Assembly: GCF_006345805.1 (NCBI RefSeq)
Contig: NC_042997.1
Span: 143,096,001-143,160,000 of the forward strand
Length of the DNA: 64,000 nucleotides
Direction: 5' to 3'
From: Octopus sinensis
Lineage: Eukaryota
The stretch's first letter is position 1. Each line of letters opens with the position of its first letter. Shown here piece after piece: positions 1 to 64,000 of the stretch. Made by a program: the position numbers and the translations under genes. The notes under the pieces are model-generated. The model saw only the letters and a program-made list of their open reading frames with translations, did no database searches and was not told where the DNA came from.

Positions 1-229
1 TGGGTCTGATATGGCTGGATTGAAAGAGAGTGGGGGGGAAAGCAAAAGCATTCAACTGAACTGTACTGTTGACAGTGAATGTTCTGTCTTGTCCTGGTAT
101 TGTAGAAGTCATAGCATTTTCTTTTCGACAACTACATGAAAATAAAAGGAATTATTGGTTAGGAGAATCAACTATATTTTTGTCATTTGAAGCAGTTTCA
201 TTCAGGCAAAGTATCTTATTTATTTACAG

Positions 230-314
230 AAAATTGTTTAAACGGTACTCTAAAGAACGCCACCAACACCACCTCCACCAATAGCACAGAGCTGCCGTGT
301 GTACCGCAAGTAAG
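230..314 (+). CDS. SUCO: SUCO exon ((E)NCLNGTLKNATNTTSTNSTELPCVPQV-R)
   Basis: Acceptor tttatttacag, donor AAG|gtcagt, phase 2 fits the next exon. Four N-x-S/T sequons suit a lumenal domain. Confidence 0.7.
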
Positions 315-3300
315 GTCAGTACTTTGATAAGTCACCAATTTCTTATTTCCTTTGAATTTGATTTTTGCAATTTTTAAAAATACTTTTTATCTTTTACTTG
401 TTTCAGTCATAGACTGCAGCCATGCTGGGGCACTGTCTTGAAGGGTTCAGTCGATCAAATTGACCCCAGTACTTATTTTTTAAGTTTGGTACTTATTCTA
501 TCGATCTCTTTCATTAAACTGCTAAGTAATGGTGGTATAAACAATCCGATGCCAGTTGTCCAGTGGTGGCGGTGGGGTGGGAACAAACACAAAGACACAC
601 ACACACACATTTATATACAAGTTTCCATCTACCAAATTTACTAACAAGGTATTAGCCAGTCTGAAACTATAGTAGAAAACACTTGCCCAAGATGAGACTG
701 AACTTGAAACCAAGTGGTTGTGATGAAAAAAACTTCTTAACCACACAGCCATGCCTGCTCCATAAAATACAATACTAAACACATTTTAAAACTGATTCCT
801 AATTTTTACCGACTATTTAGTAATGAATCTAGCGAAGTTCTTTATTGCTTCTATTCCCTGTATATCTTGCCTTTATTTGTGATATCAAGTGAGAAAGGAA
901 GGCAATAAACCATTGATTTAGTGACCATATAATTAATTTACAAAGTGTTATATTATAGTTCTTTTATCATTATTATTATTTTTCTTGAACCCTAGGAGTC
1001 ATAAGGTTGGTTACCCTGTTTTTATGATATCTAAGTGACCAAGATAACAACATTCCTTCTGAATGGGATGCAGGTGTGTTTCAGGATTCAAAACCAGCAA
1101 GTTTACTTGAGGGGATGGGGGCAAGTTGATTACATCAACCACAGTACTTGACTGGTACTTAGTTTTATTGACCCTGAATGAGATGGAAAGCAAAGTTGAC
1201 CTCAGCAGCATTTGAACTCAGAACATAAAAGAGCTAGAAGAGACACCACTAAGCAATTTTTCTGACGTTTGTAATGGTTCTGCCAGCTGACTGCCTTAGC
1301 AACATTGAACTTTGTAATCAAAATTAAGATATCATAAATGAGACTGCCTGTGAGTAATTTTGTTTAAATTCTAAAATTACAAATTAAAATCAATTTGTGA
1401 TTTCAGTTTTTCTGAACATATTGCAGTATAAATTAATGTAATTCACTCCCAATTCACATGAGAAAATATTATTCATACTGTTTTATATTTTGCAGGGTTA
1501 ACGCTAGTACAACAACCAAAGCAATTGAGCCTTCTTCAGCAAGTGAACAGATACAGCCTTCGGTGCCTGAAGGTTCTGTCAGTCAAATACCAGGTAAGAA
1601 TTATTTCTAATTTTCCTTGTAACAATTGAGACGTTTGGAAATTTTTTTTTCTCATTTTACCTATTATCTTTTGCTTGTTTCAAGTCATTGGACTATGGCC
1701 ATGTTGGAACAAATCAAGCCCAGAATTTTTTTTAAGGTCTGAGACTTATTCTATTGATCTCTTTTGCAAAACTGCCAAGTTATGGGGACATAAATCAACA
1801 CCAGGTGTCAAGCAGTGACAGGAGGACAACCACACTGATACACACACACTTGTGATGGGCTTCCACACAGTTTCCATCTACCAGATTCACTCACAAGACA
1901 TTGGTCAGCCTGGAGCTATAGCAGAAGATGCCCAAGTTGCTGCCAATAGGATTGAACCTGATACCACATGGTTGCAAAGTAAGCTTTTCAGCCACACAGC
2001 CATGCATGCTATTTGAATTTCTGACTTACAAATCTTTTTATCTTTTTATTTTTTGTCTTTCCAGAAAGCTCTGTCCAGTCTCCCAGTGAAAAGTTAGTTA
2101 CTATATTAAATGATGATGAACAGGTTCCAATATCGGACACAGCTTCAAATGAACCAATGGTAAAGCTTATTGAAAGTGAAGAGCAACACCATCCTGCTGT
2201 TTTAAGCAGTTACATCACTTGCTGTCTTACATGCCCTTTGAAAAAAACTAGTACCAAGTATTCTAGCTCTCGGTCTTTAAAATGTCAGTTTTTGAAGAGA
2301 GTATCTGCCATTGCTACATCATCCAAAAAAGATTCCATTTCGTGGAAGGTTCCTCTTGTAAGTAAAATTGTTGAGGAGCCGTCTGCAGCTCATACGTCTG
2401 ACACTGATTTACTCACTCAAAGTATTTTGCATTCAGCAGATCGTAAATCTGACCAAGACATTGTTACACTAGAAACTGAAACAAGTTCGTCACATTCAAC
2501 CAAACCTGCAAATTTAACAGTTTCAGAACCAACAGCAAGTCTCTATCCTAGCTCTGAAGTGCACACAGCTTTAAAAAATGAAAAAACTAAACTAACAGAT
2601 CAGAAATCTTCACAGAGTTCTGTTGTAGCACAAGTAATTTCAAAGGATGAACATTCTGAGTCTGAATCTGTCTCAAGTTTACCAAAGGAGGAGGTGAATG
2701 AAACCAGTTTTGTCAGTGATATACCTTCTACGGAGCCAAAGACAGCTTCATCCAAAATGGCATCTTCAGGTGGAGTACCTGTTGATTTCCGGACTCCAGC
2801 CACTACACTTTATATCGAACCAAGTTCCACATCTGTAAAACAAGTTGAGCTAAATGGGGTCACATCCGAGCATTACGATTCCCATTTGTCCCCTTCCGAT
2901 CTTTTATTTTCAAAATCAGCATCTACTGCCTCCTTATTAGATAAACAAGATGTAACACTGGGTATCAAGTCTGACGACAAAGCTAAATTGAAGGAAACTG
3001 AGAGTAACATCATCACCACTGCAAGCCTTCCTAAAAGTGGGGAGGAAATGGAGCCAACTGGGGCAAATATTGTACCCACAAGAGTCTCTGACTCTCGTTC
3101 CAAAGCCGTAGTCCCAGAGTCTTCATCCATATCTATTTCATCAATGACACCCGAAGACAAAGTGGTGAAGGCTGTGAATATCACTGACCCTAAGGTAGAT
3201 AGTAAAGGTCGGCCTTTATACACATTAGTTCGTGTTGGTCTGCCACCAGCTGGAAAAAGAGAATCCGCTATAATGAGGCTGAATAACCGCATCAAAGCAC

Positions 3301-6300
3301 TGGAACTTAATGTCTCCCTCAGTAGTAGGTAAGTTGTTATTAACCATAAGGTTTTCATTTCTTCAATCTGAATTCATTTCTTGTTGTTGCTGTTTAGGCA
3401 CAAGTCAGCCCCCATTTGAATAGGTGTATGTGATCAAAGACATTCCAACCATAACCATCTTGTCTTTATTTTATTTTCAGACATGTACTATGGTCTGTTA
3501 TATCTATCATAGATTTTTAAGACAAAAAGGTATAGTTTGAACCAGAACTTTGGTTGCTGTTTCTAGCAGTCAAAGGTGCAGGACCTAGTTGTTAGTGTAT
3601 TGCACTCATAATTGTAAGATTAGGGTTTCAATTCCAGGGCTAGGTAGTGTATTGTGTTCTTGAGCAAAATATTTCATTTTGCAACAAAAGAATTTAGAAA
3701 TTTCAAGAGAACATGAAATAATTCTTTTTTCAAACGATAGATCTCAAAGCAAATAAAGCTATAAATAAGAGTGCAAATATTGGTTTAAAAAACCCCTTGG
3801 ATAGAAAAAGTCAGTCTAGCCATGAAATGCAACCCATGCCTTCTGTAAATATGATAGGTGTTCTACCATTTCACATTGCCCCAGTTCACTCAGCTGTTAA
3901 TGAGTTCCAGCAATAGCTGGGAAGATAATGCTGAGATGGACTGATGTCCCGATCAGTGGGAAAAGCATTGTAATATCAATCACTGATATGCTATGGAAAC
4001 CATATTAACCTTTGGCCTTATGAGTCCTCAGTCATGATAGACCTAGGTATTTCTAGCAGGCCAAGCAACCACATAGAGGCTTCTTCATTAGTTTGTTAAT
4101 GAATTGTCTGAGGTAATTTATGAATATTTATTTCTTTATTACCCATGGTGGGGCTAAACAGAGGGGACAAACAAGGACAGACAAAGGGATTAAGTTGATT
4201 ACATCGACTCCAGTACACAACTAGTACTTGATTTATCGACCCCCAAAAGGAGGAAAACCAAAGCCAACCTCAGTGGAATTTGAACTCAGAACAAAAGACA
4301 AACGAGATATCACTAAGCATTTTGCCTGGCCTGCTAACATTTCTGCCAGCTCGCCACCTTAGTAATTTATGAATACTGGTGGTCAAAAAGTGAATTTGTA
4401 AGAGATTAATGAAATTGCAGGAAATACCAAAGATTGCCATTTTTTATTTTGTCATTCTAAGGCATAAAAGGCTGACTTTACATATTCTGTAAATCTTAGA
4501 CTTGTTTCAGTCATTGGCCTGTGGCCATGCTAGGGCACCATGTTGAAATGATTTAGTTCAGGGGCTATCAACTATTTTTTAAGTTATCGTTATAGATATT
4601 TAAGATCTATCTCCCTTACAGGGCTGATTAGAAATTGGCTGCCGGTTCTTCGCGGGCCCCCCCCCCTCTTTTTACATTGTCTGTCTGGACTCCTCTTCCT
4701 ACTCCTCGACATGGCTATGCATACTTAAGCTAGTAACCTGCCTCACTCTTGATTCCGAATTCCTTTTGCCAAGTCTGTCCGTAAACGAAGTGATCCCAAG
4801 ATAAGAAATCTTTGAACTTTAATTCATCCGTATCTCTATTTATTATTATTATTTATTAATTATTATTATTCTGATCCCCCTAGTCGCCACTCTGTTTACT
4901 ATTTCAGCCTCGCCTCGTTTTTGCATATTCTGTATAATTCACTAGTTATCGTTATAGATATTTAAGATCTATCTCCCTTACAGGGCTGATTAGAAATTGG
5001 CTGCCGGTTCTTCGCGGGCCCCCCCCCCTCTTTTTACATTGTCTGTCTGGACTCCTCTTCCTACTCCTCGACATGGCTATGCATACTTAAGCTAGTAACC
5101 TGCCTCACTCTTGATTCCGAATTCCTTTTGCCAAGTCTGTCCGTAAACGAAGTGATCCCAAGATAAGAAATCTTTGAACTTTAATTCATCCGTATCTCTA
5201 TTTATTATTATTCTGATCCCCCTAGTCGCCACTCTGTTTACTATTTCAGCCTCGCCTCGTTTTTGCATATTCTGTATAATTCACTAGTTATCGTTATAGA
5301 TATTTAAGATCTATCTCCCTTACAGGGCTGATTAGAAATTGGCTGCCGGTTCTTCGCGGGGTTTCTCTCCCCCTCTTTTTACATTGTCTGTCTGGACTCC
5401 TCTTACTCCTCGACATGGCTATGCATACTTAAGCTAGTAACCTACCTCACTCTTGATTCCGAATTCCTTTTGCCAAGTCTGTCCGTAAACGAAGTGATCC
5501 CAAGATAAGAAATCTTTGAACTTTAATTCATCCATATCTCTATTTATTATTATTATTTATTAATTATTATTATTCTGATACCCCTAGTCGCCACTCTGTT
5601 TACTATTTCAGCCTCGCCTCGTTTTTGCATATTCTGTATAATTCACTAGTTATCGTTATAGATATTTAAGATCTATCTCCCTTACAGGGCTGATTAGAAA
5701 TTGGCTGCCGGTTCTTCACGGGGTTTCTCTCCCCCTCTTTTTACATTGTCTGTCTGGACTCCTCTTCCTACTCCTCGACATGGCTATGCATACTTAAGCT
5801 AGTAACCTGCCTCACTCTTGATTCCGAATTCCTTTTGCCAAGTCTGTCTGTAAACGAAGTGATCCCAAGATAAGAAATCTTTGAACTTTAATTCATCCGT
5901 ATCTCTATTTATTATTATTATTTATTAATTATTATTATTCTGATCCCCCTAGTCGCCACTCTGTTTACTATTTCAGCCTCGCCTCGTTTTTGCATATTCT
6001 GTATAATTCACTAGTTATCGTTATAGATATTAAGATCTATCTCCCTTACAGGGCTGATTAGAAATTGGCTGCCGGTTCTTCGCGGGCCCCCCCCCCTCTT
6101 TTTACATTGTCTGTCTGGACTCCTCTTCCTACTCCTCGACATGGCTATGCATACTTAAGCTAGTAACCTGCCTCACTCTTGATTCCGAATTCCTTTTGCC
6201 AAGTCTGTCCGTAAACGAAGTGATCCCAAGATAAGAAATCTTTGAACTTTAATTCATCCGTATCTCTATTATTATTATTATTTATTAATTATTATTATTC

Positions 6301-9300
6301 TGATCCCCCTAGTCGCCACTCTGTTTACTATTTCAGCCTCGCCTCGTTTTTGCATATTCTGTATAATTCACTAGTTATCGTTATAGATATTTAAGATCTA
6401 TCTCCCTTACAGGGCTGATTAGAAATTGGCTGCCGGTTCTTCGCGGGCCCCCCCCCCCTCTTTTTACATTGTCTGTCTGGACTCCTCTCCTACTCCTCGA
6501 CATGGCTATGCATACTTAAGCTAGTAACCTGCCTCACTCTTGATTCCGAATTCCTTTTGCCAAGTCTGTCCGTAAACGAAGTGATCCCAAGATAAGAAAT
6601 CTTTGAACTTTAATTCATCCGTATCTCTATTATTATTATTATTTATTAATTATTATTATTCTGATCCCCCTAGTCGCCACTCTGTTTACTATTTCAGCCT
6701 CGCCTCGTTTTTGCATATTCTGTATAATTCACTAGTTATCGTTATAGATATTTAAGATCTATCTCCCTTACAGGGCTGATTAGAAATTGGCTGCCGGTTC
6801 TTCGCGGGGTTTCTCTCCCCCTCTTTTTACATTGTCTGTCTGGACTCCTCTTCCTACTCCTCGACATGGCTATGCATACTTAAGCTAGTAACCTGCCTCA
6901 CTCTTGATTCCGAATTCCTTTTGCCAAGTCTGTCCGTAAACGAAGTGATCCCAAGATAAGAAATCTTTGAACTTTAATTCATCCGTATCTCTATTTATTA
7001 TTATTATTTATTAATTATTATTATTCTGATCCCCCTAGTCGCCACTCTGTTTACTATTTCAGCCTCGCCTCGTTTTTGCATATTCTGTATAATTCACTAG
7101 TTATCGTTATAGATATTTAAGATCTATCTCCCTTACAGGGCTGATTAGAAATTGGCTGCCGGTTCTTCACGGGGTTTCTCTCCCCCTCTTTTTACATTGT
7201 CTGTCTGGACTCCTCTTCCTACTCCTCGACATGGCTATGCATACTTAAGCTAGTAACCTGCCTCACTCTTGATTCCGAATTCCTTTTGCCAAGTCTGTCT
7301 GTAAACGAAGTGATCCCAAGATAAGAAATCTTTGAACTTTAATTCATCCGTATCTCTATTTATTATTATTATTTATTAATTATTATTATTCTGATCCCCC
7401 TAGTCGCCACTCTGTTTACTATTTCAGCCTCGCCTCGTTTTTGCATATTCTGTATAATTCACTAGTTATCGTTATAGATATTTAAGATCTATCTCCCTTA
7501 CAGGGCTGATTAGAAATTGGCTGCCGGTTCTTCGCGGGGTTTCTCTCCCCCTCTTTTTACATTGTCTGTCTGGACTCCTCTTCCTACTCCTCGACATGGC
7601 TATGCATACTTAAGCTAGTAACCTGCCTCACTCTTGATTCCGAATTCCTTTTGCCAAGTCTGTCCGTAAACGAAGTGATCCCAAGATAAGAAATCTTTGA
7701 ACTTTAATTCATCCGTATCTCTATTTATTATTATTATTTATTAATTATTATTATTCTGATCCCCCTAGTCGCCACTCTGTTTACTATTTCAGCCTCGCCT
7801 CGTTTTTGCATATTCTGTATAATTCACTAGTTATCGTTATAGATATTTAAGATCTATCTCCCTTACAGGGCTGATTAGAAATTGGCTGCCGGTTCTTCGC
7901 GGCGCTCCCGCCCTACCCACCCCCACCACCAATACCGGATATCTCTATTTTGCTCCAACTATACCGGATGTCGTTTCTCCCACCATTATAGGTGTCTACT
8001 CTTTGAACCCCCCTCTTCAATACGCTATTTCACCATGCATTACCCCTCTCTCGATATCCTACGTTCTACTTGCCTAGAACCTGTCCTCTGAACCACCCCT
8101 CCCGCTGGTGCTCCCCTATATTTCTGCACCCCCACCACCACCATTATAGGTGTCTACTCTTTGAACCCCCCTCTTCAATACGCTATTTCACCATGCATTA
8201 CTCCTCTCTCGATATCCTACGTTCTACTTGCCTAGAACCTGTCCTCTGAACCACCCCTCCCGCTGGTGCTCCCCTATATTTCTGCACCCCCCCCCATAAA
8301 AAAAGCACCATCCGAACGTGGCCGATGCCAGACCCCTCTGGCACCTGTGCAGGTGGCACGTAAAAAACACCCACTACACTCGCGGAGTGGTTGGCGTTAG
8401 GAAGGGCATCCAGCTGTAGAAACACTGCCAGACTAGACTGGAGCCTGGGGCAGTCCCGAGCTCTCCAGACCCCGGTCGAAACCGTCCAACCCGTGCTAGC
8501 GCGGAAAACGGACGTTAAACGATGATGATGATGATGATGAAACCCCTTTGATTATTTTATTTTATTTTTGGTGGACCCCCCCCCCCCCCCGCAATAACCA
8601 TTCAATGTTTTTTTTTTCTTTTTCACACATTCACTTGTGTAGATTGAACTATATAAAATGTTAAAGAAAGGAACTGAGCTGTTTCTTGCAATACATACAT
8701 CTGAAGTGGAATCTTTTTAGGGGCCCTTAAAATACTATTGTAGATGTCCCATTTACTATTTTGTTGCATGGACACCCAAAAATTTTATATGGACCCTCTG
8801 GGGCCATATTGGACCCTGGTTGAGACCCACTGATTGAGTTGAAGAAATCGCCCCCAGTACTTATTTTTTAAGTCTGGTACTTATTCTATCGGTTTCTTTG
8901 CTGAACCGCTAAGTTATGGAGATGTAAATGAATCAACAATAGCTGTGTGGGGTACACACACACACAATGTATGTATATATGTATATATGTATATATATGC
9001 AACTGGTTTCCAGACACTATATATCTATTACATTCACTCATAAGGCTTTGGTCAACTCAGGGCTACTGTAGGGAATCACTTGCCCAAGGTGCCATGCAGT
9101 GAGACTGCACCCAAAGCCACATTGTTGCAAAGTGAGCTTCTTGACCACAAAGCCATTCCTGTGACTAATATTTTGGGGAATTTATTTGGTGGTAAAGAAT
9201 GGTCAGTTGCTGAACATTGGTAACATTAAGGACTGTCAATTAAACCTTTTGGTTAGAAGTGAAATACCCTGACTTTTTATTAAACTGTAAACTTTTCTCT

Positions 9301-12300
9301 CTGGCAGATTTCTGGATGAGTTGAGTCAACGATATCGCAAACAGTCAGAAGAAATGATGCATTTTCTAAACAAAACAGTGGCACGTCTTGGAAATGTAAC
9401 AAAAAAGACTCAGGAAACGGTTGGTACCATTTTTCAGATTTTTTTTTGAAACATCATCATTGATTATCCATTAAATAATTTGTTTGATTGTTAATTATTG
9501 AACAATTCCAGTCATCATCATCATTTAACGTCTGCTGTTCTGTGCTTGCATGGGTCAGGCAGGATTTGTTAAAACAGATTTTTCTGCAGCCACATGCCCT
9601 TTCTGTAACCAAGTCCCATTTGTTTCCAAGCCAAGTAATATTTTCCTGTAGCAAGACATGTTTTACATGGAAGACTGGAAACAAGCAACCTCACTAGTAT
9701 GATGCTGATACTCTCTTAGAATCATTGTCTGATGTCTAGATAAAGGTTTAAATATACATGCATGTACTTACACATACAAATATGTGTGTGTGTGTGCATA
9801 TATATCATGGCACTCCATCGGTTACAACAACGAGGGTTCCAGTTGATACGATCAATGGAACAGCCTGCTCATGAAATTAACATGCAAGTGGCTGAGCACG
9901 CCACAAGCACTTGTACACTTAGCGTAGTTCTCGGGGTGGGTTGGCGGGGTTCAGCATGACACAGAGTCTGACAAGGCTGGCCCTTTGGAATACAGGTACA
10001 ATAGAAACAGGAAGAAAGAGTGAGAGAAAGGTGTGATGAAAGAATACACCAGGGCTCGCTGCTGGCTTTCCAGACCTCAGTCAAACCATCCAACCCATGC
10101 CAATATGGAAAATGGATGTTAAACAATGACGATAATGAATTATTGGCATGTTAAAAAATTAAAATCAGTTGCTATATGTATACCATTTAACCATCTGTCA
10201 TTTCTAAATCTTCTTATATTATGTTATAAAATTAATACTTATCAATATCTATAAAGCTGAAATGCGAAAAAGTTGTTTGATTTCTTGGTTATTTGTCTCA
10301 TTTTGGGATGGAAACGGTTTAAGGGGTGGTAGATGGGGTCGGATTGGCGCCAAAATTTACACTGGGGCGTAAAATGGGGTGGGCAATGGTGTGAGGAGGG
10401 TTGCAAGTCGCTGGGGCTACCGTTTGGTTGCCATGGTGAGGAATATGGGAAAAATTGAGTTTTATGGGATAGACAGGTTGCACTGTTTGAATAATGGTGG
10501 CTTTTCGTGTTGCTGCAGGGGCTAGAGGCGGTTATCTTTAATTGTGGGTGTAAAAATTTGGGGGATGTTGGAAAGGGGGGTAAAGAAGAGGGCAATAAGA
10601 AGAACCAGGCAAAGAAGACAAACAAAAGGAGGGAAAAGGAGACAACACCACCACCAAAACCTGAACGAAGTATGGGTCAAAATAGCTAGTTTTATATTTC
10701 TTTCTTTATTGCCCACAGGGGGCTAAACATAGAGGGGACAGACAAAGGGATTAAGTCGATTACATTGATCCCTGTGCGTAACTGGTACTTATTTAATCAA
10801 CCCTGAAAGGATGAAAGACAAAGTCAACCTCCGTGGAATTTGAACTCAGAATGTAAAGGCAGGCCAAATACCACTAGGCATTTCGCCTGGTGTGCTAACG
10901 TTTCTGCCAGCTTGCTGCCTTATTTTATATTATACCTCTTAACTGTTTACCATTTGTAAATGTTTTTATATTCAGGTTCAGAAGCATGAAATACATCTCA
11001 CAATCTTGGAATCTAGACTAGACAACTTGACACTGGCAGTTTCTCAGCTCACTGAAAACATGGATAATTTAACAAGACAGGTAATTTTTTTTACTATTTG
11101 ATATTCTTTTATATTTTAATTAACAAATCAGAGTTACCTGCTGTGATCCTACCAATCCAGGGTGGTGGATTGGCTGAACTACTGCTAAGATGGTCAGGCA
11201 AAAAGCCTTGCAACATCTGTTTTATATATCAACACCACCTGTGAGAACAGTAGTACCGTGTTTTTTGACTCAAGTTGGCAGCCTTTCACTTAGATAAACA
11301 TAGAGAGGGAAGACATAGATGCAGGATTCATGCATTAGCAACCTTGATCAAGGTATAATAATGCAAATGGCAGAACCTCCATCTCCATATCTTTCTTTCT
11401 TTCTCTCTGTACAATTCTAGCTTCCAAGGGAGATAACTCTTATTGGTTTTATTTCCCTTCCATCATCATCGTTTAACATCCATCTATGTATATGCATGGG
11501 TAGGACGGATGACAGGAGCTGGCCAGGTAGTAAAAATACCCTAGGCTACTGTGTCTGTTTTGACAGGGATTTTACGGCTGGATGCCCTTCCTAATACCAA
11601 CCAGTCCGTAGAGTGGACTCAGTGCTTTTTACATGGCACTAGTACAGGCGAAGTTAGTTTTGGCATGATTTTTACAGCTGGATGCCCTTTCAAATGCCAA
11701 CCATGTTACAGTGTGGACTGGATGCTTCCTTTGTCACTGTAAATGTATTTTCGCCTCTGTTGGTACTATGGGGTACCATCTTTAACATCCATTTTCCATG
11801 CTGGCATTGGACAGATTAACAGGAACTGACGGGTCCTAAGACTGCATTGTATTCCAACACCTACTTTGGCATGGTTTCTATAGCTGCCTGTCCTTCCTAA
11901 CCCATTCACTTTACAGAGTCTTCTGGTTGTGTGTTTCATGGCATCAGTACTAATGAGGTCGCCATTAATAACATATTTTTTGGCAAATATAATGAATGAG
12001 AAACTTGTATTAATTTAATAAATATTTTTTTTAAAGTTAGTCTTCAACTAATTACTTTGAATAAAATGAAATTATAATTACTGTCCCTATGTAGTATTAT
12101 CTGATAGTGGAGGCGCAATGGCCCAGTGGTTAGGGCAGCGGACTCGCGGTCATAGGATCGCAGTTTCAATTCCCAGACCGGGCGTTGTGAGTGTTTATTG
12201 AGCGAAAACACCTAAAAGATCCACGAGGCTCCGGCAGGGGATGGTGGTGATCCCTGCTGTACTCTTTCACCACAACTTTCTCTCACTCTTACTTCCTGTT

Positions 12301-15300
12301 TCTGTTGTACCTGCATTTCAAGGGGCCGGCCTTGTCACTCTCTGTGTCATGCTGAATATCCCCGAGAACTACGTTAAGGGTGCACGTGTCTGTGGAGTGC
12401 TCAGCCACTTACACGTTAATTTCACGAGCAGGCTGTTCCGTTGATTCGGATCAACCGGAACCCTCATCGTCGTAACCGACGGAGTGCTTCCTCCATTATC
12501 TGATATTAACTGCAGCTGGAAAAAATTATATCCTAAACATTGTCATGTGACCAGTTTTTTACTGTTTTTTCTTTCTTTTCTTTTTACAGCTAACAGATCG
12601 CCAAGTGTTGTGGGCATCAATTGAAGTATTTATCCTTGCCTTAATATTTGTCGTCTGCCTTAGAAAAAGACAGCCCTCTTTACCACCTAATCTGGTGGCG
12701 AAGGTTTTAGATGATCTCCTTCAGACCCAACATTTTTCTCCTAATCGAAGACGTAATTCAGAATCTAATGTTAAACAGTCTTCCGTAAGCCATTGTGAAG
12801 TGGTTCGACAAAAAAGTGCAGATGACCTCAGTAAGTTCATTTAAGGTTTTTACTCTACAGAACAGGGAATCCTTTTTAACTCAACAATATTTGTAGTTTA
12901 TTTACAAGTGGGGTAACGACATTATTTCATTGAATGATTATAGAATTTTTCCTAAAGATTTCCTAAATAAGATAAATATAATCTTAAACCAGAGGTTAAA
13001 ATGGTCAGTACTGCCACCCCCACTTCCATTGGTGGGGTGGAAAAATCCAGTGAGGGGCATTAAAGTAGGGCAACAATGAATGAGGTGGCCAAAAAGGGTC
13101 GGTGGATGTAAAAGCAAACAAAATAAAGGGTTAATTAGGTTAAGTTTTATTTGGGACATACAGTTTTGAATTAGCTTCAGAAAGCGGGTGGTGGTGGTAG
13201 GGGCTAGGGCTGTGGCCTGGTTGCTGAGAGGGTAGCAGCCTGAAAAAGTATGGGAACCATTGTCTTAAATTATTCTGACCTATTTTAGTAGTATTGTCTT
13301 AGGAAAGTAAACTTTGAAGCTCAGCTGTAAATGGGTGACCCTGTGACAGAGTAGCCTTCCAATCAGTGGGGTGACATCGTTCGGAAACTAAAACAGTGCA
13401 AAGCGCATTGTGACCAGCGATGTATAACAATATTCTATAATCTGGTTGATCACATGATTTATATTCTATAAACCAAGTCAGGGATTAGCATTTCTGTCTC
13501 TTGTAAATATTAGAACTGGAATTTCTCTTTAATTGTTTATAAAATAAACAGACACATGACCTAGACCAGTGATGGGCAAACTATGGGGTGCATTGCTTTC
13601 TGAATGGCATATCTGCCAATTTTCCTTGAATGTTTTAATTGTGTGACCTGCCTGATGATGAACTGTCTCATGCAACCTGCTTCTCAAGAGGAAAATAAGT
13701 TGTCCATGTCTGAACTAGACCTTAATGATGGTTTTTTTTAAATCAAAAATTCAAATAAGATTAGTATTTTTGTAGTAATGTTGCAAAACGCAAATAATTT
13801 ATTAGTCTTATTGCAAATGTCTCTGCAGGAATTTTTGTTGTTGTTTCATTAGAATTTCCAAATTTTAAATTTCTAAGAGCCAGAGTCATGTGGATAAACC
13901 TCCAAAAACTATAGTGTGTATCTGATGAAGACGTTATTTAGTTAAAAGTACCATTAACTAAACTAAGTACCAGACAACTGTTATTTTGTTGCATCTTGCA
14001 CACACACACTGATTCTATTTCACTTCATTATTTTATTTATTATTTAGTTTACCATATAGCCTATTAACTAATCAATTTGATAAATTGTTCGGTCATTCAA
14101 TCAGTCAGCTAGATTTGTCAGTTTTTTCGTCACCATTCACCATCTCACCAATGACATGCCCGCAAACTTAGTTGATTGATTGATCAAACAATTAATCAAA
14201 TAGTTAAATGGTTAACCAATAAACAAATAAAGAAGTGTGCATGTGTTTATTATTGGTAGAATGACACTCCCGAGATACAACAAAGTTTACATAAAGAATC
14301 TTGCAAACCAAATCAAAAACTGTCAAGGCCATTCACTTAAGACATTTTATTCATTTCCTATGGTTTGTAAACAATTATTTTAGCTCAACCTGTTGTTATC
14401 CTTTCATTGCAGTTCATTCAAAAGCTGTACATATTGTGGAACCTACTACACCTTTCTTGCTTGGTCAGGTAAGTTGTCTTTTTTTATAAAACTAGAAATA
14501 TTTAAAATAAATAAAATGTTTAAATTAGAGTAACACATACTTTATTGCCATAAAATGTAAGCGAAGGAGTCTTTTTCAAAGTAACATGCTCAGTACAACT
14601 GTAACATTAAATCTGAGCATGAATTGACCCGTTCCAGGATAGCAAATTGGTGTATTAGTGTTGGATGAGTTACCTGTTCTAGTCCTTTGTATTCTGATAG
14701 TAACACCTGTACCAACACTGGCAGCAAGCTGTATTGGCCTTGAAGCACAGCCTTTTCCTTGGACAACAATTGGTAGTATGAAGGGAGGTGGTTTGCATGC
14801 ATGAACAACTGCCAGTCTTCCATAAAAAGAACTTGCCTCGGCTAGAAATAGCTACCAAATCTCACCCAAATTACAATTACAAAAAAGGACTCGTTGGAAA
14901 TAAGTAGTTCCATTTCCTAGATGGAAAAAAACAGACATGGTTGTAACTGATCCTACTGGATCGTGGTTGACTTAGGGCTAAACAAACAACAATCAAAAGA
15001 AGATGGTCATAAAAAAAGGCATATATAGAATGCCTGCTTAACCAACATATTTCAGAAAGGTTGTTTCAAATAATTACTGGAACATTCAATGAATGTAACT
15101 TGTAGTTATTTAAGTGAGCTTCTTAACCACACAGCTGAGTATTTTTGTTGCTTGAGTCAAATAGCCCAACAATTTAGTTTTCCCACGATACTGGGTTTGG
15201 AGCTATGGGGGTGATTAAGAAAAGTATTTAACTCTTTAGCATTTTAATTACTCTCTCAAATGCAATTTTTTTTTGTTCACATTGTTTTGAATTAATCATA

Positions 15301-16365
15301 CATTATCTTATGTCTTTGAGATTTTGATGTAATAATTTATTTTTACAATGACAGGGTAGAGTTAGTGTGAGAGACCAGATCTAGTCAGTTTGAACATAAA
15401 ACTAGTAAAATATTTTGGCTGGATATGGGCTGGTTTAAATGCAAAAGAGTTAGAAAAAGAATATTTTGAATAGTTGGTGGTTGAGGTGTTGATTGTGATA
15501 ATGAAATTCATTTTTCTCTTTTGTTTTTTTTTCATTCTTTTTCTCGCAGACGAAAGAAGGCAACAAAAAACGGAAGAAAAAGAAAAACCGATCAGTTGAT
15601 TTAAAAATGAGTAGTAGTAGTAAGGAAGGTCTTCCTAAAGAGAAGAGTGTTTCAACGACTCAACTGAATAGCGCTGGACTGTTATTCATGGGGCAACCAG
15701 TAGAAAGCAGCAGTTCTCCTGCCAGAGAAGTTATACATTACAAACAAATTAGGGAACGTGTGGAAGGGGAATCGGGGACTTCGGTTGGCAGTGTGTGTAG
15801 TAGTAATAGTAGTAGTAGTAATAATAATACTGGTGCGTATAGTATTGCAAGAGTAAAAGAGTGCAGTCATGATACAAATATTCGCATTTCATGCAGTAAG
15901 AGTGATCCAGACTTATATACAAGTGAAAACTCTGCGACAGCATTGTGTTGTTCTACTCATCTCTCAAATCATTCTACACCTCTTCCATCCACACAAACAT
16001 CTTTTTCTCTCCCTTCTTCTACTTCAAAAGTTCCACTCATGTGTTCAATCCCAAAGTCTTTCTCTTCTTCTTTGCCTGCTTCGGTGCCGGCAACACCATC
16101 AGCAGAACAATGTCAAATCTTCAACAGCACAAACAGTTTACTGAGAACAAACTTGATAACATATCCTATCAAACAGTCGTCCAGCCTTTCAGATCCTATA
16201 GTTGCTGGCAGTACTGGGCTGGTTAAAACAGTAACGGGAACACATTCCACTACATTCAGAAACAAATACAGATCTTTAGACGTTGGACAAAAAAATTCTT
16301 CAGAAAGAAAGAATGTTAATCGATGCCGCACTCAAGTTCCGTGTGACGGCTTCAGAAAGTTCTGA
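230..16365 (+). CDS. SUCO: SUN domain-containing ossification factor (SUCO/C1orf9/Osteopotentia, Slp1-like), 3' portion. join(230..314,1496..1593,2065..3328,9308..9419,10976..11080,12590..12830,14413..14468,15550..16365)
   Basis: All introns are GT-AG with matching phases (start 1; then 2,1,2,0,0,1,0). Spliced protein contains [39 protein letters not shown], the SUCO coiled-coil signature (human [40 protein letters not shown], from memory). This is followed by a TM helix (VLWASIEVFILALIFVVCL), HIVEP and a polybasic KKRKKKKK. The SUN domain itself lies upstream of the window. Confidence 0.93.
389..762 (-). mobile_element. tRNA-head SINE, abundant family
   Basis: Head GGAGCAGGCATGGCTGTGTGGTTAAG on the - strand; body repeated at 1655-2005, 17780-18150, 20955-21300, 25819-26310 (+) and 57290-57655. 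Confidence 0.8.
1496..1593 (+). CDS. SUCO: SUCO exon (VNASTTTKAIEPSS...SQIP)
   Basis: ttttgcag|G acceptor, CAG|gtaaga donor, open frame, phases 2 and 1. Confidence 0.85.
2065..3328 (+). CDS. SUCO: SUCO large Ser/Thr-rich exon ending at the start of the coiled coil (…[19 protein letters not shown])
   Basis: ORF 2157..3332 extends upstream to the ttccag acceptor; AG|gtaagt donor. Confidence 0.95.
4128..4361 (-). mobile_element. Second SINE family (head TAAGGTGGCGAGCTGGCAGAA…)
   Basis: Homologous copies at ~1100-1299, 10685-10925, 25230-25573 and 61420-61580 (+). Confidence 0.75.
4582..7902. repeat. Tandem array of ~360-bp monomer, 9 full copies plus a partial one
   Basis: Monomer starts at 4582, 4944, 5286, 5648, 6013, 6373, 6734, 7099, 7464 and 7829; near-identical copies, each with an internal (TAT)n tract. 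Confidence 0.98.
7981..8295. repeat. 158-bp tandem duplication
   Basis: CACCATTATAGGTGTC…TTTCTGCACCCCC at 7981 and 8139, one substitution seen. Confidence 0.95.
8298..8540 (+). mobile_element. 5'-truncated retroposon 3' tail ending in (GAT)n
   Basis: …GGTTGGCGTTAGGAAGGGCATCCAGCTGTAGAAAC…GGACGTTAAAC(GAT)6; older copies at 16890-17045 and 10060-10135; CpG-rich, so probably young. Confidence 0.8.
9308..9419 (+). CDS. SUCO: SUCO exon ([37 protein letters not shown])
   Basis: Conserved ELSQRYRKQ motif; ctggcag acceptor, gttggt donor. Confidence 0.95.
9810..10054 (-). mobile_element. SINE body and tail (same family as 12107-12494)
   Basis: Reverse complement aligns by eye with 12252-12487. Confidence 0.85.
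10976..11080 (+). CDS. SUCO: SUCO coiled-coil exon, 35 codons
   Basis: ttcag|GTT…CAG|gtaatt, phase 0-0, heptad-spaced Leu. Confidence 0.9.
12107..12494 (+). mobile_element. Young full-length tRNA-derived SINE with TSD
   Basis: A box TGGCCCAGTGG, B-box-like GTTTCAATTCC, perfect 11-bp TSD ATTATCTGATA (12096-12106 and 12495-12505). Confidence 0.9.
12590..12830 (+). CDS. SUCO: SUCO transmembrane exon (LTDRQVLWASIEVFILALIFVVCLRKRQ…)
   Basis: Long pyrimidine tract then ttacag; DRQ followed by a hydrophobic helix and a basic stop-transfer; A|gtaagt donor. Confidence 0.93.
13567..13712. mobile_element. hAT-type MITE
   Basis: CAGTGATGGGCAAACT … AGTTGTCCATGTCTG imperfect TIRs; TSD ACCTAGAC / AACTAGAC (7/8). 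Confidence 0.6.
14413..14468 (+). CDS. SUCO: SUCO small exon ((I)HSKAVHIVEPTTPFLLGQ)
   Basis: cattgcag acceptor, CAG|gtaagt donor, phase 1 to 0, IVEP motif. Confidence 0.85.
15232..15449. mobile_element. piggyBac-type MITE (degenerate copy)
   Basis: Reverse-oriented homologue of 23860-24070. Confidence 0.7.
15550..16365 (+). CDS. SUCO: SUCO last coding exon (TKEGNKKRKKKKKNR… Ser-rich tail to TGA)
   Basis: ttctcgcag acceptor in frame with ORF 15607..16365. AATAAA at 16519-16524 is a candidate poly(A) signal. Confidence 0.9.
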   Translation, partial: TKEGNKKRKKKKNRSVDLKMSSSSKEGLPKEKSVSTTQLNSAGLLFMGQPVESSSSPAREVIHYKQIRERVEGESGTSVGSVCSSNSSSSNNNTGAYSIARVKECSHDTNIRISCSKSDPDLYTSENSATALCCSTHLSNHSTPLPSTQTSFSLPSSTSKVPLMCSIPKSFSSSLPASVPATPSAEQCQIFNSTNSLLRTNLITYPIKQSSSLSDPIVAGSTGLVKTVTGTHSTTFRNKYRSLDVGQKNSSERKNVNRCRTQVPCDGFRKF

Positions 16366-16654
16366 AGTGTGACTCTGTTCCCAGACTCCCATGGGGTTTA
16401 CTATTTCTACTAAACACTATTATTATTATTACTCAATACATAAACATTAAAATTTGCTCTCTGCTGTTTCAGTTTTTTTTTAACCTTTTTCTTATTGCTT
16501 TCTATTAAGATTAACTTTAATAAATTATTTTTTTAAATTCAAGGTGAATGCTAAAAACATGATTCACCTTATTACAAAACACTCCAAAGTTTTCAGCTTT
16601 TGTTGTCTGGATTTATGGGATCAAATCTCATCTTCTGGTCCAGTAAAATTCTTA

Positions 16655-16691
<37 letters not shown>

Positions 16692-19600
16692 TCTTCCATC
16701 ATCTTCAGTTTCCGTACCTCTTTTTATACATGTGTGTATGCATTGTCACTATTACTCCATGGTCAGCTGGTTAGCAATAAGAATGACTGTGATAGCTCGG
16801 GAAAGTGTCTTTTATCATCTTGTGTTGACCCAATGCCTTGTGATGGAAACTGTATAGCAGCTATGTAGGTATGTATGTGCCCTTTGTAACGCCAACCACT
16901 CACTGCTGGGTGGTTGGTGTTAGGAAAGGCATTCGGCTGTAAAAACCATACCCAAAACAGACACAGAAGTCTTCTGCCTGGTCAGCTCCTGTTAAACCAT
17001 CCAACCCATGCCAGCATTGAAGGTGGATGCTAAACGATGATGATGAAAGATATAAAAATACACACATACCTATGTATATATTTTGTGAATTTAATGTCTA
17101 TTTCTCTCATACTAGGTTAGGTTGGACAAGAACACTTTTGAAGCAGGAATTCCCAGCCAGGTGCTATTCCTGTCATCAACATTTACCTGTGTGTCAAACA
17201 GGCTTTTTTTTTTATTCCACAGGTCTTTAAAAATGCAGAATGATCAGTCATATCAACAAGGAATGTACACATATCGTTATTTTGCTTAAATGAAGCTGTA
17301 GAACATCGACATTCATGTGCTTGCACACACACACACACAGTGTATCTGTAAAGTAATGGTGAGATTTCAAAACTGTTGATGTAACTGTATGAATTATGTA
17401 GTGTTACCAGTTACATTAATAAATGGTTTAGAAATCTCCACCATGATTTTACAGACACTATATATATATATCATCATCATCATCATCGTTTAGCGTCCGT
17501 TTTCCATGCTAGCATGGGTTACAATTTGCCTTACAAATTCACTCACAAGTCATCAGTTTAGTAGAGAACTTGTGCCGTGCCATACAGCAGGGGAAAACCC
17601 AAAACCATGTGGCTACAAAGTGAACTACTTAACATACGATCATGCCTCTGTGTAACAGAACAAACAGAAGAGTAGAACTCAATAAGAATATATGATTTAT
17701 TGGCTGTAAGATCATGTAGAAAACTCAAGGACCAACAGTTTTGTATGCCCCTACCTTCATGTTTTTTTATGCTTTTACACATTTCAGTCATGACTGTGGA
17801 CATGCTGGAGCACTGCCTTAAGGGGTTTTAGTCAAAGAAATCGACCCCAACCAGGAATTAGTCTTTGTAAGCTTAGTACTTATTCTATCAGTCTTTTTTG
17901 CCAAACTGCTAAGTTACAGAGACATAGACAAACCAACATCGGTTGTCAAGCAATGGCAGGGGGGGACAAACAAAGATACACACACATGAATATATATGAT
18001 GGGCTTCTTTCAGTTTCCATTTACCAAATTCACTCACAAGGTTTTTCTCAACCTGAGGCTATAGTAGAAGACGGTTGCCCAAAGTGCCACACAATAGGAC
18101 TAAAACCTGAACCATGTGGTTGGGAAGCAAGCTTCTTATCACACAGCTACATGCTCACGACTTGTGTCACTGCTCAAAAGATCTCAATGAAAACAATATG
18201 TCCTGAAACTCAATGGGTTTGTTGGTTTCCAGTGAAAACTAATAGAATAAAAATAACATGTATGAGTTGGTGATAGGAAAGGTTCAACCCATTCCAGTGT
18301 GGAAAAGGAAGACATAAATGTTAATGACAATTAACTGGTACTCCATTAGTTACAACAATGAGGAATCCAAATGATCCAGTCAACAGGACCGACTGCCCAT
18401 GAAATTCATGTAAGTGACTGAACACTCCACAGACACTCAAACCCTTGATGTAGTTCTCAAGGAGATTCAGTGTGACATAGAATATATGGTTGGCCCTTTG
18501 AATTACCAGTCCTACTTATTTTTGCCATCTGAGCGGACTGGAGCAATGTGAAATAAAGTGCCTTGCTCAAGGACACAATGTGCTGCCAAGTATTGAACTC
18601 ATGACTGGATGATTGTGAGCTGACTACGCTAACCACTTAGCCACATGCCTTCACAATAACGATAGGCAAAAACACAATTGTTTAACATCTAACCTATATA
18701 TTACTATTTGACATCCAATTTTTTGCATGACTAAAATTGTTTAATTAATGGAACAGTTGTTTTTACAGCTAGATGCTCTTGCATGCCAAAATACATTGAG
18801 TCTGCCCTGTAAAGTGGTTAATGTTACAAAATGTGTCTAGCAGTACTAGCAGCACCACCCTAAGGAAGCTGCAGCACAGACAGGTGGAGCAGTAACTCTT
18901 GAGTAGAAATTGAAACAATAGAGTATTCTAGTCCTGTTTGTGACAGGACTAGAGTACTCTAGCTGCTAACGCTCCCAGTCAGTGCTGTTGAGTTATGAAA
19001 GGAAGGGCATAATCTTCAAAACCATGACATGCCGTAACAAGCTGGTGAGATACTGTAAATCTTTAACCAACCCATTCAAGCATGGAGAAGAAAAGATGTA
19101 ATAAATTAGGTTGCTGTTACCTTGAAGCAAATATTGATCTTGTTTATGTTCTTTGAGGTATTCAGGAACAAGTAAAGCCACCACACACATAAAAAACAAA
19201 TACAGTTTATTTGGATTATGACTGAATTTTATTCTTATCTTGAAATGAGTAATCATCATCATTTAATGTTGCTTGGTCACCTGGACTACCTGCTCATTGA
19301 ATTAACCCGTAAGTGGCTGAGTATTCCACTGACAAGTGTACCATGACTGTAATCCTCAGGTAGAAACAGCATGATTTACTTTTGAATTACAGTTACAATC
19401 CATTCAACAGGCTTCTGCAGTTTCCTTTGACCCAGTTTCACTTGCAAGGCTTTGTGTCAACCTTAAGGCATTGTAAAACACTTAGTAACCATTTAGCCAT
19501 GCTGCATCCTACAAAATCATCATTTAATGTTCACTTTTCCATGTTTGTATGGGTCAGACGGAATTTATTGAGGCACATTTTCTACACCTGGGATGCTCTT

Positions 19601-20380
19601 CCTGTTGCCAACCCTTCGCCTGCTTCCAAGTTTTTCCTTGGAAGACTGAAAATAAACATGACTTGTATAACTAATGCTCATTACAACCATCAAATGATGT
19701 CAGGACCTGGGTGCACATACACATGCATGCAATGAGTTTCTTTCAATTTCCATCTCCGAAATCCACTTACAAAGCTTTGGTTGTCCTGGGAATATTGTAG
19801 AAGACACTTGCCCAAAGTGCATGCTGTAGAACTGAACTCTAGACCACATGATTGTAAAATAAGCTTTTGGACCACACAGTCATGTCTGCACTTTTGTTGG
19901 TTAATTTTACCTTTTCTTGGATATCCAATCTTTGTCCTCTGGAGGACAGGAGTACCACAATATCCCTCCTTTCCAAGTTCCAAGATTTTCTCAATAGATT
20001 GTCTTTTTCTTTCACTAGTTTTAATCATTAGGCTTTTTTCCCCCCCCCCTCTTGAACTGTTGACCTTTGCAGGCCCTTTCAAGAGATGGATGCAGTTGAA
20101 TGACTGCAGGAAAAACACAAGCAAGAAGGAAATTCAGAATTAAGGAGTTCAGGATGAATGGGCACCTTCTGGTTGCCGTGAAATCCTTATACGAATGCCC
20201 AAATGGTGCTGAGTTGAAACCTTTCTAAGTGGGTGACAGACTTCAGCAGGGGAGTGCATACTGTCACCACCCCTTTTCATAATTTTTATGAACTGGATTG
20301 GCTTGCACAGCCATTGTGGAAATGATATCACTATTGGTGGATGTAGGCAGACCAAGATTGAGATGGTTGGATTAAAGACA

Positions 20381-20930
20381 GAAAAGTATGAGACAGAATT
20401 TTAAGTTAGAAAACAGAAGATGAGTGTTACTCGGCATTAAAAGCATCAGTTGATGAGCTGCATTGGTGTAAGCAATAAATAGAGTAAACACTGATAATGG
20501 AGGGTGTCTGTGAAAAAAGAAGACATAGGAAGTGTCAGATGAAATCTCACATATTGTACAAGAACTCTGGCAGAACTAACCAGTACAGAAAAGTAAATGT
20601 TACAGATCGTTCTCAAAGAGCTAAGTACACAAATGCTTCAAGTCACAGCCTTATGGAATATTTATGTCTTTACATGCAATCTTTTCACTCATTTTAAAGA
20701 ATATTGTTTAGCTCCAAACAGACCCGTAATCAAAAATACTTGTCATGATCATCTTTCAGACAAATTGCATGTTGGGTTTCATGGTCTCTGTCTTTCCCTT
20801 TTGAAAACAGGCTGCATTTGAAAGGTATTTAAATGCTATACTTCTTAGGAAGTGCTTGTTTTTTTTCAGTCCTATAATTTAAAATTACTTGTATTTATCC
20901 AGAAGCCTGCTATAATTTACCACCAACCCT
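20381..20930. repeat. ~550-bp duplicated segment, copy 1
   Basis: Near-identical direct copy at 29070-29633. Confidence 0.95.
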
Positions 20931-22337
20931 CCTAGGAATAGTGGACAGACACTTCTTTTACTTGTTTCAGTCATTTGACTGTGGCCATGCTGGAGCACTG
21001 TCTTTAGTTGAAGAATTCGACCCCAGAACCTAGTCTCTTGTGCAGAGTTACTGGGATGCAAACACACCAACATTGGTTATCAAGCAATGGTGGGTGGGGA
21101 GACAAACACAGACACACAAATACATACATATATATAAATACGATGGACTTCTTTTCAGTTCCCGTCTATCAAATCCACTCACAAAGCTTTGCTCAGTCCA
21201 AGCTTATAGAAGACACTTGCCCAAGGTGCGGTTCAGTGAGACTGAACCCGGGACCATGTGGTTGGGACACAAGCTTCTTGCCACACAGCCACTCCTATAC
21301 CTATAGATGGATTAATTTTTTTGTTTGGGCTCAAGTAAGGCCAAAAGGCCACATCTTAGAGACTTGAGCTGACCAATGCCTTGTAAGTGAAATTTAAAGG
21401 ATGAATATATTTAACAGTTCTTAGGAAACTTGCTCCCTAACCAGGAGGACTAGGTTCAGTTCCACTGGGAAGCACCTTGAGTAAGTGTCTTCTACTATAG
21501 CCCTGGGCTAACCAAAGCCTTGTGAATGGATTTGGTAGATGGAAACTGAAAGGAGCCAATTGTGTGTGTGTTTGTATGTACATATGAATGTATCTTTTGT
21601 ACATGTGTGCATGCCCTTGTCTAGATATCACATGATGGTTGTAAATGAACATTATTTTGCAAGCGTGGTTGTTAGCTTCCAATCTTCTGGGAAAAACATG
21701 CTTAGCTATGTGAAACAGGTGAGGGTTGGTGACAGGAAAGGCATCCAGTTGTAGAAAATCTGCCTCAATAAATTCTGCCGGATCCATGCAAGCATGGAAA
21801 TGTGGACGTTAAATAATAAACATGCCAACTGGGACGTGTTACCAAGGAATTAAGAACTCAGTAGACGGTCTCACATTAAACCCATATACTCTATATGCTA
21901 TGAATTCAAACATCATTGGAGGGTGGGTAAAAGTGCAGAGCCTGAACCACATCGTAAAATAATAAGTGCAGAAATACGAAGGAAATGAGCTGCCAGACTA
22001 TTGCAACACTTCTATTAAAGCATAAGAATATCATTAACATTTTCTGCATTTCTAATCTTATGTATGATGAACTCTCCCATTGGTCTTGACGTATGAGAAT
22101 CTGACAACCTACTCTTTCTTAGTCAGTCACAATACTTATATCAAATGTGACATTCAAGTCCTGCCAGTGATTTGCAAAGCCCACAGATGCTGCAAGTACG
22201 AAGTTGATCCTGTCTCCACCTCATAACCCAACAAATTTTTCTTGGATTTTCTACACCTACACTTCAGCTGCATCTCTCCTACCCATGGATTACACTGGAC
22301 TCTTCCGTTGATGAGGATTTATGTATGTGTGTATATA

Positions 22338-22552
22338 CACAAGGGGGTACTGAAAAGTTCCTGGCTTTAAGGGTATCATGAAGAGCCTGGTTGGAGGCCC
22401 AACCTTCTGAGTTCTTTTACAGAGCTTAGAAAAACTGAAGGACTGCTGGAATGTGTGTGTGAATCTGAGAGAGGAATATATTGAATAAGTTAATTATCTG
22501 ATCCTCCTGTATTTTCTTTTACTCAAAGCCAGGAACTTTTCAACACCCACGT
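22338..22552. mobile_element. mariner-type MITE
   Basis: TIRs GGGGGTACTGAAAAGTTCCTGGCTTT and AAAGCCAGGAACTTTTCAACACCC. Confidence 0.75.
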
Positions 22553-22652
22553 CATGTACACATACACGTGGGTTGGCTGAAAAGTTCATCCTGTATTTTC
22601 TTTTACCCAAAGCCAGGAACTTTTCAACACCCATATCATGTACACACACACA

Positions 22653-23628
22653 TGGGTTGGCTGAAAAGTTCACAGGCCAACCAAGCTTACTCTCATGGAA
22701 TGTGACCAAATGAAATTTATTTTTCAACATAGTCCCCCTTGTGGTCCACACTTCCATCAGTGTTGCAGTGCTTGGATCCCATTGGTGAAGAAACTTTCGT
22801 CCTGTTGGTCAAAAATGTCATCAACAGTAGGTATGATGTCATTGATCATCACTGTGATACTGGTTCCCAGCCGAATAGGGAGGATGATCAACCAGTTCAA
22901 TAAACACAATGCCTTTAAAAAAACTGAGACCATCACCTTCTCTTCAGATGAAAGAACCTTGGCATTCATTGGAGCAGGTAAGGAGGGATGTTTCCAATGC
23001 ATGGATTGTCTTTTTGTCTGACTCAAAGTGACGAAGCCTACACTCATCCTGAGTTACGAAATGCTCAAGGAAGCCAGCTGGATCCGCCTCAAACAATGTC
23101 AGATTTTGCAGTGATTTAATCAGCCTAGTGCACTTTTGGTCAGATGTCAGGAGCGGAAACCTTCATCATGCCAAGAACTTCCCACATGGGATGTGCTAAT
23201 GGCATTGGCTATTTGATTTATAGTCAGTTGCCTGTCATCCATCACCATGTGCTGAACACAATGTTTTCTTCAGTAGTGGCAGTCGCAGGATGTTCAGACT
23301 TGGGTCACCTTCAATACTCCCTTCCCTTCCTAAATTCAGCTTTTGCACTGTTGGTAAAGCTGGAGCATACTCCCCTAATGTAGCAACCATACCAGCATGA
23401 ATATCCTTGGGGGTTACACCCTTTTACTGCAGGTACAACACCATTATCCCAAATTTTGTCTATTTTCAAGAAGTCGCAACTAGTTACTTTTGAAGTCTTT
23501 TTTGAACAATATTATATCAGTTTACCTGAAAAGAAACAATGAAATTATTAATAAGAAGGATTGAAATTAATGCATGCAGGATTTCACAGCTCTAACAACT
23601 ATCATTCCTTCATAGTCAGCCCACCATC

Positions 23629-23630
<2 letters not shown>
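22653..23630 (-). pseudogene. Decayed, internally deleted mariner transposase A
   Basis: Minus-strand peptides KRQSMHWKHPSLPAP…KVMVSVF and DDIFDQQDESFFTNGIQALQH; N-terminal HTH remnants (…KDIHAGMVATLGE…); TIR GTGGGTTGGCTGAAAAGTT. Confidence 0.85.
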
Positions 23631-23696
<66 letters not shown>

Positions 23697-23859
23697 CAAT
23701 ATATGTGTGAGTTTCTGTACTGATACTGCTTCAACAGGAGCGAACTGGAAAAAATAATTAATCTTCAATATTACAAATTCTTTGTTATGCACTTGATCAC
23801 ACTAAACAACATTAATTAACCTATAAAATTAATTAATTCACGTAATTATAATGTTTTAA

Positions 23860-24070
23860 CCCTTTAGCATTTCAGCCAGCCATATCCGGCCAAAATGTTT
23901 TATGTTCAAATTGGCCAGATCTAGCTTCTCACACCTGTCCTACAATGTCATTCTAAAAATATACAATTACATCATCAAAATGTCTTAGCTACAAGATGAT
24001 GCATGATTAAATCAAAACAATGAGGATTAATTAGCATTACATTTGACAGAATAATCTGAATGCTAAAGGG
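23860..24070. mobile_element. piggyBac-type MITE
   Basis: TTAA on both sides; perfect 12-bp TIR CCCTTTAGCATT / AATGCTAAAGGG. Confidence 0.9.
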
Positions 24071-24439
24071 TTAAATCTGAAACACTAAAAGATGTTACAG
24101 AATATAAAGTTTTAAATTTCATGAAACTTCTTACCTTGAATACTCTTAATGAGAAGCTTAGCTCTGATTTTTTTTGGAAAATTCTGAGACATTACACAGG
24201 ATTGATAATGTTGATGTTAGAATTCATATCTGGTTTGCAAGATAAACATTTTAAGTTTTACCATGCAGATGGTCCTTAATTAAATTTAATGTTAAAGAGA
24301 TCTGATTAATTGCAAAGTAGTAGAAAACAGGGTCACAATTTTCAATGTGTGATTCTTCAAAAATGAAAAGTTACCTACATTAGGTTGGAAAGTCCTGTCA
24401 TATTTCAAGATGGTAAAGAAACAAAAGCGTCTTTGGCTT

Positions 24440-25110
24440 TAATTGATTTAACCAAGATATTTCCTTTTATTGATAACATAATCCAGTCTATGTGGCAAAT
24501 TGTTCATCCTTCAAGCATACAATTCTTCAGGTTTCGAAGCCAAAAAATCATTTTTAACCTCTTCACAACTAATAAACTATCTTCCTTCAAAATAATGTTC
24601 CAGTGATCTGAAAAGATGGTATTTGATGGATCATGGTCATGAGAATAAGGAAGAAGCAAATGCCATATTTAGTGTGATAATCATTCCTTGAGAGACTTGG
24701 ACAATGTGTGGCCTGCATTATCATATATAAGAGCAAAACCCCTTTACAGTCAATGTTATTTCTGCAATATTTCCTACTAACAACAATGCATCTCCACATC
24801 ACCTGTTTCAGTTTGGCTCAATACTTCACGATGGACATCCTATATATCCCACAAAACATAGAGCATAACATTTGTTGGGTGTAGTCCTGGTTTGGGGAGA
24901 GATTCTCCTTTATCATTGGGTGTTAACCACTGTTTCTCTCCTAGGATATGATTATGGAAAACCTACTTTTCATCACTTGTGATAATTCTATCCAGGAATG
25001 GTTCAGAAGCAAATCTACTCTTTAATAACAGAGAGAGGGCAACTTTTTGATTAAGCCAAAATGCAGTCAGATGATTATCAAAATTTAGACACTTTTCGTA
25101 GTCCGTGGAG
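24440..25110 (-). pseudogene. Decayed mariner transposase B (different subfamily)
   Basis: EPFLDRIITSDEK, PKPGLHP..VML, YDNA and PYSHD…YHLFRSLEHYF remnants of the DD34D core, with stops and frameshifts. Confidence 0.8.
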
Positions 25111-27139
25111 GTGTTTATGATCCAAGTGTGACTTGAATTAGTGTTTTGCTAATTCTTATGCAGTTTGCTTTGGATTCTCTTCAGTTCTGATTTTCAGAAG
25201 TTGGATATTCTTTTCTACTCTAGGCACGAGGCCCAAAATTTTGGGGAAGGGGGCTAGTTGATTAGATTGACCCCAGTATGCAACGACAAAGTCAACATCA
25301 GTGGAATTTGAACTCAGAACGTGAAGACAGACGAAATACCTGTTTCTTTACTACTCACAAGGGGTTAAACAAAGAGAGGACAAACAAGGAGAGACAAATG
25401 GATTAAGTTGATTATATCAACTCCAGTGCGTAACTGGTACTTATTTAATTGACCCCGAAAGGATGAAAGGCAAAGTCGACCTCAGCGGAATTTGAACTCA
25501 GAACATAGCGGCAGATGAAATACCGCTAAGCATTTCACCAGGCATGCTAACGTTTCTGCCAGTTCACTGCCTTCAGAAGATGGTTATTACAGAACTTGGT
25601 CACCCACAATTACAGGGTATCTGCAAGAGAAAAATTTGCCAAGCAAAATTGGTCAAACCATCATTAGTATGTCCTGACACTTAAAGCTTTGTTTTCGAAG
25701 ACAGAATGAATATTTTTTGCCAGTTCCATTGCTGAAGAACCCCTCTTAAATTAACACAGCATGCAGTGTCTGATCTAAACTCATTTTAAAACAATTAAGA
25801 TACTAATTTTACTATAAAGGGCGCAGGCATGGCTGTGTGGTAAATAGCTTACTTACCAACAACATGGTTCTGGGTTTAGTCCCACTGCATGGCACCTTGG
25901 ACTATAACCACGGGCCAACCAAAGCCATGTGAGTAGATTTGGTAGATGGAAACTGAAAGAAGCCTATCATATTTTATATGTGGCAAGTAGCTTGCTAACC
26001 AACCATATGGTTCCGGGTTCAGTCCCACTGCGTGGCATCTTGGGTAAGTGTCTTCTGCTATAGCCCCAGGCCGACCAATGCCTTGTGAGTGGATTTGGTA
26101 GACGGAAACTGAAAGAAGCCTGTCGTATATATGTATGTGTGTGTTTGTCCCCCTAGCATTGCTTGACAACCGATGCTGGTGTGTTTACGTCCCCGTCAGT
26201 TAGCAGTTCGGCAAAAGAGACCGATAGAATAAGTCCCGGGGTTGATTTGCTCGACTAAAGGCGGTGCTCCAGCATGGCCGCAGTCAAAATGACTGAAACA
26301 GGTAAAAGAGCATATGTTTGTATGTCTGTGTTCATCGTGCAACCATCACTTGACAACCGATGTTGGTGTGTTTATGTCCCTGTAACTTAGCAGTTCAGCA
26401 AAACAGACCAATAGAATAAGTACTAAGCTTACAAAGAATAAGTCCTTGGGTCAATTTGTTCAACTAAAGGCAGTGCTCCAGTCAAATGACTGAAACAAGT
26501 AAAAGAATGTTATAAGTAATTTGCAAAGAAAAAAACAAAAGCAATTTTAATAAAATTAATGCTTATTGAAAAAGTACCCTTAAAGTGATCATGTTAAAAA
26601 TGCAACAAGAACTTTCTCCCAACCTGATATTTAATAGTTCAATAGTATTTGAATTAATGAAGTTCCCGACAATTAACTTTTTTCCAGGATGAAATTAAGA
26701 TGAATATTGCATATTCGTTGTCCAAGAATAGCTCAGTGGTTAGAGTGTCAGGCTCAGTCATGAGGTCGAGAATTTGATTCCTGGAGTGAACTGTGAGTTG
26801 TGTTCTTAAGTAAGACCATTTATTTCATGTTACTCCAGTTCACTCAGCAGTAGAAATGTGCTACATCACTGGTGCCAAGCTGTATTGGCCTTTGCTTTTC
26901 CCTTGGATAACATCGGTGGCATGGAAAGAGGAGACTGATATGCACAGGTGTGACCTGCTGGTCTTCCATAAAAACCTTGCCCAGATTTGTGCCTCAGAAG
27001 GGAACTTTCTAGGTCAATCTCATGGTCATTTGTGACCTAAGGGGATATTTATCCTGCCCAAGCTCGTGATTCTGAATCTCAAGACTCTCGAAATTAATCC
27101 AAACATTTCTCTGCCTTGGTTCTGGTTTGTTCTCTTAGC

Positions 27140-27510
27140 GTTACAAAATGCATCATGGAGTATTTCATTTGAGTTAAGAACAATTGCAACGTTGATTCAA
27201 AGCTAATATTGGCAACAAGAGAATAAACTGATTTAACCTTTGAAATTTCATACTGAATTTTTGTTAGCTCTAACCAAAGTGCCAGATCACATAACCGTTT
27301 TCATTCATCTTCAACAAGGAAGCCTTCAAATATGCATTAAGTGTTCACATCTCTCAACTCATAGAATTACTGAATTTGCACATATTGCTTCGCCAGCCAA
27401 CTTTATTATCATTCTAATCCGATGATCTTCAAAAATTCTTTAAATTCTGTTGCTTTGTACCTTATTCTCTGAAGAAATTAGTACATTTTGATATCACTTC
27501 CAAAAATTGT
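27140..27510 (-). pseudogene. Possible hAT (ZBED/GTF2IRD2-like) transposase remnant
   Basis: Fragments resembling WL…FYELRD, LCDLA and KFQG on the - strand; heavily decayed. Confidence 0.45.
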
Positions 27511-29069
27511 GTGCATTGTAAGCACAGGTATACTCATGGGGTTAAAAATGGTTTTAAGTTCAGTTCGAGCCTTTGGATTTGGTAGATGGGCATTAAAAGA
27601 AGCCTATTATGTGTAGGTGTCTCTCCTTGTGGAAATGTATCTGGCCATGAGGAAATATCAACTTGCTTGGAAAAGAGGTATTCAGTTGTAGAAAATTTGC
27701 TTCAATGAACTGTGTGTGATCTATACAAGCATAGAAAAGCATGTCAAATTGACAATGACACGTACATCAGTTTTATCAATGAATTGATTAAAACAATTAG
27801 AAATCCAGTAGATAATTCAATTCTTGATTAATGAAAAAGGTATTTTTCAAGATCCTACCATACATTCTGCAGGTACACATCTAAGGCTTTGAAGATCTTC
27901 ACATTGGTAATTTCCGAGCATCTATTTTAAGACCAAGTAATGATATGTAGCATAGTGCTTAGCATGTTATACTCACAATTACAAGAGTGTGGCTTTGATT
28001 CCTGGACGGGTAATGCAGTGTTCTCAAACACAACACTGCTGTCCACTCAACTGTAAATAAGCAACCCTACAATGGACTGGCACCACAAATGGGGAGAATG
28101 CTGTGATCTCAGTCACATGTACCCCAGAGGCCAGGCAACCAGCCCCATGTTAATATCCAAGGGTTGATGAAATCTCTTACAGTAAAAGGTTGCTGTTATT
28201 TGATACACAAGTACAGCCAACAGTGTTGTATTTATGTTAGCTGTTCAGCTAGTGAATACCACAAATCCTGATGGGGCTTCCTTCGAAATATATTGGAACA
28301 TTTAGTTGTGTCTTCCAACTCATCTTTTTTCTTCAGAGCTAAATAGTCGTATAATGCAGTTATCCACTCGCATTACAAATTCATCTGTTGTATGCTTTGA
28401 CCTCTTGCAATTAGCTCACTCCCTTCCTAATTTTCTTGCATTAAGAAATTATCTTCACAGAGGGTTAGTTCATTTGTACAAGTATGTTTGCTAAGCTTGT
28501 CGAAAATCAGACTACCTTTCAGATTGCAATTAGCCTTGTCACTTCACAAGTTTTTGAAAATAATGATTAATGTCACAAAACAAACATTTAGTAGAGATTT
28601 ATGGCTTATGCTGTGCTGAAAGCAACTGCTATAAAAAGTGTTATTGGATTAATTCAGGGGGGGAAAAAAATATTGGTTCTTGGCATACACATCTTTCATA
28701 TTGGTAAGTGAAGTGATAGAAGGTAGAGCTTAGAGAAGTTCATTGCACGCATACACACGTGTATTCAGATCTCCTTGTCTTAACATTGTGACAGCTATAC
28801 ACAAACATTATCATGCAAGTGGCGACATCTGTTTGCAATCTTCCATGTCTAGCCAATGTGCTATTCCTGTAAAGGAAAAAAAAAAAAAAATCACACACAC
28901 CAAAAGTAAAGAGAAAAAGGGAAACTATTTTGTTTGAAAACAAGCATGGGTTAGTGACAGAAAGAGCAACTGGTTATAGAAAATCAGCCTCAATGAATTT
29001 TGTCTTACCCATGCAAGCATGGGAAAGTGGACATTAATATGATGAGGATACTCCATACAAAATTTTTTT

Positions 29070-29633
29070 GAAAAGTATGAGAAAGAATTTTAAGTTAGGA
29101 AACAGGAGATGAGTGTTACTCGGCATTAAAAGCATCAGTTGATGAGCTGCATTGGTGTAAGCAATAAATAGAGTAAACACTGAGATAATGGAGGGTGTCT
29201 GTGAAAAAAGAAGACATAGGAAGTTTCAGATGAAATCTCACATATTGTACAAGAACTCTGGCAGAACTAACCAGTACAGAAAAGTAAATGTTACAGATTG
29301 TTCTCAAAGAGCTAAGTACACCAATGCTTCAAGTCACAGCCTCACACTTGAGAACTATGGAATATTTATGTCTTTACATGCAATCTTTTCACTCATTTTA
29401 AAGAATATTGTTTAGCTCCAAACAGACCCGTAATCAAAAATACTTGTCATGATCATCTTTCAGACAAATTGCATGTTAGGTTTCATGGTCTCTGTCTTTC
29501 CCTTTTGAAAACAGGCTGCATTTGAAAGGTATTTAAATGCTATACTTCCTAAGTGCCTTTTTTTTTTTCATTCCTATAATTTAAAATTACTTGTATTTAT
29601 CCAGAAGCCTGCTATAATTTACCACCAACTCTC
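29070..29633. repeat. ~560-bp duplicated segment, copy 2
   Basis: Same sequence as 20381-20930 with a few substitutions and small indels; gives the twin ORFs 20497 and 29188. Confidence 0.95.
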
Positions 29634-29927
29634 ATCAATACTCTGACTAAACTCTAGACATGATTTTATGGTCTGTGGGTTTTAAATGAATTGAATGATT
29701 TATCAAGCAGCAAGTAACACAATATCAAAATGTTTTATAAGAAGAGAAAGAGGAGTATGTGGAAGAATCAACCAGCAGTAAATAGATCAAAAAGTGAATG
29801 TTTTCAAACTAGGCAACTTTGGATATTTAGCTACAATTGAACATATAACATTTAGATAAACATTTTTATATATCACCTCAGACTTGAGGCAGTGACAAGC
29901 AAAAACAATTTCAGTATGTGACAGGCA

Positions 29928-29933
29928 TTTATT
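29928..29933 (-). promoter_or_regulatory. Candidate distal poly(A) signal of LARP4
   Basis: AATAAA on the - strand followed ~25 nt later by U-rich TTGTTTTTGCTTGTC; lies near the edge of the repeat-free zone. Confidence 0.4.
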
Positions 29934-32900
29934 TTCATTCTTGCTTCTTCTTCTTCTTCCTCCAACGAAGTTTTTACAGAAATGTTTACAGCACGAGCAG
30001 TAAACGTCAGAGATAATGTACAGTATAGATTTTTATTTTTTTTGACAGACCCACTATTAAATTTCCCAAAATATTTTTAGTTTAAAATAAAATGAAAATA
30101 AAAATTTTAAATTTAAATTTAAAAAAAAAAACCTGAAAGGAAATTAAAATTTGAAGAAGGGAGATTGAAATCAGATTTAAGAAAGAAGAAAAAATTGAAA
30201 TATGCAAATGATTCATTTCAAAGTCTTTCCACGCCAGGAGAATGCTTCACTTCCAAATAACACTTGTACACAGGCACAGAAATTGTATTTTTTTCTTTTC
30301 CTTTTTTGGATTAGAACTTTTAGTGATCAATTATTTTATCCTTATAGATAGATATAAGAAAAGTCAAACTAGTACAATTGCTTTGACAGCTAAATATTCC
30401 TTTGTTTTAGTTCTTCCAAGAGTTTGTTAACCACTCCGTATGCCATGCCACCACTGATGTTGGAGGAAAAGGTAATTGGCCGCAGTTGAATGCAGGAATG
30501 GTTTCTGTCTAACAAGCCAGCATCAGACAATTGAAAAATCAGATAATCTACACAGGTGATTAGCAATATGCAAGGAAATGTGGGAAGTACAACACAATTC
30601 TTAGTAAATATATTTCAAAGTCCATCTCCAATAATATGGAATTTCTTTTTTTTCAAGAATCCTGCCAATCACTGGTAGTCAAAAGAGATATTGCAATGGA
30701 AACAGCGCATACATTTAGCTATTGCTCTACCATCATTGCTAATTTTTTTGCTGGCCGCAGGTTAACATTTTATCATAATTTACAAAGTAAGCAATGAGGA
30801 TGTGTAGATTTTTTTAATATTTTGAACACAAAATAAATATTAGTACTTAAAATGGTTTGTGGTCTGGAGAGGAATGGGAAAAGGAAAAAAAAAAAAAAAG
30901 AAAAAAAAAAAACCTGAAAGCTTTTCAGAATGTAAAACTCAAAACAATTGTCAAGCTTTTTGCATCTTATGATGACAAAATAAAACAAAATTTTTTTCAA
31001 ATGCGGAAAGGAGAAAACCAGATAAAATTTGCTTTGCTTCATGAATATAAAGAAAGTGAGAAAGAATTGTCATATTGGTCTGCAGATATACTGTTAATAG
31101 ATCAGATCTAATGGTTGTTATACACACTTAAAAGCTTTTATCTAGCTATTTGTATTATGGCATTCATTAGACCAAATTTGCAACATTTCCACCCACCATT
31201 TTGAAATGCATTTCAATCACCATAAACCTTTCTAATACTGATTACATTTAGCTTAATACAGAGAATATAGTCAATGTAAAAACCCTATATTCCTCTTTTT
31301 AATCTATTTCTCATACCAATATGCAGTGTAATTATAAATCTTTCAGTACCTTTTTCTTTAAAAGTTACTTTACTTTACACGTGTCTAACTGAATTACATA
31401 AAACAAAGACAAACAGTATACTAATTATTTGAAATCCAGAGAAAAATTTCAAACTTTTGACAACTCATCAGAAATAATATACTGTAAAATCATAATAAAC
31501 AACTCAAGATTGCCATTAGCTACAACTAATTTCTGAGAAAATGTACTTTCTGAAATTATGGATTGAGAAATCACGCTAGTTTGGCCTTTTAAAAAGACAT
31601 TGACAATCACAGCCAAATAAGAAGACAAGACAGCTAATTTTATTAACAAACAAACATTTTGAAACCATAATTTTCAAACAAGAAAACACGGTCTGCTTGA
31701 CTAACAGAATTTTACAGACCAAACATTGCAACATAAGTAAATTTAAAATAAAAACCTTAACTAGTGGTGGGTGGATGATGAAATTGAAACAGACCAGCCT
31801 CTCAAAGGGGTGGGAATTATAGCCTAGTAGTGAGGGCAGAGTTACAATATGGAAGACCAATATAGAAATAGCAGTTAAATTAGATTCATACCAATAACTG
31901 CAGAAGTCCTCATACAGCACCAAAGGAAGACAGTGTGATGGAGAGTCCAACAGAAAGAGATTGTTTTTAAAAAAAATTTTTTAAGTGGTATGACCTGTAA
32001 TTTCATATACGACAGAACAAAATCAAAAGTCAATTTAACAAAAATTAGAAACCTCAAAACTTTTAAGTGTAACTCACACAGATCCTACTATCTTGAAATG
32101 CCATTTGTAACTCTTATAATTTCATGGAAGGATTTATTTTTGTAATGACATTAAGAGATAAGAGAAATACTTGCTAAGAGAAATATCAGTATTGGATAAA
32201 CTATTAGAACAATTGCTTAGCATAATAAAAGTAAATAAATGCAACAGCTAGATTAAGGAATAAGAAAAAAACAACAACAAATTCTTGTGCGTTCATTATT
32301 GTTGATTAACCCTATACTTCCAAAATAGCTAATCTCAGATAAGAAGTTTGTAAAGAAAAAAATTGCATCGTAATAGAAGGAATCTAATGGGTGTATTTAC
32401 CGAAGCAAGTTACTTTAAAGAGAAATAGCATGTATGAATTAAGCCCAGAGTGAGGTGTAGAACTCAAAATGAAATTTATATATCACCGAAAAAAACAAAG
32501 ATACAAAGCACTTCAAATGAAAGTGGAGGGTGGGGAAAGACTTGCTGACCAACTGGAGCATCATCAGCTATGATCAGAACGTAGCGTCATCCATTCTCCA
32601 TCTTACAAGGCCAATTCTATGTAGTGTGAGTAAATAATAAATTATTTGCAGACATATGCAAAGGATTTCAGTCAGCTGTCCCTACTAACAGATAGTTAAA
32701 CTTCCATTTGTAAATTATTTAGACTTATAAATGTATGAGCACATACATAGCCAAGCATGTAACCGTTTAGTGCATCAACTTAAATGTGGTGAAACAGGAA
32801 AAATATTTCCTACTAGTGTTACCTTTTTGCATAAATCAAGCAAAAAGAAACAAAAATTCTTTTATTTTCTTTGTAGAAGTATCTCTTTGAAGATCTAATT

Positions 32901-34038
32901 CATTCTAACTTGCTTTTAAGTATCCACAAGGTGAATAACTTTAAAATTAGTTATGATGTCTAAGGCAAAATATAGCAAAATGCAATTTCAAAAGGGACAT
33001 AACAACAATGCAATTATCATTACAAATGTGTTTTTTTTTATTTTATTTTTTTTATTTTGGAAGGGGGCGAAAAGTAAATATTGGAGAAGGCTCCCTCTGG
33101 ATTAAAAGAAAAAAAGTAATGCATGGTATTAGATTGTCTTTTTTTTGCCCTAAAGTTTCTGAAAAACATGATTATTATACTATCTCTACAACCTAATGTT
33201 AAGCAAAAGAGAAAAAAAAACACACAAAAAAGAGAGGGTTGAAATGCAAAAGTAAATAAATAGAAACAAAAATGAAAAAGCAATATAATAATTAAAAATC
33301 AACAAGCTAACAGAAACTGATAAATGCTACTTGATGTGTGTCCATACATGTTGATACACACACTCACATACATAAAAAAAAAATTTTTTTAAATAAATAA
33401 AAGCCATGACTCCAAGAGGACATCCTTTTGATTGAAGTAATGATCATCTAGACATCTACCAGAAAGATATTGGAATAAAACTATAATTCGGTGCTGCTAG
33501 GCTTTTACAGAATGGCTTGGGCTGAATATAAATGCTTTTATGTAATTTTCTTCTACAAATATTTCCAGCAAAGCAATTATATACATATATATACACACAT
33601 ACTAAATGACTTGGGTTGCCTCTGCATTATCACAGAAGCAATAGTAGCTATGGTGGTAAAACAGATTGCAACAGTGGAAGATTATGTTAACAACCAATGC
33701 AATAGGCACAGCTTCCATTTTGGAGTACACAACCACATACAGATAAAGTTTCTTATTTTAAAGCTATTAACCTAACATTTATCAATGTTATGTTTGTTTC
33801 GTGTTTTTTTATATTTTTTTATATATAAATATATAAAATAGGTTTAACTCATGAGCTGACTTAGAACTGTTTTTCCTCTAATAAATTCCAATGCAGTTTG
33901 ATGTCCCTTCAGAAAACCCTATAGAAATGCCAAGAGATTAGAAACAAACTAGTTAATCAAGGTAATCCTCCCCAACTTGTTAAACAAATGTCAATCATCA
34001 TCCAAGCATTCCATTGCATTCAAGAAGCAATTTGAAAG

Positions 34039-34040
<2 letters not shown>

Positions 34041-34082
<42 letters not shown>

Positions 34083-34093
34083 TATATACATAT

Positions 34094-34136
<43 letters not shown>

Positions 34137-34165
34137 TATACATACACACATATATATATATATAT

Positions 34166-34198
<33 letters not shown>

Positions 34199-34222
34199 TA
34201 CATATATAGAGAGAGAGATAGG
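34041..34222. repeat. Compound (TA)/(CA)/(GA) microsatellite
   Basis: Read directly; other microsatellites at 16661-16690 (TG), 23631-23695 (TA) and 37187-37220 (TA). Confidence 0.98.
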
Positions 34223-37184
34223 GAGTGAGGAAAAGAGATAGAGAGAGACTCCTCAGAGTTGAGGGAACTGAATTTGCTTGATAACAGATGTTAGGAGCTG
34301 AATAAATAAAACAATTCTGTTAGAATATTTAATGGACAATAGAACAATATCTCTGCAAAATAACTTCAAGATTTACTTAGATTCACTCTGTTACCCAAAT
34401 ATCAGATTTAAAGAAACAGATCCGAAAAATATGTACAAATGAAAACATTTTAATATATACATATATATTTAGACTTAACTGGATAACACAAGTGAAAATA
34501 GTTTTTCACCCTTAGTTCATCAACACTTCCTAAAGGGTTTCTTATTCAACAGAAGAGGAAAAAAAACAAAAGAAAAAAAATCTCCATTCTCACCCAACCC
34601 ACTTTTCCAAATATTCATCACCCACACCAAATTAATTTTTTTAATTTTTGTTTTATTTTTTTATTTTTTTTTTAATGTCTTTAGTAAGATGGCAGTCATA
34701 AAATAAAGCTAACTTTTATATACATATATAATATTCAGCTTCACTTAAACCAAAAGAATTTTTTTTCATTTCAATTCACCAAACTATATACAAATGCTTT
34801 TATATAAACAATGGTTTACAATAATGTGCTATTAATATTCAAAAGCTTCAGTTTTACAATATTGTATTATAGTTGTTAGTAATGATCAAGAAAAATAGCC
34901 TTTAAATACCACATAGCTATTCAATAATTAACAGTTTTCTGCAAACCCGGATGTCAACTGCTGAGACACTTTCATCTTTTAAAAGACGAAATCTCAGATA
35001 AAACTATGCTAAACTACTTTTGGTATCTAGGTCTTTGTATCCAGTAACTTGCATGTAACAAGCCCAAGTTGTGATACAATTGTGTTTTTAATACTTGAAG
35101 GGGCTATGGTTAAGAAACACTGGGACTACTAAGGGAACCAATAAACGAGATTAAAAAGAAGCAGTGGTTTAAGAAATACTGCAATAGCTACTACAGGAGG
35201 GGGGGAAAAAATCTTTACAGGCACTTGAAATCCATCCTCACAACATGGTAGCACTGCCAGTGAATACGATCATTTTGAGGCAGATGTATATCAGGAGAAA
35301 ATAATTTCTCAAACAAGCAAAGTTGACTGGTAGCTTGGCCTGTAAAATTAACTTTGCTTAAAACATAGAGGTGAGTAAAGTGAAGATATTCGGGGTTTTT
35401 TGTTTGTTTGGATTTTTTTTGTTTTGGTAATTTTGGAATCTGGAAAATGTAGTGATATACCTAACTAAAGTACCCTGGAGAGGCTGAGTCTCAATATGGC
35501 TGCTTAAATTGCTGAAATAGCAGCCAATTCTCCCTCAAATCACACCCCACTGCCTTGGGGAAAGCAAAAGACACTGGATAAATGTGGTCCTGCCCCTAAA
35601 AAGACATGTAGTCATGGCTGTGAAGCCATTAATATCAGGGTTGATCTGGCTATGCATTTTGATATGCAGTAAACATAATTGGGAGTGAGGGAGCAGGGAA
35701 CAAAACAATATGGAAAGAAAAATATTGCTACTAGTACAACTACTAACAAAATGCTCTTTCAACTTATGAAATCTAACTTAAAAACTGCACTATGTTTTAA
35801 AGTTATTTTTCATATTTCTAATGCAACATCTATGAATGTAGATGCTAACTAGTTTATGTTGGGTATAAATTAAATAAACTCAAAGAAAAAAAAAATTATA
35901 GAAATTAACCTCAATAAATCAAATAATTTTTTTCATAGGCCAAGCACAATAGCAAAAATATTTTTCTTTTTATTTTCCCTTTTTTAAAATTAAATAAGCA
36001 TATTCATAAACCCACCTTTCAAAAAAAGATGTTTCAACTAACAATCAAAAAAATTTAGTCACACTTTGTTCTCTTTCCTTTTTACCTCAAATAGGACTAA
36101 ATTTGTTGTTAAAAACCTATTATAACAGGTTTCTCTGAACTCCACAGCACAAGCATACATTTGCGAGATCTATCACATAGTAATAATACAGGTGAGGTAC
36201 TCATCCAGAGATGCCAAGAGGATATCATTTTATATTACTTTCTAGTTTTTGTTTGATTTCTAAATTTTTAGCCTTGGATGAAAGCAGGTCTTTGTTGGCT
36301 GGGTGACATGAAAGGAGTAAAGGGGAATTTAGAGATAAAGTAGGAAGGGAGGATTATTGTTCAAATATCAATTGTAAATGTACAAATGGAAAGACCTGTA
36401 CCAATTCACCTCTAGTTCTTAAAATTTGCAGACAGTCGGTACTTTAGCCACAGCCCAATCTATAGACATTTTTTTGTCCTTAAATTCTAAAACAGTTGAG
36501 GAAATTCTCCGCCACAAATATTGTTGGTGCCAACTGGATCCAGTTACTTTAGTGATATTTTTTTTTCAGTTTTATTTTTGAAAAACAATTGTCAGAACAA
36601 AAAAATATATGTATGCACATGTATTTCACATTAAGTGCATAAAAAAGTGATGTGAGAAGAGGGTTTTTCTTAACACAATATTTTCAAGAATCATTCTAAA
36701 AAAAAAAGTTAAAAAAAAAACTCCTTGCCTTTAAAGCATCAATGATGAAACTGGGATTGAGAGGCAATACATTGTCAATAGATAACATTGGTTTCCTTTG
36801 AAAAAGAATAATATTAAAGCCACTCCAATAGTCATCAAGTAAATATGGCTCATCCTTTAATCCTATACAATGTTTAGTGAAGAAGTCCTGCATTGCAGAT
36901 CTGTTTTTGTACTTTGTTTTTATAACTTCTGGCTGCTGATAGAGATACTGTGTAACCAGCAAAGAATAAATGGTTACGGCAAAGAACTTGGATGCCATTC
37001 TAATAGCTAGATGGGGGTAGGGAAGAAAGTAGGAAGAGAAAGGCAACAAGCATTGACAGCCAGCCATAAAAGAAACAGGACTGCAATAACCAGAATTACT
37101 TTAAAAGGGCATCCGAATCCAAGATTTGTATTTCATGCCATAAGTCCATAATCAAAAGCATGTTCTTTTTGTCTATTTCAGACA

Positions 37185-37223
<39 letters not shown>

Positions 37224-37588
37224 AGCCTTCCTTTTTTTTCTTATCATTTAACAGATATTTAAAATGAAATATCATTGACTCATTATTCTATAGTTAATGT
37301 ATCCACAGAGAAACTAGAAGTTTTAAACCATCTCACTACTCCATTGATCCAGCAGTTTAATTTCCAGGAACCTGGACCAAGTAAATTGGAAATCTTCAGG
37401 AATAATAAGGACAAGGATGTTGAGGCTAAAGAAATAGACAGGCAGATAGCTCTGTAAATAAAAGAATAAAATAAACATATCTCTCAAGAGAGATAAAACA
37501 TTTCAACTGTAACTGGATTAGGAACTGGAAAGAAGTAGGGTTATATACTGAGAAAGGGCAATCAACTGAATCTTGTTTAACACTAATA

Positions 37589-37990
37589 TCATTTTGAAGT
37601 CCTCTCTCGGTCTGTTTTTCTCCTCTGGCGTTCACGGTTCTCTTTTGCTGGCCTTCTTCCGGGAAAGAATCGCTGCTCCTTTGGTTCCAAGTCTTTACGC
37701 AAGAGTTCTTTAGGTGAAAGCTGTGAATGAGCAGAGGCTTGAGATTGTTCTTTAAGGGCTTGACTACGGAGTGTTCCTGCAGAACCAGTTTGTTGCATAA
37801 GATTATTGTTTGTTGTTTTACAAACAGAGTCATTAGGGGATTGCTGTTGTGACATTTGATGTGACACTTGAGATACACAACTTGTGTTCTTGTCTGAAGA
37901 TCCAATGGACGTAGTAGCAACTTCTGAACTAGGTTCACGTTTCCGTGCAACCATCTGTGCATAACTCAATCTTGATGTCGACTTTTCCTC
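37589..37990 (-). CDS. LARP4: LARP4 last coding exon ([17 protein letters not shown]…RTSK*)
   Basis: LSYAQ matches the conserved C-terminal SYAE motif of vertebrate LARP4/4B; ttccag acceptor. Confidence 0.92.
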   Translation of the reverse strand, partial: EEKSTSRLSYAQMVARKREPSSEVATTSIGSSDKNTSCVSQVSHQMSQQQSPNDSVCKTTNNNLMQQTGSAGTLRSQALKEQSQASAHSQLSPKELLRKDLEPKEQRFFPGRRPAKENRERQRRKTDRERTSK

Positions 37991-40900
37991 CTGGAATATA
38001 AAAAAAAGGTCAATGAGTAACAAAGACAAACACAGACTAATTTAGTATTGTAGGTTCCCAAACTAAAAAACACCTCATCTATTTTATACAATGTAAATAA
38101 CCCACAAGTAGCGTAAATCCTCTAAGGATCTTAAATGCCAAAGTTCAGAATCCTAATAAATTTGCACTTCTTAACATATAGAAACCTAAATGTAATGGGT
38201 GACAAAACATAAAGCTAAGAAATAATTTCTTAAGAAAACTACATAGCAACTAGCATTATTTAATAACTAAAACAGTTTATAACTAAAAATTAGCATTATA
38301 TTGAAGGCTAAATACTTACAGTAGATACAAGCTTTGTAGTTTGTGTATTTGTAGCAATTACTGTGGCACTAGCCACACTCCCTGCACTAGGAGAACCAGA
38401 AGAGGTAGCAGGTGCACTAGTGGTCATAACAGGTAGAGTAGAAGACTGTGCAGCTCTATGGTGACCCTGCTGAGATGAAACTGCTACACTATGGCTTAAT
38501 GATGTTGACGGTAAAGACGACGGCGGCAAACATGGAGGCGTGTTGCTGGGGGCATTATTGTGGGCTGGCAGAGTGGGAGGAACAGCTCCAATGCTAGATT
38601 CTTTCAGATTTGCAGTAACAGCAGTCGTAAGAGTTGTGGAGGCAGCAGTAGCAGATAGATGTGGAGCACCTCCAGCTGATTGCATGAGAGAATTTGCATG
38701 AGGCTCTGAAGACTTTGCATTGTCTGCATAAATTCCAGTATTTAGCTTAGTGGCTGCACTTGCATTTGAAGAAGTTATTCTGCAGAAACAAAAGAGCCAT
38801 ATTAACAAAGATTCATTTTATGACAAGCACACACACACACACACACTGTACGAAAAATCAGATACAAAATATTTCTATTTGAAAAGAAATACTAACTTTG
38901 TTGGAGCAATAGGCTGGCTAATAGCGGCAGGTACAGGAGGTGTTGAAATACAGGTTGATGGAGTTGAGACTGAAGCACTTAATGGCAATGTTGGGGTGAC
39001 AGCTGGAGCAACAGTCAGAGTAGTAGTGCAGCTGACAGCAGTAGCTGGTGTCAACAGAGGAGCTGCAACTGCAGAAGGTGTATCTTTGTTTACCGGTGAT
39101 TGTGCTGGAAGCTGGCTTGAAATAGCTACTTCTGCAACAGTATTCAGTGAAGATACAACAACTGCATTATTGGTATTGGTGGTACCAGGGGAAGATGTGG
39201 CAGTCACCATAGGAGCAGTGATCACAGATTCTTTAACCAATGGCTTAGCAGTACCCCGCACTACATCTGACAATTTATTCTCAAATTTTTCTCCTGATGC
39301 TGCATTATTCTGGTAAAAGAAAAAGCATTTAATTTGATGAAACAAAACCATTTAAAATTAGAAAAATGTAGAATGTGAATTTCATAAATTCTATATATTA
39401 TTTCAACTTTTCATCACTACACTTCTAGCTAATGATGTACAATTTCAACAAACTTTTAGGTGTGTTTAGGGTGGTTTTGTAAAAGAAATGTAATGGTTTT
39501 ATTTATGAACCCTTTTGATACTAAGGTGGCTGTAACTGCCTGAGGATTTGAATGGCAAATGATATGAAACTGGCTGTAATAACTTAGTCATATTTAAAAA
39601 TGAGAGTTCCAGCACAAATCTTGTTAGTACATTAATGAAAACGTGGTTTCACTATGTGGGCAATTTTACATATCTTAATGGTGCAAATTTTGAGCCCCCC
39701 CCCCTTTCTGAAACGTTTCACAATATACGAAGACTGGATGCCTGTTTCATGTTGTCAAGCAGTGATTTTGAATTCCAAGTATTTTTATAAAAACATACAA
39801 AAATCTAAGATAATATATAGTAAAAAAACATAAAAACACATGATTATGAACAGGGATTGTTCTTTGCAAAAGTGGAACAATTCTAACAATTCAGGGGGTA
39901 CCTAAATGTAGTAAGAAATTAAGAACTGTTTCTGCTAGTTAATTTAAAGTAGATATCAGATCTAATCATAATCTTTGCAAGGGAACAAAACCATTACATT
40001 TCAAAACCTTTCCCCTTTGAATCAATTACTGCGGAAACGAATTGTTATGCAGAATGTAGACAAAGAGAGGACTTTGGAGGAAGTAAGAAATCCGAGCACT
40101 TTTAGGAGTATTGTATGCATTTGATAACCCCCACCCAACACAATTTACCTGCAGGATACATGACAGAGTTTGATTAATTTAGGTTGTGAATCATTATTAT
40201 GTGTGTTTCTGTGTATGTATACATGTGAGTTGTATTTCCTAGTTTTCTTCAAAGACAAATCCCTGTATTTCATCTTGTATTATATCTTTATGGTACACCT
40301 GTCTTATGTGCTAAGTTTAACTGATAATTAATCCAGTAATTTGTACAATTCTTCTCTATTAAAATTTTGCATATTCACTGAATATTAGCTAATAACTCAT
40401 TTTCTATGCTGATGATTAGACAAAATTTTAATAATTTTATGTTTTGTTGAATTTACCTTTGAGACAAAAATCATGAAACGGATTTAGATGTGAATATATT
40501 CCAAAAAATCACAATATGTTGATAAATATAAAAGAGTTGTTCTATTGCACCCATCTAAATTCAAGATAATTTTAGAATTTAATTGAAATATAGAGGGTCT
40601 ATTTTGGTTAGAAATATATTAACAAAATTATTAATGTATACTGTACATGACTTAAATTTTATTTAACTATCATCATATAAAAGAGTGATTAGTCAATATT
40701 CAAAGTTTACTACACATCATAATAATAATTGGCTTATTGTATAGAATGCTCAGGTTACTCATAAGAAAAAGTTAAGAGGGGTCAGGAAGCAGACATAAGT
40801 AAAGAAAGGTTGCAATGAAATTTTGGGGTACATGCACAGAACACAAAATAAAAAGTGAACATGAACATTAAAATGGTCATACAGATGAAAGACTACATAC

Positions 40901-43900
40901 ATAAGTCAGGAGTGGTGTTGGCAAATTTTGAGGAAGTGTGGAATTTTTGAAGAATGCAGTATCCTGACAGCAAACAACTAATGTGGACAGTTTATCCCAT
41001 GCTTCAATAAGTTGAGTGTGAAAAATGTCCCCAAAAGTCATGGGTGCTGTGCCACTCAAAAAAGGTGGCCAAAGTTGTTGGAAAGATAAAGAATAATCAT
41101 GTGGGGTTGTAACATGTCAGCTGTTAGATGTTGAAAATTTAGCACACCAAAAAGCAATAGGTTTAAGACATGGTAAGTGACTGACATAAAATATCTTGTT
41201 ACATGTCTCTTGATATCTTTGAAAAGATCAATATTCTTGACAAGGAGGTTCCAGACTGGGTATGGCAAAGCCATATATAGCTTTAAATAGTCAGTGACAA
41301 GTCTTACTGAGGGACAGCACTAAGACACCATTGACCTTTTTCATGTTTTACAAATGAAGTTCATCCAATGCAGATCATTGTTTCCTATAATGCCTAAGTC
41401 ACATTCACCAGCAGACTTTCTGGCATAGTGGAGGGAGTGGGTAAACTCCAGTTTATAGCTCCCAAAATGTTTAGTGGTGCACTTGTCTACAGCCAGCTTG
41501 TGTTGCCAATCAAAAATTCCTTGCTGCATTGTGCCCAGATCAGATTACAAGAATGATCTATTGCATATGTAAGATCTATCCCTTTTATCTCAAGATATAG
41601 CTTCATGTAAACCGCATATTTAACACAGTAACATGCTTCAATATGGCATCTATTTCATTAATGTATGCAACAAGAGACTAAGAACATCTCCCTGTGGACG
41701 CCAGATGTCATCACATAAGGGTTCCTTATGTTGTGCTGATACCATAACTACCTCTTTCCAGGCTAGAAAGTAAGAGTTCTATAATAATTAACTTTCACCT
41801 CTTTGTAGAGAGCCTTGCCATATGGTGAAAGGGTAGGATGTCTTTCTGCCCACAAGAGACTGGTTGGCAATGATCATAGCATGATTGGGGATACCTGAAG
41901 AGTCTCTCATATTGAAGTTGATAATATGCCTGATTTATGATTTTAATTGCTGCATTCAAAACTAGAATCTCATATTGTTTTATATAATTTTAAAGAGAGC
42001 AGAATTTTAGTGAAATAAATTTCCAGATACTAGAAATTTGAGAGGACAAAACCCAAAAGTCATGAAAATGCTCAATGCAATAACGAGTTGGTATTAAGTC
42101 AAGCAGGGTGATCATGAAAATGTACAGAGATGTAATATTAAGAGGCACAACCACATTTTAACCCCATTAGTGTTCAAAATCGGATGTAACCGGCCAAAAT
42201 TAATTCACCTTTATTTGTTCAAGCCGGCTGTATCCGGCTGCTCTACGAAATCGCTAAAAAATAAATCACACTATTGAATTCTCATAGCTTTGAGATAATG
42301 CAAGATGAAGCCTTTCCCAACTTTATTCAAGTACAAATACTGTGAATAGACCACATGGTTTTTTTCAACGTTTGAAGAAGTGTGTACTTTAGTTGTTAAA
42401 GAAATGGCGTCAGCAAGTAGTGATTCCGACATTGAAGGTTTAACTCTTGACAACATAGAGTATTTCGTCTTCAGATGAATATGATATCAATATTAGTGAT
42501 TATTCGATGGACGAGGAAGATTTCGAGAATGAAAGTGGTGAAAATGATATCGCAAACATGTCAACATGATCAAAGATTACAACAGCAATCACTCTTACTG
42601 ATTTCACAGAAAACACAGTTTACCTCCAGATGCTCAACCATTGGACTATTTTTATTTTTACCAGAAAGCTTTTTTGAAAATGGTTGTATACTGTCAATCT
42701 AACACGAACATGACAGTAGGTGGGTACACCACCGCTGTTTAGCCCTAGGAAGCCTCGACGCCTCCTGATGGCTTTGACACAATTTTCCTGTGTCCTTATA
42801 TACATTTACGAAGGGGAGGCAAATACCCCCATCCGCCCGGGCTGCATCTAGGGACACATGTTTCAGGATGATTGTACCCCCCTACTGTCACGTTCGTGTT
42901 AGATTGACAGTATACAACCATTCTATCGCCCCACCACCGTACATGTCTCCACGAGAGATTTAGAAATTTAGTATTTTTTTGAAAATGTTGCGGAGAAAAC
43001 AAACAAATATGCACGTTTAATTTCTATTCGTGGAAGAAACGATCCACTATGGCAGCCAGCTTACACTGCAGAAATGGGAGCATTTTTCACAATATTATGT
43101 TTGGTGTTAAACAGCTTCCTCAACTGTGGAACTACTGGAGTCCTGATATAAGGTATGGCGATCCATATATCTCAAGTATGTCGAAGACAAGTTATTCAAA
43201 AATATCTCAGTATTTGCATTTAACTGATTCTGTTAATGCCCCCAATCAAAAATGACCCAAACCACTCTCCTGTACGAAGTACAGTACTGCTATGGGAAAC
43301 CATAATGGTTTACCCCCATGAAATGAAAACAAAATTTTTAAAAAAAGATGGGGCATTTTACAAATGCAAAAAAAAATAAATATATATATATATATATATA
43401 TATTTTCGTTACTGCTTTCAAAAACAAAAGACAAATTTTATTTCTATCTTCTAATGAACAACCTGGTGTTGGCACTGAGGGGAAACTCCTAGTGAATATT
43501 TGTTACAACAAATATATGGATCAGGTTGATGAATCCAACCAATATCAGGCATATTAACCCAGTTGGTCAACCTGGGAAGAAATGGTGGAGGTACATTTTG
43601 TAGTTTTTAGTTAATTTACTATAGTAAATTCATATATTGTATATGTAAAAAGCCACAAGATACCTCTGCCACCAAAGGACTACGACCACTTGAAATTTTG
43701 GGTTGACGTCACATCTCAGTTATGAGAGCTTTTCTTCTAGAAAGCACAGAACTGGGAGAACAGCAAAATTAACTTTGGTGGATGTCAGAGAAAATATTGA
43801 CTTTTTCACAAAGTCAAAAAGATAAATGGAAGGAAAAAAGTTTGCAAACTGTGTTTGCTGCAAAAAGGTATCAGATTGAGACTTCATATATGTGTTCCTT

Positions 43901-46900
43901 TTGCCAAGTGCCCTTATGTAAAGGGTGCTTTGGACAGTGTCATGTCAGAAATGTCATAATTTGGTATATTCCTTTTCATTTTATAAATAATATGTGAAAG
44001 TGAGAAATACATATTGATTTTCAGTATGTTACACACTTGTATTTGTCTCACCTGTTAATGAGATTTTATTAGATGCATTCTGTTATGTAAATGAATTCAT
44101 TAAATTGTATAAGAGTGCATAGCCAATAGTATATTGACTAGTAAAAGAATTTTGTACTTCATGTTCTATGAAAATGTTTGAAGAAAATATAGAAAAAGAA
44201 TAAAATCTTGTACTGATTACACCTGTATTTTAATTCAAATTAATGTACCTCATCTTGAAAAATGTAAAATTGTTGGCAGTCGACATCTGGGATAATTTTA
44301 GTAACAAATCAAAGAGGTAAGATGTATTAATATGAATTTTAATGTTTATTCATAATGTTATTGTTTTTACACCTGTTAAATTTACCTGCCCATAAAAGTC
44401 AAATTTAGCCAGAAAGATCAGCTAAAATTATGTAACTAAAACCACTGGCAAATAAGCACCCATTTACAAAATTTCAAATCTGTATGTAGAAAATTAACAG
44501 AGTTATAAGAAATTATTGTGGACACCCCACTTGAACCTGAACAAATCAAAATTAATGTGAAAAGATAAGCATTACATTTGACAAATCTGAACAATAATGG
44601 GTTAAATGGTCAAAACTGTGTAGCTGTTGACTTACTTGTGATCCTGGTAATGGCGGGAACGAATTAGACTCAAATTCAAATAATGGCTCGGTAAATTTGT
44701 TATTGGTAGATAATTGAGATGAGGTCTGGCGCTAAAAAACAAAAAGGAAAACAAAATTTTTTTTTTTTTAATTTAAAATACTAATGATTTATATTAAAAT
44801 ATTTTATTACGAAACACAAAAGTAATACAAAATACACTCACAGATAATTTAGAATTATCGTCCTCTCTTTTTCTCCGGTTTTTATAAATTTTCCTGTAAA
44901 TGTACAAAAGGGGGTATGAATTAATGATATAAAATATAGGGGATTTTGGAACAATGACTCACACAAGGTCATAAGTTCTAATGCCAAACTACAAATAATA
45001 TCCCACATTTTCTTGGTATTAAGTTTAGAAGATATGACAATAGCAAAAGCAAAAAATGATAATACGGAGTGCTGTTTCCCTATAGGGTTCAGTCTATTAT
45101 GTCAATTTAGGAAACCAAATAACCAAAGTATATAACATAATGAGGGAAACAATAATCTCTGGTGCCATACCTCTGTGGTTGTGGGGCTGTAGAATCTTTA
45201 CTAGAATCTGATAAGTGGCTGATAGGCATTGAAGAACTGGAGTCTACATTGGTAGATGAGTGAGTAGTAGTAGTAGTAGTTGTAGCACTACCCCCGGTTG
45301 TGCTAGAATGATGATGGTGGGTTGCATGACTGTGATAATTGTCAACACCTTTCCGGTTGGGAAACAAAGGTGGTGTCACATGGGTATTTTCTGTACTCCT
45401 TGGACTGGACCGATGAGCATTTGGATTCTGGTGACGATCATGAGGTAACCGACTATCGCTACTGGCTCTCTCTTGATTAAGACGATTTGGCTTTGCAGTA
45501 CGACTAAGGGAGGAGGAAAAAATTTAACCTGATAAATGCCGTGATTGATAATTTCATTTTAAATTTGTCTCTGCCTATATATATTTGTCTGTGTAAGAAT
45601 AAGGTTGGGGAAAAAAAGCGCTACATTAGTGGAACATCAGTGAATTTAAGTGTACTCACTGAGAAGAATTATTGAAAACTAAGTATCCACTTTTCTAAAA
45701 ATCTTTTAAAGTATTTAATATTGCAATTCTGGGAGTTAACTATTAATTCATGTTAGTTTTGACTGTATTAAAGAAAGAAGCTATTTCATCAATGTATTGT
45801 ATCAAGTTCGTATGTACGTGTGTGTGTGAGAAACAAATGTAAAGTAACTGGATTTATTCAGATTTGAAATAACCATGCATCTCAGATTTGGGACTTTGCT
45901 GATATTGACTATTTTTAGAATGACACTGTAGAGTTGGTGTGAAAGGCCAGATATGGCCATTATCAACATAAAACAAGCAGAATATTTGGGCCAGATATGG
46001 TCAGTTTGAATGCTAATTGGTTAAATTAGTCTAGAAAGTGCTAATAATAATCTGGATGATTTAGACTGTCATAACTCTTTAAAAATGAAGATGTTAATTT
46101 AGTCCTAGATTACAATGGATTATTGTGGCTTGAAAGGTCTTGCTTAGGGGCTTAAACAAAAGAGGGAAAGTTAGAAATGCTGAAAGGACAAAAAATACAG
46201 AAACTATATTCTGACTGTGTGTGTGGATTTTCAACTTGTAGCCATACGGTCAATTCAATAATCTACTGTGGCTCCATGATAACACTATATTTAAACCTAA
46301 CTATGACCGCAAGGTGGGTGTCTAGTTATCTCTCCACAACCATATATAGCAGTTTTGACACTAATATATAGTGTCACAGTAGATGATGTGTTTCAATCTT
46401 ATCAATGGTTTCTAAAGAAAATAGTCCATAAACCTTAAAGAGTAAACTTGTTGAGATTATAAACACTTGTCTAGTCAGCACTATAGAAATTGAGTTCAAT
46501 AATGTAGCACATATCTAGACATTGTCCATAAATCAATACACTTCTGCACTGGATATCATTTTCATACCAAGTTCTGGCTACACAAGAGTTTAATCATTTA
46601 TACAGAAAATTTAATATCTTGGTAATTGCAACAGAACCATCACTGAAATATGGGAATAGATTACATTAACTGCACAATGTATATTTTAATAGTTAATCCC
46701 TTCTCCAGTTTTACTCTGAAAACGTATAACATTTATGTGGATAAATGACAAACATTACTATTGTTATGCCTAAATGTTAACATTAAGTAGGGTCAGGATT
46801 GACAACCACTCTACAAGTTATAGAAGTTAAATCTGTCACACTCATCAAATAAAGCACAATCTACTTGCTTGTAGCCCTCCATGTTAGGCCAATCTCAGAT

Positions 46901-49900
46901 AAAATACAATCCTCTTCTCAAGTGGGTTAAAATTTTAAAATTTACATGCAGTGGAAATAGAAATAACAAACTGCTAATAAAGCTCTACAGGCAAAATTGA
47001 AACTAGATGCAATTATCATTATTACTTAAGAGTGAATCTGCATTTTGTGCTGCTAAAATGCCATTTAAGAACTAAAGATAGCAGACAGATTTGTGCTTTA
47101 TGAACTATAATTTTCGTGAGTAGATAATACTTACCCAACACGCATATTTGGAAATTGATGTCTACCAGGAGTGTTTAGTTTGACACCTGTTGCTTGGTAT
47201 CCATTCATTGCAAATACCTTAAGAAATGAAAATTCCAAAATAAATTCCAGAAATATAGATAAAATTTAAGTAATCAATGAATAAAGATAAAATACAACAC
47301 TTAGCAGTAGAAATATATTTGAAGTCATAGAGATAAAAATTTTAAAAAGATTTTTACCATGCTAGGATCCATTATGGTGTGACCAGCTGGTGGCCAAGAA
47401 GGCATGACAGGATAATATAACTATAAAAGGAAAGAAGAAAAAAAACCATTAAGCAAGAAACATAATCATGAAGAATTCTCCCCACTTGCTTCAACAGTAA
47501 AGCTTTCTGTAACTCTTTGACTTACTTCCCTTTGAAACCACCACTTCCCCAGCTCCAGCACTACAAACATAACCTGTTCTGCTAGTTGAAACACTTGCAA
47601 GATTATAATGGATTACTCTCAAATATACATGGATAATCCCCTGGATTTAAAATTTCACTGAAGAATTTTCCTTGTCATTAAGAATTTTGATTTTTTCTCT
47701 CTCTTTTTGGTATTTATATAGAGCAATATTTCTCAACAATTTTTATGCCATGCAGTACTTCAATAGGAGATGAATGAGTGTGTGCATGTGTAGTAGATAT
47801 ATTGTGAAGAAAAGTTTTGTTTAAAACTAAGTTTTATTCACTCATTACTTTGGTTCCATTCTAAAGTAACTCATACTACACCAAAATATTACCTTACTTC
47901 ACCTTCAGAAACACTGATCTAGAATTAGTTACGATTTTTCCAAGTCATTTCATATTACAAAAAAAAAAACATGTATAGGAACTGCCCTGTTATTTAAGAA
48001 TCAGTTTAAAGCTATGTCATTCTGAGTACAATCTCAGTATCCAACACATTGGGCAGGTTTCTCTCACCACAACCTTAGGCTGACCAATACCCTGTAGGTG
48101 GAATTTGGCAGAGAAACTAAGGAAGCCTCTCATATATGAATATATAAATATGCATGCAGATTTGTATTGCTAGTGGATAGAAATATTAAGAAAACTGGAG
48201 CATCAAGTTAGACATTCCTTGCTATTAAAAATGCAGTGGAAGTAGTGATTAGCATGTTGGAAATCTATAACCAACAGCACTGCTGTCACAAATTCAGATT
48301 TAAAAAAAACCTGAATAGAAGAGGAGATAAAATTATTTTTACAGCAATTTAAGCAGCATATACTACAGAATTAAAACACTGGGAAGTTTTGCCACAAATG
48401 TCATACCTGCCCCAAAAGAATCCTTTCCTTTCACAAATGGATTGTGAACTAGATTGAATTCATGAATCTCAAAAAGCTTCTGTGAGAGGTGCATCTCCTT
48501 CAAGACACACACATACTCAAAAACTACTACAATATTGATATGTAAGAAAACCAAGCTATACACACTGAAATATTTAGCAGTTTTTAGTGTCATGTTTTTT
48601 TTTTTGTGCATAAAAAAATTTTGCTTATCTATACAAGTTTCATTTCTGAGAATCAATGACAACATAATCACTACCCAGATGTTTAAAATAAATTTGGTTT
48701 ATAGTCTTTACTCAGCAATATAAAGGAAACATCAAATCATATTTTGCATTATGTGCTGAATGACACAAACATATTAATAAATAATGATAATGTAAAACTG
48801 ATGGTTCTGCAGCATAGTTTCAAAACCCGTCAATATAATGCAATCCATTATACTTCATTTTAAATGCTTTCAAAACTTACAAAGTAGACTTTAAAATCAA
48901 AATACATTTTTTTCAGAACTGTGACATACTTACTTGCTGAAAATTTATATTTGGTACATATGCAGCATATCTTTGTGTTGAATTGTAAGCTTGCTGTTCA
49001 AACTGCGGTTTTAACCCATTTCTCGGTACATATGTTGACCGTATTAAGGGTTTAGCTTTTATTCGAGCCTGTTTGTGAATACAAAATTCAACAGTTTAAT
49101 ATGATGATATGCAAAATACAAGTGCGTAACTCTTTTTAATATTTTTCCTACACAAATATATATATCAAGAATAATGGCTGAGGCAGGGATGGTTTGACAC
49201 TGCTTATGTGAATACAATGAGTTTGTACTATAGTAAGAAACCAATGTTTCTGGTCACTGCAAAAACACAAATTTGCAGGATTAAAAAAAATTCACCAAAA
49301 CTATCCTGAAATAATCAGTTTACAAAACCCCTTATCAGTTGCAGAATTGATATCAGAGAAATTCCTATTAGACTCACTCCATAAAGTGAAGTCATTGTAC
49401 TGATCAAATAGGTCAAAAGATTGTTTTTATCTAAATGACCTAATTAGTATTGGGGGTTGCTGTAGTGGAGATATATCTAAAATAAAAAAATGGAGGGGTT
49501 CCAGATTTAATACCTCTGCTGATGAAGAAAGTTACTTTAAACGAAAGGCAAGGACAGAAATTAACATTGCAGCAGCAGCAATAGTAGTAGTAGTAGAAAA
49601 CGATGTGAATGAAGGTAAGTAGTGTAATCTGATTTGGTTCAATTTAAGGAGATAGGGAGAAGTTGCTTTTATAAACTGATCAATCTTTCAGTATGAAGCA
49701 GTTACCAGCAAATTCTGATAAGTAAATTTGTGTCTAAACACTTACCATTATTGGTTTTCCAAGAAAAGACTTTACTTCTTCACGTAGATACTGGTAGGCT
49801 CTTTGAGCATCTTCATCAGAGTCAAAAGTCACATACCAATTATCATTGTGCGCAAATTCACAGCTAACGAATTTGGGGCAATTGCTACCGGAAAATAGAG

Positions 49901-52900
49901 TTTCAACATCCTATAGGAGGAGAGAGACAAGAAGTTATAAAAAGATAAGCAGGCACATTACGACAAGTAATATATATTCTAAACAACAGTAGCATTAAGT
50001 TCATATCTTCAAACCAAGCAAAAAGTGAATTTTTACTATCTTCAGAGTAAAATAAAAATATTTTTGAAACATATTTTCATTCAGAAACTAGTTTGGTTAT
50101 TCTTTTCAGTTTAATAGCCTGAATTGATAGAGCATGCATTGAATTTTTAAGAGAACCTTACTTGAACGGGAGTAGATGCTGGAATTTCACGTAGTATCAC
50201 AATACATCTGTTGTGATTAGGCCGCACCTTTTCACCTTTATCATCAACTTGTACATTCTGACACTCTATGAAGTAACATACAAAAATCACAGTATAAATA
50301 CAGTGTATATAGGTAGTAAATTTAACATTAAATGGGAATATAAAATGTTAACAATTTACAATTAACAAGTTTTTTTGATTGATATATTTCAAATAGTGTT
50401 TTTCTTACTAATTCAGCCAAGAAAAATTTAATATAAATTAAAGGAATTCACAGCAATTGAAACAGAAATGAATTTTTCAGCAACTCACCTCGAAGAACAT
50501 CCACAACCAGGTCGTGATTATTTGTCAATCGCTGAACCTGACTGAAATTTGCAACAGCCGATATAGCCACATACTGGTCAGCATCCATTTGTGACATTAA
50601 ATATGTATCAGATGTCAAGTTTTCTCTGTAAAATGAAATTTAAGATCAATTTTGATTAAATTCATAAGCTTATATACAGTAATTCCTCTACTATTGTGGG
50701 TGTTAATTCCAACCCAACCCCTGTCATAGGTGAAAATCTGCTGACAGGGAAGTACTGTAGTGTATTTTGTCTTATTTCTATAATTTGTATATATTCATTT
50801 TATAAATGCAAAACACCATGGAGGAATTGACGTAAGCTTAAATAATGAACCGCAATATGGGAAGGCATTACTGTGCATGCACACACCCACATTGTTTTAA
50901 CATCCAATTTGACAAGGATCAAACAATTTATTGAGGCAGTTTTTATACAGCCCTCCCTGTAGCCCCTGCCCCATCCACCTCACCGGTTTCTAAGCGAGGC
51001 AATATTTTGCCATTGCCAGATAAATTCCCACACAATACTGGAAATGATCAATTGTGCTCATTTGACAATAATACTCACAACTAACATGGGAAAACAAGAC
51101 AAGACACACGTTACACAACAGGCTTCTTTCAGTCTTTGTATATCAAATCCACTCAAGATTTTGGTCAGCTATGGTAGCCAACAACCTACCATTTTACTAG
51201 TTTCATCGTACCCATGGTCTTCGAAAGTCTATGAAGACATATCAAAGAATTGCAGGGGACAGACATTCTGAGAAGGTAAGAAACTAAGCTTTACTGAATG
51301 GCAATGGGATATTTGCGACAATATAGGTGATGAGGGAAGAGAGACAACTCAGTCAAGACAGTCTGACTAGAGGTGACAATTATTTCAGTAACAACAGAAA
51401 GGTTAACACAGCTTGTATGTGTGTGTGATTTCATGCCAATCAGTTAAATAGTCAGCCTTTGAATGTGGTCATGAATATCTAAGTGTGTAACAGCAGTATA
51501 CAATTTCTGATCAAAGTAATTGTTGGGGTTTGGGCTTATTTGTTTTGATTCCAAAGAGAAAGGTCAATTTTGAGATGCAATTTTACTACATTAAGGATCT
51601 GCATTGGAAACAGTTTGATATTTGAAGCAAATGCAAGGGTGGCATTTGTGCATTGCTCACGCACGCATGTTGCACTGTGAATTTTTTTTTTTTAAATCTA
51701 TGCAGTGATTAAGTATTTCCTTTTTGCTATGAATAAGACACAATTGACCGGACCTCCAATGGAAAATATTCCAGGCTTCTGTTTGTGAAGGGAATAGAGA
51801 TTTAGTATGGGGTATCTAACTATCCATTCATATGTGCTAAAGACTAAGGAGGAATGAAAGATGGTATTTTGTGGGAGTGGGCATTGTTGGAAGAGAAAGC
51901 AAAAAGGTCACTGATATATAAAAGGAAGAGGGGTGAGGGCACTGACCAGAAGGGAGAAATGAGCATTATCGGCATTATGATAGCCTAATTTGACAAGAAG
52001 CAAAGAAACCAAGAGACAAAAGAGGTGGAAGGGGCCCATAAGGAGATAGTTTTGACAAAAAACTTTATATGCCAAAGAGAGTAAAAACATTTGATGTTGA
52101 AAGCAACAATGCATTCATCAACAGAGAGCTCATTGCTGAATGACACAGGACACTATAGAATCTTAGGACACCAACATTTTATACAAGCTTGCAAAAGTTA
52201 GCAAGCAAAACAAGTGGATGAATTTATATCATAAAATACTAAAAACAATTACTAGTAACTCTGCTTACCAGTCCATGACACCACTTTAGTTCACATCAGA
52301 ATTTTTTTTTAATAAGCAAATATCTCATGAATATTTAATGAACTCGTGTTTAGTTGAAATCCCACCCAAACCTTTATATGACTCACTCATTTCTATTATG
52401 CTGGCACTATCACATTTATTTTGTAATATCATTACTTTTTTTTAAGAAAATATAAATTATCAATATAGAGCAAAGATAGCCAAAGCCTTCTGATTACCAA
52501 CTCACCTGCACTCATACTTCTCTAATACTAACATCATTATCTAAACTGAAACCCTTTATCAAAAATTCATTCTAATTCATGTTCCAAACACCAGTTTAAC
52601 AACAAACCAATTTTACAAAAATTACAGAAAGAAAAGCTGTAAATTTTTTTAAAATATAACAAAAGGATTAATTCTTTCCACAACTTTTTTTTTTTTTTTA
52701 ATAGTTTTTTCTACAATTTTATATACATAACAGGAAAAAGTAGTTTTAGATCTATTTATTGCTAACACCTTCAGCACTAACAAATATATTTCCCTAGAAA
52801 TTTTTTATAAGCATAGAAACCCCTAATTTTGCTACATCCAAGATATTCAAAAGAACAGTTAAGCATTCCCCTATAAATCTCTCTCCTATTGAACACATTG

Positions 52901-53237
52901 CCTATTATGACTGCATTCTTAGTACACTTTATGACTTGTAAACTTATAAATAAATTTGGGGAACTATACTGATACAAAATCGGTTAAAAACAAAATAAAA
53001 AATACCTTGAGAAATAGTACTCCAATTGTGTCTTGAGCAACCGACGGATCTGCTCTTCAGACAGAGTCCCATCAAGCTGAGTCTTACTGTCATCTGGGAA
53101 AAAAAGAAAATTAAAACACATTTGCATGAAATGCTTTTTTTTTTCCCTAGCTAGCTATGAATAGATGGAGTGTTTCAAATTCCAAATGCTAACTAGTTAA
53201 AAGATACTGTATTTGGTGGCATATAAGATACACTTTA

Positions 53238-53271
<34 letters not shown>

Positions 53272-54288
53272 CAGAAAATCACCCAAGGCCCTATATTATA
53301 TTTTCCTGAACATGCACTGCTGAAATTTGGGTATGACTAGTATGTTGTGCATATTTTATGCTATCAGATCCAATAACTCATAACTACAAATGAGGAAAAT
53401 GGACATCTAAAAAAATTTTGATTTCGATTATTGCAAGTGCAGTGTGAAAATTTTACAAGCAAAATTCATTTATCAATACTAGTATTAAGAAATTGTAATA
53501 GCTTTTAGTCTAAATTGCTAGAGTAAATCTAGTGATGTTTTTTTTTTTTTTTTTTTTAATACTTAGCATGAATTTCTAAAGAAAATATAAAAATATCCAA
53601 AAGACACCTAAATGAAAGATATCCAGTCCCTAGAAGATTAAAGTAAATAAGGTAGAGATGATAATCTCCCTAGTTATGCTGCAGTGATAGACGAGCAAAC
53701 TGGCTGTGTTGATGGCAGAAGTGACATCTCCAGTTATAAAACCCAACCTCAACTGCAAACTTAAGTGTAAATGCATTGACAGTCAGCATAGTACACATTG
53801 ATTTATGTTGCAGACATGTGGAGCTCTGCTGTTTTGCATACCCATTCCAATACCAGTTTGCTAAAATGGGTGAAAAACAAGCAATGATACAATTACATAA
53901 TTTTCTTATTTGCAATGGTCGAAACTGAACAAATACAGAATAATTATAGAGAAATACTGCTGATTGATTAGCAACCAGCACATTTTATTGTCTGAATGTG
54001 ATCACTTCATTTTGAAGAGATGGCATAGAGATTCTAAGGTGTTATGTGTACCCTGTATAACATTTGATTTTTCATTGCAAATTTGAACATTTGGTTATGA
54101 AGTGGAAGAAGTAGCTATTTCAGCAAGTTACAAAGGAGCAATGTCTCTAGACTGTGGCACAACAGAATGATTGATAATGAAAGATTTATAATCTTATTTT
54201 CTTGTACCCACTAGAACTATTAATTTTATCACATCAAAATTTTCATAAGAAACAACAGCAAAAATTAAACTTCCTGTAATTTGAAAGG

Positions 54289-54325
<37 letters not shown>

Positions 54326-57300
54326 ACATTTTTCCATCGTTTTTGATTTCACTTAAAATTAAATATTTCATGGTACATCTAATATTGTTCTCATATCATT
54401 ACCTTGAATCTAAGATTTCATAACTACTTTAATCACTTGAAATCTACGCTAAATTCAAATACCATGAACTGAACTTGTCAGGCTTTTTGAGCATTACATT
54501 CATCACAACCACATCCTTGTTCAATACCCATTCTCATATGGTTGTACCAAGACTTTGTAGTCAAAAGTTGAAGTCAGTAAAAATGCACAAATTCCATCTT
54601 AGTGTAAATTGCAATATAATGAGCTAAAAAATGTTCAGTTTCACAGATACTAGTTTGTTTGCCTCTATGAAGGAGGATCTAAACCTTTCAGGTTACATTC
54701 ACTTAAGTTTTATTCCATCAAAGCTTTAATATCGAAAATGAAACGTTATGCATCTGATTTTTAGTTTCATAAACAGAAGAGTCAGAGTTGGAATCAATGG
54801 TACCAAAGGGTTTTTGTGTACAGACTCCGCAGCCCTCGCTTACACCCAATTTTCTTCTTCCTTACAACATAAAAAGGGAAGATCTTGAATTTAAATGTAT
54901 TAAAACTGAGTACACTACCTTGCAAGGCAACAGTTTCAGTTGTAGAATATATAATTGGATTACTGGTTGCTGCAATTCCAGTGGTCCCAATTATTGTCCC
55001 ACTACTAGCAGCTGCAGAACCAGAATTACTACTCTGATCTGCTGCTGGCACTGTAGGTGAGGTTGTCAGTGTTCCGGGTGTGGCTGTAAACTCTGCAGAT
55101 GTAGCTTGTAGTGGGGATTCAGCTGCAGTAGCGACTGTAGAGAATAACCCACCACCAGTCTCTAGCTTGTTTATGTCACCATTTGCAAAGTGGAAGTTTC
55201 CTGGGAAAATATTAAAATGATAGATAGTAAGAGAGAAAAGGTGCTTTAACACAAGAATATACCTTATAAACAAAACAATGTTACTAGAGAAATTTTGTTA
55301 ATAATTTCCAAACAAGCATATTAAAAACCACAGCCATTAATGCTTAAAAGGAAATGTATTTCCCATAGGTTTCTGTGTAACATGCAATCCAAAAAAGGCT
55401 TCATGTTATGACCAAGATTTTCCAGAACACAATGTTTCCACAATGCAGGGGATGCCTGTACTAAGAACCTACTACCTCATGTCTTCTTCCACTGCCATTT
55501 ATAGGTTTAAAGCAAAATTCATTGTTACAGCAAAATGCTGGTTACAAACCTATAAATTAAACTTAGAGAAACTTCTGCACAATTGTGGTTACAGTTTAAA
55601 AAAAAAAAAAGACATTACAAAACAAAAATGCCATTAAGAAAGATTATTGTTTTTCTGGGTTTTTTTTTCTTTTTCACAATTTTTTTTTAATGTGAATCCA
55701 ATTAAGCTAGAACTTTCTGAAGCTCAGATTTACATATTTTCTGTAAAGAGAATATACAACAAAGGTCTGCTATTTTGACCACACCAGCAAGGATAAAAGG
55801 TTACGTCAAACCAGGTGAGATTTGAACTTGGATCACAAAGAGACAACCAAATATCATTTTATCTGCCATTTACTGCTCTGATTATATTTAGAGTATTACA
55901 AAAGATTATAGAACTATCTCATGAAAGCTATACCAACTCCCTACCAAAACAATATAATATACACATTTTTTTCTTGTTTAAATAATTAGATCTTTGTTTT
56001 AAATGATCACAAGTTAGAATAAGGCAAATTAAAAAGAGAAATAAGTCGTTATCAATAATAAATGAAAATATCTCAATAACATGGCCACAGCTCATAAGCT
56101 GAAACTAGAATCTATCAATCAATCAACAAAAGTTTTAAATGTAAGTACCAAATAGGAATAAAATGCACAAGCATAAAGTAATACAAACGTTCACTGGAGG
56201 GTAGGAGTTGCATAACACTGGTAACTTAAGAAATAGTAATATTTATTTTGGAAAATGAATATTTTTAAGGAAGCCAATATGAGAAAATTGGTCAGTTGTC
56301 TTGCTTCAGCTCTAACTCAAATCACTTTATGACAATCCAGTTTCATTCCAGTTTTTTGATCACTTAATCCAGAATAGCTTTCCCCTAAAACTAGAATAAT
56401 AAGCTTGTGAGCAGCCATTTCCATCTTCAAATTACTTAAATCAGAGTTTCCTACATTCTATATGACTATCAATTGTCTAAGCCAGCAGGTATTTGCATCA
56501 CTCTGCATCTGAATGCAGCACATTTTTGTAAATCTTCAGCAAAGTAGTATTGTCAGCTACAGGCTTTTCAAGGTTAGGGAGTGATTGATACAGTTGATAA
56601 TCAGTCAAAACACTGGTAAACTGTCATTTGCAGGAGAAATATAGGCAGAGAGATAGGAGTAAAGCTTGACCAAGTGATTAGTATGGAATGCTGGGTTACT
56701 GAGCCTACACAGTGGGACAGATACGCAGCAAAATAGCTCAGGAATAGAGAGCATTGAAGTAGGAAAGGGAAGGAGAAAAAAGAGCTAGAGAGCAGATAGT
56801 ACACATGGATCAGAGGTTGTAGTGGGTTCGTTACTTTTGCAAATCAGTAGAATCACTTCTATTTGGATGCAGATTCAGGATTTTTGCACGAGTGTCCCAG
56901 CTATAGAATTTCCTGGAGCTGCATTAAGCATCATCAAGCAATAAAATCCTTTCTGATCTTTAAGGGGAATGTTGTTTTGGGACTAGCAGTTTTGCATGTG
57001 AGATCTTCAGAAAAGATATGCAAGACATAACAGTTACAGCAATTGTAAAGCTTTTAGTGAAGGGGTAGGGATTTGTTCATGACAATACATAGTGAGATAC
57101 AAGATTATTTCCTTTATTAGTAGTGATTGCATAAATTAGTTTTTTTCTTCTGAGTCTAAACACTATTGAATGAAAATGAATGTGGCCATCATCACACTCT
57201 ACATGTTTGCCTTGCCTACAAGGAATTACTATTACAATTTTTTTTTACTTATTACAAAATTACATATATATATATATATATAGCTGTATTTGTTTGTCAT

Positions 57301-60300
57301 ATGACTGTGGCCATGCTGGAGCACCACATTTAGTCGAACAAATCGGCCACAAGACATTCTTTTTAAGCCTAGTACTTTATCGGTCTCTTGTGCTGAACCA
57401 CCAGCTTATGGGGATGTAAATATGCCAACACTGTTTGTCAAGCAATGGTGGGGGAACAAACACACACACACACATATATATATATACACACACACACACG
57501 GATTCTTTCAGTTTCCGAATGCCAAATCCACTCACAAAGCTTTGGGCGACTCAAGGCTATAATAGAGGACACTCGCCCAAGGTGTCACGCAGTGGGACTG
57601 AACCCAGAACCATGAGTTTGGTAAGCAAGCTACTTATCACATAGCCACCCCTGCACCTAGATATAAAATTTATGCAGTTTTATTTTATCCATTATAACAA
57701 ACACTACAACTCTTGGTAGCCATGTAGTCTAGCAAAATAAGTTTCATGCTTTGTTCTTGCCACAGCACAATGGACATAGCCAAGCTGGAACTTCTATATT
57801 TATATTGCACAGCTGATGTCAAATTAAACATGATATTCAAGTAAATCAAAAAGAAACAATATAGAAAACTGTATCAAAAAGAGAAAAAACAAAAACCAAA
57901 GTAAAAACAAAAATAGTTGAATATATCTAAGTATAACTGTTGCGTCATTCACTCTCATATTTTTCCTTCATGGTTATCGGAAGGGCTTTTTGGCCATATC
58001 CAGCTGCTCAAGTATTTCTCTTGCATAGGACAAAACTTAAAACATTCTTACATAAAAATGACATTCTTGTTTGAAAGCCTCAATTACTGGTAAATTAAAA
58101 GTGAAATGTCAATCCATTCAAATTATGTTCAAAACCTCCGTATGAAATGAGTTATTTCCAGTACACACTAGCCTGATCAATATCTTATATCTGATAGACA
58201 GTGAAATTTAAAGAAAGGTTCTCACTTTTTCCAATGACAGTTATAAGCTCGATTTGTTTAACTCTTAATACGAATCTAGTTCTGTTCTAAGAATAAAATT
58301 TCAAGTTAATTTACATTCTTAAACACCAGCTTAATACTGGCAATCCATTGCTTATGATGACAAGGGTTCCAGTTAATCTGATCAACGGAACAGCTTGCTT
58401 GAGTGATTAACAAGCAAGCGGCTGAACACTCCAGTCATATGTACCCTTAACATAGTTCTCAGGGAGATTCAGCATGGCACTGAGTGTGACATGGCTGGCT
58501 TCTTGAAATACAGGTACTACACATTTCTGCCAGCTGAGTGAACTGGAGCAACATGAAATAAAGTGTCTTGCTCAAGAACACATTGTGCAACCAGGAACCG
58601 AACTCACAACCCTACAATCGCAAGCCAAATAACTTAACGACTAAGCCACGTGCCTTCACAACCAGCTTAATAACAACCCAAGTTATTTTACTTAATTCTT
58701 CATTATTTTCGAATTTAACTGCAAGAAAAGTAGTGTATTTGAACAGAAACATAAGAGAGTTAACTTTGCTTAAAATTACATATGATGCACTTCATTTGCT
58801 TTTTATTGTAAAATATTTCCTGTTAGCTGCTGAAATTATCTTATTAAAATTTTCCTTGCACGTCTCTCAAATTCTAGGCCCTATTTCTTTGGTCTACCAG
58901 TTACATACCAAGATAAGGGAGTAAAAACAAGAAATATATATTCACTATGAACCAAATCTTAAATGTTAAATTTTGGATTTAAATGCTTATTCACCATGGT
59001 TCACTACAGCTATCTGAAACAGTTGTAGTGAACCTCAACCTGTCATGGGTTGCACAGTTCAACTGGGCTGGCATGCTGGAAGGCTGCACCAGGCACCAGT
59101 CTGATTTGGCATGGTTTTCTATGGCTGGATGCCCTTCCTAATGCCAACCACTCCAAGAGTGTAATGGGTGCTTTTGCAGGCCACCTGGCAACATGCAGAG
59201 AGTTGCCATTATGGAGTGGAGAGCATCAAAAGGGAGTCATAACCTACAACCCCTTCGTCCATGGGTAGCCATGTCACTTTTATAACTAGTTTAATTGCTA
59301 GTTTGATTTATATTAAAATAAGACAATATTTTGACCAAATTTCTCAATATGGTGAAAATAATCTCACCAAGACCAAGTCACAACAACTATGGTACAGCCC
59401 CAGTGTACTTATGTTATACACATGAAAACACAAATGTAGCTTACAGAAAATGCACTTTAGTAGCAAAACAAGTGCCACAGAAATGCTTGTATTTGTAAGC
59501 AATGCAATCTCTCAAATGCCCAATATTTTATCATCATCACTGTTTTAATGCCCACTCTTCCATGTTTGCATGGTTCAGACAGAATTCATTAAGATAGATT
59601 TTCTAAAGCTGAATACTCTTCCTGTCACCAACCCTCACCTGTTTTTAAGAAGGTAGTATTTTATATGCCAGGACAGATTTCAAAGTAAGACTGGAAATAA
59701 ATGGAGATGCCACTTTCCAACTGATGCCAAAGCAAAGAAACCACAAACACTTTCACTCATGTATAAATATATTTCTGTTGAGAGTGTTGAGGGTTTGTTT
59801 GAGTTTCCACCTACCAAATCCACTCAAGGCTTCAGTCATCTTGAAATTATTGGTGCAATGCACATGTCCAAGGTATTACAGAGGGAGTGGACTCTGAACC
59901 ATATGGTTGGAAAGTAAAATTTTTAACTGCCCTGCCATGCCTGCACTTATGCGCATGCACACAAATCTCAACATCATAATTTAATGTCAGTCATCCAATG
60001 CTGACTATGTTGAATGCTTTCAAAAGTATCTGTTGAGCCAGTTGACTGAGTTGGGAGCCAATATACCTTCTTAATTCCAATCACTGTACAGAAGGTACTG
60101 GATGTTTTTTCATGGCACAAAAACTAAAGAGGCCACTCACTAAGATGAAGAAAAAGCTTCCCAAACAGACTGGTGGTGCAATGCAAAGTGGGGATGACTT
60201 TAAACCAGGTGATGAGGCTAAAGTACGATAGATGAACAGGAACAGAAGTCTTGCTATATACAAAACGCATGCCTACCCAGCATTATACAAAGGTGGGAGT

Positions 60301-61628
60301 AGCTGGAAAGAGGTAGAATCATAGTGACGTGGAGTCAGAATATATATTAAAGATGCAAAGCTGGTGAGGTATAAGAAAGAATATGAGCAGAGAGCAGGAA
60401 ATGGTGGGTAGATAAGTTAGTAAGAATGTGAGGAGGGAGTGACAAATGGTTGAGACAGGGATAAAAGTGAATGTAACGAATGAATGAACAAGAGAGTGGC
60501 CCTGGAAGGTGGTAAATGGCAGTACAGAAAGAGTGGAAAGCTGAAGTATAATAAACCTGTAGATAGTTATGGTTCATGGTGTGCAGGGTAGAGGAGACAA
60601 ACAGTAAGAGATGGTAGCAGATGTACAGCAAGTGCTACACTTACACAGGATAGCTGTTTGCCAACCACATGATTCAGGGTTTTGTTCCACTGCGTGGCAT
60701 TTTGGCCACGTGTCTTCTACTATAATCCCAAGCGGACCAAAGCCTTGTGAATGGATTTGGTAGACAGAAATTGAAAGCATTGTGTGCTGTATGTGTGAAT
60801 GTAAGCATGTTTTTCCTTGCCTTGACATCATGTGATATTTGTAAATGAGTGTTACCAGTATCATTTATTTCCAATATTCTGAGAAAGCATGCCTGACCAT
60901 GAAGAATGGCCATCCAACATAAGAGGGATAATACTTGCAGTTAACAAACATGAAGAAATTAAATAATTTCCTTTTAAGCTTCAAGTTATTTTTATTGGTA
61001 AGCAAGCAAAGAGAAAAATATTTTCAAAGACAATTTGATTGAAACAAAGGATTATTTTGTCAACATTACAGCACTATTTGAATTAAATCTTTTTAAACCA
61101 TCTGCAAAAGTTTTGTTTTAGTTCAATAAACCTGCACATGGAAACAGTCCATAACAGCCCTGCCCATCAGCTTGAAAAAGTAAGTAGAATGTGGATTAAT
61201 TCATTTCAACTTTGCCTAGAAAGGCTTTAAAAGTTTTGTGTAAAGTTGGAATGGATGTCATCATCACCATTGCTTAATATCCATTTTTCCATACTTGCAT
61301 GGCTCTGGTAGAATTTGTTGGGGCCTTTCTATAGAAGGATCCCCTTCCTGTTGCCAACACTTGTTTGCAAGTTAGGTATGATCATTTCAACAGAATGGAA
61401 ATGCTTGTATTTGGCGAGCTGGCAGAATCATTGGCATGCCAGGCAAAATGTTTGGTGGCTAATTCCACTGAGGCCAACTTTGCCATTTATTCTTTTGGAG
61501 TCAATGAAATAGATACCAGTTACGTACTGAGCTCAATGGAATCAACTCTCCCAAAATTTCAACCCTTGTGCATTTAGTAGAAAAAAATTGATACTTATTT
61601 ACAACCATCACATGTCAAGACACGGGCG

Positions 61629-61666
<38 letters not shown>

Positions 61667-62268
61667 GCAGGCTTCCAGTTTTCATCTCATAAATCCCCTC
61701 ACAAGGCACTGGTTGGTTCAGGACTATAGAAGACCCTTGTTTAAAACTTCAGCGGTAGCAGCCAGATTACTGTCAGTTGTAATACTTTTCTACTGTTTGG
61801 AATTAATCATGCACTATCTCACAGCTTTGAGACATGATGTGATTGTATATTTTTAGAATGACATTGTAGGGTTGATGTAAGAGGCTGGTTCTGGCCAGAT
61901 TGAACATAAAACAGGTAGAATATGTGGGCCAGATATGGCCAGTTTAAATACAAAGGGGTTATGGTGCCACACAGTGGGACTTAGCCTTGTAGTTGGAATG
62001 CAAGTATCTCAATTACATAGCCACGGTTGCATCTACCATTTTAGTTTTAGAATTAGAAAAATATTCAAGCTTAAAACAGCTTTTTTGAATTATGAAAATT
62101 CTCATGCATTTTTAAGTAGCCAAAAGTATCTGGAAAGACACCTTGTTTAAATATTTAAAAACAGTATTACTTACCGTCAGTACTAATATCATCCCACTGA
62201 TGAATGTCCTGTTGTTTACTTAAAAACACAGTTGCATTAGGGTTTAATCCAGCGCTCTTCTGAGTGAC
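37589..62268 (-). CDS. LARP4: La-related protein 4/4B. complement(join 62268..62175,55200..54919,53093..53006,50625..50489,50265..50162,49910..49746,49068..48934,47420..47358,47217..47135,45503..45171,44893..44842,44731..44636,39309..38897,38779..38320,37990..37589); 968 aa visible, start codon upstream
   Basis: Exon lengths sum to 2907 nt with compatible phases and GT-AG throughout. PAM2 (GLNPNATVF); La motif ([27 protein letters not shown]…); RRM ([10 protein letters not shown]…[13 protein letters not shown]…[18 protein letters not shown]); then [30 protein letters not shown] and LSYAQM. All are LARP4-family hallmarks. Confidence 0.96.
38320..38779 (-). CDS. LARP4: LARP4 Ala/Ser/Thr-rich exon
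   Basis: Within ORF 38308..38808; phase 2 to 0; ACT|gtaagt donor. Confidence 0.88.
38897..39309 (-). CDS. LARP4: LARP4 exon ([19 protein letters not shown]…)
   Basis: EN.LSDVV.G motif; within ORF 38875..39351. Confidence 0.9.
39510..40720. mobile_element. Old non-autonomous DNA transposon (CCCTTTT-ended, piggyBac-like), copy 1
   Basis: Colinear with 62447-63820; clearest at 40200-40700 versus 63235-63800. Confidence 0.6.
40870..41950 (-). pseudogene. Decayed LINE (CR1/L2-like) reverse transcriptase fragment
   Basis: [23 protein letters not shown] (cf. ASPVW.P..KDI..LE.VQRRAT) and TSGV…GDVLSLLL remnants. Confidence 0.6.
42162..44601 (+). mobile_element. Full-length decayed piggyBac (PGBD4-like transposase pseudogene)
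   Basis: TTAA at 42158-42161 and 44602-44605; TIR CCCATTAGTGTTC versus CCCATTATTGTTC. Acidic N-terminus, [25 protein letters not shown]…[15 protein letters not shown] (DDE_Tnp_1_7-type) and C-terminal [18 protein letters not shown]. Confidence 0.88.
42679..42922. repeat. 50-bp inverted repeat (48/50) with 144-bp spacer
   Basis: Arms 42679-42728 and 42873-42922 read directly. Confidence 0.95.
44636..44731 (-). CDS. LARP4: LARP4 exon (…[16 protein letters not shown])
   Basis: FPPLPG motif, phase 0-0. Confidence 0.92.
44842..44893 (-). CDS. LARP4: LARP4 exon ([17 protein letters not shown])
   Basis: RRKREDD motif, phase 2 to 0. Confidence 0.88.
45171..45503 (-). CDS. LARP4: LARP4 His/Thr/Ser-rich exon
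   Basis: Contains ORF 45107..45379; cccttag acceptor, AG|gtatgg donor, phase 2-2. Confidence 0.85.
47135..47217 (-). CDS. LARP4: LARP4 exon ([15 protein letters not shown]…MRVG)
   Basis: Phase 0 to 2 bridges to the next exon; GG|gtaagt donor. Confidence 0.82.
47358..47420 (-). CDS. LARP4: LARP4 exon ([21 protein letters not shown])
   Basis: Strong pyrimidine tract and ag, ATG|gtaaaa donor, phase 0-0. Confidence 0.8.
48934..49068 (-). CDS. LARP4: LARP4 exon ([13 protein letters not shown]…NFQQ)
   Basis: ARIKAK motif, phase 0-0. Confidence 0.92.
49746..49910 (-). CDS. LARP4: LARP4 RRM exon (…[45 protein letters not shown])
   Basis: LARP4 RRM signature. Confidence 0.96.
50162..50265 (-). CDS. 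LARP4: LARP4 LaM-RRM linker exon ([28 protein letters not shown]…)
   Basis: [11 protein letters not shown] motif, splice sites. Confidence 0.95.
50489..50625 (-). CDS. LARP4: LARP4 La-motif exon 2 ([19 protein letters not shown]…VVDVLR)
   Basis: La motif core, splice sites and phase. Confidence 0.95.
53006..53093 (-). CDS. LARP4: LARP4 La-motif exon 1 (…[14 protein letters not shown])
   Basis: QLEYYFS motif, splice sites and phase. Confidence 0.95.
54919..55200 (-). CDS. LARP4: LARP4 low-complexity N-terminal exon
   Basis: Within ORF 54794..55273; ttcccag acceptor, G|gtagtg donor, phase 1-1. Confidence 0.85.
62175..62268 (-). CDS. LARP4: LARP4 PAM2 exon ([31 protein letters not shown])
   Basis: ttttgatag acceptor, G|gtaagt donor, LNPNA motif. 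Confidence 0.9.
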
Positions 62269-62446
62269 CTATCAAAACAAGACAAAGATTAGTCATATAT
62301 AGAGATCAAATCGTATACAAATACATTTTCAAATAGCCAGCTGAAAGCGATTAAAAAATTTTTTCACTTATAAGAAACAAGTGTTGCCTGCCCAACATAA
62401 AAACTGCTTAATGCAAGAAAACGGCCTTAAAACCTTAATCGGTTAA

Positions 62447-63820
62447 CCCTTTTAATACCAACCTACCCAAAATTGCCCAAGAAAAATTTTAATCAAAATT
62501 ATTAAACCGCCCAAAAACAGTCATAATAACCTATTCATATTTTTAATGTGGATTTCAGCAGAAAATTCATTAATCTATTCATGAAAATACATGGTCTCGC
62601 TATGTAAAGACTTGAGTTGCACTATCTGCCTTTCTGAGCAACACAAATTTTTGGAGATTCTTTACCCATTTTTTTCTCCCATTCACTTTCTAAAATGTTT
62701 CACTATGGACAGAAAATGGATACCAGTCTATTGTTTGTCAAGCAGCAAGTTTAAATTTGAAATACTCTGCGAAAGAAGACAGAAAAATCTAAGAAAATCT
62801 AACATAAAAACCATGCATGTGATTAAGAATAAGACCCAACCAAGTCAAACAATTGACAAAAGTTCCTATAGTGGGTGGGGTAAATTTGCACCTGAATACA
62901 GTTAGAATTTAAAACCCATTTCTCTTAGTTATTTGGAGGAAGATATTAGACCTAGACAAAATATTTCCAAGGAAACAAAACCATTAACTTAGTGTGTCTA
63001 CTTTTACTTTGAATTGATTACTGCAGGAATTAATTTTACATGGCACATAAAGAGGGTAAAAAAATATTTTTGCAGTTTCCAATACTTGAAAAAAATAAAT
63101 CAAGCACTTTTAGGAATATTTTGTTTTTGTGTGGGTGGGTGGGGGTGTTATACGTTTTCAGCCCTATTTTTTCACAATTTGTTTTTATCTACCTGTAATA
63201 CACATGACAAAATTAGATTAATTTGGATTTATCTGTTTCTGTGTATTTATGTATACATGTGAGTTTATTTCAATCAATTCATCATCATCAGGTGTGTATT
63301 TCATTTCATAGTTTATTTGGGTTTTTTTTTTTTTTTCAAAGACAAATCCCTACATTTTCATTTCATCTTATCTTTATGATACACTTGTTTCGTGCATTAA
63401 GTTCAAATGATAAATAATCCAGTAATTTGCACAATTCTTCTCTATTAAAATTTTGTATATTCATTGAATATTAAGCTAATAACTTATTTTCTATGCTGAT
63501 GTTTAAACAAAATCTTAATTTTTTTATTTTGTTGTATTTACCTGTAATTAGATTTGCTTTGAGACAAAAATCAGGAGACAGATTAGGTTACAAATCTTTT
63601 GTTAAATTGTGTTCCAAAAATCACAATATGTTGATCAATAAAAAAGACTGGTTTTATTACACCAGTCTAAACTCTTGATTATTTTTGGCATTTAATTGAA
63701 ACACATAAAGGGTGTTTATTGGTCAAAATATAGTAACAAAGGACTTAAGTTATGCCACTTTTGAGAATGACAAGTGAGTGTACTAATTTTTCACTTAATG
63801 TTTATACTCTACCAAGATTT
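62447..63820. mobile_element. Old non-autonomous DNA transposon, copy 2
   Basis: Starts TTAA|CCCTTTTAATACC; homologous to 39510-40720. Confidence 0.6.
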
Positions 63821-64000
63821 ACATGCACACACAACACACAGGCCTCTACAGTTTTCACCTCCCAAATTACACTAACACCGTTATATCACCAGGAGTTTCG
63901 CAAGGAGCCAATAAGTAGATTGAATTTAGAACCATGAACCTTAATGTTTGCAGAGCAATATCTGTGCTCTCCAAACATTATGATAACTAATTTCATCTAA

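What the first reader, a model, noticed from the sequence alone, without database searches (positions are those of the whole stretch)
4551..8840. Three-level nested insertion; possible composite VNTR retroposon (SVA-like architecture)
Seen: a SINE is split by a hAT MITE with an 8-bp TSD. About 22 bp inside the MITE, the sequence switches to a 360-bp array, then ~390 bp of unique and duplicated DNA, then a 5'-truncated, CpG-rich retroposon tail ending (GAT)n. MITE sequence resumes at 8541, with none between array and tail. Inference: sharing one breakpoint suggests one ~3.96 kb retrotranscript (tandem repeat plus LINE-mobilisable tail). That would parallel the hominid SVA design, and I do not know of it in cephalopods. 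No clear TSD borders the inner insert, so two independent events or Helitron/satellite capture remain possible.
Basis: partly seen in the sequence, partly recalled or inferred. Interest (0 to 1): 0.72.

Follow-up and report, generated by a model that had tools for sequence, protein, structure and literature searches.

The report
Satellite-plus-SINE-tail chimeric insert in octopus MITE
An octopus intron holds a SINE split by a small DNA transposon, which is split in turn by one clean 3.96-kb insert (tandem array, spacer, truncated SINE tail) that looks like a single LINE-driven retro-insertion, but no second copy was found, so an SVA-like family is not shown.

Summary
The nested anatomy is real. 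A CORE-type SINE (~4480-9165) is split by a ~316-bp hAT-type MITE with an 8-bp target-site duplication (TSD; 4551-4558 / 8833-8840). The MITE is split after its 23rd base by a 3,958-bp insert (4582-8539). The insert has three unrelated parts: 9.2 copies of a 365-bp monomer, a 393-bp C-rich linker holding two 154-bp copies, and 244 bp of a 5'-truncated octopus SINE ending in (GAT)6.

An uninterrupted relative of the MITE from another octopod is collinear with the joined MITE halves across the breakpoint. So the array is not native to the MITE, no MITE sequence was lost, and any TSD is at most 1-3 A. All three insert parts keep their CpGs (observed/expected 0.74-0.90), against 0.10 for the MITE arm and 0.31 for the window.

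Best reading: one LINE-mediated retro-insertion of a chimeric template. Either it was one RNA already, or the reverse transcriptase jumped between RNAs. Both 154-bp copies end at the same base and each is followed by 4 filler bases, which favours jumping.

The SVA-like family claim is unproven. No second copy of the monomer or linker was found in anything I could search, and the source genome itself was not searchable. Verdict: partly supported, moderate interest.

The parts
4480..4550 (-). Outer CORE-type SINE, left piece (the element's 3' part; it is in minus orientation)
   Evidence: Aligns to intact copies in the window and in O. vulgaris up to the break.
4551..4558 (.). Target-site duplication of the MITE, copy 1 (ATTTAGTT)
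   Evidence: This site is present once in intact SINE copies. It matches 8833-8840 at 7 of 8 positions.
4559..4581 (+). hAT-type MITE, left 23 bp (terminal inverted repeat CAGGGGCTATCAAC at 4559-4572)
   Evidence: One of only two matches to the terminal-repeat pattern in the window, 0.12 expected. Collinear with the uninterrupted MITE in L007.
4582..7902 (+). Tandem array of 9 full 365-bp monomers plus 74-83 bp. Strand is given as that of the attached SINE tail.
   Evidence: TRF period 365, 97-98% matches. Monomers differ by at most 7 substitutions. m4=m8 and m7=m9 are identical, and divergence is lowest at a lag of 4 units. CpG observed/expected 0.90. No relative anywhere else searched.
7903..7979 (+). 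Linker, unique C-rich part
   Evidence: No similarity to the monomer, the tail, the rest of the window or the loci.
7980..8137 (+). Linker, 154-bp copy 1 (7980-8133) followed by 4 filler bases ACCA
   Evidence: Position-by-position comparison at an offset of 158 bp; TRF period 158, 99%.
8138..8295 (+). Linker, 154-bp copy 2 (8138-8291) followed by 4 filler bases CCCC. It ends at the same base (...TTTCTGCACCCCC) as copy 1.
8296..8539 (+). 5'-truncated SINE copy (about 1.3 head units, core and 3' region) ending in (GAT)6G at 8521-8539
   Evidence: 83-88% identical to O. vulgaris copies from 8296/8300 onward. Five of the seven O. vulgaris copies extended upstream carry a shared 5' leader, and these copies carry 1-3 further ~62-bp head units; this copy has neither. 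CpG observed/expected 0.88.
8540..8832 (+). hAT-type MITE, right 293 bp (terminal inverted repeat at 8819-8832)
   Evidence: 74% identical over 172 bp to the MITE in L007/L008 and collinear with it across the junction. CpG observed/expected 0.10.
8833..8840 (.). Target-site duplication of the MITE, copy 2 (ATTGAGTT)
8841..9165 (-). Outer CORE-type SINE, right piece (central microsatellite and 5' part)
   Evidence: Similarity to many window and O. vulgaris copies runs to about 9161-9174.

Best explanation
The 3,958 bp at 4582-8539 is one LINE-mediated retro-insertion into a ~316-bp hAT-type MITE, which had itself inserted into an older CORE-type SINE in an intron of a SUCO-like gene.

Proposed sequence of events:
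1. A LINE endonuclease nicked the bottom strand in the MITE's T6/A3-4 run (5'-GGGGTTT/TAAAAAA-3').
2. The free 3'-OH primed reverse transcription on an RNA ending in the SINE 3' region and (GAU)n tail.
3. After 244 nt of SINE, the cDNA continued into an unrelated C-rich RNA and then into at least 3.3 kb of 365-bp satellite transcript.
4. Synthesis stopped in mid-monomer, and the cDNA was joined to the MITE with essentially no target-site duplication.

I favour a one-off chimera. It was assembled either by template jumps of the reverse transcriptase or from a single read-through transcript of a source locus where a truncated SINE lies downstream of the satellite. In the template-jump version the enzyme landed twice on the same RNA 3' end, ...CUGCACCCCC, which gives the two same-ended 154-bp copies, each followed by 4 filler bases.

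The array existed as a tandem repeat at its source, because the copy number is not an integer in any phase. It later gained, or already had, a 4-monomer segmental duplication.

Shown: the nesting, the clean single breakpoint, the SINE identity of the tail, and the shared CpG-rich state. Inferred: target-primed reverse transcription, a single event, template jumping. No function is implied; it is most likely a neutral young intronic insertion.
For: - Clean single breakpoint. The joined MITE halves (23 + 293 bp) are collinear with an uninterrupted ~300-bp relative from another octopod. Window, minus strand...TAATCAAAGGGGTTT|TAAAAAATAGTTGATAGCCCCTG. L007...TAATCAAAAGGGTCTGTAAAATGAATCATTGAGAACACCTAG.
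- The right edge is exactly the (GAT)6G end of a SINE whose copies are abundant in O. vulgaris.
- The SINE part is 5'-truncated. It lacks the 5' leader shared by five of the seven O. vulgaris copies compared, so it very probably could not be transcribed on its own.
- Array, linker and tail are unrelated to one another. All three keep their CpGs (observed/expected 0.90, 0.74, 0.88), against 0.10 for the MITE arm, 0.17-0.30 for the flanks and a window median of 0.24.
- Most of the few single-base differences among monomers are CpG transitions, as expected for a young resident of a methylated gene body.
- The array has 9 units plus about 80 bp, so at least one end cuts a pre-existing array.
- Both 154-bp linker copies end at ...TTTCTGCACCCCC. 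Each is followed by 4 unmatched bases, and the second abuts the SINE break.
- Chimeras built by single or double template switches during LINE reverse transcription, including a tripartite one with a SINE, are documented (PMC2104539).
- In mollusc SINEs with tandem-repeat tails, TSDs often cannot be found, for example 4 of 34 elements in one family (PMC4758252). Their absence here is therefore weak evidence against retrotransposition.
Against: - There is no TSD longer than 1-3 A, so LINE involvement is inferred only from the tail sitting at the boundary.
- No partner LINE with this 3' end was identified.
- The template-jump reading rests on one coincidence, roughly 2% by position and judged after the fact. 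The 158-bp duplication could be ordinary slippage.
- With no second copy or source locus available, a one-off chimera cannot be told apart from a member of a family.
- My attempt to calibrate TSDs on the O. vulgaris copies and the other window copy gave no clear TSDs. Those copies are old (76-87% identity), so the test was uninformative.
Confidence: 0.6

Rival explanations
1. The insert is a copy, 5'-truncated within its VNTR, of a multi-copy composite non-autonomous retroposon. Its modules would be a satellite-like VNTR, a linker and a SINE-derived 3' end. It would be transcribed by Pol II and mobilised in trans by the SINE's partner LINE, as SVA or LAVA is by L1.
For: - Same single-breakpoint and tail-at-boundary evidence as above.
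- Modular build with a central tandem array and a LINE-recognisable 3' end.
- Every monomer carries two T5 runs on the sense strand. A Pol III transcript could not cross it, so a Pol II origin would be required, as for SVA.
- All modules are equally CpG-rich and young-looking.
- The tail belongs to a SINE subfamily that differs at shared diagnostic positions from all 11 O. vulgaris copies compared. This fits a lineage-specific active source.
Against: - No second copy of the monomer, the linker or either junction was found: in the other 60 kb of the window, in 80 kb of O. vulgaris, in 5.8 billion and 1.84 billion protein sets (which do contain ORFs from octopus SINEs and MITEs), or in the JGI, IMG/VR and GTDB scans. 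All of these searches have low power for this question.
- No TSD.
- No defined 5' module.
- The unit is 365 bp and AT-rich, unlike the 35-50-bp GC-rich VNTR of SVA.
Confidence: 0.15
2. Two or more independent events landed at the same point. For example, a 5'-truncated SINE inserted first, and the array plus linker arrived later exactly at its 5' junction. Alternatively the order was reversed, with the same endonuclease-preferred T6/A4 site used twice.
For: - There is no TSD around the whole insert.
- The site is an AT-run, of the kind that apurinic-type endonucleases prefer.
- The three modules are unrelated to each other.
Against: - The second event would have to hit one bond out of several hundred, leaving no MITE or SINE sequence on the wrong side.
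- The array plus linker has no recognisable mobilisation signal of its own.
- All modules show the same undecayed CpG state.
Confidence: 0.12
3. DNA-level capture. A genomic fragment, or circular DNA shed from a satellite, that already contained array, linker and SINE was copied or ligated into a double-strand break in the MITE. Possible routes are filler DNA in end-joining, abortive gap repair after hAT excision, or Helitron-type capture.
For: - No TSD and no loss of target bases.
- hAT elements are known to acquire filler DNA by template switching during gap repair (general knowledge, not tested here).
- Satellites commonly shed circular DNA (general knowledge, not tested here).
Against: - The right edge coincides to the base with the end of the SINE's (GAT)n tail. 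A random DNA breakpoint would do that in only about 1 in 1000 cases.
- The ends are AGTTAT... and ...GATGATG, not the Helitron 5'-TC...CTRR-3'. The insert lies between A and A, not between A and T.
- The MITE relative shows that the break is not at an excision footprint.
Confidence: 0.08
4. Assembly artefact. The array length or the joins were produced by mis-assembly of repeats.
For: - Identical monomers (m4=m8, m7=m9) and long C homopolymers are hard to assemble.
Against: - Both outer joins fall at the same MITE position, and the MITE and SINE halves fit their relatives base for base. A chimeric join would not do that.
- Monomer variants are ordered in a coherent 4-unit pattern.
Confidence: 0.03

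Closest known systems
SVA / LAVA / PVA / FVA (hominoid VNTR composite retrotransposons)
   Same: Non-autonomous and non-coding. A central tandem-repeat block is joined to a 3' module that ends in the tail used by the partner LINE. The block is too long, and too rich in T-runs, for Pol III. 5' truncation within the VNTR also occurs in SVA.
   Different: Those are multi-copy families with fixed module junctions, a 5' hexamer/Alu-like module, 35-50-bp GC-rich VNTR units, a poly(A) tail and L1-type TSDs. They are reported as specific to hominoids (PMC4432496, PMC7353768). Here there is one copy, a 365-bp AT-rich unit, a (GAT)n tail, no TSD and no 5' module. There is no sequence homology.
Bipartite and tripartite chimeric retrocopies made by template switching during LINE reverse transcription (U6-L1 and related in mammals; WEIRD/Mg-SINE/MGL in Magnaporthe)
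   Same: The 3' part is a 5'-truncated LINE or SINE copy with its tail. It is fused head-to-tail to copies of unrelated RNAs. Double jumps are documented (PMC2104539, PMC4476161). The filler bases and repeated landing on one RNA 3' end seen here fit this mechanism.
   Different: Known 5' partners are short, abundant RNAs, and the best-documented cases are flanked by TSDs (14 bp in the fungal tripartite element). Here the 5' partner is at least 3.3 kb of satellite, and there is no TSD.
5' transduction or read-through mobilisation of flanking DNA by L1 and SVA
   Same: Upstream flanking DNA is carried into a new locus because transcription starts upstream of the element and the element's 3' end is what the LINE machinery recognises.
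   Different: It is not described, to my knowledge, for a promoter-less SINE fragment carrying a satellite. The source locus was not found.
MITE-associated satellites of molluscs (pearl/CvA-type elements of bivalves; from my own knowledge)
   Same: A tandem array sits between the terminal inverted repeats of a small DNA transposon in a mollusc.
   Different: In those families the repeats are part of the element. Here a related MITE without any array is collinear across the breakpoint, so the array is a later insertion.

Membership tests
hAT-type MITE (the middle layer) | Short terminal inverted repeats of the CAG(G/T)G...CAAC type | tested here: met
   CAGGGGCTATCAAC and CAGTGGGTCTCAAC match 11/14. 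They are the only two matches in the window, 0.12 expected.
hAT-type MITE (the middle layer) | 8-bp target-site duplication | tested here: met
   ATTTAGTT and ATTGAGTT. The site is single in intact copies of the host SINE.
hAT-type MITE (the middle layer) | Small non-coding element present as other copies | tested here: met
   An uninterrupted ~300-bp relative occurs in two Logan octopod contigs (L007, L008), 74% identical over 172 bp. Only this one related locus was recovered, as two near-identical contigs.
VNTR composite retrotransposon (SVA-like) | Modules of different origin with a central tandem-repeat block | tested here: met
   Array, linker and SINE tail are mutually unrelated.
VNTR composite retrotransposon (SVA-like) | 3' end carries the tail used by an autonomous LINE | tested here: inconclusive
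   It ends in the SINE's own 3' region and (GAT)6. The partner LINE was not identified.
VNTR composite retrotransposon (SVA-like) | Many copies at different loci sharing the same module junctions | tested here: inconclusive
   No second copy in any searchable data. The source genome itself could not be searched.
VNTR composite retrotransposon (SVA-like) | Target-site duplications flanking each copy | tested here: not met
   The flanks are ...TTTTTTA and AAACCCC.... At most 1-3 A are shared.
VNTR composite retrotransposon (SVA-like) | Defined 5' module or promoter, and Pol II transcripts spanning all modules | not testable with these tools
   The 5' end is in mid-monomer. No RNA data were available.
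Template-switch chimeric retrocopy | 3' part is a 5'-truncated LINE or SINE copy with its tail | tested here: met
   The tail spans 8296-8539. Five of the seven O. vulgaris copies extended upstream carry a shared 5' leader, which is missing here.
Template-switch chimeric retrocopy | 5' part(s) are copies of other cellular RNAs, fused in the same orientation at RNA ends, often with extra bases | tested here: inconclusive
   Two 154-bp copies end at the same base, each followed by 4 filler bases. It is unknown whether the linker or array exist as RNAs.
Template-switch chimeric retrocopy | Whole chimera flanked by one TSD | tested here: not met
   No TSD beyond 1-3 A. TSDs are often unidentifiable for mollusc SINEs (PMC4758252).
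Helitron carrying a satellite | 5'-TC...CTRR-3' termini, a 3' hairpin, and insertion between A and T | tested here: not met
   The insert starts AGTTAT, ends GATGATG, and lies between A and A. No 3' hairpin was looked for.
MITE with native internal satellite (pearl/CvA-like) | The array is part of the element's family structure | tested here: not met
   The related MITE has no array and reads through the breakpoint.

The most novel reading that the evidence does not exclude
This is a recently inserted copy of an active composite retroposon family of octopods, with a satellite-type VNTR, a linker and a SINE-derived 3' end, mobilised in trans by the SINE's partner LINE. It would be the first SVA-type design reported outside hominoid primates. 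It would also be a route by which satellite arrays are seeded at new sites by retrotransposition.
Probability: 0.15. Interest if true: 0.65.

Novelty: new member of a known kind. Interest (0 to 1): 0.36.

Why it matters
If it is a one-off, it is still a clean worked example. The clean breakpoint and the tail at the boundary point to a stringent, tandem-repeat-tailed LINE/SINE system of a cephalopod copying kilobases of satellite RNA to a new chromosomal site in a single step. That is one way tandem arrays can be dispersed. It also gives a three-step relative dating series (SINE, then MITE, then chimera) inside one intron.

If a family exists, VNTR composite retroposons would no longer be a hominoid peculiarity. 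Octopus, with its large and active SINE/LINE load, would then offer an independent system for studying how such composites arise. Either outcome can be settled with one BLAST against the source assembly.

Tried and rejected
- Other copies in the window. BLASTN (word size 9) and nhmmer found none of the monomer, linker or MITE.
- External DNA scans. Exact 20-23-mers of the monomer and the MITE end gave 0 hits in JGI metagenomes (2 scans), IMG/VR (2) and GTDB genomes (1). These collections are not expected to hold octopus DNA.
- Protein trick. Stop-free translations of the monomer, both internal junctions and the linker were concatenated and searched against 5.8 billion proteins, with no hit. 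An exhaustive HMMER search of the same query plus the MITE frames gave only one hit, which was MITE-derived. That hit was the useful one.
- SINE-junction ORF (117 aa). It returned seven O. vulgaris "hypothetical proteins" covering the SINE part only; none extended into the linker.
- Orthologous empty site. The neighbouring SUCO-like exon found no octopus ortholog. The best hits were about 40% identical (an ENA metagenome contig and a Logan contig), too distant to use.
- About 80 kb of O. vulgaris around SINE-derived ORFs (L002-L005) had no monomer, linker or MITE. This sample is far too small to exclude a family.
- MITE arms showed no inverted similarity beyond the terminal repeats, so symmetry could not be used to test completeness.
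- Rfam and tRNA scans of 4300-9100 found nothing relevant. The array is not a 5S, snRNA or tRNA gene cluster.
- Monomer, linker and tail compared pairwise on both strands scored no better than shuffles.
- TSD habit of the SINE family. Exact-match scans of the O. vulgaris copies and the other window copy showed no clear TSDs, but those copies are too old for the test to be informative.
- Partner LINE. An 842-aa ORF next to a SINE copy in L005 has no Pfam domain. An RT-like fragment in L004 (863-1450, minus strand; judged by eye from an FADDAAL motif, not scanned against Pfam) is not joined to a SINE-type tail.
- Literature. Full-text searches for SINE and monomer strings gave 0 papers. No paper on octopus satellites or composite retroposons turned up. 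The O. vulgaris repeat-annotation paper holds no consensus library as text.

Full report
**Setting.** The window is octopod DNA. Its SINE families recur in Octopus vulgaris chromosomes (GCA_951406725.2). The feature lies in an intron of a plus-strand gene resembling SUN-domain ossification factor. A large exon sits at 2025-3329 and a small one at about 9307-9423. No close ortholog of that exon was in the protein collection; the best hits were about 40% identical. I therefore could not reach the orthologous locus in another octopus.

**Outer layers.** The host repeat is a roughly 400-bp SINE with a CORE-like segment, lying in minus orientation from about 4480 to 9165.
- Intact copies in the window (373-541, 57290-57421 and others) and in O. 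vulgaris read straight through the break and carry the site ATTTAGTY once.
- In the split copy the site appears twice: ATTTAGTT at 4551-4558 and ATTGAGTT at 8833-8840.
- Just inside these lie CAGGGGCTATCAAC (4559-4572) and the reverse complement of 8819-8832, CAGTGGGTCTCAAC. They match 11/14 and are the only two matches to that pattern in 64 kb, against 0.12 expected.

**The inner insert.** It begins at 4582, 23 bp inside the MITE.
- Array. Tandem Repeats Finder reports a 365-bp period with 97-98% matches up to 7902. Cutting at a fixed phase gives nine full monomers (342-365 bp) plus 74-83 bp. Monomers differ by 0-7 substitutions. Pairs m4/m8 and m7/m9 are identical. Divergence is lowest at a lag of four units, which indicates a four-monomer segmental duplication. 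Most of the few single-base differences are CpG transitions.
- Linker, 7903-8295. It is 41% C. After 77 unique bases there is a 154-bp segment (7980-8133), the four bases ACCA, the same 154-bp segment again (8138-8291, one mismatch), and the four bases CCCC.
- Tail, 8296-8539. This is a copy of a SINE that is very common in O. vulgaris, with about 15 hits in 80 kb at 83-88% identity. It ends in (GAT)6G. The O. vulgaris copies compared carry 1-3 further head units of about 62 bp, and five of the seven extended upstream also share a 5' leader.
- MITE sequence resumes at 8540.

**Is the array part of the MITE?** This was the main alternative, and I could test it. An exhaustive HMMER search with translated frames of the array, linker and MITE gave one hit, a 79-residue ORF matching a MITE frame. 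Its two Logan contigs (L007 and L008, from runs SRR11869391 and SRR11869384) share SINE families with the window and with O. vulgaris, so they are octopod. They carry an uninterrupted element of about 300 bp with related inverted ends.

Aligned globally, the joined window MITE (23 + 293 = 316 bp) is collinear with that element across the junction. Shown on the minus strand:
- Window: ...TAATCAAAGGGGTTT | TAAAAAATAGTTGATAGCCCCTG
- L007: ...TAATCAAAAGGGTCTGTAAAATGAATCATTGAGAACACCTAG

Four things follow:
- The MITE is complete without the array.
- The 3,958 bp sit between adjacent MITE bases in a T6/A3-4 run.
- No MITE sequence was lost.
- Any target duplication is at most one to three A.

**One event or several?** Four observations point to one event.
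1. Everything lies at one bond of the MITE, with no MITE or SINE sequence on the wrong side of any module.
2. The right edge is, to the base, the microsatellite end of a SINE. Target-primed reverse transcription produces exactly this; a random DNA breakpoint would not.
3. The three modules are unrelated to one another, yet all keep their CpGs. Observed/expected is 0.90, 0.74 and 0.88, against 0.10 for the MITE arm, 0.17-0.30 for the flanks, 0.31 for the whole window and a median of 0.24 for 1-kb windows. In a CpG-depleted gene body this marks all three as recent arrivals.
4. The SINE fragment lacks the 5' leader shared by most full-length copies, so it very probably needed a foreign 5' part or a foreign template in order to be copied at all.

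Against a single LINE event there is only the missing TSD. For mollusc SINEs with tandem-repeat tails, TSDs are often not identifiable; one family showed them in 4 of 34 elements (PMC4758252). My own calibration on old O. vulgaris copies was uninformative.

**How was the chimera made?** There are two versions.
- A single transcript already joined array, linker and SINE. It could come from a family, or from one source locus by read-through. Each monomer has two T5 runs on the sense strand, so such an RNA would have to be made by Pol II.
- The reverse transcriptase jumped between RNAs.

The linker favours the second version. Both 154-bp copies end at the same base (...TTTCTGCACCCCC). Each is followed by four unmatched bases, and the second abuts the SINE break. 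That is what two successive landings on the 3' end of one RNA species would give. By position alone, a plain tandem duplication would end within 4 bp of the SINE junction only about 2% of the time, though this was judged after the fact. Single and double template switches during LINE reverse transcription, including a tripartite chimera that contains a SINE, are documented (PMC2104539).

The copy number is not an integer in any phase. The array was therefore already tandem at its source and was cut at one end, which fits incomplete reverse transcription.

**The SVA comparison.** The design resemblance is real: a central tandem block, a LINE-recognisable 3' module, non-coding sequence, and a length Pol III could not transcribe. 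The features that make SVA and LAVA a family were either not met or not testable:
- There is no TSD.
- There is no 5' module.
- There is no second copy sharing the junctions.

Every search I could run was negative. Their power is low, however. The source genome was not searchable, and 80 kb of a different species is a negligible sample. The literature held here describes VNTR composite retrotransposons as specific to hominoids (PMC4432496, PMC7353768), and I found nothing comparable for cephalopods. I therefore put the family reading at about 0.15.

**Verdict.** The best-supported account is a single, young, LINE-mediated insertion of a three-part chimera into a MITE, which itself lies inside a SINE. 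It is probably a one-off. It is a new instance of a known kind of event in a group where such events have not been described. A BLAST of the monomer, the linker and the junctions against the source assembly would settle the family question at once.

Noticed in passing
L003 3682-4496 (O. vulgaris OX597840.1): A 5.9-copy tandem array with a 137-bp period and 97% identity. Each unit is the 3' half of the same SINE family together with its own (GAT)n tail, joined head to tail. It is either a SINE-derived mini-satellite or the product of serial template jumps.
   Followed up: partly
L002 10011-10400, L005 2691-3050, 9966-10280 and 13829-14210, L004 363-586 and 10099-10400: The tail SINE family has a variable number (about 1-4) of ~62-bp head units (...GGTGGCACRTAAAAAGCACCATCCGAACGTGGCCG...), so the SINE itself has a VNTR-like 5' region. 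All 11 O. vulgaris copies compared share CA at two positions where the window copy has CG, so the window copy belongs to a different subfamily.
   Followed up: partly
window 2025-3329, ~9307-9423, 12551-12841, 15505-16362 (+): Exons of a gene resembling SUN-domain ossification factor (motif ...AIMRLNNRIKALELNVSLSSR / FLDELSQRYRKQ...). No octopus ortholog was returned from the protein collection; the best hits were about 40% identical.
   Followed up: partly
L001 (ENA ERZ21867824 ctg120844l, 290 kb): A contig in a metagenome assembly encodes a 40%-identical homolog of the window's large exon but shares none of the octopus SINEs. It is apparently eukaryotic DNA from a distant relative or host, sitting in a metagenome.
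   Followed up: no
window 8574-8590, 8284-8295 and each C-type monomer (e.g. 4647-4656): Long C homopolymers (9-15 C) occur in the MITE arm, at the linker/SINE junction and in four of nine monomers. The related MITE in L007 has no such run at the matching place. These are either real expansions or homopolymer length errors in the assembly.
   Followed up: no
window 11461-11760 (-): A SINE copy with its conserved core (GGTTGG..TTAGGAAGGGCATCCAGC) present twice in tandem, giving a dimeric variant.
   Followed up: no
L004 863-1450 (-): An open frame containing an FADDAAL-type motif. It is a fragment of a LINE reverse transcriptase (judged by eye, not scanned against Pfam) and is not joined to a (GAT)n-type tail.
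   Followed up: no
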